This document shows positions 1 through 46,013 of a stretch of DNA of 46,013 nucleotides, piece after piece (position 1 is the first letter of the stretch; every line of letters begins with the position of its first letter). The position numbers and the translations under genes are program-made. The DNA lies in IMG/VR virus record IMGVR_UViG_3300037295_000360, positions 124,001 to 170,013 of that record, one strand, 5' to 3'. The notes beneath the pieces were generated by a model. That model was not told where the DNA came from. It worked only from the letters and a program-made list of their open reading frames with translations, and did no database searches. The stretch comes from an uncultured virus (IMG/VR IMGVR_UViG_3300037295_000360). Taxonomy: Duplodnaviria; Heunggongvirae; Uroviricota; Caudoviricetes.

Positions 1-1014
1 CAATACATTAACCTAGATACTGGAAAATCCATAGTTCTTTCACAGGAAGATGAATTTATAGATCTTTCTGTCAATATAGAGCATGCAACAGACGGAGACT
101 ACTTTAAAATATATGGAACGAAAGATGGATCACTTACTGGATTCGAAGGATATATTAATGGAAGAATTAGAAATTCAAGTGATGACATACTTGTTTTTTA
201 TGAGGTACAAGTGAGCGAACAATTAGGACTTAATTATATTAACACATTTAACAATACATTTACACAAACAAGTCAGTTTGATGAGCCTATTATATTTAGA
301 CCTGTTATTATGAACTCTTCTATATCAAGCAATTTTTTAATTACGGTTAATATGCGGGTTTATAATGAAACTGATAATACACAAATAGTTAAAGTAGCAT
401 CGTTAATATATAATCAGCCTAAAAAATATGGAAAAAAACTATTAAAGTTAAATTTAAACTCTAGTTTTTCTCCAACAATAGTATATAATAAGTTACCAAA
501 TACATCAGTCAATAGGGAATTAAATCAATTTATTAACTCAATTAGACCTGCTATAGGTGAAACTAAATATGTTCCAGTTGCATTAGACACATATGGAATA
601 TTAGGAGCAAATACCAAGGTAACAGTTGACGGTGCTATTGTAAACTCAACATCTAATTTTATATATGAACCAGAAGGAGTTGCAATAATAAATATATCAA
701 AAGTATCTGATAACTTTATAAAATTTAAAGTAGTACAGCCTGATGGAGATAATTACAAATCAATAAGTTTAGTTAATGCTGAAGATATGATTTTAATTAT
801 TAAGAGTGGGAAAATTGAAGAAAGAATATCACATGATCCTTCTTTTCCGGGAATAGACATGGGAGCCGGCGAGATATTTTTTAAAGTTTCAAAGGCAATA
901 GCTGTTAGATTTGATCAGACTGATACAAATCAAAACAAAGATATGTTTTATATAAATATTAAAAATGGAAATACGGAATCACTTCTATATTTCGGAAACG
1001 TTAACATAATATAA
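1..1014 (+). CDS. Hypothetical protein, probably virion structural; 5'-truncated
   Basis: Frame 1 is open from base 1 (QYINLDTGKS...) to TAA 1012-1014, so the track's GTG at 211 is internal. The stop overlaps the next ATG (TAATG). Confidence 0.7.
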   Translation, partial: QYINLDTGKSIVLSQEDEFIDLSVNIEHATDGDYFKIYGTKDGSLTGFEGYINGRIRNSSDDILVFYEVQVSEQLGLNYINTFNNTFTQTSQFDEPIIFRPVIMNSSISSNFLITVNMRVYNETDNTQIVKVASLIYNQPKKYGKKLLKLNLNSSFSPTIVYNKLPNTSVNRELNQFINSIRPAIGETKYVPVALDTYGILGANTKVTVDGAIVNSTSNFIYEPEGVAIINISKVSDNFIKFKVVQPDGDNYKSISLVNAEDMILIIKSGKIEERISHDPSFPGIDMGAGEIFFKVSKAIAVRFDQTDTNQNKDMFYINIKNGNTESLLYFGNVNII

Positions 1015-1565
1015 TGATAATAAACAGTAGAAATAATTTATTTAATATAAGATTTCCAAGGACTTTTATTCCAAAGGAGGTCGCTGATAAGTATAAAAAA
1101 TATTTAAATAGAATTCCAGGTAACTTAATAACAGAGCCTATTGATTTTATTAATTATTCTATACAAGGATGTGCTATTCCTGGAATTAGTTTTGATCCAA
1201 TATCAACATCGCAAAATGATGGAACGATAACATATCATAGAGGTTCTATTCCAATACAAAATACAATACAGCGTCAATTTTCGATTACAATGCAGCTGTT
1301 AGATGGTTATATAAACTATTGGATAATGCAAGACACTTTATTGTATTATTATTCAAAGGGTGTTAAAAACCCATTTTTAAATGATATTAAATTACAAATA
1401 ATGGATGCACAGGGAATTCATGTAATTAGTATTGTGTTTGAAAAGCCAATACTTCATGAAATTTCTGAGTTAGATTTAAATATGAGTTCTAATATTGCAG
1501 AATTTACAACATTTGAATTGAACTTTTTTTATAATAAGTTCAATTTAGTATTAGAAATAGATTAA
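1014..1565 (+). CDS. Tail tube-fold protein (gp19/gp54/gp3-like)
   Basis: IQGCAIPGISF...FSITMQLLDGYINY...IKLQIMD...ISELDL...FELNFFY matches the T4 tail-tube superfamily pattern. Confidence 0.6.
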   Translation: MIINSRNNLFNIRFPRTFIPKEVADKYKKYLNRIPGNLITEPIDFINYSIQGCAIPGISFDPISTSQNDGTITYHRGSIPIQNTIQRQFSITMQLLDGYINYWIMQDTLLYYYSKGVKNPFLNDIKLQIMDAQGIHVISIVFEKPILHEISELDLNMSSNIAEFTTFELNFFYNKFNLVLEID

Positions 1566-1587
1566 AAAACGTATATATATATATAAT

Positions 1588-1956
1588 ATGAAAACATTCG
1601 TAGATTACATGAAAGAACAAAATACTTCTGAATCAGATCTTTTAACTTTAAATGAATCTTTACAATCGGAATGGACTTCTGATTTAGAATTTAAAGTAGA
1701 TTCAGCATTAGAACAATTTGCTAGTACCTATTTAAAAGAAGATGGAACATATGATGTTCATCAATTCAATAATGAACTTACTAACGAGGGAATTCTAGGA
1801 AGTATTTTTGGTGGACTTACTGGTTTTGCACTTGGAAAAACAATAGGAAAAACAGTTGCTAAAATATTAGGAATCCAGTCAGGCGTAATGTATGATATGT
1901 TAACAAGTAGGCTCGTAGGGGCTGCTTTAGGAGCTTCTCTTGGTAAATCACTATAA
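1588..1956 (+). CDS. Glycine-zipper protein, probable internal head/ejection protein
   Basis: N-terminal MKTFVDYMKE (capsid-targeting-like), LNE and LTNE sites, C-terminal GxxxG repeats; TATATATA upstream. Confidence 0.55.
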   Translation: MKTFVDYMKEQNTSESDLLTLNESLQSEWTSDLEFKVDSALEQFASTYLKEDGTYDVHQFNNELTNEGILGSIFGGLTGFALGKTIGKTVAKILGIQSGVMYDMLTSRLVGAALGASLGKSL

Positions 1957-1966
1957 ATCACTATAA

Positions 1967-2620
1967 ATGAATTTTGTAACAATTGACTTTTCTTTAAATT
2001 CACCAGGAATTTGTATATTTAAAGATAATAAATATAGTTTCGTTGGATACTTAAAACCAAAGACAGGCACAAAGAAGGAACAAAAACTACAAGAAGAACT
2101 TAATATACTTGAAGACACACAAATTCTTCAGCAACCAGATTGGACGAATAACGAGGATTATTCTAGGAGTGAGATGATTAAAATACAAAGACACACTCAA
2201 ACTGCTAAAGACATTATTGACATTATTATAGAAATTACAGGTAATGATGATTCCTTTATAATTGCATTTGAAGGTACATCATTTGGATCATCTTCCGGAA
2301 CTAATAATATAATTGACATGGCAGCAGGGGCCGCGATACTAAAGATGGAAATGATGTCTAGACTTAATGTTATAAATATGTTAACAGTTGCTCCTTCATC
2401 AATTAAAAAACACGCAGGTTCAGGTCGCCTTAAGAAAGATGAACTTTGGGTTAAATTCCTTGAAAATTATCTAGAAGATGAATATCTAAATGACTCGTCT
2501 TTGCTCTCATTCTGTAAATCTTCAATTGGAATAGTTTCAAAGGTGCCAAAGCCAATGGACGATCTTGTAGATGCATACTTTCTAAATCATTTATCAAGAT
2601 TTTTGTATTACAATAAGTAA
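1967..2620 (+). CDS. RuvC-like Holliday junction resolvase
   Basis: TIDFSLNSPG (D), AFEG (E), APSSIKK..G, DDLVDAY (D..D) give the RuvC/RNase H catalytic pattern. Confidence 0.8.
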   Translation: MNFVTIDFSLNSPGICIFKDNKYSFVGYLKPKTGTKKEQKLQEELNILEDTQILQQPDWTNNEDYSRSEMIKIQRHTQTAKDIIDIIIEITGNDDSFIIAFEGTSFGSSSGTNNIIDMAAGAAILKMEMMSRLNVINMLTVAPSSIKKHAGSGRLKKDELWVKFLENYLEDEYLNDSSLLSFCKSSIGIVSKVPKPMDDLVDAYFLNHLSRFLYYNK

Positions 2621-2881
2621 CTTTCTTTTTTGTTATAAGGTGAACTTATTTTTATTAATGTTAATCAAATCTTATCTTTGATATCTTTAAGCTTGCAACC
2701 TAATCTTACCCAAAGGCTTAAATACTTTAGTTATATTGACAGTTGACTGGAATGTTTCAGCAATCTGATAAAATATTTGTAAATAGTTTTAATGTACCTT
2801 AATAAACAAATAAAGAAGTAATTAATGAAACTAAATTGAAAGAGATATATAATAAGTATATTAATATTTAAAATGTAGAAA

Positions 2882-3073
2882 ATGAGTATATTTACAACAA
2901 CTGAACATTTCAACTTACATACTTTGCTAAGTAAATTAGTTACTTTAGAAAAACTATCCAAAGAGGATATGGAAATTCTATTGTCTAAAGCGGGTCTTCA
3001 TTTAGTTAAAGACCACATATATCTAGACGAAACAGGTTCACAATTAAATATGAAAAAACTGAAACATTATTAA
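2882..3073 (+). CDS. Small hypothetical protein
   Basis: 63-aa ORF preceded by GATATATA (2844) and a TGAAAC-N16-TATAAT variant (2826). Confidence 0.55.
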   Translation: MSIFTTTEHFNLHTLLSKLVTLEKLSKEDMEILLSKAGLHLVKDHIYLDETGSQLNMKKLKHY

Positions 3074-3088
3074 ATATTATTATATAAT
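3060..3088 (+). promoter_or_regulatory. TGAAAC-N17-TATAAT early/middle promoter for the SSB gene
   Basis: Identical spacing recurs at 16659, 16952, 26731 and 31845, with variants at 38135, 20537 and 19076. Confidence 0.75.
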
Positions 3089-3111
3089 TAACAGCTTAGT
3101 AAATCAAAGCA

Positions 3112-3157
3112 ATTAAAGAAATTAACAAACATTAAAGAAATTAACAAACATTAAAGA
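3112..3157 (+). repeat. 19-bp tandem repeat (ATTAAAGAAATTAACAAAC x2.4) in the SSB leader
   Basis: Units start at 3112, 3131 and 3150, ending just before ATG 3159. Confidence 0.9.
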
Positions 3158-3158
3158 C

Positions 3159-4067
3159 ATGGAAAATTTTGACATTTTTAACTTAGGAGTATCTGACGTT
3201 GAAACACATGAAACACAAGCTTCAACCGGAAGTGATTTATTTAAACCGACAGCAGATGATGGAAAAGATGGAACATATAAAGCAATGATTCGCTTTGTAC
3301 CGAACCCAACTAACCCTAGGAACTCACTGGTAAAAAAATACGTACACTGGCTAACTAATGCAAGTGGAGACGGCAAGATGGTAGATTCACCATCCACTAT
3401 TGGAGAAAAATGCCCAATCGCCGATGTATTTTTCAAATTACGTAAAAGTGATTCAGCAGTTGATCGTAAAATGAGCGAAAAACTAAAAAGACGCGAGCAA
3501 TATTTTGCATTAGTAAAAATTATTAAAGACCCTCAAAGTCCAGAATTAGAAGGACAATATAAGGTATTTAAGTTTGGTTATAAAATCAAAGAAAAAATTG
3601 ATGAAGAATTAAAACCAGCGTTTGGAGAGCCAACTCAAGTTTTTGATTTATTCGAAGGGAAAAACTTTGAACTAATTATAACAAGACAAGGAGAATTCAA
3701 TAACTATGATAAGTCAAAGTTTTCTTCAAGTACTAGTTCAATTGATATGAAAGGTACTCCAGCTAAGCGAGACGCAGATACAATGACTGCTATTAAGGCA
3801 GAATTAGATACTGCACCTAGTTTAACACCTTATGAATATAAGCCATGGGATGGAGAAATGCTTGATTTTGTAAACGGTATTCTTAGAAGCTATTTAAACC
3901 CTGGCGATTCTATGAACTCCGTTACTTCAAAACAAGCTGCTAAAAAAGTACCAGCAAAATCAGAACAAGCAGTAGATTTTGAATTTCCAAAAGAAATGGT
4001 AGGAACTCCAAGCAATGTAGATTCTTCAGATGACTTAGACTCATTCTTGAATGATCTTGAACTATAG
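3159..4067 (+). CDS. gp32: Single-stranded DNA-binding protein (T4 gp32-like)
   Basis: DG.YKAMIRFVP, H..CPI, KIIKDPQSPELEG..KVFKFG.KI, FDLFEGKNF, NYDKSKF and an acidic tail DDLDSFLNDLEL. Confidence 0.93.
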   Translation: MENFDIFNLGVSDVETHETQASTGSDLFKPTADDGKDGTYKAMIRFVPNPTNPRNSLVKKYVHWLTNASGDGKMVDSPSTIGEKCPIADVFFKLRKSDSAVDRKMSEKLKRREQYFALVKIIKDPQSPELEGQYKVFKFGYKIKEKIDEELKPAFGEPTQVFDLFEGKNFELIITRQGEFNNYDKSKFSSSTSSIDMKGTPAKRDADTMTAIKAELDTAPSLTPYEYKPWDGEMLDFVNGILRSYLNPGDSMNSVTSKQAAKKVPAKSEQAVDFEFPKEMVGTPSNVDSSDDLDSFLNDLEL

Positions 4068-4089
4068 TATTAAATAATTAATAAAATTA

Positions 4090-4120
4090 AAGGCCAAGTT
4101 TTAAAACTTGGCCTTTTTTT
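4090..4120 (+). terminator. Intrinsic terminator
   Basis: Perfect palindrome AAGGCCAAGTTTT/AAAACTTGGCCTT followed by a T-run. Confidence 0.85.
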
Positions 4121-4134
4121 CGTATATAATACAT

Positions 4135-5259
4135 ATGAAAGGTCAAAAAATAACAGAAGAACTAAAGTCTAAAATCAGAAGCCTATTTAAGCAAGTAGTG
4201 TTAAAGGCGCATCATGACTCTAGTAAACAAATGATTAAGGAAATGCCAGGTCGTATCACGTTTTCGTGTCCATATTGTGGTGACTCTACTACAGATCTTA
4301 AAAAGAAGAGAGGTAATTTATATTGGGACACATTACAATATCACTGTTTTAATTGCGGCATTCACTCAAATGCATATCAATTACTTAAAGACCATCATGT
4401 TAAATTTAAAAATACAGATGACTCTATTCAAATCATAGACTATATCCAAGAACATAAGATGGAAGTCAATGATATTGAAGTATTAGAACATGATATTTTT
4501 AAATTAACATATGATTTATCCCCTACACGCATTGAATTATCACAAATGTTTGGTTTTAAAGAAATAGTACCAGGAGATTCAGCGTACTTTTATTTAAAAA
4601 ATAGATTGCTTTCACATCGCCTCGACAGATTTATGTATTCTCCTAAGGATAAAAGAATTGTAGTATTAAATTTAGCACCTAAGGATAAGGTTATTGGATT
4701 TCAAACAAGGTCACTTAATAAACAATCTAACTCAAGGTATTTAACATACGATTTAGAAAAGATATATCAAGAGACTAAACGTGAGATGATCCTGAGTGAA
4801 GAAGAACTTGTTAGTGTTAAGAAATTATCAACACTTTTCGGAGTAATGCTTGTTGATTTTCAAAGAGAAGTAACAATGTTCGAAGGACCTATCGATGCTA
4901 TGTTTATTTCAAATTCAATAGGGCTTGCGACTGCGGGAAGATCAACAACTGAATTTGATGAAATACCAACTATTAGATATATGTTTGATAATGATAGTAC
5001 AGGTAAGCGTAAAATGATGGAAAAGCTTAAAAGAGGCAAGAAAATATTTACGTGGGAAAGATTCTTTAAAGAAACTAAAATAGATTTACAACTAGAAAAT
5101 TTCCTTAAAAATATTGATAAAAATGAAAGAGATAAATATCCTAAACAAATAGGTGATCTAAACGATTTAGTTATTGCAGCGTGGTTAACGCGAAACAAAT
5201 GCTTGTCTAACTTAGATAAATATTTTTCAGATTCTAAACTTGATGCATATTACCTATGA
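4135..5259 (+). CDS. gp61: DNA primase (T4 gp61-like)
   Basis: Zn finger CPYCGDS...HCFNCG, GFQTR, TOPRIM motifs FEGPIDAMF, FDND..G and GDLND. ATG 4135 is preferred because the track start lies in the terminator. Confidence 0.92.
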   Translation: MKGQKITEELKSKIRSLFKQVVLKAHHDSSKQMIKEMPGRITFSCPYCGDSTTDLKKKRGNLYWDTLQYHCFNCGIHSNAYQLLKDHHVKFKNTDDSIQIIDYIQEHKMEVNDIEVLEHDIFKLTYDLSPTRIELSQMFGFKEIVPGDSAYFYLKNRLLSHRLDRFMYSPKDKRIVVLNLAPKDKVIGFQTRSLNKQSNSRYLTYDLEKIYQETKREMILSEEELVSVKKLSTLFGVMLVDFQREVTMFEGPIDAMFISNSIGLATAGRSTTEFDEIPTIRYMFDNDSTGKRKMMEKLKRGKKIFTWERFFKETKIDLQLENFLKNIDKNERDKYPKQIGDLNDLVIAAWLTRNKCLSNLDKYFSDSKLDAYYL

Positions 5260-5474
5260 TAAAAAAAGAATTTTTACAAATGATTGACGAAGAATTCGAA
5301 GAATTCGAAAATGAAAAAAACAAAAGAAAGAATATTAAAATGATTATCGATTTTAATTCTAACAATGTTATTCATTCCTCTAAGGAATTTACAATGACAA
5401 AGCCAAAGCTTAAAGCAAAGTTTACTAGTTCTGTCTATATTAAGAAAAACAACAAAGGAAACTCACTTTTTTAA
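5256..5474 (+). CDS. Small hypothetical protein ending NSLF
   Basis: ATGA overlap with the primase stop; C-terminal SLF as in the polymerase. Confidence 0.65.
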   Translation: MIKKEFLQMIDEEFEEFENEKNKRKNIKMIIDFNSNNVIHSSKEFTMTKPKLKAKFTSSVYIKKNNKGNSLF

Positions 5475-5485
5475 AATAAAACACA

Positions 5486-5914
5486 ATGATAGAGGCTAAA
5501 GATAAAATTCAGCAGTTAGATGAATATTTAAACAAACAGCGAGAAGATTGGACTTTAAAAATCAAAGAATTAACTGAAGATTTAAAATTAGGTAACAATC
5601 TACAAGATGTAAGTGCATATACATTAAGCTACCGCCAAATAATGGTAGAACACCTAGCTGTTATGGGAAATAGAATTAAATCCCAAAAGGCAGTAGTCGA
5701 TAAAAGGTACAAAGAAAAATGGATAGAGTACTTTACATACGATTACAAACTTACCGATAAAATGAAAGAAAGATTTATCGAAGCAGATATTTCTGACGAT
5801 ACGACAATTCTAGAGTTATTAACTATCCAAAAGAGTTTCTTTGAAGGATCTATTAAAACTTTAGATAATATGGGCTTTGCAATAAAGAATCGCCTAGATA
5901 TCAGTCGTCTATAA
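5486..5914 (+). CDS. uvsY: Recombination mediator UvsY-like
   Basis: About 140 aa, helical, Y..Y...FIEAD and C-terminal IKTLDNMGFAIKNRLD; adjacent to uvsW. Confidence 0.7.
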   Translation: MIEAKDKIQQLDEYLNKQREDWTLKIKELTEDLKLGNNLQDVSAYTLSYRQIMVEHLAVMGNRIKSQKAVVDKRYKEKWIEYFTYDYKLTDKMKERFIEADISDDTTILELLTIQKSFFEGSIKTLDNMGFAIKNRLDISRL

Positions 5915-5930
5915 AAAAGATTAAATAGAT

Positions 5931-6914
5931 TTGATTTTAACATTAACTGAAGATAATCAATTTTTAAGAATTGATGATGCTACTGAACTAGAGTTAGAGC
6001 AGATTAAAATATCTCTAACAAAAAGAATTGACAGCTGGAGGTTTCACCCTTTAGTAAAACGCGGAATATGGGATGGATACGTATCATATATTAAAGATGA
6101 TAAATGGATTCCAGCTGGACTCTGGCAATATGTCATGTCAATTTGCAAGGAGTATAGATTTGAACTTAAAATTGAAGGAATAAAAAGATTAATAGACCCT
6201 AATATTAATCCAGAAGTATTTGAAAAATGGTCTTTAGAATTCTTTAAAGACTCTGAAAAATTTACACCTCGTGATTATCAAATAGAGGCTGCTTTTAATA
6301 TTTTAAAGTTTAGAAAATGTCTAGCTGAACTTGCAACTTCTGCAGGTAAAACATTAATTAGTTTTTTAACAGTAGCATATATATTAGAACATAACAATGC
6401 AACTAAAATACTGTTTATAGTACCTAACGTTTCATTAGTAGTACAGGCTCATGAAGATTTTCACGATTACAATTACAAAAACAAAATAGATCTAAGAATT
6501 CAACAAATATTTGCTGGTCAAGATATTAAACCTAATAAAAATATAATTATAGGTACATATCAATCTTTAATTAAAAAGGATGCTGCATACTTTTCAGAAT
6601 TTGATGCAGTAATAGTTGACGAGTGTATACATCCCGATACTCTAATAAAAATGAGCAATGGCTCCTATAAAAAGATAAATGAAATAAAGGCAGGAGAATA
6701 TGTTAAAACAACTAATGATAAAACTTTAGAAATTGAAAATAGAGAAGTTGAATTTGTATATCATGATTTATCGAAAGGAAATCAAATGTTCGAGTTAGAA
6801 ATGGAAGATGGATCTATTATTAAAATAACAGGAAATCATAGAGTTAAATTAACATCAGGGGTATATAAGAGAGTGGATCAATTATCATATACCGATGATA
6901 TATTTTGTATATAA
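5931..6914 (+). CDS. uvsW: UvsW helicase N-fragment fused to N-intein
   Basis: WDG, PRDYQ, ATSAGKT, IVP and TYQS, then VIVDE|CIHPDTLI intein block A at 6624 and block B ITGNH. TTG start. Confidence 0.92.
   Translation: MILTLTEDNQFLRIDDATELELEQIKISLTKRIDSWRFHPLVKRGIWDGYVSYIKDDKWIPAGLWQYVMSICKEYRFELKIEGIKRLIDPNINPEVFEKWSLEFFKDSEKFTPRDYQIEAAFNILKFRKCLAELATSAGKTLISFLTVAYILEHNNATKILFIVPNVSLVVQAHEDFHDYNYKNKIDLRIQQIFAGQDIKPNKNIIIGTYQSLIKKDAAYFSEFDAVIVDECIHPDTLIKMSNGSYKKINEIKAGEYVKTTNDKTLEIENREVEFVYHDLSKGNQMFELEMEDGSIIKITGNHRVKLTSGVYKRVDQLSYTDDIFCI
6624..6911 (+). mobile_element. Split intein N-part (96 aa) in UvsW
   Basis: C1 CIHPDTLIKM..G.YKKINEI..G and TxxH block B (TGNH), then stop. Confidence 0.92.
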
Positions 6915-6951
6915 AAATAGGATATATAATATTAATAACATAAATAATAAA

Positions 6952-7170
6952 ATGCAAAACCCTGAATTTGATTTAACAGAATCTGAAGTATTTCTTACAT
7001 TTCAACGATTAGTGCAAACTGATGGAAATGGATCATATTTTGATGGAAAAGGTAATAGCCTGCCAATAGGTACGCCATTATATTATCAAGTTAATCAGGC
7101 ATCAAATTTAATACAAACACAAAAGATACTAGCAAAATATATTTTAGAATCATATGGCAGCGATTGGTGA
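6952..7170 (+). CDS. Hypothetical protein between the uvsW halves
   Basis: GATATATA at 6921 and an A-rich leader favour ATG 6952 over the track start 6895. Confidence 0.55.
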   Translation: MQNPEFDLTESEVFLTFQRLVQTDGNGSYFDGKGNSLPIGTPLYYQVNQASNLIQTQKILAKYILESYGSDW

Positions 7171-7276
7171 CCAGATTGGTAGAACTCATATTGGAGCATA
7201 TAGCAACCTAGAGTTTAACACAACTGCTATTAGTGCTATTACTGGTTCAGGTATCGGTTACATAAATATGACTTAA
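7154..7276 (+). CDS. Possible 40-aa ORF (MAAIGDQIGR...GYINMT), not in the track
   Basis: Open frame from ATG 7154 to TAA 7276 fills the gap to 7292; it may be a frameshifted tail of the previous gene. Confidence 0.35.
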   Translation: MAAIGDQIGRTHIGAYSNLEFNTTAISAITGSGIGYINMT

Positions 7277-7291
7277 CAATTAAAACGTTTT

Positions 7292-7645
7292 ATGCCACAG
7301 AAGCGATATCTTAAATGGAAAGAACTTAAAAAATGGAATGAAACATCCGGTCAGAAATGGTCAGATGTTTCTGTTTTAATTGAAGTTAACAATATTGTAG
7401 CCGGATCGGGAGGATATGTTGCATATGGTAATCCAGGCCAGAGACTACAAAAAGATATAGGTGACACCAAGACAAAACGATTTCTAGAACTTTATTGTAA
7501 ATTTAAAGGTATCGAGTATCAAGAAAAAAGAGAAATCAATGAAAATATTAAAGTTCTAGGATCTGATTTTGAAATATTCATTAAACAAGGAATAAAGGAA
7601 GGAATTAAAATAAATATAGGCTTTTCTAATAACATACGAAAATAA
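7292..7645 (+). CDS. Hypothetical protein between the uvsW halves
   Basis: 117-aa ORF, Trp-rich N-terminus, no HNH, GIY-YIG, LAGLIDADG or PD-(D/E)xK motif seen. Confidence 0.75.
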   Translation: MPQKRYLKWKELKKWNETSGQKWSDVSVLIEVNNIVAGSGGYVAYGNPGQRLQKDIGDTKTKRFLELYCKFKGIEYQEKREINENIKVLGSDFEIFIKQGIKEGIKINIGFSNNIRK

Positions 7646-7690
7646 CAAATTTTAATATTAATATATATTAAATAAAAAATAATTTAAATC

Positions 7691-8314
7691 ATGAAAAAAC
7701 TTGATGTTTTTAGTTTTATCGACTTTATGAATAATAATGAAATCGATAATTCTATTCAGATTTTACCTAACAACGAGTCAATACTAATTGATGATACTAT
7801 TGAAAAAGAAAATGATATAGCAACACATGATGATATAGTTATCCAAGAGGATATGGCAACACATGATGATATAGTTGTCGAAGAGGATATAATAGAATAC
7901 ATAAAAGATAAAATTTCAGAGGAAATAACTCTTGAAATTATAGAAGATGACACAAATTACACCCTGTATAAGGATATAAATGAGGAATTCATATGTGATA
8001 TATCAATCGAAGGTGCATCCATTGAAGAAGCTTACACTAGAATTATTATTGAGACAACAGAATGGTCTCTTGTATTTCCAGGAAATATTGTAAATAACAA
8101 ATGTATTGTTCCTATAAAAAAACTAGGAATTCTTAATGAAGGAGATACTGGAAATATTAAGCTCGAAGTTGTTGCAGACGGAAATCTATTTATTCCATGG
8201 TCTGACACTTTTAAAATAAAATTATCTAAAAAGGTAACTGTAAACTTAGATGAAAATGCCAAAGTAGGCATTCCCATGTCTAATGTTAATGTTAAGGTTA
8301 ATGTCATAAAATAA
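7691..8314 (+). CDS. Hypothetical protein (acidic N-region, beta-rich C-domain) between the uvsW halves
   Basis: 207 aa; AATATATA at 7660; internal 36-bp repeat. Confidence 0.8.
   Translation: MKKLDVFSFIDFMNNNEIDNSIQILPNNESILIDDTIEKENDIATHDDIVIQEDMATHDDIVVEEDIIEYIKDKISEEITLEIIEDDTNYTLYKDINEEFICDISIEGASIEEAYTRIIIETTEWSLVFPGNIVNNKCIVPIKKLGILNEGDTGNIKLEVVADGNLFIPWSDTFKIKLSKKVTVNLDENAKVGIPMSNVNVKVNVIK
7814..7891 (+). repeat. 36-bp in-frame tandem repeat (DIATHDDIVIQE/DMATHDDIVVEE)
   Basis: Units start at 7814 and 7850. Confidence 0.9.
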
Positions 8315-8370
8315 TTATATCTACGAGTCTTTTATTTTTTAAAATTAAAAAGATTACTAAAACATTTTAT

Positions 8371-8487
8371 ATGAAGATTAATAATATTAAAAAAATAGAA
8401 TATAGCGATACTGTTTATAATCTTAGAATAAAATCAGAAGACGGTTTAAACCACAATTATTTTGCAAATGGGTTAAACGTTTCAAAT
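8371..8487 (+). mobile_element. Split intein C-part (39 aa) in UvsW
   Basis: Blocks F/G end Ser-Asn with Cys+1 at 8488; splicing restores the DECH box. Confidence 0.92.
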
Positions 8488-9306
8488 TGCCATAAAGCCA
8501 AAGGAGCATCAATCAAAGAAATTCTTTCTAAATGTGTAAATGCAAACTACAAATTTGGACTTTCAGGCACAATTCCTAAGCAAGACACGTTAGATCGACT
8601 TACACTCATGAGTCAAACTGGACCTTTAATTACCGAGGTTAAAGCAAGCTTTTTACAAAAGGAAGGTTATATTGCAAAATGTATAGTAAAGGTTATTGAG
8701 ATGAATTATGCAACTCCTAAACAAAGAACAGCATTTATGGAATTGGCTCAAAACAAATATGAAAACAAAGATGTCTTTTCTTTAGAACAAAATTTTGTAA
8801 TTACCAGCAATGCCAGACTCAACTTTATATCTACTGTTATTGCTAAGGTTCCAAGAAATAGTTTAGTTCTTTTTCACAGAATTGAGCATGGCCAACGACT
8901 TTATGAAAAACTTAGACAAGAAAGCAATAAAAGAGTATTCTATGTAGATGGTGGAACTTCGTCTGATATAAGAGAAGAGTATAAAAAGAAAATGGAGGCT
9001 GGTGAAGAAATCGTAATAGTAGCTTCTTTCGGAACATTTTCCACAGGAATTTCTATAAAAAAAATACACAATATATTCTTTACAGAATCTTTTAAATCTG
9101 AAGTTATTATACGACAGTCAATAGGTAGAGGACTAAGACAACATGAATCAAAGGACAAGGTTTTAATTATAGATTTCGTAGACAATATCAGGTCTATTGA
9201 ATGGGATAACTATTTATATAAACATGGAAAGGCAAGGCAGGCTATTTATACACAAGAAAAGTTTCCATTTACAGTTAAGAGTGTTGAATTTGATGGAGAT
9301 ATATAA
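8371..9306 (+). CDS. uvsW: C-intein fused to UvsW C-fragment
   Basis: VYNLRI...HNYFANGLNVSN|CHKAK, then GLSGT, STGISIK and QSIGRGLR (SF2 motifs III, V, VI). Confidence 0.93.
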   Translation: MKINNIKKIEYSDTVYNLRIKSEDGLNHNYFANGLNVSNCHKAKGASIKEILSKCVNANYKFGLSGTIPKQDTLDRLTLMSQTGPLITEVKASFLQKEGYIAKCIVKVIEMNYATPKQRTAFMELAQNKYENKDVFSLEQNFVITSNARLNFISTVIAKVPRNSLVLFHRIEHGQRLYEKLRQESNKRVFYVDGGTSSDIREEYKKKMEAGEEIVIVASFGTFSTGISIKKIHNIFFTESFKSEVIIRQSIGRGLRQHESKDKVLIIDFVDNIRSIEWDNYLYKHGKARQAIYTQEKFPFTVKSVEFDGDI

Positions 9307-9340
9307 CTTATCAATAATATAATAAAAAATACATAAAACA

Positions 9341-11326
9341 ATGGCTAACATTAACAAAATTTCTTCATTTAAGAGTTTTTCTGAGGTTAAATCACAGGAA
9401 TCTACTGTAAAATTAAGAGAAGCAAACAATACAAAAAGACAAGAAACGGTAAATAAATTGGCATCTATTCTTGACGAGATGGGATTAACCTCCTTAGAAG
9501 GATTAGAAGAAGTACAGCGAAATGGAATTATAGATAAAATGTTTCCAAGCGGTTCTCTAGAAAAAGTAGTTCCTCCAACTCCACCTAGAGAAAAATTAAA
9601 AGAAGGTAACGCATTTGGAGATGCGGTACGTAAGGCCAAAGAGGCCGGCAATGATGAATTCGATTTTGAAGGTAAAACATTTAAGGTTGAAGAATCTATT
9701 TTTAATGAAGCATTAAAGGATGACTACACTGCGAAATATAATACAACAGAAATTACTCTTAAAAACGGATATAAGCAATTAAAATCTACTGCATTAAATA
9801 ATATGTATAATAAGGTTGGTGAATTAATAAAGGAATATGATGTAAATGTAAAATCAGTTATTTTTAACTTCGACCCCAATGCATTATCTGAAGCTACCGT
9901 GCTACTGGACACTACTGATCCTGAGGATAAAGTACTTCAAAAATTTATTAAAAAGCATAACATTAAAATGAAAGACACGAGTGTAAGAGCCGGCGGAGAT
10001 TTTGCTGAATATGAATACACTGGAAAGCGTAAAGATCTTGAAACAATGATTTCGGATTTTTGGGGTGATGATGACTTGATAGAATTTATTGAAGAATCTA
10101 TTGCCAATGAAGGTTTTGAAAAATCAGCAATCCAACGTGCGTTGAAGGCTAACGGATATGATCTTAAACAATCCGACGTTAAGCTTGGTCAAAAAAAGAA
10201 ATCAGGAGGTTATGTGCAATATACTCTTAATGGTGAAGTTATAGGGTCTAATGACTATTCAATGGATAAATTAATTGCGATTGCTACTGAGAAGATTAAA
10301 GAAAATCCAAAGAAATTTAAGTTAGAAGAATTAAAAGAAGGTAATGCGTTTGGTGACGCAGTACGTAAGGCCAAAGAGGCCGGCGATGATGAATTCGATT
10401 TTGAAGGTAAAACATTTAAGGTTGAAGAGTCTATCAAAGAATCCTTTTACAGACTACCAAAAAAAGTAATAAGTAACGACCTATATGTTCTAGATAATCG
10501 TATGCAACAACTAACTTCTGTGGTAAGCAATGGTTCTGATCTAGATATTAAGGCACTGGATAATATTATTTCAATGTTACAAGATGTTAGGAAATCTGCA
10601 AAGAAATTTGACAAAAAAGAAGATTTACTCGGCACTGTTTATGAATCATTTGTTAATGAGGCCAAAGGTTTTAAAAACACAAAAGACTTTGAAGATTTCC
10701 TAGAAGAAATAGATGCAATGGGAGAGTATGACATTAAAAAATTTATGGGAAGAAATTACATAGATACCCCAGGTGGATATAGAGATGAAGCTGATGATTA
10801 CGATAATGACATTACGAAATATATGATTTCTAACATGGGACTTACAGAATTTAATGAACTTAAAACATATTGGGAAAATAATGTTCGCGAATCATTTGTT
10901 AATGAGGCCAAAGGTTTTAAAAACACAAAAGACTTTGAAGATTTCCTAGAAGAAATAGATGCAATGGGAGAGTATGACATTAAAAAATTTATGGGAAGAA
11001 ATTACATAGATACCCCAGGTGGATATAGAGATGAAGCTGATGATTACGATAATGACATTACGAAATATATGATTTCTAACATGGGACTTACAGAATTTAA
11101 TGAACTTAAAACATATTGGGAAAATAATGTTCGCGAATCATTTGTTAATGAGGCCGATATTAAATCTGACGATGAATTTAAAGATTACGCTGTTAATCTC
11201 TTAAAGAAGGCATTTGGAGATGAATTTGACGAGGACAAATCACAAGAAGTAATTGATGGTATCTTACAGAAATCAGATGGAGATTATGGTGCAGCTGTTG
11301 GAATGCTAACAAGTTCACTAGGTTAA
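9341..11326 (+). CDS. Modular acidic polyprotein, probable internal head protein
   Basis: Recurrent ES-x-x-NE(A/G) and L-x-E sites (ESIFNEA, ESIANEG, ESFVNEA x3, LKEG x2, LSEA); GATATATA at 9298. Confidence 0.7.
   Translation: MANINKISSFKSFSEVKSQESTVKLREANNTKRQETVNKLASILDEMGLTSLEGLEEVQRNGIIDKMFPSGSLEKVVPPTPPREKLKEGNAFGDAVRKAKEAGNDEFDFEGKTFKVEESIFNEALKDDYTAKYNTTEITLKNGYKQLKSTALNNMYNKVGELIKEYDVNVKSVIFNFDPNALSEATVLLDTTDPEDKVLQKFIKKHNIKMKDTSVRAGGDFAEYEYTGKRKDLETMISDFWGDDDLIEFIEESIANEGFEKSAIQRALKANGYDLKQSDVKLGQKKKSGGYVQYTLNGEVIGSNDYSMDKLIAIATEKIKENPKKFKLEELKEGNAFGDAVRKAKEAGDDEFDFEGKTFKVEESIKESFYRLPKKVISNDLYVLDNRMQQLTSVVSNGSDLDIKALDNIISMLQDVRKSAKKFDKKEDLLGTVYESFVNEAKGFKNTKDFEDFLEEIDAMGEYDIKKFMGRNYIDTPGGYRDEADDYDNDITKYMISNMGLTEFNELKTYWENNVRESFVNEAKGFKNTKDFEDFLEEIDAMGEYDIKKFMGRNYIDTPGGYRDEADDYDNDITKYMISNMGLTEFNELKTYWENNVRESFVNEADIKSDDEFKDYAVNLLKKAFGDEFDEDKSQEVIDGILQKSDGDYGAAVGMLTSSLG
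9596..10435 (+). repeat. Dispersed 105-bp module (LKEGNAFGDAVRKAKEAG.DEFDFEGKTFKVEESI) at 9596-9700 and 10331-10435
   Basis: Near-identical copies with mostly synonymous differences. Confidence 0.92.
10643..11155 (+). repeat. 246-bp (82-aa) tandem duplication bounded by three copies of GAATCATTTGTTAATGAGGCC
   Basis: The 21-mer starts at 10643, 10889 and 11135; the two units appear identical. Confidence 0.95.
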
Positions 11327-11344
11327 AAATAATTTAAATAAATA

Positions 11345-11374
11345 ATACCTGGCAGATTAATACCAGGTATTTTT
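11345..11374 (+). terminator. Intrinsic terminator
   Basis: ATACCTGG...CCAGGTAT followed by a T-run. Confidence 0.75.
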
Positions 11375-11386
11375 AGTATATAAACT

Positions 11387-12676
11387 ATGAAAACAAAAAT
11401 TCTTAATTTTAATCAGTTTTTAACAGAAAAGTATGAAGTTAAACTATATGAATCTTTATTATTAGAAGGAGGAGCTGCAGGACATATGAGTCATCCATTT
11501 GATAATAATGATTTAACATTTGGTGATTTTAAAAATATGATTATCAGTGGACTTCAAGGAGAATTAAACTTTGAATCAGAACCTACTGAAAAAACAGATG
11601 GACAAAATGTATTTGCAACAATACAATCAGGAGAAGTTAAATTTGCAAGAAATAAGACAGAACTTAAAAATCCAATGTCACTTGGAGAATTTCAAAACAA
11701 ATTTGAAGGACATCCTAGTAAATTAGTTCAAGATACCTTTCAATTTGCAGCATCCGATTTAGCTACATTATTAATTAAATTACCAAGCAAAATACAGGAT
11801 GAAACGTTTCAAAATGGCCTTAATTTCATGAATATGGAGTTAATATATTCACAAAATCCAAATGTAATTCATTATGATGTGGATGTAATACAGTTTCATG
11901 GTGTTAAAAAAACAGACGGAGATGGAAACATAATAGGAGATGATAATAGTGCCGCCAAGGGTATTGCAGGTGTTCTTAAATCACTAAATGCCAATGTAGG
12001 TAAAGTCTTTACTATTATTCCTCCTCAAATTATTAAATTACAAAAGGATGTTGATTTTGAAGCAAATAGATCTAAATTTTTAGGTAAATTAAATGTGTTA
12101 AAGGACAGATATAATTTAACAGATGCAGATGAGGTTGCTAGATATCATGAAATGTGGTGGAGAGAACAAATTGAAAATCTGTTTGGTGAATACCCGCAAG
12201 ATATTAAAGAAGGATTACTATTAAGATGGGCATATGACGATAAAAAAACACTTAATTTAAGATCTCTTGACAAAGTATTAACAAAGGAGCAAAGCGCTGC
12301 AATTAAGAAATTTGATAAAGAAGACTTTAAGTCTAAATTCAAGGAAAATATTAGACCATTTGAGGATTTATTTCTTGAATTAGGCAGCGTTATTTTAAAG
12401 AATGCTAGTAATTTCGTAGCAGCATCACCTGATAAGGAAATGCAAAGACTGCATACTGAAATTAGAACTTCTGCTGATAAAATTAAATTAAATGGAGACC
12501 TTTCTCAAATCGAAAAGGTTGCAAGCGAATTAGAAAGATTACAACGAATCGGAGGAATCGAATCGATTATTCCAACAGAAGGTGTTGTATTTTCATATAA
12601 AGGAAAGATGTATAAGCTTACTGGAACATTCGCTGCAATTAATCAACTTATGGGAATTATCAAATACGGAAGATAA
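11387..12676 (+). CDS. ATP-dependent ligase/covalent nucleotidyltransferase-fold protein (RNA ligase-like)
   Basis: Motif I TEKTDGQN, ARNK, motif IV EGVVF, motif V YKLTG; N-terminal FNQFLTE...LLLEG propeptide. Confidence 0.7.
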   Translation: MKTKILNFNQFLTEKYEVKLYESLLLEGGAAGHMSHPFDNNDLTFGDFKNMIISGLQGELNFESEPTEKTDGQNVFATIQSGEVKFARNKTELKNPMSLGEFQNKFEGHPSKLVQDTFQFAASDLATLLIKLPSKIQDETFQNGLNFMNMELIYSQNPNVIHYDVDVIQFHGVKKTDGDGNIIGDDNSAAKGIAGVLKSLNANVGKVFTIIPPQIIKLQKDVDFEANRSKFLGKLNVLKDRYNLTDADEVARYHEMWWREQIENLFGEYPQDIKEGLLLRWAYDDKKTLNLRSLDKVLTKEQSAAIKKFDKEDFKSKFKENIRPFEDLFLELGSVILKNASNFVAASPDKEMQRLHTEIRTSADKIKLNGDLSQIEKVASELERLQRIGGIESIIPTEGVVFSYKGKMYKLTGTFAAINQLMGIIKYGR

Positions 12677-12718
12677 AAACAAAACAATAAATTACAGAAT
12701 TATAAAATACAGAAGACA

Positions 12719-14596
12719 ATGGCTTTACAAAAACTAAGAGAATATTTTAATGATACCAATAGAGAATCATTCATTGATATGTTAAAAAATAGAGTGATTG
12801 TCACTGAAAAGATATCTTCTCCTATGTTTCTAGTTAGGCGGAATACAGATGGATTTGAATTTTTTAAGTCTTCTAATTCCAATAAATTAACATTAGTTGA
12901 CAGAACAATAATATCACTATACGAGGTTGCTATTAATTATATACAGAGTTTACCTGGTGATATTAAAAAAGAAATGCCAACTGATTGGAGATTTTGTTTT
13001 GAATATTTACCAGAAGTAGATGCATCTAAAATTAAATATCAAAACACACCTACTAATAACTTAATATTAAATAATATTCAACAGATAGGTGAAAATGGAA
13101 AAGTTAAAAAAACAATTAACGATCCCGAAATCCTAAACAAATGGTCTAATAAATTACAAGTACAATCATCTACTGTTATATTTGATGGATATTTATCACA
13201 GCAACAAAGGAATGAATTGATATCAATACTAACAATGAATAATAAAGAGTTTTCAGATAAATTTGACTACTTAATTGAAACGGATGATAAAACAAGTTTC
13301 ACATCCTCAATTTTCAAGTTATTTAATCCAAGTATTAGCGCTTCCGCTCTAAACCCTGATCTAGAGTCAGAAATTGATGGTCTTATTCTTAATTTTATTG
13401 ATGGTAGAACTATGAGTTCTTTTAAAATAGAAGACTTTAACCGAACATACGCTATTGAAGATAATAAGGAATCAAGCCATACATATCAAATTGCAGTTAC
13501 TGATTTTTTAGAATTTTTAACACAATATGATTTAGATACTATTCAGCTAGAAGAAGAAAATGCTGATTATAGATACATTACATTAATGTCAGTCATATTT
13601 AATGATTATATAGGTAAAAACGCAGCAAAATATATTGGAGTTAATTTTGAAAGCGCAGAATTCGCATCAGCTAATTCATTTAAATTAAATACTAAATATA
13701 TTAAAAACGAAAAGACATTAAAATATGCTTCAAATGAAATTTTAGCAGAATTATTTAAAATGATTTTAAGTTCATTTAGAAAGAAAAGAAATAAGACATC
13801 AGATTTAATCGATAATGATACAATGAACGGGATGAATAATATAATTGATAAGATATCAGAAAAAGTATTTGCAGAAAAAACAGACGAAAACTCAATTTAC
13901 GATTATCAAAACTTTACATTAAATAATAGGATTAGATCTTCTGTTGATTTAAATGAAGCCCTTACCATAAAATACAATGAGCAAGGAAAACAACCAGTAA
14001 ATATGTTTGTTGGTAGATTTCAGCCATTCACATTAGGACATGCTAAGGTATTAGAAAGAATACACAAAGAAAATGGATATCCAGTTGTTGTATTTTTAGT
14101 TAAAGCAAAGTCAAAGAAAAAAGGTGATGAATTTAGCAGGCCATATGATGAAAAAACTCAAATTGAAATGTTTAAAAACGTTAAAAAACAATACCCCTTT
14201 CTAAAGGAAATTTATGTTGTTCCAACTGGTGGTATTGATGTGATGTTTAACGAAATGAGACCAAAATATGAACCTGTATTATGGGGAACTGGAAGCGATA
14301 GAATGATAAGTTATGGTTATCAAGTCAATAATGACTCTTATAGAGATCAATTAAATGCAAGACCTGATTTTGGACTCTTTGAAATACCAAGAAACGATGA
14401 TGATATTTCAGCTACTGCAGTAAGAAATGCAATGATCGAAGGCAACGAAACTGTATTTAAGAATATGACTCCAAAATCTATTCATTCTATGTATTTTGAA
14501 CTTAAATCAAAATTAGAAGATTCAATGGGAATAGTTGCAGAAAATAATTCTAAAGAAACAATGACATTCGATCAATTTATTAATCATAATAAATAA
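12719..14596 (+). CDS. Degenerate ligase-like domain fused to an HxGH cytidylyl/adenylyltransferase
   Basis: N-domain VTEKISS...IDGLIL...FKI; C-domain VGRFQPFTLGH, GSDR, ISATAVR, preceded by LNEA. Confidence 0.75.
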   Translation: MALQKLREYFNDTNRESFIDMLKNRVIVTEKISSPMFLVRRNTDGFEFFKSSNSNKLTLVDRTIISLYEVAINYIQSLPGDIKKEMPTDWRFCFEYLPEVDASKIKYQNTPTNNLILNNIQQIGENGKVKKTINDPEILNKWSNKLQVQSSTVIFDGYLSQQQRNELISILTMNNKEFSDKFDYLIETDDKTSFTSSIFKLFNPSISASALNPDLESEIDGLILNFIDGRTMSSFKIEDFNRTYAIEDNKESSHTYQIAVTDFLEFLTQYDLDTIQLEEENADYRYITLMSVIFNDYIGKNAAKYIGVNFESAEFASANSFKLNTKYIKNEKTLKYASNEILAELFKMILSSFRKKRNKTSDLIDNDTMNGMNNIIDKISEKVFAEKTDENSIYDYQNFTLNNRIRSSVDLNEALTIKYNEQGKQPVNMFVGRFQPFTLGHAKVLERIHKENGYPVVVFLVKAKSKKKGDEFSRPYDEKTQIEMFKNVKKQYPFLKEIYVVPTGGIDVMFNEMRPKYEPVLWGTGSDRMISYGYQVNNDSYRDQLNARPDFGLFEIPRNDDDISATAVRNAMIEGNETVFKNMTPKSIHSMYFELKSKLEDSMGIVAENNSKETMTFDQFINHNK

Positions 14597-14618
14597 TAAA
14601 AACAAAATAAAATAAGTA

Positions 14619-15854
14619 ATGGGATTTATAAAAACAGATTTTAATGATTTTTTAAATGAGGCAGTTTCTGCTGGTGAAAAAAAGGTTGCGGCCTTCGTCA
14701 CTAAAACCGCAAAGGAATATGGCTATTCAGAGGCTGATGCTGTATTTTTTATTAAATCAACAATAGAAAAACTAGGATTAGGTGTAGATGAATCTTTAGA
14801 GATATATGAATCAATGTCAGATTTAGATTTAATTGCAAAGGATTCTAAGAATTTTAAAGATTTTGTAAAGCAGGCAAAAAAAGAATATCCTCAATTTACA
14901 AAGGGAGATAATAAAGATCTAGAAGATTGGCTTCAGTCGATATATGATAGTGCAATTGAAGAATCACTAAGTGAGGCTAGTGCTTTTATGGCTAAAGACG
15001 TAAATAAAGCAGTTAAATTATTAAATGATGAAACCAGTGGAAACCCAGGGTATTTATTTTTTGGTGAAGATGATGATATTGAAGAGTTTGATAAATTATG
15101 GTCAAAAAGAAAATATCAAGAAGCATTAGACATGCTTGCTCAAGATAGAGAAATAGAAGCACAAAGCGTAGAGGACATTAAGCTTTTTATTAAAGAATCC
15201 CTTAATGAAAGAACTATCACCATTAAAAGACAATACACTGATGGCAATCCAGCCATTACCGTAGGTCATCATGCTAAAATCAGAAACAAAGTAATAGAAG
15301 CATTAAAGGACGGGCAAATTACACAAGAAGAATTCGATACAATACTAAAGGAAATGACATCTGACTCTACTCGATGGATGAAAAGAAATTCGCATTATTT
15401 TAACGTTTCTGAGGATGGAATTACATTATCAAAAACAGGAAGTACTGTTCTAAAGGGCATATTAACTGAAAAGACAACAAAAAATCCAGAAATATGGGTT
15501 CCGGGTGGATTTGACAAAGAAATATCTAAATATCCAAATTCTAAAATCACAAAGGATATAGTATACAAAGCCGCCAAAAACTGGGAAGTTGAAGAAAATG
15601 ACGCAATCTCTTACGTTGAATATGCATGGTCAATTGATTTAAAAGAAAACAATGAAACCATGAAACATATTCAATTATTCGAACAATTTATTAATGAAAA
15701 ATTCAGTGCATCTGACATTAAAAAATTAAAACAATTTGCAGAAAAAGTTGCAGACGAAATCTACGATGCGTATGAGAAAAAATTCGATAGCAAAAAATCA
15801 AACATAGATGAGGATGATTATACTGCCGGCAGAAATGTTTGGTTATATAATTGA
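14619..15854 (+). CDS. Modular probable internal head polyprotein; likely frameshifted near 15826, true end 15942
   Basis: DFNDFLNEA, EESLSEA, KESLNER, ILTEK and FEQFINEK; the +1 frame continues EMFGYIIDW...ELGLE to TAA 15942. Confidence 0.7.
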   Translation: MGFIKTDFNDFLNEAVSAGEKKVAAFVTKTAKEYGYSEADAVFFIKSTIEKLGLGVDESLEIYESMSDLDLIAKDSKNFKDFVKQAKKEYPQFTKGDNKDLEDWLQSIYDSAIEESLSEASAFMAKDVNKAVKLLNDETSGNPGYLFFGEDDDIEEFDKLWSKRKYQEALDMLAQDREIEAQSVEDIKLFIKESLNERTITIKRQYTDGNPAITVGHHAKIRNKVIEALKDGQITQEEFDTILKEMTSDSTRWMKRNSHYFNVSEDGITLSKTGSTVLKGILTEKTTKNPEIWVPGGFDKEISKYPNSKITKDIVYKAAKNWEVEENDAISYVEYAWSIDLKENNETMKHIQLFEQFINEKFSASDIKKLKQFAEKVADEIYDAYEKKFDSKKSNIDEDDYTAGRNVWLYN

Positions 15855-15944
15855 TTGGGCGGGAGATAATAAAATGACAGCAGACGAGGTTATTTCAGAC
15901 TTTAACTGGGAAGATCTTGAACAAGAATTAGGATTAGAATAAAA

Positions 15945-16631
15945 ATGAAAGAATCAAATGAAAATATAGAACTATCAAATATAGGCGGTATGGGACCTCT
16001 TTTACTTCCTACTGCAAATACAGATGGCTCAGGGGATATTTTATCAAAAAGTGGAGATGCTGATGATGAATATGAGAAGAAACGCAAAGAATTTAAGAAA
16101 GGATTAAAAACATTTGAACAATTTATTAATGAGAATATTGATAAACTCCCAGATGAAATCACAAATTCCGATGGGATTGTTTTTCAAAAACAAAAAGAAT
16201 TATCTAATAAAAAATCCGCTTTATACTTTCTATATTACAGAGGATATGATATAGATTTTGGTGGTCATCGCTTCGACTCTATGACTTCATTACAAAGTTA
16301 TATGGATAATCGTATAGTCTCAAACAGTCAATATAATAAGTTAAAACACATGCCTATTGTTAAAATAGGCTCTAAGGAATCAAAAAGTTTATACGAAAGT
16401 TCTGAAAAGATAATTGATTATTCAAATGCTAAAGCCAAAATTTTAGTTGGATTAAAAACAAATCTGTTAAGAGATATGAAAGACCGATATGATTTCAAAG
16501 AAGATGGAGATAATATTTATTTCTTTAACGATAAGAGACATCATTTTGGAACACTGTTTGATGTAGGAACTCGCTATCAAGAACTTAGAAATGACGGTTC
16601 TATTGATGATTATGGTTGGATGAAAAAATAA
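15945..16631 (+). CDS. Probable internal head protein
   Basis: LKTFEQFINE and LYES motifs. Confidence 0.6.
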   Translation: MKESNENIELSNIGGMGPLLLPTANTDGSGDILSKSGDADDEYEKKRKEFKKGLKTFEQFINENIDKLPDEITNSDGIVFQKQKELSNKKSALYFLYYRGYDIDFGGHRFDSMTSLQSYMDNRIVSNSQYNKLKHMPIVKIGSKESKSLYESSEKIIDYSNAKAKILVGLKTNLLRDMKDRYDFKEDGDNIYFFNDKRHHFGTLFDVGTRYQELRNDGSIDDYGWMKK

Positions 16632-16658
16632 TGTAAAATTAATCTCTAGAAAGGAAAA

Positions 16659-16701
16659 TGAAACTTTAAGTTAAAGCTCTGTATAATATACAGAGCTTTA
16701 A
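16659..16701 (+). promoter_or_regulatory. TGAAAC-N17-TATAAT promoter overlapped by a perfect palindrome with 15-bp arms
   Basis: TTAAAGCTCTGTATA-A-TATACAGAGCTTTAA at 16671-16701. Confidence 0.75.
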
Positions 16702-16719
16702 TATTTAACAAGTATAAGT

Positions 16720-16968
16720 ATGCAATATATATTTCGACCTGCCAATTACATACATTGGTCAAAATTACACATATTAAAAATAGAATCCAGTATTAACAAT
16801 AGCATCACCCTAGAACAATTAGATGAATCTAAGACGTTAATTGATTACTTTATTATAATTACCAGTCTTGAAGATAATATAGCAGACAAGGATCTAGAAT
16901 CTATTGTATTATTATTTTGGTTTAAAATAAATTTAAAAAAAATATTTATTTTGAAACAAAACAAATAA
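16720..16968 (+). CDS. Hypothetical protein
   Basis: 82-aa ORF downstream of the promoter at 16659. Confidence 0.55.
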   Translation: MQYIFRPANYIHWSKLHILKIESSINNSITLEQLDESKTLIDYFIIITSLEDNIADKDLESIVLLFWFKINLKKIFILKQNK

Positions 16969-16980
16969 AGCAAGTATAAT
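16952..16980 (+). promoter_or_regulatory. TGAAAC-N17-TATAAT promoter for the TROVE/VWA gene
   Basis: Exact consensus 23 nt before ATG 17004. Confidence 0.75.
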
Positions 16981-17003
16981 ATAAGAATTTAAAAATAAAC
17001 AAA

Positions 17004-18428
17004 ATGAATTTCATAGACGCATTAAGAACTAAAGACACTTTTACTGAGAATGGCATGCCGACTAATTCAACGTCATTAAATGCATGTGTTGATTTATTTT
17101 TTAATATAGGAGCGATGCGAGGTCAAGATAAATCTAGATTAATTTCTACTTTTTCAAAGGCATATATTGAAGATCCTATCCGCGCTATGAAAATATTATT
17201 TTGGGCTAGAGATATTAGAGGAGGTGCAGGTGAACGTCAAATATTCAAGGATATATTAGTATACCTTTCAGCAGATCATGATCTTTCACTTAAACCTAAC
17301 TTAAAATTTATTCCAGAGTATGGCAGATGGGATGATTTATTACCATTATTTGGAACTTATTTAGAAAAAGATGCGTTATCAATGATTAAAGAAGCTCTTG
17401 ATGCTGATAATGCACTATGTGCAAAATGGATGCCTAGGAAGGGGATTAACGCTGCCCGAATCAGGTCATTTTTAAATTTGACGCCAAGGCAATATCGAAA
17501 ATTACTAGTTAATTTGACAAACGTAGTTGAAACACAAATGTGTGCTAATGATTGGGATTCCATTGCCTTTGGAAAAATACCCTCAGTTGCGAGTGCAAGA
17601 TATCAAAAGGCATTTGGAAAAAATGCATATGAGACTTATTCTACATACATTGAATCTTTAACAAAAGGAGAATCTAAAATTAACGCAGGAGCAGTATACC
17701 CTTACGATATTACAAAGACACTGGAACATGGTAGTTCAATAGTAGCCAACGAACAATGGAAAGCTCTACCGAATTATATGGAAGGTATTACTGAAAATAT
17801 ACTGCCAATAGTAGACGTATCAGGTTCTATGTGTGCATCAGCTGGAGGAAGCAAGTATGTATCATGTATGGATGTTGCAATATCACTGGGACTTTATATT
17901 TCAGAAAGAAATAGCGGTGCTTTTAAGGATGCATTTATTACATTCTCATCTAACCCTACGCTTCAAGTACTAAAAGGATCACTGTATGATAGATATTCTC
18001 AAATGAATTCATCAAAGTGGGGAATGTCAACTGATATTCAAGCGACATTTAAGATGATTTTAAAACATTCTGTTGAAAATAAATTAGAAAAAGAAGAAAT
18101 GCCATCTAAGATATTAATATTATCTGATATGGAATTTGATCAAGCTGTAAATTCATGGAGGCAAAATGAAAAAGGATGGAATCCTAGTGTAAATGAACTG
18201 ATCAGTAAGACGTATAATGACGCTGGATATGATATGCCACAAATAGTTTATTGGAATATTCAATCAAGGAATGGAGGAATTCCAGTTTCATTTAAAGAAG
18301 ATGGAACTGCACTTATATCTGGATTCTCTCCAGCTATAATGACAAGTATATTAGGCGGAAAAATTGAATCACCGTATCAAATAATGGACAAAACTATAAT
18401 GAAAGAAAGATATGAACAAATAAAATAA
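17004..18428 (+). CDS. TROVE/Ro60-like helical domain plus VWA protein (DUF2828-type)
   Basis: TENG, ARDIRGGAGER, YGRWDDL, AKWMPR, MIDAS DVSGSM, SDMEFD, YWNI and ISGFSP. Confidence 0.85.
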   Translation: MNFIDALRTKDTFTENGMPTNSTSLNACVDLFFNIGAMRGQDKSRLISTFSKAYIEDPIRAMKILFWARDIRGGAGERQIFKDILVYLSADHDLSLKPNLKFIPEYGRWDDLLPLFGTYLEKDALSMIKEALDADNALCAKWMPRKGINAARIRSFLNLTPRQYRKLLVNLTNVVETQMCANDWDSIAFGKIPSVASARYQKAFGKNAYETYSTYIESLTKGESKINAGAVYPYDITKTLEHGSSIVANEQWKALPNYMEGITENILPIVDVSGSMCASAGGSKYVSCMDVAISLGLYISERNSGAFKDAFITFSSNPTLQVLKGSLYDRYSQMNSSKWGMSTDIQATFKMILKHSVENKLEKEEMPSKILILSDMEFDQAVNSWRQNEKGWNPSVNELISKTYNDAGYDMPQIVYWNIQSRNGGIPVSFKEDGTALISGFSPAIMTSILGGKIESPYQIMDKTIMKERYEQIK

Positions 18429-18441
18429 ATAAAAAAAAATA

Positions 18442-18498
18442 AGATTCCATACAGCAAACAATAAAAAGCAAAACTGTTAAGCAAATGGACAGGAATCT
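18442..18498 (+). ncRNA. Candidate small RNA 1 (end-paired, ACAGCAA motif)
   Basis: AGATTCC (18442-48) pairs with GGAATCT (18492-98); ACAGCAA at 18451. Confidence 0.55.
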
Positions 18499-18501
18499 GG
18501 C

Positions 18502-18729
18502 GGATGGCTACAGCAACTAATAAACCAACAAATATGATAGTTAATTTTACATGTAAAATTAACACGTGGAAATCTTTAAAGGCCGACCACTATAAAAAAT
18601 GGTACAAGGTCATACTTCTCTAATTAAGTATTCGAAAATATGTTGAATCTAGTAGACTTATATTTCGATTAACGAAGACTATAAAGAGGGATATTCTTGC
18701 CGAAGAAGAAAAAATACGAAAAGCCATCC
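18502..18729 (+). ncRNA. Candidate small RNA 2 (about 228 nt, end-paired, ACAGCAA motif, several hairpins)
   Basis: GGATGGCT (18502-09) pairs with AGCCATCC (18722-29); ACAGCAA at 18510; internal 24-nt palindrome 18540-63 and further hairpins. Confidence 0.6.
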
Positions 18730-18743
18730 CGTACTATTAAAAT

Positions 18744-18787
18744 AAACCCTGAAAACTGTTAATAACTTTTTATTCAGGGTTTTTTTA
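18744..18787 (+). terminator. Intrinsic terminator closing the TROVE-ncRNA unit
   Basis: AAACCCTGAA/TTCAGGGTTT followed by a T-run. Confidence 0.8.
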
Positions 18788-18842
18788 TGTCTATTTTTTT
18801 GATTATATTTACATATAGAAATTAATATAAAACTTAAATATT

Positions 18843-19073
18843 ATGAATAGAGAAACTGCAATTCAAACTACTTTCAATGTTTTAAACACATTAACATCTG
18901 CCATAGCACATCAGATATTTGTTGAAGAATGTGAATGTCAGATCGATATGCTCAATACATATATTTGGAATAAATATGATGTAGGAGGATGGCAATACAT
19001 AAATGGAATCAGCTGTTTCGATATTTTAAAAAATGCATACCTGGACAAGGCACTGAATACTTATATGACATAA
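18843..19073 (+). CDS. Hypothetical protein
   Basis: 76-aa ORF with an A-rich leader. Confidence 0.6.
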   Translation: MNRETAIQTTFNVLNTLTSAIAHQIFVEECECQIDMLNTYIWNKYDVGGWQYINGISCFDILKNAYLDKALNTYMT

Positions 19074-19125
19074 TATTAAACAAAAAACAAAATTAAAATA
19101 TAACATTAAAAAACATAGTAATTTT

Positions 19126-19395
19126 ATGAACATATTAGATGAAGCAAGTGGTATAGTAAATAACCGCAGTGAAGAAGCAGACAGAAACTACGGTCCTTTT
19201 TCAGAAGGAATGGATAGGGCTGCCTTGATTTTTAAAGGTATGACTGGTATTGAAGTTACCGGAGAACATATGTTTAAGGCATTAGTAGCTCTGAAATTTT
19301 CAAGAGAATCATATAATCACAAGCGTGACAATTTATTAGATGCAGTTGCATACATTCAAGGATTAGATAATTATATTAATGAAAAAATAGATTAA
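19126..19395 (+). CDS. DUF6378-like small all-alpha protein (nucleotide-modification associated)
   Basis: ILDEA..IV..R....YG...ALK.SR....H.RDNLLD..AY pattern. Confidence 0.7.
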   Translation: MNILDEASGIVNNRSEEADRNYGPFSEGMDRAALIFKGMTGIEVTGEHMFKALVALKFSRESYNHKRDNLLDAVAYIQGLDNYINEKID

Positions 19396-19396
19396 T

Positions 19397-20494
19397 ATGA
19401 AAATACTATTCACAGGATGTACTGCAAAGCAAACCGACGATAATGCATGGAAAAGAGCAAGGGTAAAAAGAATTGATGACAGTTCTATTATATGTAACTC
19501 TCTAAGGAAACAAGGATATTTAGTAGATAGACGTAAGGTGAAATGGGGTGATGATCTTTCTGAATATGGCTTAGCTATTATTGGAATAGGTCAATTTGGC
19601 TCAAACAATTATTCAGGAGAAATCTTTAACGTAATGTATGCTCTTAAGACTGTAAAAAATGTCATAGTATTTCATGAGGATTGGAAAATAGACGGAACTA
19701 TGAAATCTTGGGAAAAAATGTTAGATCAAGCAGTCTTTGATAAATCAATATCAAAGAAATGGAGTAATGGAAGCTATTTTTACGGAGGAGTAGATAATCC
19801 TTTGTTTAATCCAATCGAAGCAGTTGAAGTTATTAGAGATATTGTTGATGGTAAATTCGAAAATGCATTAATACCCGCATTCGATTGGGGAGATAAAGAA
19901 AAGATTAGAGATATTATTAAGGCAAAAAATATCTACAATCTAGATTTAACACCATATGTCCTTGAGAATTGGAATATAAGTATTAACAATCCTCTTCAAG
20001 CAAAGGAAAGAAAGCATATGCTAGCTTCTATTGTCGATCATAGTCCATGGGTTCGCCGAAATAAATTAAAATGGCCAGTAGATTATTTTGGAGCAAAGAG
20101 TATTAAAACAGCACGGTTGCTTGACACTGAAACAGATGTATTTGAAACATGCGGAAAGTACTGGGGAATTCTTTGTCCTGAATATCCTCATGCTGGTTCA
20201 GGGTGGTTTCGTATAAGATGGATTTATGCTGCAATTCAACGATCAATCCTAATATCATCACCGAAGGATCTAGAGGCACTTGGATTACCCCAGATGAACA
20301 TAGAAACGTTAAGTGATATTCAATTAGAAGAATACGCGCAAACCCAGTCTGACACTATATTATCATATATGTGGAGTAAAGATGATTTTGATAATAGGAT
20401 AGATTTAGTAGTAAGTGATGTTGGAAGCAATTGTCTAACAAAAAATAAACAAAATTACACGCCTCCTATTATTAAACAAAACTCTTTATTTTAA
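19397..20494 (+). CDS. Putative GT-B glycosyltransferase (DNA-modifying, beta-glucosyltransferase-like)
   Basis: MKILFTG Rossmann start, VFHEDW, C-domain GILCPEYPHAGSGWFRIR; flanked by nucleotide-pool genes. Confidence 0.5.
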   Translation: MKILFTGCTAKQTDDNAWKRARVKRIDDSSIICNSLRKQGYLVDRRKVKWGDDLSEYGLAIIGIGQFGSNNYSGEIFNVMYALKTVKNVIVFHEDWKIDGTMKSWEKMLDQAVFDKSISKKWSNGSYFYGGVDNPLFNPIEAVEVIRDIVDGKFENALIPAFDWGDKEKIRDIIKAKNIYNLDLTPYVLENWNISINNPLQAKERKHMLASIVDHSPWVRRNKLKWPVDYFGAKSIKTARLLDTETDVFETCGKYWGILCPEYPHAGSGWFRIRWIYAAIQRSILISSPKDLEALGLPQMNIETLSDIQLEEYAQTQSDTILSYMWSKDDFDNRIDLVVSDVGSNCLTKNKQNYTPPIIKQNSLF

Positions 20495-20507
20495 AATAAA
20501 TTAAACT

Positions 20508-20533
20508 AAAAACCCTGTATACGGGGTTTTTTT
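20508..20533 (+). terminator. Intrinsic terminator
   Basis: AAAAACCCTGTATACGGGGTTTTT followed by T; TGAAAC promoter variant at 20537. Confidence 0.8.
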
Positions 20534-20591
20534 ATGTGAAACAAACAGGCATATTTTAATAAAACTACTATAAACATATAAAAAATTAATT

Positions 20592-21059
20592 ATGGCAAAT
20601 ATTGACAATGAATGCAAAGATTTAGAAGTGAATGACTTCTATTCAAATTCAACAACACACTTAGCTGACATTATGGAAAACCAAAAGAAAATGCAAGAGC
20701 AAACTTATGGTTTTAATTTCGAAGACATGTCTATTAGAGAGGTAATGGATTTTTGGCATGTTAACACTCATGCACTTATTGACGAAGTTCATGAAATGAC
20801 AGATGCACTCGGAGGTATTAAAGACGGTAGCGGCAATGCAGTATGGAAGTACTGGAAAAAAGATTTTAGTAAGTATGAAACTATGAAAGTTTCAGATTTA
20901 TCTGAAGGAGATAAAAAGGAATTATACATGGAATTTGTAGATATAATTCATTTTATGTTTAACTATGCATCCTCAATTGGATTAGATGCAAAGACTACAT
21001 TTAACTACTATTTTGCTAAAGCAGCAGAAAATGTACAACGACAAAAAGATGGCTATTAA
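20592..21059 (+). CDS. Dimeric dUTPase/dCTPase (MazG-like, gp56-type)
   Basis: DEVHE, WKYWKK, EFVDIIHF and C-terminal K..EN..RQ..GY. Confidence 0.85.
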   Translation: MANIDNECKDLEVNDFYSNSTTHLADIMENQKKMQEQTYGFNFEDMSIREVMDFWHVNTHALIDEVHEMTDALGGIKDGSGNAVWKYWKKDFSKYETMKVSDLSEGDKKELYMEFVDIIHFMFNYASSIGLDAKTTFNYYFAKAAENVQRQKDGY

Positions 21060-21136
21060 AGAACAATTAAAGAACAAAATAGTCTAAATAAATAGATATA
21101 TAAAATCCACAATAATAACTTACTAAAATTAAATAG

Positions 21137-22534
21137 ATGATTCTTGACATTGAGCAAAGGGATAAAGACGTTATTATATCGTATTATAATACAGAAGGAG
21201 AAGTAGCGTTTAAACAATATCCCGTAAGTAATTTTCAGAATTGGTATGTATGCGAGGACAAAGATAAAGCAGCCAGTACTCAATTTAAAAATTGGGATGG
21301 TAGATCTGTTAAACTTGGAAATGGAAGACAATATAATAAGTTTTCCATTCTTTATTTTCTAGATAGTCTATCTGAAAAAGATAAGGCAGATCTTACTGCA
21401 TATAATATGCCAAAAACATATTTTGTGGATATTGAAACTGAGATAGTTGATGGTTTTCCAAAGGCAGAAGAGGCTAAAAGTAGAATATTATCATTTTCAA
21501 TAATCACACCTGACCGCAAGGCAATAGTTCTTGGATTAGAAGACATGGCATCTGATAAAATTCAAAAGATTCAAGATGATACTAATGAGTATTTTAAGGA
21601 TTTTGACATGGATTGGGAATTTAAATATCATAAGTTTAATTCTGAATATGATATGGTATATACATTCCTGTTTAAGTTTTTACCTAAATTTCCGATGATG
21701 ACTGGTTGGAATTTTATTAATTATGACTGGCAATATATTACAAACAGATGTAAAAGATTACAGATAGATATTAAAGATATTGGAAGGACAAAATCAGTAG
21801 ATAACAGAGATTCAAGACCTTTACACCTTGGAATTTTAGATTATATGCAATTATATGACAAGTATGATAGAAGTGTAAAAGTAAAGGAATCCAACTCCCT
21901 TGATTATGTTTCTAGTCAAGTCCTTAATGTTAATAAAATCAAGTTCACAGGATCATTGCAAGACCTGTATCGTGACAACTTTGTTAAATACATATATTAT
22001 AATGTAGTCGATTCAGTTTTAGTGTACTATATCGATCAAAAACTAAAGTCAATGGAAGTTCTTTTAACTCTTGCAAATATTACAAATATGCCATTGTATA
22101 AGGCAAGTTCTCCAGTGGCAGTTACTGAAGCAATTATGGCTAGAAAGTTAGCAGAACAAGGAATGCGAATCGGTAGTGAAGAAAAAACAGATAGTAGTAA
22201 AGATACTCAATATGCAGGTGCTTATGTTAAGGAACCTATTTTAGGATATTATGAAGGAGTAAGTGCATTCGATTTTGCTTCGCTATATCCTTCAATAATG
22301 CGTCAGTTTAATATTTCACCAGATGCATATATTGAAAAAATTTACAAGAGTGAAATAGAAGAAAGAAGAAAGGATAAAGGGGTTATTGTATGTGACAATG
22401 GAGTTGTTTATAAAACCGAAGACTCTATTCTTAGAAAAATATTAAGTGATCTATATAATCAACGTAAGGATTACAAAAAAACATCATATACATATTTTAC
22501 ACTCGCAGATAAATTAAAGAAAAGACTTAAATAA
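21137..22534 (+). CDS. gp43: Family B DNA polymerase, N-terminal subunit (exonuclease, motif A)
   Basis: DIET, GWN..NYD, LDYV, YNVVD, YAGAYV and DFASLYPSIM; ends after the first fingers helix (QRKDYKK). Confidence 0.93.
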   Translation: MILDIEQRDKDVIISYYNTEGEVAFKQYPVSNFQNWYVCEDKDKAASTQFKNWDGRSVKLGNGRQYNKFSILYFLDSLSEKDKADLTAYNMPKTYFVDIETEIVDGFPKAEEAKSRILSFSIITPDRKAIVLGLEDMASDKIQKIQDDTNEYFKDFDMDWEFKYHKFNSEYDMVYTFLFKFLPKFPMMTGWNFINYDWQYITNRCKRLQIDIKDIGRTKSVDNRDSRPLHLGILDYMQLYDKYDRSVKVKESNSLDYVSSQVLNVNKIKFTGSLQDLYRDNFVKYIYYNVVDSVLVYYIDQKLKSMEVLLTLANITNMPLYKASSPVAVTEAIMARKLAEQGMRIGSEEKTDSSKDTQYAGAYVKEPILGYYEGVSAFDFASLYPSIMRQFNISPDAYIEKIYKSEIEERRKDKGVIVCDNGVVYKTEDSILRKILSDLYNQRKDYKKTSYTYFTLADKLKKRLK

Positions 22535-22582
22535 TTAAGCATTAAAAACAAAATAAAAAACTAAACAAAATAAAAAATTAAT

Positions 22583-23563
22583 ATGAACAATAATATCTTT
22601 GAAAAAAGAGTAAATATTTTACCTTACGAATATCCAATGTTACTTGCATATAAAGATGCAATTAGACACTCATACTGGATTCACACTGAATTTAATTTCA
22701 CAACAGACATTGATGATTTTAAGAGTAAAATAACAGAAGAGGAAAGAGAAGTTATAAAAAGGTCAATGTTGGCAATAGCGCAAATTGAAGTAAATGTAAA
22801 AACATTTTGGGCTGACCTTTACAAAAGAATGCCAATTACTGAAATTGGAGATGTAGGAATGACGTTTGCGGAATCAGAAGTAAGACATAAAGACGCTTAT
22901 GCACAATTACTCAGAATTTTAGGATTAGAAGAGGAATTTAAAAATGTAGTTGAAATTCCTGCGATTAAAGATAGAATTGCATATCTATCAAAATATCTAG
23001 ATGGTACCAGAAGCAAGGATAATAAAATGTATACTAAATCAGTACTTTTATTTTCACTATTCATAGAGCATGTTAGTTTATTTAGTCAATTTTTAATTAT
23101 GATGTCGTTTAACAAGGAGAAAAACCTCTTCAAAGGTATTTCAAATGTAGTTGAAGCGACAAGCAAGGAGGAAGAAATCCACGGAAATTTCGGTTCAGAA
23201 TTAATTAACATTATTAAGAAAGAAAATCCAGAATGGTTTGATGCAGAATTCGAAGAACTAATAGATTCAGCATGTAAAAAGGCGTATGCATCTGAGGTTA
23301 AAATACTTGATTGGATTTTTGAAAAAGGAGAATTAGATTTTTTATCTAAAGATACAATTAAACAATTTATTCAAAACAGATTTAACAATTCATTAGGAAG
23401 AATTGGAATGAAGCCAGTATTTGATGTAGATTTTAATGAAATAGAAAAAACATTATGGTTTGACATTGAAATTCTATCAACAAAGGAGGGAGACTTCTTT
23501 TACAAAAAAAGTATCGATTATTTTAAGAAATCAAAGTCAATTACTGAAGATGATTTATTCTAG
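22583..23563 (+). CDS. nrdB: Ribonucleotide reductase beta subunit
   Basis: QIEV, ESEVRH..AY, IEHVSLFSQF and EEEIH dimetal ligands; DFF and C-terminal EDDLF. Confidence 0.95.
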   Translation: MNNNIFEKRVNILPYEYPMLLAYKDAIRHSYWIHTEFNFTTDIDDFKSKITEEEREVIKRSMLAIAQIEVNVKTFWADLYKRMPITEIGDVGMTFAESEVRHKDAYAQLLRILGLEEEFKNVVEIPAIKDRIAYLSKYLDGTRSKDNKMYTKSVLLFSLFIEHVSLFSQFLIMMSFNKEKNLFKGISNVVEATSKEEEIHGNFGSELINIIKKENPEWFDAEFEELIDSACKKAYASEVKILDWIFEKGELDFLSKDTIKQFIQNRFNNSLGRIGMKPVFDVDFNEIEKTLWFDIEILSTKEGDFFYKKSIDYFKKSKSITEDDLF

Positions 23564-23579
23564 AAAAAAACAAAACAAC

Positions 23580-24644
23580 ATGAATTACGAAAAGAATTAT
23601 TGGCTTAATGAAGATAGTCGAACATTCCTCTCTCGCGGCTATATTAAGGAAACACCCGAGCAACGAATTAAGGATATATCTAATAATGCAGAAAAGATAC
23701 TAAAAATTGATGGATTTGCAAAGAAGTTTGAGGAGTATATGAACTTAGGTTTTTATAGTTTATCAACACCTGTTTGGATTAATTTCGGAAAAGACAAAGG
23801 TCTTCCTGTTAGCTGTTATGGAAGTAATGTAGATGATAACTTAGATAGTATATTAAATGCAAGTAGAGAAATAGGAATGATGTCAAAATACGGAGGAGGA
23901 ACTTCAGCTTTTTTAGGAAACATCAGAGAAAGAGGAGCTACTATTTCCACAGGAGGAACAGCAGACGGACCTGTTCATTATGCCAGAATGTATGATACAA
24001 CCGTTGATGTATGTAAACAATCAGAGGCAAGAAGAGGTGCATGTGCAGTATGGTTGCCAGTAGAACATAAAGATATCTTAGAATTTTTAGACATTGGAAC
24101 TGATGGAAATCCTATTCAAAATTTACAATACGGAGTCACCGTAACTGATAATTGGATATCAGAAATGAAAGAAGGAGATACTCAAAAACGTAAAATATGG
24201 GCAAAGATTATTCAACGACGTAATGAGTTTGGTTTTCCTTACATTATGTTTAAGGATAATAGTAATAACAATTCCCCTTATAAGGAATTAGGCCTTGACA
24301 TTACTGCCTCAAACTTATGCGTAGCACCTTGGACTGAAGTTAGTGTAAAAGTAAATGGCGTTGAAAAAACGATGCCAATTATAATGTTAGATTGTTTATT
24401 TCAATATAATCTATATACAACACTAGAAGTTAAATCATTTAACATAGAAACTTCTGAGATTGAATATAAAAAAGTGATAGATAGTGCAATGACTTCTAAA
24501 AAAGCAAAAGTTATGAAAATAACAGATGAAGCTACTGGAAAATCAATAACATGTACACTGGATCATAAAGTATATACTTCGAATAGAGGATATATTATGG
24601 CAAAAAATCTAAGAGAAGATGACGTATTAGTTATTAATTCTTAA
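23580..24644 (+). CDS. nrdA: RNR alpha N-fragment fused to N-intein (no ATP cone)
   Basis: STP..INFG, SCY, GGGT, RRGA, GFPYI and SNL|CVAPWTEV. ATG 23580 is preferred to the track start 23460. Confidence 0.93.
   Translation: MNYEKNYWLNEDSRTFLSRGYIKETPEQRIKDISNNAEKILKIDGFAKKFEEYMNLGFYSLSTPVWINFGKDKGLPVSCYGSNVDDNLDSILNASREIGMMSKYGGGTSAFLGNIRERGATISTGGTADGPVHYARMYDTTVDVCKQSEARRGACAVWLPVEHKDILEFLDIGTDGNPIQNLQYGVTVTDNWISEMKEGDTQKRKIWAKIIQRRNEFGFPYIMFKDNSNNNSPYKELGLDITASNLCVAPWTEVSVKVNGVEKTMPIIMLDCLFQYNLYTTLEVKSFNIETSEIEYKKVIDSAMTSKKAKVMKITDEATGKSITCTLDHKVYTSNRGYIMAKNLREDDVLVINS
24318..24641 (+). mobile_element. Split intein N-part (108 aa) in NrdA
   Basis: C1 at 24318; block B ITCTLDHKV; RGY..AKNL...D.L end. 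Confidence 0.92.
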
Positions 24645-24652
24645 AGTTTTAT

Positions 24653-24719
24653 GTTCTGAGATAAAGTTGCAAAATTATTTAAATATATATTAAAATAAAA
24701 GTAACTTTATCTTATGAAC
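24653..24719 (+). promoter_or_regulatory. Start-codon-sequestering hairpin with a late-promoter motif in its loop
   Basis: GTTCTGAGATAAAGTTGC pairs with GTAACTTTATCTTA(T)GAAC over ATG 24714; AATATATA at 24682. Confidence 0.75.
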
Positions 24720-25658
24720 TATGAACGAATATACAATAACTTATGTGAATTATGTAAAACAACTGATGTTAAAGATCGATTAAGTAATAGGAATGCCAAT
24801 GATGAAAGGCTTAGTGCAGACTATATTTATACTGAAAAACATCATATAGTACCTAAGCATATTGGAGGTGATGACTTAGAATCTAATCTAGTTGTTATGT
24901 TACCTGAAGAACACTATATGGCACATTTATTAAGATTTAAAGCTTATAATAATAGAAAAGATTTTCTAGCAATTAGATTCATGGTTAACGGATATGTTTA
25001 TAAGAAAAAAGTATCTAGTGCATTAAGTTCCAAATTAAAGAATAAGTTGGTTGCATCATTCAAACAGAATATATCAATGTTTAGAAAGCAAAATACATGG
25101 CATAGTATTAAAGGTGTAAACAACATATCAGAAGCAAGAAAGGGTACAATGCCTGTTGTAGATTCTGAAACGCTTAAAATGATAGGTTCTGTTGATGTAA
25201 ATCATCCAAATGTTTTATCTGGAAAATGGAGACACCATTCAACTGGTAAGATATCAGTAATATGTAAAACATCAGGTGTTAAGAAATACATAACAGTGAA
25301 TGAATATAGGGATAATTATGACGAATATCATGCAAACATCGGCGACGCTAAAGGTGAAAAGAATTCAAGATTTAGTGGATTTACTGACGAAGAGCTTGTT
25401 AATATTGTATCTGAATTTTCAGTTGAAATGAACTTAGGATTTTTATTACCATATAGAATGGTGTCGACTTACTATAGAAAAATTAAAAAGTATGAAAAAT
25501 TACCAAAATCATTTAGCTCGTTTAGATTTAATGGATTAGGTAGTAAAGAATTACATAGATTAGCATCTGAAAAAACAGGATTAGTTCTTAATGTATATTA
25601 CAATAATAGTCCAAAAATAAGAAAAGAAATTAAAAACAAAAATATAACAATATGTTAA
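24714..25658 (+). CDS. Free-standing HNH homing endonuclease
   Basis: YTEKHHIVPKHIGG.D...NLV....EEHY.AH; lies between the nrdA intein halves. Confidence 0.9.
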   Translation: MNYERIYNNLCELCKTTDVKDRLSNRNANDERLSADYIYTEKHHIVPKHIGGDDLESNLVVMLPEEHYMAHLLRFKAYNNRKDFLAIRFMVNGYVYKKKVSSALSSKLKNKLVASFKQNISMFRKQNTWHSIKGVNNISEARKGTMPVVDSETLKMIGSVDVNHPNVLSGKWRHHSTGKISVICKTSGVKKYITVNEYRDNYDEYHANIGDAKGEKNSRFSGFTDEELVNIVSEFSVEMNLGFLLPYRMVSTYYRKIKKYEKLPKSFSSFRFNGLGSKELHRLASEKTGLVLNVYYNNSPKIRKEIKNKNITIC

Positions 25659-26638
25659 AAATACAATATTTAGAAGAAGAAATACCAGTCTTCGATATTA
25701 CAGTAGAAGATAACCACAACTTCTACGGGGACGATATATTAGTCCACAATTGCAGTGAGATTCAGCTTCCAACTGATTCTTTTAATTCGTTTGTATGTTG
25801 TTTAGGTTCTATTAATCTTTTACATTGGGATGAGATTAAAAAAACAGATGCTATCGAAACATATGTATTGTTCTTAAATGCAGTTATGGATGAATTTATT
25901 AAGAAGTCATTTAAAATGCCAGGTATGTCAAGGGCACATCGATTTGCCGAACAACATAGAGCATTAGGTCTAGGGGTTCTTGGCTATCATTCACTATTCC
26001 AGTCAAAATTAATAACATTTGACTCTTTACAATCAAAGGCATTAAACCATGATATATTTTCAACTTTAAAGGAAAGAAGTGATGGGGCATCCCGATGGTT
26101 ACATGATGAAAAAGGTTATCGATCTTTAAGAGATGGATATGCAAATACAACATTAGTTGCGATTGCACCAACAAAGAGTAGTTCATTTATTTTAGGTCAA
26201 GTTTCAATGGGAATAGAGCCTATTAAATCTAATTATTTTATTAAAGATTTAGCAAAGTCAAAAACAATATACAAAAATCCATTTCTTATTGATGAATTAA
26301 TCAAGTATAACTTAAATACACCTGAAGTATGGGAAGGAATTCTTAAAAGAGATGGAAGTGTTCAGCACTTAGACTTTCCAACAAAGGAAGTTTTTAAATC
26401 TTTTGTTGAAATTACACCAAAAGAAATAGTTTTACAAGCAGCACAGAGACAGAAATTTATAGATCAGTCACAATCATTAAATTTAATGATTCATCCTAGT
26501 GTTCCGGCAAAGGACATTAATAAATTGTATTTATATGCCCATGAAGAGGGAATCAAAACACTTTACTACCAATTTAGTCAAGGCTCAGCTCAATCATTTG
26601 CTAGAGATATTTTAGACTGTGCAAGCTGTGAAGCGTAA
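25652..26638 (+). CDS. nrdA: C-intein (33 aa, 25652-25750) fused to RNR alpha C-fragment
   Basis: VFDITVEDNHNFY...LVHN|CSE, CCLGS, LGLG, IAPT, IDQSQSLN, KTLYY and terminal CASCEA. Confidence 0.95.
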   Translation: MLKIQYLEEEIPVFDITVEDNHNFYGDDILVHNCSEIQLPTDSFNSFVCCLGSINLLHWDEIKKTDAIETYVLFLNAVMDEFIKKSFKMPGMSRAHRFAEQHRALGLGVLGYHSLFQSKLITFDSLQSKALNHDIFSTLKERSDGASRWLHDEKGYRSLRDGYANTTLVAIAPTKSSSFILGQVSMGIEPIKSNYFIKDLAKSKTIYKNPFLIDELIKYNLNTPEVWEGILKRDGSVQHLDFPTKEVFKSFVEITPKEIVLQAAQRQKFIDQSQSLNLMIHPSVPAKDINKLYLYAHEEGIKTLYYQFSQGSAQSFARDILDCASCEA

Positions 26639-26648
26639 AGAAACGGCA

Positions 26649-26727
26649 ACTTGAAACATAGTTGCATTTTAGGACCGGGTTAGTTCACGGAAAGTAAAGC
26701 AGGGAATTCGCTACTCCCTGTTTTTTT
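26649..26727 (+). terminator. Three-hairpin element ending in an intrinsic terminator
   Basis: GCAACT/AGTTGC; CCG..CGG; CAGGGA/TCCCTG followed by T7. Confidence 0.65.
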
Positions 26728-26730
26728 ATG

Positions 26731-26759
26731 TGAAACAAAACGCTAACTATGCTTATAAT
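26731..26759 (+). promoter_or_regulatory. TGAAAC-N17-TATAAT promoter for the clamp/polymerase C-subunit operon
   Basis: Exact consensus. Confidence 0.75.
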
Positions 26760-26789
26760 ACTTAATAATATTATTTATAAATAGACAAC

Positions 26790-27554
26790 ATGAAAATTAG
26801 CATTGAAAAAGTAGATCAAAACAATTTTATTGGTTTTGTTAATCGGTTAAAGGTTATTGATACCTTTATTTATTTTAAAATTAAAGATGGAGTAATTCAG
26901 GCTTCTGCTTATTTACCACAAAGAGATGCAGTAAAGCATCACAGATTGCCAATTGGCCAAGTCTTTCAGTTAGAAGAAGACGCAATAGATAAGGTTAATA
27001 ATACTAAAGAATTAAAAATTGCTTTCTTTGATGCAAACAGGTTAACTGATGCGTTTAAGCAATTTGAATTCGGCAACATACAGGCAGAAATAGAATTTGT
27101 TGAAAATGAGGAAGATTTCGTAGCAACTGAATTTCGTATCTTTAATAATGAATTAGAAATAACGTTATCATGTTCAGAGCCATCTCTTGGATATAAAGAT
27201 CTTACCGATTCTCAAATCACAGCAATTTTTAACATAGATGAAGCTAAATACTCGTTTGATATGGATTACACTGCAACGTCAAAGGTACGTTCATTATTTG
27301 GATTAGACAAAGAAGAAACTTTTACGATTACTACAGGCAAAGGCGGTGTTAGAATGAAAGGTAAGAATTATAATTACTTAGTAACTGAAGAATTTAAAGG
27401 AACCAATACCAAGGACGTAACTTTATTTAAAAAGTATTTAAATCTTTTAGACAAAGAAGATTATACTGCAAACGTATTAGACAATCGTGTTGTACTCCGA
27501 TCAAAGGATTCAGAAACTCTTTTAACAATTGCAACCTGCCAAACAGCTGAATAG
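26790..27554 (+). CDS. gp45: Sliding clamp-like protein (gp45/PCNA fold)
   Basis: 254 aa with two beta-alpha-beta repeats, acidic, directly upstream of the polymerase C-subunit. The call rests mainly on size, pattern and context. Confidence 0.6.
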   Translation: MKISIEKVDQNNFIGFVNRLKVIDTFIYFKIKDGVIQASAYLPQRDAVKHHRLPIGQVFQLEEDAIDKVNNTKELKIAFFDANRLTDAFKQFEFGNIQAEIEFVENEEDFVATEFRIFNNELEITLSCSEPSLGYKDLTDSQITAIFNIDEAKYSFDMDYTATSKVRSLFGLDKEETFTITTGKGGVRMKGKNYNYLVTEEFKGTNTKDVTLFKKYLNLLDKEDYTANVLDNRVVLRSKDSETLLTIATCQTAE

Positions 27555-27556
27555 AT

Positions 27557-28753
27557 ATGACAATAGATGAATTAATACTAAAACCAGAAGAAAATCTAAC
27601 ACAAGAGGAGATTAAAATATTGGTTGAACATTATTCAATGATGTCAGCTAAATATACGGCATATGAACAGGCAGTTAAGGTAATGCTTAACTCAATATAT
27701 GGTGCATTTGGAAATAAATGGTTTCACTTTTTTAACATAGACATTGCTGAATCTATTACACTACAGGGTCAATCCGCCATTTTATACTCAGAAAAAATTC
27801 TTAATAAGTATTTTCATGAATTTTGGCTTAAAGATAAGCAAGTGCATTCTCATTTTAATATTTCTATTAAGAATAAACTAGTAAGACCATCTGTTGTTTA
27901 TATTGACACCGATTCGGCATATGTTCAATTCGAAGAAATGTATGAATCTATTGAGTGGAATGATGATTCTATGTCAATAGATAAGTTTATTATGGAATTA
28001 TATAACTTTAGACTTAAGGATTACATTTTTAAGTGTATGGAAAAGTATTCAGAAGCAACAAATACTGAAAATTTTCTTGTATTTGAATTAGAAACAATAG
28101 CATATTCAGGAATATGGTTAGCTAAGAAAAAATATCTTCAAAATATAGCATGGGAAGACAGGCTTGACATTAATGATAGATATCCTTCACTTAAAAAAAT
28201 AAAAACAATAGGATTCGATACTATTCAAAGTTCAACACCTGCAATTGCAAGGAAGCATTTAACTGAAGCCCTTAAATTGATTCTTTCAGAAAAGCCAACA
28301 GCAGCTCTCCTAAAAAGATTAGTAGATTATTTAAAACAATGTAAAAAAGAATTTCAGCTCGCAGATATAGATGAAATTTGCTTCAACAAAAGAACTAATA
28401 ACATTGATAAGTATATTTTAGATGACACTGTTGAATTCCAGTATGGCTTAAAATGCCCATCTAATGTCAAGGCGGCAGGTTTTTATAATTTTCTAATGAA
28501 TAACAATCCAAAATATAAAAACAAGTACAAGATGATTGGTAACGGTGAAAAACTTAGACTGTATCATTGTAAACATACTACTTGTGAAATATTTGCATAT
28601 CAACCAGGTGCTCATCCATATGAAATAGCACCACTTGTAGATTATGAACTACAATTTGAAAAAAGCGTAATTGATCCGTTAAACAGAGTTCTTTCAGCGG
28701 TAGGATTACATACACTAAACAGAAATTTAATTTATTCAACATCATTATTTTAA
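27557..28753 (+). CDS. gp43: Family B DNA polymerase, C-terminal subunit
   Basis: Motif B KVMLNSIYGAFG, ITLQGQ, motif C YIDTDS, KKKY, QSSTP and C-terminal TSLF. Confidence 0.93.
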   Translation: MTIDELILKPEENLTQEEIKILVEHYSMMSAKYTAYEQAVKVMLNSIYGAFGNKWFHFFNIDIAESITLQGQSAILYSEKILNKYFHEFWLKDKQVHSHFNISIKNKLVRPSVVYIDTDSAYVQFEEMYESIEWNDDSMSIDKFIMELYNFRLKDYIFKCMEKYSEATNTENFLVFELETIAYSGIWLAKKKYLQNIAWEDRLDINDRYPSLKKIKTIGFDTIQSSTPAIARKHLTEALKLILSEKPTAALLKRLVDYLKQCKKEFQLADIDEICFNKRTNNIDKYILDDTVEFQYGLKCPSNVKAAGFYNFLMNNNPKYKNKYKMIGNGEKLRLYHCKHTTCEIFAYQPGAHPYEIAPLVDYELQFEKSVIDPLNRVLSAVGLHTLNRNLIYSTSLF

Positions 28754-28755
28754 AC

Positions 28756-28920
28756 ATGGAAATAGACAGCAAAAATTTAACAGAAGAACAATACGAGATA
28801 GTAAAAAAATATCAAAGTATTACTAAAAAACTTGAAAGTCTTCAAACTAAAATGCAGGCGATACAAGATGAGGCACAATCACTCATGACAGAGCTTGAAG
28901 AATTAAGAATAAAATATTAG
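28756..28920 (+). CDS. 54-aa coiled-coil protein, not in the track
   Basis: MEIDSKNLTEEQYEIVKKYQ...LEELRIKY fills the polymerase-uvsX gap; heptad pattern. Confidence 0.7.
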   Translation: MEIDSKNLTEEQYEIVKKYQSITKKLESLQTKMQAIQDEAQSLMTELEELRIKY

Positions 28921-28936
28921 AAAATAAAGAAAATAT

Positions 28937-29893
28937 ATGGCAAAAAATAAATTTACATTCGATGACTTAAACGCAGAATTAGCAGGATTAAACCCCTTAG
29001 GTTCTGTTATGGACCAATCAAATTTTTCTGAAGTAACAGAATGGATTCACACTGGAAATTATCATTTAAACGCATGTCTTTCTGGTTCGGTATGGGGAGG
29101 ATGGCCTAATAACCGTTCTTGTTCAATAGCAGGACCATCTGGTACTGGAAAAACCTTTCTTACATTAAATTCAGTTCGAGAAGCAATTAACATGGGATAT
29201 TATGTTATTTATTATGATTCAGAAGCTGCAGTAGATAAAGACCAAATGAAAAAGTTTGGTATTGATATTAGTAAAGTAAATTATCAGCCTGTAAATACTG
29301 TACAGGCGTTTAGGACTTCAATCACTACTATTACTCAAAAAATGCAAGAGGTAAAAAGAAAAGGTGGAGAAGTACAAAAAATCATGATTATTCTTGATTC
29401 AGCAGGTAACCTTGCGACTGCAAAGGAAATTGATGATGCAACCAGTGGAAGTGAAAAGGCAGATATGACTAGATCTAAGATTTTAAAATCTATTTTTAGA
29501 ATCATAATGACTCCGCTTGCTGATTTAAAAATTCCATTTTTGTTTACTAATCATACTTATCAAACACAAGACTTTATTTCAAGACAAGTTGCAGGTGGAG
29601 GTTGTTTAGTTCCAGGATCTAAAGTGAGAATGTTCGATAACACCCTAAAGAACATAGAAGATATAGTAGAAGGTGATTCAGTTCTTACATTAAATGGAGG
29701 TATGGAAATAGAAAACACATGGACGTTTGAAAAGAAAACATACCGAATAGAATTTGAAGATAATACGATCATAGAATGTTCTGAAGATCATAGATTTTTT
29801 ACAGGTAATGTTGAAGACGATCCATTAGATGACAATAATTGGATATTAGCAAGAGATTTAGTAAAAAACAATGAAGTGTCTAGATATATATAA
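28937..29893 (+). CDS. uvsX: UvsX/RecA N-fragment fused to N-intein (96 aa, 29603-29890)
   Basis: GPSGTGKT, YDSE, ILDS, TNHTY and GGG|CLVPGSKV; block B CSEDH. Confidence 0.93.
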   Translation: MAKNKFTFDDLNAELAGLNPLGSVMDQSNFSEVTEWIHTGNYHLNACLSGSVWGGWPNNRSCSIAGPSGTGKTFLTLNSVREAINMGYYVIYYDSEAAVDKDQMKKFGIDISKVNYQPVNTVQAFRTSITTITQKMQEVKRKGGEVQKIMIILDSAGNLATAKEIDDATSGSEKADMTRSKILKSIFRIIMTPLADLKIPFLFTNHTYQTQDFISRQVAGGGCLVPGSKVRMFDNTLKNIEDIVEGDSVLTLNGGMEIENTWTFEKKTYRIEFEDNTIIECSEDHRFFTGNVEDDPLDDNNWILARDLVKNNEVSRYI

Positions 29894-29947
29894 CAGGTGG
29901 TGGTTAACAGCCACCTATTATCTAACAAAAAATTGAAACTACTAAAA

Positions 29948-30940
29948 ATGCCAGTACTTAAGAAATATATTAATCCAACATATGATGAATTTAAGAAACT
30001 TTTAAATACTCATTATAATGACATGAATATCAATAACGAAGAACATTTTTTAGAGATGTTTAGTTTCGTTTATTCTAATGAAATAAAAGGAGTATGTGGA
30101 TTTAAATTAGAATGTCAAAAATTTTTTAAACAGAAAAGGAATGGTAAAGCAGTTTCTAAATTAAGCACATCATATTGGAATTCCAGGGGATATGATAATG
30201 AATACGCTACCTTAAAAATAAGTGAATTACAAAGAAAAAACAGTAATGTATGTAATTCACATTGGACGGATAAAGGGTATAATCAGATTGAAGCAACTTT
30301 AATGGTAGCTAATGAACAATCTAGAAGATCCAACTTGCGATATACTAAATATGATAAACATGAAATTAGTAGACAGTCAGTATGGTCTATCGAATATTGG
30401 AAAAACATAGGTTTTTCTGAAGAAGAAGCAAAATACGAGGCACATAAAAGGAATTATGGTTGCAGAGAATTCTGGTCTAGTGAAAGTGAATACGATACTA
30501 TTAAAGCAATAATATCTAAAAAACAAAGTAACTTTATAAAAAATAATCCAGAAAAATTTGCATCTTTTTTCGGAAGCGTGTCTAAGGAGGAAGTTGTATT
30601 TTTCAATAATATCGTAAAATCTATTGATAATATAAAACATACTGAATTTATAGTTAACATACAGAAATCTGAAGAGTTAAATCAAGGTATAATAAAATAT
30701 GATGGCTATTTTAAAGACGAGGATTCATTAATTCTTATAGAATATGATGGGTTATATTGGCACAATCAAATATACGATGAAATAAAGGACAGAATATGTC
30801 TAGAATTTAGAAATGATATTACTGGAATTATTAGAGTAAGTGACAATTCATACAAGAATAATACAAAAACAATAAAATTAATAAAAGATGCAATTAAACA
30901 AATTAAAAATAAAGAGTGTAACCGAGTTAAAATCTACTAA
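29948..30940 (+). CDS. Free-standing Vsr/EDxHD-like PD-(D/E)xK homing endonuclease
   Basis: SKEE...YDGY...IEYDGLYWH...D; N-terminal (Y/H)W...G(Y/F)....A repeats. Start uncertain (GTG 29897 or ATG 29948). Confidence 0.8.
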   Translation: MPVLKKYINPTYDEFKKLLNTHYNDMNINNEEHFLEMFSFVYSNEIKGVCGFKLECQKFFKQKRNGKAVSKLSTSYWNSRGYDNEYATLKISELQRKNSNVCNSHWTDKGYNQIEATLMVANEQSRRSNLRYTKYDKHEISRQSVWSIEYWKNIGFSEEEAKYEAHKRNYGCREFWSSESEYDTIKAIISKKQSNFIKNNPEKFASFFGSVSKEEVVFFNNIVKSIDNIKHTEFIVNIQKSEELNQGIIKYDGYFKDEDSLILIEYDGLYWHNQIYDEIKDRICLEFRNDITGIIRVSDNSYKNNTKTIKLIKDAIKQIKNKECNRVKIY

Positions 30941-31460
30941 AGTACATGATTTAACAGTAAGAGATGTTCAACATTATATTACTGAAAATGGAGTAATACA
31001 TCACAATACAGGTCCGGAGTATGCCGCTTCTATTGTTCTTATGTTAACTAAAGCACAATTAAAGGATGGCACTGAAAAGGTTGGTATTATTGTAACGGCA
31101 AAACCTGATAAAAATAGATTTGCTAAGCCACATCCTATTAAGTTTCATTTAGATTTTACCAAAGGTATGAATCCGTATGTTGGCCTAGAGCAATACGCAA
31201 CATGGGATATCTGTGGAATCACAAGAGGTTCTATAGAAAAAGGAGTTAAAACACCAAAGGCAACAGCACGCGGATGGATCTGCCAGCACCTAGATGAAGT
31301 AGTTACAAACTCTGAATTTTTTAGTGAAAAGGTATTTACAAAGGAGATATTAGAAAAAATAAATATTCATATTAAGCCCCTTTTTAACTATAATACCGAA
31401 AGCGATAATATAGATAACGAAATCGGAGCTTTACTTGATGAAAATTTAACAAACGAATAA
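30888..31460 (+). CDS. uvsX: C-intein (40 aa, 30888-31007) fused to UvsX C-fragment
   Basis: VHDLTV..VQHYITENGVIHHN|TGPEYAAS, KNRF and G.NPY.GL. Confidence 0.93.
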   Translation: MQLNKLKIKSVTELKSTKVHDLTVRDVQHYITENGVIHHNTGPEYAASIVLMLTKAQLKDGTEKVGIIVTAKPDKNRFAKPHPIKFHLDFTKGMNPYVGLEQYATWDICGITRGSIEKGVKTPKATARGWICQHLDEVVTNSEFFSEKVFTKEILEKINIHIKPLFNYNTESDNIDNEIGALLDENLTNE

Positions 31461-31461
31461 A

Positions 31462-31773
31462 ATGGAAGTTAGTCTTATGTCATATAATGAAGATAAACTA
31501 CCTATAAAATATATACTAGGCATACAAGGGGAACTTGAAAACTTCCCTGATGCCTTTGATATAATTTACATTTATTTATCTGAAACAATAAACCGTCCAA
31601 GTAGACCGATGCATAATTTTACAAAACCATCATTGATTAAATATCATGCTAAAGGAAATATATTTAATGTCGAAAAGGGACTGACTCAAGCAATATCTCT
31701 TGGACTAATAGAGCAAACTAAATTTGAAGAAGGAAAGGAATCGTATACAATAATAATAAATCCATTTCAATAA
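31462..31773 (+). CDS. Hypothetical protein, possible winged helix
   Basis: IIYIYL...VEKGL..AI..GLIE...Y.I resembles a winged-helix recognition helix and wing. Confidence 0.5.
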   Translation: MEVSLMSYNEDKLPIKYILGIQGELENFPDAFDIIYIYLSETINRPSRPMHNFTKPSLIKYHAKGNIFNVEKGLTQAISLGLIEQTKFEEGKESYTIIINPFQ

Positions 31774-31780
31774 GATACAT

Positions 31781-31873
31781 TGTTCAACATTTACATCTGT
31801 TCAACCACAATGAACATTCAAATATAATGAACATTCAGATATAATGAAACTTAGTCCTATAATACATTATAAT
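31781..31873. repeat. 17-bp periodic inverted array (TGTTCA x2, TGAACA x2) running into a TGAAAC-N17-TATAAT promoter
   Basis: TGTTCA at 31781 and 31798; TGAACA at 31811 and 31828; TGAAAC at 31845; TATAAT at 31868. Confidence 0.8.
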
Positions 31874-31889
31874 TAAAAACAAATAACAA

Positions 31890-33203
31890 ATGAAATTCGG
31901 ACAAGATTTTGAAAAAATATTCTTTCAGTTAGCTTTAGCAAAACCAAAATACCTAGAAAAAATACATAAAGGGTTCTATACATCAGATGAAATAGACACC
32001 ATGCATTTTTTAGCAACTAAATTCTACGAAAAATTCCATGAATCACCAAAGGCAGAACAAATGAAAATTTTAGTTCAAAGTCCTAAATTCAAAGGTAAGG
32101 TAGAAGAATCAATAATTGAATTAGTATATAAGACAGATCTAACTCAATATGATGAAGAGTGGTTAGTATCAACGGCTGAAGCATGGATTAAATGGAGAAC
32201 ATTCGATACAACTTTAATCGATACCATTGAATATATTAAGACAACTGAAGTTACTCCTGAAAATGCAGATCAAATTATATCTAAAGTAAAAAGCTTAATT
32301 AATGACAGGAACTCTATTGTATTTAATTCAGATATTGGATTAGATTTCTTTAATGTTGACGATCACTATCAAGAAGGAAGAGTAAAGGTTTCAACTGGAT
32401 ATAATTTCTTAGATAGACTGCTTACTGGTGGATATGATAAAGATGGATCTTTAGTAGTTTATGTCGGTGAGCAAAATATTGGAAAATCGATTTATCTAGC
32501 AAATGACGCTGCAAACTTTGTTAAAATGGGAGTTAACACTGCATTTGTTTCAGCAGAGATGGCAGCACATAAGGTTCTTAAAAGAATAGGAGCAAACTTG
32601 TTAACCATTCCAATGAGTGAATATGATATTAAAGCACAAAATAAAGATTTAATCAAAAGAAAGTTAGAAAACGTAGGAAATGGATTAACACCACCAGGTC
32701 AATTATTTGTTAAACAATTTCCAACATCACAAGCAACTGTACCTGATATTGAAGCATACTTAAAGCAAATTGAAGAAGAAAGAAAAATAAAATTAAGCTG
32801 TGTAGTCATTGACTATATTAATATTTTAGCGAATTATAGAAATCCAAATTCTGAAAATATGTACTTAAAAATTAAGCAAATTGCAGAAGATTTAAGAGCT
32901 ATGGGAGTTAGAAACGGCTGGCTAATAGTAACTGCAACCCAGATCAACAGAAACAATTATAATTCTAGTGATATTGGAATGGGTGATGTTGCAGAATCCG
33001 CAGGACTTTCTCATACAGCAGATTTAATGCTTGGAATTATTCAAGACGATATGATGCGTGCAAGTAGCGAATATTGGCTTAAGGTTTTAAAGATTAGAGA
33101 TGGTGAAGGTAAAGGAGTAAAATGTAGATTAAATATAAACTATCAATATATGCGTCTTACTGAAACCGAAGATGTTACAAATTCAAATATACATAATTTA
33201 TAA
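31890..33203 (+). CDS. gp41: Replicative DnaB-like helicase
   Basis: GEQNIGKS, SAEM, VIDYINI, AEDLR, TATQ.NR, AES.GL.HTAD and LKIRDG. Confidence 0.95.
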   Translation: MKFGQDFEKIFFQLALAKPKYLEKIHKGFYTSDEIDTMHFLATKFYEKFHESPKAEQMKILVQSPKFKGKVEESIIELVYKTDLTQYDEEWLVSTAEAWIKWRTFDTTLIDTIEYIKTTEVTPENADQIISKVKSLINDRNSIVFNSDIGLDFFNVDDHYQEGRVKVSTGYNFLDRLLTGGYDKDGSLVVYVGEQNIGKSIYLANDAANFVKMGVNTAFVSAEMAAHKVLKRIGANLLTIPMSEYDIKAQNKDLIKRKLENVGNGLTPPGQLFVKQFPTSQATVPDIEAYLKQIEEERKIKLSCVVIDYINILANYRNPNSENMYLKIKQIAEDLRAMGVRNGWLIVTATQINRNNYNSSDIGMGDVAESAGLSHTADLMLGIIQDDMMRASSEYWLKVLKIRDGEGKGVKCRLNINYQYMRLTETEDVTNSNIHNL

Positions 33204-33205
33204 AT

Positions 33206-33646
33206 ATGAAAGAGAGAGATAAAATATTCGATAATACATTTGAAGAAAGCAGTTTTGAAATAGATCCTACATTTTCATTTAATATAGCCCCTAGTCATAC
33301 CGATAATCGAGACGAGGAAGACAAAATAGAAAATAAAATAATTATTGCTAAAATTCACGAACTAATAGAATCTTCTAGGTTTAAGCATTTTAATAATATT
33401 AATGAATTTAATCAAACGATTAAATTAAAAAAAATAGAAATAAATGAAATTTATGAGTATATTTCAGATGAGCTTAGACCTAATCATTCAATAATTGAAA
33501 TATATTCAGAAACATGTGATTATTTTAATGTAAATCCAACAAAATTCTATCAGTCACTTGGCAATAAATTTAAAGAAGAATTAATAGAGGTACTAGATAG
33601 AAAAACAAATGTACTAAAGAAAAAGAATATAAATAGATTATTCTAA
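33206..33646 (+). CDS. Possible late-transcription coactivator (gp33-like C-domain)
   Basis: IIEIYSETCDYFNV...L...FKEEL resembles the gp33 helical core; ends RLF. Confidence 0.4.
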   Translation: MKERDKIFDNTFEESSFEIDPTFSFNIAPSHTDNRDEEDKIENKIIIAKIHELIESSRFKHFNNINEFNQTIKLKKIEINEIYEYISDELRPNHSIIEIYSETCDYFNVNPTKFYQSLGNKFKEELIEVLDRKTNVLKKKNINRLF

Positions 33647-33649
33647 ACA

Positions 33650-34762
33650 ATGATAGAGCAAGCAATATTAGACAAACCTGTAAAAAGAATTTGGATTTTA
33701 GGAGATATGCATTTAGGTGTTCGTTCAAGCTCATTAGAATGGCTAGAAATGCAAAGGGACTTTTATGATAATCAATTCATTCCTACTCTTCTAGAAAATT
33801 TTAAAGATGGAGATATTCTAGTTCAAGTAGGTGATATATTCGACAACAGACAAAGTGTAAATATTAAAGTTTTACATTATGTAATAGACCTATTTGAAAG
33901 ATTAGGTAAAATAATGCCAACATATGCTATTGCAGGTAATCATGATATATGGGCAAAGAAAAGCAATGAAGTAAGTTCTATTGATATCTTAAAGTGGATT
34001 CCTAACGTTTCTATTTATAAAGAACCAAAAACATTTAATTGGGGTGGTAGAGAAGTTCTTTTAATGCCATGGAGAAGAGACACTCAACATGAAGTGGAAA
34101 CTCTTAAGGAATATCCAACCGCTGAAATACTATTTTGTCATTCTGAGGTTAGAGGTATTAAACTAAACAGAAAGGTAGATAATCAACATGGAGTTGACTC
34201 TGAATCATATGATAGATTTACTGCAGTTTTTTCAGGACACATCCATTATAGACAAAGAAGAGGCAAACTTAGAATGGTTGGCACTCCATACGAACTAACT
34301 AGATCGGATATGGATAATACTAAAGGCTTTGATTTGGTTAATTTAGAGGACATGCAAGAAACGTTTTTTGAAAATACTATATCACCAAAGTTTGTTAAAT
34401 TTTATTTAACACAAGTGTATAATATGCCTCTAGGAACCTTTAAAGATGCCATCAGAAACAACTATGTAGATCTATATGTTCCTTCTAATGTTGCAACAAC
34501 ATCTGCACTTTCAAGACTTATTAATAAAGTACAAAAAATTAGCAGAAAAATAGATCCAAACATATATGAACAAGATACTTTTATTGATGAAGATCTTTTA
34601 GATATGGAGCAAATCGAAGATCTTTATAAAAATTATAATATTCTTCATTTATGTAATATGTATGTTGATAATTTACAACATAATGATGCAGTCAAATTAC
34701 AAATAAAGGATAGATTAAAGAAACTTCATGACTTTCATGCATATAATAATCAAACAGATTAA
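33650..34762 (+). CDS. gp47: Mre11/SbcD-like recombination nuclease
   Basis: GDMHLG, GDIFD, GNHD, FCH, SGHIH and GTPY. Confidence 0.95.
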   Translation: MIEQAILDKPVKRIWILGDMHLGVRSSSLEWLEMQRDFYDNQFIPTLLENFKDGDILVQVGDIFDNRQSVNIKVLHYVIDLFERLGKIMPTYAIAGNHDIWAKKSNEVSSIDILKWIPNVSIYKEPKTFNWGGREVLLMPWRRDTQHEVETLKEYPTAEILFCHSEVRGIKLNRKVDNQHGVDSESYDRFTAVFSGHIHYRQRRGKLRMVGTPYELTRSDMDNTKGFDLVNLEDMQETFFENTISPKFVKFYLTQVYNMPLGTFKDAIRNNYVDLYVPSNVATTSALSRLINKVQKISRKIDPNIYEQDTFIDEDLLDMEQIEDLYKNYNILHLCNMYVDNLQHNDAVKLQIKDRLKKLHDFHAYNNQTD

Positions 34763-34765
34763 ATT

Positions 34766-36439
34766 ATGAAAATACAAAGCATTGAACTAAAAAACTTTGC
34801 ATCATATGGAAATAAGATTCAAAGAATAGAATTTGATAAAGACAAATCTCAATTATTTTTAACACTTGGAAAAAATGGTGAAGGTAAAACAACTATTGCT
34901 AATGCAATAGTTTTTGCTTTATATGGTAAAGTAGAAGGAGTAAAATTATCTGATCTTCCAAACCGAATTAATAAGGAGTTATGGGTAAGAATTAAACTTC
35001 AATGTAAATCAACTAACGTTGTAATTGAAAGAGGACTAGCACCTGGTATTTTTAAAGTTGAATTAAATGGAATTGAATTCGATAAGGCAGGTAAAAAATC
35101 AGTTCAAGATTATCTTGAAGAAGAAATATTTGGGATTCCATATCATGTATTTAAAAACATCATTATTCTTTCAGTTAATGATTTTAAATCATTTTTAACA
35201 ATGAATAATAATGATAAAAGACAGATCATTGACAAGATGTTTGGTTTTTCTATTCTTAATGAAATGCAAAATGCAATTAGAGAAGAAAGAAAATTACTCA
35301 AAGGCGATATAGATTCATTTAGTAGGGAATTAATTCAAATAAGTAATAACATACTTTCGGTAAAGGAAAAGCTTGAAATTTTAATGGTAGAAAGTCAAGC
35401 AAAAGACAAACAAAAAATACAAGAACTTAAAGATACTTTAGTAAAATACAATGATAATAAAAATAAACTAGAAGATGCACAATTAAAAATATCTGAAAGC
35501 ATAGGAACGTTGTCAATGGATCTAAGGGTTAAACAATCAGATGAATCTGATTTTAAATACAAGCTTGCCGAAATTAAGAAAAAGCTTGTATTATATGAAA
35601 ATAATACATGTCCAACATGTGCAAGTGCATTAAGTAATGAATTCCATATTGACAGAAAAAAAGAACTTATTAATGAATTAGAATTAATTCCAAGCAAATT
35701 AACAGATGCTACTGATTTGGTATGTAAGGTATCACGTGATATTAATGAACTAAGACAAAAGGATAGAGCAGTACAGGACAAGGTTTCTACTTTAAATACT
35801 AATATTCGAATGTTTAAAAATGAACTTATTAAAATAAGAGATTCAATTAAAGGAACAGCCGACTTTTCACATTTAGAACAGATTATAAGCGACTTTGAAA
35901 AACAAGAATTAGAAAAAGGTTCATTTAAGGATATTAAATCAATTGACTTTGGATTCTTAGAACTGATAGAAGATGTATTAGGTGAAGATGGAGTTAAAAA
36001 TCTAGCAATTAAAACTATTTTACCGGGATTAAATGCAAACATATCATCGATGGTGCAAATTATGCACTTACATTTTCACATAAGATTTGATGAAAAGTTT
36101 AATTGTATAATCAATCATTTAGGAGAAGAAATTAATCCATTAACATTATCAACAGGTGAACGTAAAAAGGCAGATTTTATCATAATTATAGCAATTATTA
36201 AGATTTTAAAATTAAGATTTCCACAATTAAATTTACTATTCTTAGATGAATTATTGAGTTCAGTAGATGCAGATGGAATACATAACATATTAAAGATCTT
36301 AAGTCAAGTAATTAAAGAAAGTAAAATAAATACATTTGTAATTAATCACACCCCATTGCCTAGAGAAATTTTTGATGCAGAGGTTCAAATTTACAGAGAA
36401 AATGGTTTTTCAAAGTTTGATGTTATTAAAATTGATTAA
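34766..36439 (+). CDS. gp46: Rad50/SbcC-like ATPase
   Basis: KNF.SYG, GKNGEGKT, coiled coil with CPTC hook, LSTGE, LDE and H-loop. Confidence 0.95.
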   Translation: MKIQSIELKNFASYGNKIQRIEFDKDKSQLFLTLGKNGEGKTTIANAIVFALYGKVEGVKLSDLPNRINKELWVRIKLQCKSTNVVIERGLAPGIFKVELNGIEFDKAGKKSVQDYLEEEIFGIPYHVFKNIIILSVNDFKSFLTMNNNDKRQIIDKMFGFSILNEMQNAIREERKLLKGDIDSFSRELIQISNNILSVKEKLEILMVESQAKDKQKIQELKDTLVKYNDNKNKLEDAQLKISESIGTLSMDLRVKQSDESDFKYKLAEIKKKLVLYENNTCPTCASALSNEFHIDRKKELINELELIPSKLTDATDLVCKVSRDINELRQKDRAVQDKVSTLNTNIRMFKNELIKIRDSIKGTADFSHLEQIISDFEKQELEKGSFKDIKSIDFGFLELIEDVLGEDGVKNLAIKTILPGLNANISSMVQIMHLHFHIRFDEKFNCIINHLGEEINPLTLSTGERKKADFIIIIAIIKILKLRFPQLNLLFLDELLSSVDADGIHNILKILSQVIKESKINTFVINHTPLPREIFDAEVQIYRENGFSKFDVIKID

Positions 36440-36469
36440 AGAGATATATAACTAAAAATAGAGATTTAA

Positions 36470-37252
36470 ATGTCAGTATATAATCAAAAATATAATTCCG
36501 ATGATAGTATTGTAAGACATCTTATTATCGGATTTCTTGCAGATTTAAATAACAAGGTATATTTTCATAGACAGATTTCAGCAAAGGAAAGAGTCATAAT
36601 TGATGTTCCTTTTTATTATTCTATATCAGGTGATGATCAATTCCTAAGAGATCAATTTTTATTTTCAACAGCTTCCGGACCATATTGCACACCAGACAAG
36701 GAGTATGCTGATGCCAACTATGATATCGTTCCAAGGGGCGTAGCTAATTTAACTTCTGTTAATATAGATGCATCTAAATTAGTTAACAAAAGAACAGTAG
36801 GTAGTTACACTAAATTAAACAGTGAAGGTGCTATGGAAGGTTATACTGCTGAATTTGATATGATTCCAATAACATTAGGGTTTGATGTTGAAATATTAGT
36901 TTCTTCTTCGATCGATTCATTAAAAATAACTGAATCTATTATTAAAAAACTATACAAATCAAATTATTATGATGTAGAGGTAGGACACCTAGACGAAGGC
37001 ACATATAGAATTTCATCATACTATGCATTTCCAGATGATTACACTCAAGAAAGACCACTTAATTTTACATTTGAAGATAAGGAGATGTATAAGGTTACAT
37101 TTGCTATTGAAATTAATTCATTCATTCCTTCATTTAGTTGGGGCAATGAACAAGGAGCAGATAGTACTGAAAGACATATTAGTAATCGAATGTATAATAT
37201 TGAATCTAATATTATAACAGGTGGCACATCAGACACTTCAATTATAGATTAA
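36470..37252 (+). CDS. Tail sheath stabilizer/terminator (gp15-like)
   Basis: IVRHLIIGF...IDVPFYY, VPR, D.SK and PITLGFDVEI; GATATATA at 36443. Confidence 0.65.
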   Translation: MSVYNQKYNSDDSIVRHLIIGFLADLNNKVYFHRQISAKERVIIDVPFYYSISGDDQFLRDQFLFSTASGPYCTPDKEYADANYDIVPRGVANLTSVNIDASKLVNKRTVGSYTKLNSEGAMEGYTAEFDMIPITLGFDVEILVSSSIDSLKITESIIKKLYKSNYYDVEVGHLDEGTYRISSYYAFPDDYTQERPLNFTFEDKEMYKVTFAIEINSFIPSFSWGNEQGADSTERHISNRMYNIESNIITGGTSDTSIID

Positions 37253-37301
37253 ACAATCTAAATTAAAAAGATATATAAATAAATAAATAAATTAAAATAA
37301 T

Positions 37302-38063
37302 ATGACAACTAATATTCTAGCACCATATATTAAAGTAGATGAATCTTTTCATTTTTACGTAAATGGAAGACTCTTTGAAATGAATGACATTGAGATTAAG
37401 GAACTTGAAGGAACTAACAATTTAACTTTAAGAAACGCAATTATGGCGTTTGAATCATTCGAATTTTCAAATGATTCAGTAAAATGGTTTCATGGACCAA
37501 GTAAATTCGTATATGATTTAACTGAAGGTAAATTTCAACATAATACTTCATTAATTGAAGGAAATACATTTTCTATACATGTCCTTTCGGCAGGTATGGT
37601 TAGATATAATGAAAAGGCAACAGCCGAGTTATTTGAATCTCTACCAGTTCTTTTACAAAATTACGTAACTCTTGATTTTGCAGCTACATTTGAAGGAAAC
37701 AATAATATTGTAAATTTATTTAAATTAAATGAAGATGTATATGTTGCTCGTTTTAATAAATCAAACAGAATTGCAAAATTCTTTAAAGCAAACAATGTAA
37801 TGGAAGCCGTTGATTATGTTACTAATGAGACAGGAGAATCAGCACTTTTCTTTTTAAAGGAAATGGCCGAAGGTCAATCGGATAGGCTAAAGGAAATAGC
37901 AGAACAAGTCATATTAAATGAGTCTATGATATCTTTTTTAAAGGATCAAAAGGGATTACTTGCGACTGCAGACAGAAACGACGAAAATATAAAAGAAGCG
38001 GATGCTTTACTTAATAAAGAAATAAAAACATTCGAAGATAAGATTACAGCATTATACATGTAA
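37302..38063 (+). CDS. Hypothetical late protein
   Basis: 253 aa with a C-terminal coiled coil; GATATATA at 37270. Confidence 0.75.
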   Translation: MTTNILAPYIKVDESFHFYVNGRLFEMNDIEIKELEGTNNLTLRNAIMAFESFEFSNDSVKWFHGPSKFVYDLTEGKFQHNTSLIEGNTFSIHVLSAGMVRYNEKATAELFESLPVLLQNYVTLDFAATFEGNNNIVNLFKLNEDVYVARFNKSNRIAKFFKANNVMEAVDYVTNETGESALFFLKEMAEGQSDRLKEIAEQVILNESMISFLKDQKGLLATADRNDENIKEADALLNKEIKTFEDKITALYM

Positions 38064-38092
38064 CGCAACCTATAGTATTCTATTACCATAGT

Positions 38093-38120
38093 AAAGCCTC
38101 TAGCAATAGAGGCTTTTTTT
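38093..38120 (+). terminator. Intrinsic terminator
   Basis: AAAGCCTCTA/TAGAGGCTTT followed by a T-run; TGAAAC-N17-TACAAT follows at 38135-38163. Confidence 0.85.
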
Positions 38121-38191
38121 GTTTAAATAGTATGTGAAACAAAATAATAAAAACCCATACAATAAATATAACTTAATTTAAAATAATAAAA

Positions 38192-38563
38192 ATGGCTAAA
38201 AGTAAAAATTACTTAAATAATAAAGACTTACATGCTGCAATGAGCGAGTCTAAATTGCTTGGAAAATTAACACCAACTTCAGAAAAAATGTTAATTTTGC
38301 TAGCAGAAAGAGCACAGAGAACAATGTCATATGTTAGTGATGATGACAGAAATGATTGTTTGCAGGCTGCACTATTAGATCTTTTAAAATATTGGAAAAA
38401 TTTCAATCCTGAATATCCTAATGCTTTCGCATATTTTACAGAAATATCAAAGAGAGGTTATGCTAAAGGATGGAATGTAATCCATCCAAAAAAATACAAA
38501 GGAACATTATCTATGGATAAGGCTTCTGGCAATGATGAAACCGGAGGAATGTATTCATTTTAA
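38192..38563 (+). CDS. gp55: Late-transcription sigma factor (gp55-like)
   Basis: NYLNNKDL, L.AE, D....A..D.LKY..NFNP...NAFAYFT.I. Confidence 0.85.
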   Translation: MAKSKNYLNNKDLHAAMSESKLLGKLTPTSEKMLILLAERAQRTMSYVSDDDRNDCLQAALLDLLKYWKNFNPEYPNAFAYFTEISKRGYAKGWNVIHPKKYKGTLSMDKASGNDETGGMYSF

Positions 38564-39051
38564 TGTCAATAAAAAATCTTAAACCCACAAAGAATTCAGC
38601 ATTTCATCAAGGTTATTATAATCCAACTAATCCTGAAAAGGTAATAGGGCCTCTTCCTATAATATATAGGAGTTCATGGGAATATAAGTTTATGATATGG
38701 TGTGATATCAATGATAAGGTATTAATGTGGTCTAGTGAACCTGTCGAAATCAAATATTGGTCTAGGCAGGGAAACAAAGAACGAAAGTACTATCCTGATT
38801 TTTACTTTAAAATATTAAAACCAGATGGAACTACTGATGAATTCTTAGCAGAAATTAAACCTAAGTCACAAATTCAAAAACCAAAAATCCCAACTAAGAT
38901 GTCCAAGAAGGCGTTAGAATCCTATAAATTCCTCGCAGAGCAATATGTCAAGAATATGGACAAGTATAATGCTGCAAAGGAGTATGCGATTAATCGAAGT
39001 TGGAAATTCATAGTTCTAACTGAAGACACTATAAAAAACGGGCTACGTTAA
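38563..39051 (+). CDS. gp4: Head completion nuclease (gp4, TnsA-like)
   Basis: G.Y.P.NPEK, YRSSWE..FM.WCD, WSSE, Y.PDF, EIKP and F.VLTE. Confidence 0.92.
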   Translation: MSIKNLKPTKNSAFHQGYYNPTNPEKVIGPLPIIYRSSWEYKFMIWCDINDKVLMWSSEPVEIKYWSRQGNKERKYYPDFYFKILKPDGTTDEFLAEIKPKSQIQKPKIPTKMSKKALESYKFLAEQYVKNMDKYNAAKEYAINRSWKFIVLTEDTIKNGLR

Positions 39052-39092
39052 AATAGGAATATATATTACAATATGAAAAACCACTATAAAAA

Positions 39093-39692
39093 ATGGGCTA
39101 TGTTAAAAAAAGAATAAGTGAATTATCAAAAGAACATGGAAGTAAGACCAGGGCAGTTAGATTCTCAGAATCATGGTTTAATGATAGTCTTAAGTCTAGA
39201 AGCTTAACAGAAGCTCAATATACTAGAAATAGATTTAAACCAGGACAGATTTATGTTTTTCAATATTCTCCAAAATATAAAGATGAATTGCCCTGGTTTG
39301 ACGAAAATCCAATAGTCCTCGCTATTGAAGGAAACGGCAACAATGATTGCGGGGTTAATTTAAATCTACTACCAATCCCTGTAAAAGAAAAGCTACTTGA
39401 TGATTTATATTCAAAAATGAATGCATTTATTAATAGCACTATTTCCGAAAAGAAAAATCCAATAAATGAAAAACCATTAAGAATAACATATGATGGTATG
39501 AAATCATATTTAGAAAAATATGGATGTGATTTTGCCTTAAGACAATATATACCATCAAGGAAAAAAAAACAGGCAGTTGTCAGTTATTCAAGATGGCCTG
39601 AAATTGCCCTATGCAATTTCATAGAACTAAACGGTACCACATTGATGGCAATAAGAATACAATTTAAAGACTATTTAAAAAGGAATATATAA
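39093..39692 (+). CDS. gp2: DNA end protector protein (gp2-like)
   Basis: PG.IY.F.Y.PK.K..LP.FD..P, G.NL..LP and RQY. Confidence 0.85.
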   Translation: MGYVKKRISELSKEHGSKTRAVRFSESWFNDSLKSRSLTEAQYTRNRFKPGQIYVFQYSPKYKDELPWFDENPIVLAIEGNGNNDCGVNLNLLPIPVKEKLLDDLYSKMNAFINSTISEKKNPINEKPLRITYDGMKSYLEKYGCDFALRQYIPSRKKKQAVVSYSRWPEIALCNFIELNGTTLMAIRIQFKDYLKRNI

Positions 39693-39713
39693 ATAAAACT
39701 AATATTAAACAAC

Positions 39714-41285
39714 ATGGCAGGATTCGTCGAAAGAAATGGACCACTGAGTACTGGAAAAAAACCCTTTGTATTAAGTGATACACTAAAGAAATTATCTTCA
39801 TTTGGTATGTACTATGATGACTTAGTACTTAGACAATCACAGGCAATTGGACCACTTGAAGATGCATATGGATATGGAGCAATGAATCCATTAGGTATGG
39901 ATAGCGATGATATGTACGGCGCTTTTGCTGCACTTTCAATGGCAGACACTACCATGCGAAAAAACGTTCCGTTTTTTGATCAACAATATCGTGGTAAACG
40001 AGAAGAACTTAGAAAATTTGCACAGCATGATGAAATAGAAGACATCTTAGATATCTTATGTGATGAATCAATAGTATATGACAATAAAAATTTCATGGCT
40101 AACCCTGAGATTATAGGTATGGAAGTTTCTGAAGAAGTTCAGAAATATTTAAATAAATCATACCGTGACATTTATCAGTATTTTGGGTTTAACATGGACC
40201 AATCCGCGTGGTTCTTTTACAGAAAATGGTTAATTGATGGATATCTTTCTTTTGAAATTATTTATAATCCAGAAATGACACAGATTATTGGATTTAAGGA
40301 AATTGATCCAATAACACTAGTCCCGGGATATAATCATGAGGATGGTAAAAAAATATGGATTCAATTTAAAGATGATCCAATTAAAGAAAGAAAATTATAC
40401 GATTCTCAAATAGTATACATATCATATTCTTCCATTACAACAGCATCTAGGGTTTCTTACGTTGAAAGATTAGTAAGGTCATTCAACTTAATGAGAATAA
40501 TGGAGCATACCCGTGTTATTTGGGCTGTTACAAACTCTTCATATCGAATGAAGTTTATTATTCCAGTTGGAGGTAAGTCAAAGACTAGAGCAAAACAATC
40601 TCTTTCTCAATTAATGGGTAACTATAAAGAAGTTGTAGATTTTGATTGGGACAGTGCATCTCTGACAACAAATGGTAAACCAATGTTACAATTCAATAAA
40701 GAATACTGGTTACCTAGCAAGGACGGTGAGCAACCTGAGATTGAAACCCTAGGAGGAGAAGGCCCGGAGCTATCCGACACTGAATCTCTAAAATACTTCT
40801 CAGATAAATTAAAATCAGTTTCTAAAATTCCATACTCTAGATTTATGTATGAAGATGGTGGTGGAGATTTTGCAATGGAAGCTGATGGAATGATTAGAGA
40901 TGAAATTAAATTTGCTAAATTTATAACTAGACTTAGAAGTTCTTTTCAAGAAATATTAGTTAAACCTCTTTGGCTTCAAATGTGTCTTAAATATCCTGAA
41001 TTCAAAGAAGATGCTGGATTTAGAACTCAAATCGCTCTTCAATTTAATGAAGAAAATATGTTTGCTGAATTAAAGCAAATGGAAATAATGGTAAAAAGAC
41101 TTGATTTCATAGGTACTATGAAAGATTCATTAGTTAAAACAGATCCATTAACAATGGAAGAAACTCCATATTTTGACATGGACTTCTTAGTTGATAGATA
41201 TATGAAACTTTCACCTGATGATAAAGCAGCAAACGAAGCCTACAAGTCAAGAGCCAAGGCAAGGGAAGCAGCTGAACCTGCATAA
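39714..41285 (+). CDS. gp20: Portal protein
   Basis: EI...LD...DE, FYRKWLIDG, IDP, SY.E, EYWLP, EIETL.G, KIP.SR and RDEIKFAKFI.RLR. Confidence 0.95.
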   Translation: MAGFVERNGPLSTGKKPFVLSDTLKKLSSFGMYYDDLVLRQSQAIGPLEDAYGYGAMNPLGMDSDDMYGAFAALSMADTTMRKNVPFFDQQYRGKREELRKFAQHDEIEDILDILCDESIVYDNKNFMANPEIIGMEVSEEVQKYLNKSYRDIYQYFGFNMDQSAWFFYRKWLIDGYLSFEIIYNPEMTQIIGFKEIDPITLVPGYNHEDGKKIWIQFKDDPIKERKLYDSQIVYISYSSITTASRVSYVERLVRSFNLMRIMEHTRVIWAVTNSSYRMKFIIPVGGKSKTRAKQSLSQLMGNYKEVVDFDWDSASLTTNGKPMLQFNKEYWLPSKDGEQPEIETLGGEGPELSDTESLKYFSDKLKSVSKIPYSRFMYEDGGGDFAMEADGMIRDEIKFAKFITRLRSSFQEILVKPLWLQMCLKYPEFKEDAGFRTQIALQFNEENMFAELKQMEIMVKRLDFIGTMKDSLVKTDPLTMEETPYFDMDFLVDRYMKLSPDDKAANEAYKSRAKAREAAEPA

Positions 41286-41324
41286 GAAGATCCTTTAGCA
41301 ATTTAAAAAGACAAAAAAAAAACA

Positions 41325-41681
41325 ATGAAAACAATTAAGACATTTGAACAATTTATAAATTCATCTTATATTAAAATAGACGAGGCAGCTATTGATGCCG
41401 GTGGTGATTCACGTGTTGTAGTAGACGATGTTTCTTTAGATTCAGGTGAAGAAATTAAATCCACTGAAATTCTAGGTGTAATTCTTTCATCTAAAACAGA
41501 AAAAGAATTTAAGGAATACTTTTATAAGGAGTATGGTAACACTGTATTTACCGAAGAAGATATTTTTGCTTTAGTTAAATTTTATAACGATTATACAGCT
41601 GAGGTTAATCAAGCAGACGCTGAAGAAAAGAAGAAAGAAGAAGAGGAAGGTGGCATTGAAGACCCACTAGCAGGCATCTAA
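41325..41681 (+). CDS. Acidic prohead core-like protein (gp67/68 position)
   Basis: IKTFEQFIN...IDEA; lies between portal and protease. Confidence 0.55.
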   Translation: MKTIKTFEQFINSSYIKIDEAAIDAGGDSRVVVDDVSLDSGEEIKSTEILGVILSSKTEKEFKEYFYKEYGNTVFTEEDIFALVKFYNDYTAEVNQADAEEKKKEEEEGGIEDPLAGI

Positions 41682-41750
41682 TTTTAATTTTTTTAAATAT
41701 TATAAAAATTAGTATGATATATAATAGAAATATAATAAAATAATAAAATT

Positions 41751-43667
41751 ATGACTAACAACTTACTGATCCTAGAAAGATCATCTACAGAATTAGCGTT
41801 TAAACAGGAAGGTGGAACCTACGTTCTAGAAGGTATCTTTGGAGAAATCGATAAGAAAAATCGTAATAACCGAATTTATACTGAATCTGAATATTTACCA
41901 CAAATTCAGGCATTACAAGATAAAATTAAATCATCTAAACTATTAGGTGAATTAGATCACCCTCAGACATTTGACGTATCTTTAAAGAATGTATCACATA
42001 TTATTGAAGAATTAATATATGATTCAACTACAAAACAAGTCAAGGGTAGAATTAGATTATTAGATACCGATGCAGGTCGACAAGCAAAGGCATTAGTGGA
42101 TGCTGGAGTACCTCTACAAATATCAAGCAGAGCTGCCGGAGCTGTTGAATCAAATGGACAAGTAAAAATCAAACAATTATTTACATACGATTTAGTAGCT
42201 GATCCAGGATTTGAAAACGCTGAACTAAAAAGAGTTAATGAATCTTATGGATTTGTTAATGAAGGAAACGACCTATTTATTTACGAGATAAATAATAAAG
42301 ATAATAACAAACAAACAATCGAAAACATAAACGAAACAAAAATGGCAGAGTCTAAATTTATTACGGTTGAGGATTTCAACAACTACTCTAAATATCTTTC
42401 TAATGAAATGAAAACTATCAAAGAAAGTATGAATTTATTAACATCAACTGATGAAAACACTTCTCAATTAGAAAAGATTAAAGAATATACTAATTATTTA
42501 GCTGAAAAACTAGAGAATTCAATAGCATACTCTGAGTATTCGGCTAAAAAAACAGATGAAAGTATTCAATATACTGAGCATCTTGCAGAAAAACTAGATA
42601 AAGGTATTCAATATTCTGAACATATTGCAGAAAGTGTTGATTCTATTAGAAATTACACTAATTATTTAGCAGAATCATACAATGAAGGAACTACTTCACA
42701 TGATAACTTAATTAAGTATACTGAGTATTTAAGAGAAAATCTAGAAAAAGTAACAGAATACGCTGAATATGTTGCAGAAACAGTAAACACTAACTTATTA
42801 TTAGAAGACGGAGCTGGAATTCCAGCAAAAGACTTAAAAGACGAAACTAAAGACGTTACTGTAAAAACAGTTGATGCTGATGGCAATGTAATTGACAGTA
42901 AAGTTAAAGATGTTGAAGCTGATTTAGATCTTAAAGGAACTGGAGACGCTGCCGGGATTGAAATAGTAGAAGGTGCAGCTGGAATACCAGCAGAGGACTT
43001 AAAGGACGAAACTAAAGATGTAACAGTAAAAACAGTTGATGCTGATGGTAATGTAATTGACAGTACAGTTAAAGATGTCAAAGCCGATTTAGATCTTAAA
43101 GGAACTGGAGACGCTGCCGGAAAAACAGTAGACGCAATGGAAGCTTACAAAAATTCAATTACTTCTAAATTAGAAGCTTTAGTTGAAAAGGTTAACGCTA
43201 AAAAAACAGATAATCCTTCTTTCTTTAAATTTATTAATGAAGAAAAAATAAATGAATTTAATGCTTTATCAAATGAAGATAAAACTAAAGTTACATCTGC
43301 AGTCGAAGGCAAGGGCTATCTAACAGAAGGTCAAATTTTATCATTATGGTCAAATTCATTAATGGGAGCTGTAATTACAGAAAATACACCAAATGTAATT
43401 GCAATGATGCCAACTGAATATCATGATACATGGACTAAATTATCTGAAAGTAAGAAAAGCCAAATAATGGCTCAATCAAAAATGGCTAAACTAGAAACTT
43501 CATATCAAGTTGCAAATTTCTGGCAAACAAGAGATCTTAGAGAAACTTCATCAATCATGGAAAAAATAACAATGATTAATGAATCTACAAAGATCGAAGA
43601 AGTAAAGACAATAGGTTACGATTTGTCAGATATTACTGCTCAAATAGCAAAAAAATTCAAAAAATAA
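41751..43667 (+). CDS. gp21: Prohead protease fused to a scaffold (gp21 + gp22-like)
   Basis: LEGIF, N.N.RIY, GELDHP, VSH, ISSRAAG and DLVADP, then 14-residue Y.EY/HLAE coiled-coil repeats. Confidence 0.9.
   Translation: MTNNLLILERSSTELAFKQEGGTYVLEGIFGEIDKKNRNNRIYTESEYLPQIQALQDKIKSSKLLGELDHPQTFDVSLKNVSHIIEELIYDSTTKQVKGRIRLLDTDAGRQAKALVDAGVPLQISSRAAGAVESNGQVKIKQLFTYDLVADPGFENAELKRVNESYGFVNEGNDLFIYEINNKDNNKQTIENINETKMAESKFITVEDFNNYSKYLSNEMKTIKESMNLLTSTDENTSQLEKIKEYTNYLAEKLENSIAYSEYSAKKTDESIQYTEHLAEKLDKGIQYSEHIAESVDSIRNYTNYLAESYNEGTTSHDNLIKYTEYLRENLEKVTEYAEYVAETVNTNLLLEDGAGIPAKDLKDETKDVTVKTVDADGNVIDSKVKDVEADLDLKGTGDAAGIEIVEGAAGIPAEDLKDETKDVTVKTVDADGNVIDSTVKDVKADLDLKGTGDAAGKTVDAMEAYKNSITSKLEALVEKVNAKKTDNPSFFKFINEEKINEFNALSNEDKTKVTSAVEGKGYLTEGQILSLWSNSLMGAVITENTPNVIAMMPTEYHDTWTKLSESKKSQIMAQSKMAKLETSYQVANFWQTRDLRETSSIMEKITMINESTKIEEVKTIGYDLSDITAQIAKKFKK
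42813..43120 (+). repeat. 165-bp (55-aa) diverged tandem duplication in the scaffold region
   Basis: AGIPA.DLKDETKDVTVKTVDADGNVIDS.VKDV.ADLDLKGTGDAAG starts at 42813 and 42978. Confidence 0.92.
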
Positions 43668-43698
43668 AAATATATCACAATATTATCAAATAATTAAA

Positions 43699-43706
43699 GA
43701 TATATA
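43699..43706 (+). promoter_or_regulatory. GATATATA late promoter of the major capsid gene
   Basis: The same octamer occurs upstream of ORFs at 2844, 6921, 9298, 21095, 29883, 36443, 37270, 41716 and 45331. Confidence 0.75.
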
Positions 43707-43813
43707 ATAAAACAAAACATATTCGATGCACAGTTAAGAAGCAAAAAACTGAAATTATATCGAAAACTCGTAAACACGAAACTTAAACCATTAAAAAATA
43801 AATTAAAACAAAA

Positions 43814-45271
43814 ATGGCAAATTTAATTAATGAATCAGAAATCAGAGCAACATGGTCTCCGATTATTGAATCAGCAACAGGAATCAATGACGCTAGCAAA
43901 TTAGCTTGGATGTCAGAGTACTGTCATAATCACAAATTATATGAGGATGCTTCTACTATGTCTTTAGGGACTGCAGGAAATATCTTTGGTATGGGCGCAA
44001 CGGTTTTACCTTCAGGAATCACTAACGGTGTTTCTACTGTAAACGGTTCTGGAGATAAGTCTCCTTCCCTATTACCTTTAGCAATGCAAGTTGCTGCACA
44101 AACTATCGGTCTTGATTTAGTACCTGTAGTTCCTATGGCTGGACCAATGGGATTACTATCTTATTTAGACTTCGTATATGAAGGTGGTAAAATTGCAGGA
44201 ACAACTACTCCAACTTACGTTAAAGCTTCTGAGGCACTTTTAGGTACTGACGATATTGATGCTGTACCTGGAAGTAATGGTGATTACGTATTCATCGGAT
44301 CATCAAGAATTGATGGTAAATCAATTTTTAAAGTTGGAACTATTGATGCATCAAACACAAATATTGCAGGTGACTTAGAAGCAGTTGCAACAGGTGCTGG
44401 TGTAACTGTAGAATTAGTAAAAGCATTAGAAGATCATGTTAAAGGATTCGTTGCAGCTGATGAGAATGGAAATCCATTTTCTAGAGAAGCTGGAGAACAA
44501 ACTCCTGACAAAATCATGGGTCTTTCATTACACTCTAAGACTGTTTCAGCTGAAACTTTTCAAGTTGCTGCTGCGGTTACAAGAGAGCAAGTTCAAGATC
44601 TTAAGCAATTCGGAGTTGACGCTGTTGCTCAAGTAGAAGCTGTTTTAACTAATGAATTAACACAAGGTATTAACCAATACATCTTAGGTAGAATTAGAAA
44701 ATTAGGTACTGATAACGTAACCGCTGCATTTACTGTAAACGGTTTTGACTTAACATTACCTGCTGCTAGTGCTTTAGGTGGTGGTGGTGAAACTTTACCA
44801 TCAATCCATAGAAGAATCTTATCACAAATTCTTGCGGCTGCTAACTTAATCGCTAACAGAGGTAGAAGAGGTGCTGGTAACTTCGCAGTATGTGGACCAC
44901 AAACTGCAACAGTTTTACAATCAATCTCTGGATTTGTTGCAAACCCAATGGCTAATACTTTCGCACAAGCTGCTGGAGCAATTTACCCTTTAGGATCTGT
45001 TGCTGGAATTAATGTATATACTGACCCAACAATGGAATGGGGAGATTATTCTATCGCAGTTGGTAGAAAAGGTGACGGTAACGGACCTGGTATTGTATTT
45101 ATGCCATACTTAATGGCTGAATCAGTGCAAACTATCGCTGAAGGAACTATGGCTCCTAAGGTTGCTATTAAATCTAGATTCGCTCTAGTTGATGCAGGTT
45201 TTCACCCAGAAACACAATATGTTAAATTTAACGTTAAAGGTTCATTTACTAACCTATTGACACTTTCATAA
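43814..45271 (+). CDS. gp23: Major capsid protein
   Basis: W.PI.E, LVPVVPM.GPMG, E..QDLK..G.DA, RRGAGNF, VY.D, FMPY and P.VAIKSRF. Confidence 0.95.
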   Translation: MANLINESEIRATWSPIIESATGINDASKLAWMSEYCHNHKLYEDASTMSLGTAGNIFGMGATVLPSGITNGVSTVNGSGDKSPSLLPLAMQVAAQTIGLDLVPVVPMAGPMGLLSYLDFVYEGGKIAGTTTPTYVKASEALLGTDDIDAVPGSNGDYVFIGSSRIDGKSIFKVGTIDASNTNIAGDLEAVATGAGVTVELVKALEDHVKGFVAADENGNPFSREAGEQTPDKIMGLSLHSKTVSAETFQVAAAVTREQVQDLKQFGVDAVAQVEAVLTNELTQGINQYILGRIRKLGTDNVTAAFTVNGFDLTLPAASALGGGGETLPSIHRRILSQILAAANLIANRGRRGAGNFAVCGPQTATVLQSISGFVANPMANTFAQAAGAIYPLGSVAGINVYTDPTMEWGDYSIAVGRKGDGNGPGIVFMPYLMAESVQTIAEGTMAPKVAIKSRFALVDAGFHPETQYVKFNVKGSFTNLLTLS

Positions 45272-45296
45272 TACTTAAAATTAACATTTTAATATT

Positions 45297-45326
45297 AAAA
45301 GGAACTGAGAAATCAGTTCCTTTTTT
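45297..45326 (+). terminator. Intrinsic terminator after the capsid gene
   Basis: AAAAGGAACTGA/TCAGTTCCTTTT followed by T. Confidence 0.9.
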
Positions 45327-45363
45327 CGTTGATATATATGTTATATAAAAAAATATCTACTTT

Positions 45364-46013
45364 ATGAAAAAACATCAAACTTTCGATAATTGGTATACTA
45401 AATCAATTAATGAAAATGAGGTTGTTATTGAAAATCCAATAACAACAACACAAACTACAAAAATAGAGACGAATATGTCATCTGATGTAGATGCAATTAT
45501 AAATTCTCTAGAAACATTAGCAAATGAATTAACTGAAGAAATAGAGTCAATAGATTTTAATTCTATTTTTGAAGAAACTAACAGTGTTGTAGATTTTGTG
45601 TTTAGGGCACCTAAGGCCAGAGCAGCACAGAAGAAGGTTAATACTCTTCTTTTAAAGGTTGCTAATTTAGATGCCGCAGCATCAGCCGCTACTGATTCTG
45701 ACATGAAGAAAAAAATAGCAAATAAAGTTACTACACTTAAATCACAGGCAGCAGCAGTTCAAACTGCAGTTACTGATAAATTTAAGTCATATTCTGAGAT
45801 CGTACAAAAGGCACTAAACTCAGAAAAAATCAAAGGAAAACTCGAGGTTATAAAAACTGCAATGGGAGATAGCAGCAATGATACAGGAGACCTTAAATCA
45901 CAAGCTTCTAAATTAGTAGTTAGATTAAAAAAAGAAGAGGCTGCAATTGCGGATTCTGCACCATCGGATGAAGACAAGCAAAAATTAAAAGACGATGCAG
46001 AAGCTAAAGCCGC
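45364..46013 (+). CDS. Ala/Lys-rich helical late protein, probable internal head protein; 3'-truncated, not in the track
   Basis: ATG 45364 (MKKHQTFDNWYTKSINE...) is open to the window end; GATATATA at 45331. Confidence 0.8.
   Translation, partial: MKKHQTFDNWYTKSINENEVVIENPITTTQTTKIETNMSSDVDAIINSLETLANELTEEIESIDFNSIFEETNSVVDFVFRAPKARAAQKKVNTLLLKVANLDAAASAATDSDMKKKIANKVTTLKSQAAAVQTAVTDKFKSYSEIVQKALNSEKIKGKLEVIKTAMGDSSNDTGDLKSQASKLVVRLKKEEAAIADSAPSDEDKQKLKDDAEAKA

Follow-up and report, generated by a model that had tools for sequence, protein, structure and literature searches.

We describe here a phage uvsW helicase gene that is broken inside its DExH box by a split intein. It lies in a 46,013-nucleotide stretch of viral DNA, the whole of which is called the window below. 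In the reading that we consider quite probable, this uvsW is functional, an endonuclease once present between its halves has been lost, the gap now holds a module of tail-fibre or virion type, and the window represents a strain with a deletion in that module. A class-1 split intein interrupts the gene directly behind the E of the DExH box. The two polypeptides would be made separately, and their 96-aa and 39-aa intein halves would dock and trans-splice, yielding a 503-aa UvsW with a DECH box. The gene is a member of a widespread fractured-uvsW family, in which the gap normally contains one free-standing PD-(D/E)xK-type homing endonuclease. The window lineage would have lost this enzyme and would now have the module in its place, and in the window strain a 2.8-kb microhomology deletion would have taken out the three middle module genes.

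The two parts of uvsW and their intein

The N-part is an open reading frame (ORF) of 327 aa on the plus strand (5931-6914; ...AVIVDE/CIHPDT...DDIFCI, stop). It is composed of a 231-aa extein (5931..6623), which contains helicase motif I and ends in the DE of the DExH box, and of a 96-aa intein half (6624..6914, stop codon included), which starts with Cys1 and has T-G-N-H in block B. The C-part (8371-9306, 311 aa; MKINN...NGLNVSN/CHKAK...), located on the same strand, begins with a 39-aa intein half (8371..8487) whose C-terminal end is ...NHNYFANGLNVSN, followed by a 272-aa extein (8488..9306) with the +1 Cys first (the CH of DECH) and the C-terminal helicase domain. This anatomy and its coordinates agree with those given in a preliminary description of the same DNA. 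The halves thus belong to neighbouring ORFs of one strand and one locus, with a gap of 1,456 bp between them (6915-8370), which is the layout of fractured genes in the sense of Dassa, London, Stoddard, Schueler-Furman and Pietrokovski (2009, PMC2677866).

Both exteins are collinear with T4 UvsW (PDB 2OCA, 1RIF) over its residues 13-501, through the N-terminal domain, motif I, the DExH box and the C-terminal helicase domain. Residues 12-231 of the N-extein align with residues 13-233 of 2OCA (E 1.2e-23) and residues 1-267 of the C-extein with residues 234-501 (E 5.4e-32), so that the exteins meet exactly between T4 residues 233 and 234, with no residue lost at the joint. Unlike the two-ORF gene of the window, T4 uvsW is a single ORF without an intein. 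The Pfam families ResIII (N-extein, E 2.4e-20) and Helicase_C (C-extein, E 2.8e-7) were matched above their cut-offs, UvsW_N (PF21241), at 23.8 bits, remained under its cut-off of 25.3, and PHROG holds families for exactly these halves (phrog_16259, E 2.3e-49; phrog_9690, E 4.6e-69). A weak UvsY-like match (phrog_231, E 0.018) adjoins the gene. T4 uvsW mutants are viable, and the term 'essential gene', used for uvsW in the preliminary description, is therefore not retained.

With the exteins abutting and the catalytic residues of the intein invariant, the proposal of a split intein within the DExH box was confirmed. In the N-half C232, which is the nucleophilic first residue (VIVDE/C232), together with T300, G301, N302 and H303, which form the T-x-x-H of block B, was the same in all 26 aligned sequences; in the C-half S38, N39, C40 and H41, including the terminal Asn and the +1 Cys (...VSN39/C40H), were the same in 14 of 14. 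A canonical intein has a penultimate His and an Asp in block F (VYDL). Here these positions are occupied by Ser38 and by the Asn of VYN17L, and both substitutions are invariant family-wide, which argues against local decay. Pfam matches of the N-half stayed under the curated cut-offs (Hint PF01079, 27.9 bits against 29.7, E 2.1e-6; Intein_splicing PF14890, 26.0 bits against 35.8, E 8.9e-6), while the DnaB mini-intein 1MI8 matched it with an E value of 0.0046.

Codon comparisons indicate that the intein halves are under purifying selection. In the comparison with L086, a relative discussed below, the intein N-half had a dN/dS of 0.31, the intein C-half one of 0.17 and the exteins values of 0.21-0.25; in that with L005 the intein N-half had 0.19 and the C-half 0.10. 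Overall ranges were 0.10-0.31 (intein halves) and 0.08-0.25 (exteins). Predicted docking of the N- and C-half scored 0.87, with 0.00 for the best of three controls, on a scale whose mark was attained by 116 of 157 solved complexes and by 2 of 215 mismatched pairs. Three docking runs had at least 94% of contacts in common, with partner pLDDT of at least 81. The halves are accordingly modelled as associating, although this pass may mirror their likeness to already solved split inteins, and we infer that trans-splicing takes place.

It seems improbable to us that the halves associate via the intein without being spliced, forming a non-covalent two-chain helicase, or that they are a decaying pseudogene pair. 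The Ser in place of His before the terminal Asn, the Asn in place of Asp in VY(D)L and the Pfam intein matches under cut-off could all be read in this way, and Aeh1 NrdA, as cited in PMC2677866, is a precedent of a split phage enzyme working without splicing. On the other hand, the diverse sequences aligned do not vary at Cys1, at T-x-x-H, at the terminal Asn or at the +1 Cys, for whose retention there would be no reason without catalysis. The dN/dS values of intein halves and exteins speak against an unspliced pair as well, and so does the finding that both ORFs were intact in every strain seen.

The phage is T4-like and comes from a salt lake. The locus proved to be real when checked for misassembly, since Logan contigs of four runs and four IMG/VR contigs agree on the arrangement. 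That the assembly merged two strains or two genome regions by mistake is hardly conceivable: the window is indeed a metagenome assembly product, and the contig L003 ends directly after orfA, where strains diverge, but two Logan contigs of 6,935 nt each (runs X1 and X2, which may themselves be the source samples of the window) span 5800-9500 with 0 differences. Moreover, the long form of the locus in runs X3 and X5 connects the intein N-half with orfA and orfD with the intein C-half just as the window does, and L004, L007 and the 58%-identical L086 repeat the gene order in separate assemblies.

The gap and its gene module

The gap carries orfA, a 40-aa remnant, orfC and orfD, all on the plus strand. 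The first module gene, orfA (6952..7170), codes for 72 aa from the ATG at 6952, its frame being open from 6895. In L004, L007 and L086 a homologue of orfA directly follows the intein N-half; in L024, L025 and L093 it stands directly downstream of uvsW. In L004 and L007 (99% identical) and in L086 (58% identical) the gap is 4.27-4.34 kb long and holds six genes in the order orfA, 69-aa gene, 202-aa gene, 693-aa fibre-like gene, orfC and orfD. A match to phrog_7809 'tail fiber' (E 2e-11) was obtained for the 693-aa gene, and the orfC-orfD pair stood beside a large tail-fibre gene in all four distant loci examined (L088-L091). From these moderate PHROG matches and from the gene neighbourhood, the module is probably of tail-fibre or virion type.

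The 40-aa ORF of the window (7154..7276) consists of the 3 first codons of the 69-aa gene fused to the 37 last codons of the 693-aa gene, and its alignment to both sides in L004 places the deletion junction at ~7160-7166. The loose ends that runs X3 and X5 show at 7159 and 7169 agree with the long form, and independent contigs, from four runs in all, back the long and the short form. This remnant is all of the 693-aa gene that is present in the 170-kb record. Judged by its sequence, the window is a natural deletion variant that lost 2.8 kb of the six-gene module.

The small orfC (7292..7645, 117 aa) is always paired with orfD, is probably a helical protein and is kept in L086-L093 at 35-59% identity. 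Its AlphaFold model has a pLDDT of 54, its best score in the structure atlas was 0.77, which is below the useful range, and a homologue search limited by its word index returned orfC itself only. For orfD (7691..8314, 207 aa) 369 homologues were found. It has an N-terminal acidic repeat followed by an Ig-like beta-sandwich (~88-180), modelled with a pLDDT of ~90 over residues 90-180, and its structural neighbours include Ig-like and tail proteins, with no nuclease among the listed matches. Neither orfC nor orfD had a match in the related large records G001-G005, of which G001-G004 are 47-66% complete and G005 5%.

None of the gap ORFs matched a Pfam or PHROG family at E<=0.1. Five endonucleases served as tblastn queries for remnants in the gap of the window and in those of L004 and L086; all matches were noise (E >= 0.079), the best one in the window gap having an E value of 0.43. 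The absence of a nuclease motif from the intervening ORFs, noted in the preliminary description, therefore held in Pfam, PHROG and tblastn searches and in the structure check, the modelled fold of orfD being Ig-like; the free-standing homing endonuclease of typical fractured genes was not found between the halves in the window. An unrecognised homing endonuclease might still be encoded by an ORF of the gap, with orfC as the most plausible candidate, and this would make the locus an ordinary fractured gene with a new nuclease family. The lack of a family match and the poor model of orfC are compatible with this, and exactly such fractured-gene settings have yielded new endonuclease families (PMC2677866). 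We hold it to be very unlikely, since no nuclease motif was noticed in the 117 residues of the probably helical orfC, the five endonucleases used as queries gave no more than noise in the gap, and the orfC-orfD pair occurs in phages without uvsW or an intein nearby. In L088-L091 this pair adjoins tail-fibre genes, L087 has it too, and in L093 it lies outside uvsW, after the module.

Two further genes of the window are interrupted in a similar manner, and both had been credited with a free-standing endonuclease. This applies to nrdA, which has an HNH endonuclease between its split-intein halves; for uvsX the ORF between the halves (29897-30940) has no Pfam, PHROG or PDB match and shares just a 14-residue motif with the gap ORF of L126 (E 0.008). 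On the basis of a motif, the uvsX-gap ORF is a putative endonuclease.

Fractured uvsW genes in relatives and the origin of the cassette

Fractured uvsW is widespread, and its gap usually contains one ORF of a PD-(D/E)xK-type endonuclease. Proteins composed of UvsW-N and the intein N-half and stopping right after the intein numbered 75 among the best 150 cluster representatives, and 33 of the 53 IMG/VR loci matching the pattern DEC.HPDT had an endonuclease in the gap. In L005 and L006 (N-extein identity 83%) the gap ORF is 321 aa long and matches phrog_15427 'endonuclease' (E 2.9e-24) and gp114.1 of Salmonella phage S16 (36% identity, E 6e-15). The same layout was noticed in S16, CF-SP2, Proteus phage PM2 and Lak-B4, and the 3' end of the endonuclease gene overlaps the start of the C-half in L005, S16, PM2, Lak-B4 and the 33 IMG/VR loci. 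The locus of S16 (gp114/gp114.1/gp115, NC_020416; PHROGs 16259, 22417 and 9690) shares insertion site and intein family with the window, the N-halves being 45% and the C-halves 53% identical. It differs in having the 291-aa PD-(D/E)xK-like gp114.1 in the gap and no cargo genes, while in the window the reverse is the case. Gaps holding the module in place of an endonuclease were seen in the clade of the window and in a single lineage with 58% identity, whereas fractured uvsW mostly carries the enzyme.

In L024 and L025 an intact uvsW with a DETH box precedes an orfA-like gene. In L093, whose contig begins inside uvsW-C, the module stretches from the 3' end of uvsW as far as the gene that in the window is located after uvsW-C. 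The synteny check with relatives having intact uvsW places the gap module directly downstream of this gene. The gap had been described as a 'neutral landing pad', and its content is plastic indeed (an endonuclease in a 78%-identical relative, six genes in those with 99% identity, a 2.8-kb loss in the window), but the landing does not look random: since the gap genes are the module found downstream of uvsW elsewhere, gene order suggests that [intein-C + uvsW-C] and the neighbour module were reshuffled locally. Recombination at repeated promoter-like motifs, or duplication followed by loss, could have brought it about. In both cassette-bearing lineages the nearest extein relatives carry the endonuclease. 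That the whole [intein-module-intein] block was transferred once, in recent times, was considered and is unsupported, because the inteins of the window and L086 are no closer to each other (60% identical) than to those of endonuclease-bearing relatives (64-72%). Either a single origin followed by replacements or two separate origins could account for the cassettes of the two lineages.

A more far-reaching idea, to which we give rather low probability, is that the gap of a fractured gene is a cargo slot in which a host-range (tail-fibre) module is swapped among co-occurring phages with intein and extein sequences as homology arms, possibly helped by the endonucleases of co-infecting relatives with the canonical allele. 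Consistent with it are the 85% identity of the 693-aa fibre-like gene between lineages with 55-60% identity in the flanking genes, the alternation of endonuclease and module among close relatives, and the occurrence of long and short forms in one habitat.

Loss of the endonuclease, the favoured explanation for the window, has its place in the gene-breaking model, where steps III-IV are endonuclease loss and then genomic uncoupling of the gene parts (PMC2677866). The window fits the endonuclease-loss and dislocation steps predicted there and looks like the first stage of uncoupling. As in the fractured genes of Dassa et al. (2009), a phage DNA-metabolism gene is broken at the intein and the halves end and begin adjacent same-strand ORFs; those genes have an endonuclease in the gap, whereas the window has none and carries 3-4 ORFs (six over 4.3 kb in sister strains). 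In gp41-7 the endonuclease is lost and the gap is empty; in the window it is lost and the neighbour module lies between the halves. DnaE of cyanobacteria and PolB of Nanoarchaeum equitans are fully unlinked, while in the window clade a distance of 1.5-4.3 kb on one strand lies between the halves, which are not separate loci of the DnaE type. The locus would therefore be a rare natural stage, dated by comparison, between fractured genes and unlinked split-intein genes such as DnaE; our literature search found no phage description of this intermediate stage. A split-intein break would then act like any intergenic site, where kilobases of unrelated genes are gained, exchanged and lost without release of the host gene from purifying selection. 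UvsW has no occurrence in the main text of PMC2677866, and the S16 record labels both halves only 'DNA helicase'. It appears that the split-intein family of the UvsW DExH box, large as it is and filed in databases under that name alone, has been overlooked; it could supply orthogonal split inteins for protein engineering.

Promoter-like motifs at the locus

Late-promoter motifs had been reported at 6921 and 7660. The first of them, GATATATAA (6921..6929, plus strand), lies 30 nt upstream of the orfA start codon and resembles the motif before virion genes, recurring 26-42 nt upstream of the starts of portal, prohead protease and other ORFs. The T4-type late promoter TATAAATA is absent from both positions, its total in the window being 14 against 13.6 expected by chance, and the site at 7660 fits neither motif. 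T4 uvsW itself is a late gene. Scans of 5400-9500 for sigma-70 promoters (23 promoter-like sites against 26.8 expected) and for terminators (0 terminator-like sites) were uninformative. In the preliminary description, active UvsW was suggested to depend possibly on late transcription of the C-half; with no terminator-like site between the N-half and the rest, read-through could yield both halves. All ten GATATATA sites are on the plus strand.

Fractured uvsW and its split intein

The window makes up the final 46 kb of an IMG/VR virus record of 170 kb, and its genes include T4-type ones for replication, recombination and the head. Within it uvsW is divided between two ORFs of the plus strand: the first (5931-6914) codes for the N-terminal part of UvsW and a 96-aa intein N-half, reading ...AVIVDE/CIHPDT...DDIFCI-stop (the slash marks the extein-intein junction), while the second (8371-9306) codes for a 39-aa intein C-half and the C-terminal part of UvsW, reading MKINN...NGLNVSN/CHKAK.... 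The N-part matches the Pfam models ResIII and DEAD and, below cut-offs, Hint and Intein_splicing; the C-part matches Helicase_C. In alignments with solved structures, N-extein residues 12-231 correspond to residues 13-233 of T4 UvsW (2OCA), and C-extein residues 1-267 to residues 234-501. Since the exteins meet at 233/234, the break is exact: in the DExH box it separates E from the fourth residue. The intein N-half matches the DnaB mini-intein 1MI8 (E 0.0046), and two PHROG families, phrog_16259 (E 2.3e-49) and phrog_9690 (E 4.6e-69), are precisely these half-proteins with their intein parts included. ORF reading, structural alignments and PHROG families thus bear out the preliminary description of UvsW broken in its DExH box by a split intein. 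The locus genuinely belongs to a fractured-uvsW family that is widespread but under-annotated.

Cys1 and the block-B residues T-G-N-H are invariant in the alignment of 26 N-halves, as are S38, N39, the +1 C40 and H41 in that of 14 C-halves. Two residues depart from canonical intein forms, a Ser preceding the terminal Asn and a VYNL where VYDL is usual, and both are fixed throughout the family. The dN/dS values of the two intein halves are 0.31 and 0.17 against the 58% identical relative L086, and 0.19 and 0.10 against the relative L005, with exteins at 0.08-0.25. In complex prediction, residues 226-327 of the first product paired with residues 1-46 of the second scored 0.87, the best of three controls reaching 0.00; the docking-score mark was attained by 116 of 157 solved complexes and by 2 of 215 mismatched pairs, the runs have at least 94% of contacts in common, and partner pLDDT is at least 81. 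Because split inteins are already among solved structures, this score speaks of likeness and is not proof. From the conserved residues and the modelled complex we infer trans-splicing of the UvsW halves.

Content of the gap and its long and short forms

The gap between the halves (6915-8370) holds orfA (6952-7170), a 40-aa ORF (7154-7276), orfC (7292-7645) and orfD (7691-8314), none of which gave a Pfam or PHROG match at E≤0.1. A remnant of an endonuclease was not found in the gap with five queries (the gap proteins of the relative L005 and of Salmonella phage S16, the two endonuclease-position ORFs of the window and the HNH protein of L005; best E 0.43). For orfD, which has 369 homologues, the predicted structure contains an Ig-like sandwich at residues ~88-180 with pLDDT near 90; its structural neighbours in the PDB include a phage connector chain as well as Ig V domains, and among viral proteins uncharacterised homologues come first, then minor-tail, tail-fibre and BppU proteins. 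The orfC model has a pLDDT of 54 and structural-atlas scores below 0.8. The earlier remark that the intervening ORFs show no nuclease motif is in agreement with all of this: no family match, no remnant and an Ig-like orfD. The number of repeats in orfD is polymorphic, as seen from an 18-base insertion at 7824, in its acidic repeat region, in sequencing runs X3 and X5, and from the 213-aa versions of the protein in the relatives L004 and L007.

In L004 and L007, which are 99% identical to the window, the gap is 4,274 bp long and its gene order is orfA, a 69-aa gene, a 202-aa gene, a 693-aa gene, orfC and orfD, the 693-aa gene matching the tail fiber family phrog_7809 (E 2e-11). The 40-aa ORF of the window joins the start of the 69-aa gene in frame to the final 37 codons of the 693-aa gene, at a short imperfect microhomology, so that the window derives from the long form by a 2.8-kb deletion. 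A second copy of the 693-aa gene was not found in the rest of the 170-kb record, which is 61% complete. Misassembly, an alternative explanation of this arrangement, was checked against Logan contigs, all from salt-lake metagenomes. Those of runs X1 and X2 span 5800-9500 unbroken and with no differences; these runs are possibly the source samples, but a different assembler was used. In X3 and X5, one set of contigs covers uvsW-N, the intein N-half and orfA as far as position 7159, where it passes into long-form sequence; another comes in from the end of the 693-aa gene at 7169 and extends across orfD and the intein C-half into uvsW-C. The contigs support the arrangement in both its long and short forms.

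Relatives and origin of the gap genes

Among 80 IMG/VR loci found with the N-half, 74 carry an intact uvsW (71 DETH, 2 DECH and 1 DEAH); four are split with both halves present, one stops after the intein N-half at the contig end and one stops before the site. Split relatives are of two kinds, with an endonuclease or with the six-gene module in the gap. To the former belong L005 and L006 (83% N-extein identity), whose 1,014-bp gap contains one 321-aa ORF that matches the endonuclease family phrog_15427 (E 2.9e-24) and S16 gp114.1 (36% identity, E 6e-15), as well as restriction-endonuclease-fold Pfam models below threshold. The module kind is also represented by L086, found in the orfD search, with UvsW 58% identical to that of the window and the order N-half, six genes, C-half. 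Its orfA, orfC and orfD are 54-56% identical to those of the window. The fibre-like 693-aa gene (8060-10141 in L004, 3437-5512 in L086) is 85% identical between these lineages, its neighbours 54-69%, a difference in sequence identity which suggests that this gene alone was recently exchanged between them.

The orfD search also revealed L093, where the module begins 96 bp past the uvsW stop codon and reaches to the gene that in the window comes after uvsW-C. In L024 and L025 an intact DETH uvsW is followed, after 75 bp, by a gene like orfA and by one homologous to the 202-aa gene. As the module (L093) or genes like two of its members (L024, L025) adjoin uvsW, the gap genes are a neighbour module of uvsW and not arbitrary insertions, which looks more like local reshuffling than a random landing at the split intein. 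At greater distance the orfC-orfD pair adjoins a large collagen-like tail-fibre gene in all four loci examined (L088-L091 counted; L087 and L094-L096 left out). The closest extein relatives carry an endonuclease, both for the window (L005, L100) and for L086 (L134), and the inteins of the two module-bearing lineages are not specially alike. Recombination at repeated promoter-like motifs could have made the module and the segment of intein C-half plus uvsW-C swap places; tandem duplication followed by complementary losses could give the same swap.

Searching with the intein N-half alone gave 548 cluster representatives at E≤0.001. Within the best 150 of these, 75 are UvsW-N with intein that end directly after the intein, at DE/C, and 5 more are UvsW in one chain with a contiguous intein. 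In named phages there are 29 matching records; in each of the four examined (S16, CF-SP2, Proteus phage PM2 and Lak-B4, the last read with TAG=Q) the gap contains one ORF of the PD-(D/E)xK type. Scanning with a degenerate pattern for DEC.HPDT yielded 53 IMG/VR loci, which were classified by reading. A PD-(D/E)xK-type endonuclease occupies the gap in 33, with a UvsW-like N-extein in 27 and not in 6 (two queries), and long ORFs without UvsW similarity were noted in 10. The module type accounts for 4, all known contigs (L117=L086, L139=L007, L148=L004 and, partial, L106=L003). L115, with another helicase, has an empty gap of ~210 bp, L131 and L140 have a contiguous mini-intein, and the contig of L125 ends within the intein.

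The scan also gave two related loci, L126 (7254-10946) and L127 (7266-11214), with 54-59% extein identity to each other's group. A large DUF7487-containing ORF of 571 aa, with an EFNGVYWHN motif, lies between the intein halves in L126; in L127 the halves abut without a gap and a similar 616-aa ORF lies past the C-half, a displacement of the same kind as the swap of module and uvsW-C. L005 (78% identical, 7999-10153) has a second break in uvsW-C near residue 182, holding an HNH endonuclease gene (8846-9802, phrog_12434, E 2.5e-20), with no clear intein hallmarks at its flanking ends. Downstream of uvsW-C in the window, a 661-aa gene (9341-11326) has long internal protein repeats and varies widely in length and repeat content among relatives, giving multiple overlapping tblastn matches.

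Fractured genes were defined by Dassa et al. 2009 (PMC2677866), where gp41-7 is one fractured locus without an endonuclease; the word UvsW is absent from the main text of that paper. Passages of the MIJ3 PolB split intein paper, the actinobacteriophage intein survey, the T4 mobile-element review and the Campylobacter phage IBB_35 genome paper deal with variants that contain an endonuclease or are out of frame, and, unlike the present locus, none of these has cargo genes between intein halves. Full-text literature searches gave no report of such cargo genes, though one may still exist. The unusual feature of the locus is a probable tail-fibre module, with natural length variants, in place of the endonuclease. 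This makes the locus an unusual variant within a known fractured-gene type, one that illustrates concretely an evolutionary step that had been predicted.

Transcription and other fractured genes of the window

T4's TATAAATA shows no excess over chance within the window. Sites of GATATATA lie on the coding strand in 10 of 10 cases, and ATATATAA occurs 12 times on the plus strand and once on the minus strand; nine of the 12 are 9-42 nt upstream of an ORF start, in a window only 6.5% intergenic. Genes with such a site ahead of them include portal, prohead protease, orfA (site at 6922) and the one following uvsW-C (site at 9299), and the same motif precedes the L005 endonuclease gene and orfA in L025, L093 and L086. 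(A/G)GATATATAA, found upstream of ORF starts and nearly restricted to the coding strand of the window, makes a candidate promoter element for this group of phages. The promoter-like motif is absent from the 56 nt upstream of the intein C-half, and no terminator-like sites were found in 5400-9500, so transcripts of the C-half probably arise by read-through that starts in the module or at some point further upstream. These results lend no support to the earlier suggestions that uvsW is essential and that active UvsW may depend on late transcription of the C-half.

Three other genes of the window are broken. The T4-type DNA polymerase consists of two ORFs, 21137-22534 (phrog_2062/262) for the N-part and 27557-28753 (phrog_1918/262) for the C-part, ~5 kb apart with nrdB, the fractured nrdA and a 254-aa ORF in between; intein hallmarks, sought at the ends of both, were not seen. 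Split inteins interrupt nrdA (23460-26638; ...ASNL/CVAP... and ...LVHN/CSEI...) and uvsX (28937-31460; ...GGG/CLVPGS... and ...IHHN/TGPE...). An endonuclease had been described between the halves of both genes. This holds for nrdA, where an HNH endonuclease gene (24714-25658, phrog_655, E 1.2e-26) overlaps the start of the C-half with its end; in uvsX the 347-aa gap ORF has no Pfam, PHROG or PDB match. The latter ORF and the gap ORF of L126 have in common only a short E-Y/F-D/N-G-x-Y-W-H-N motif.
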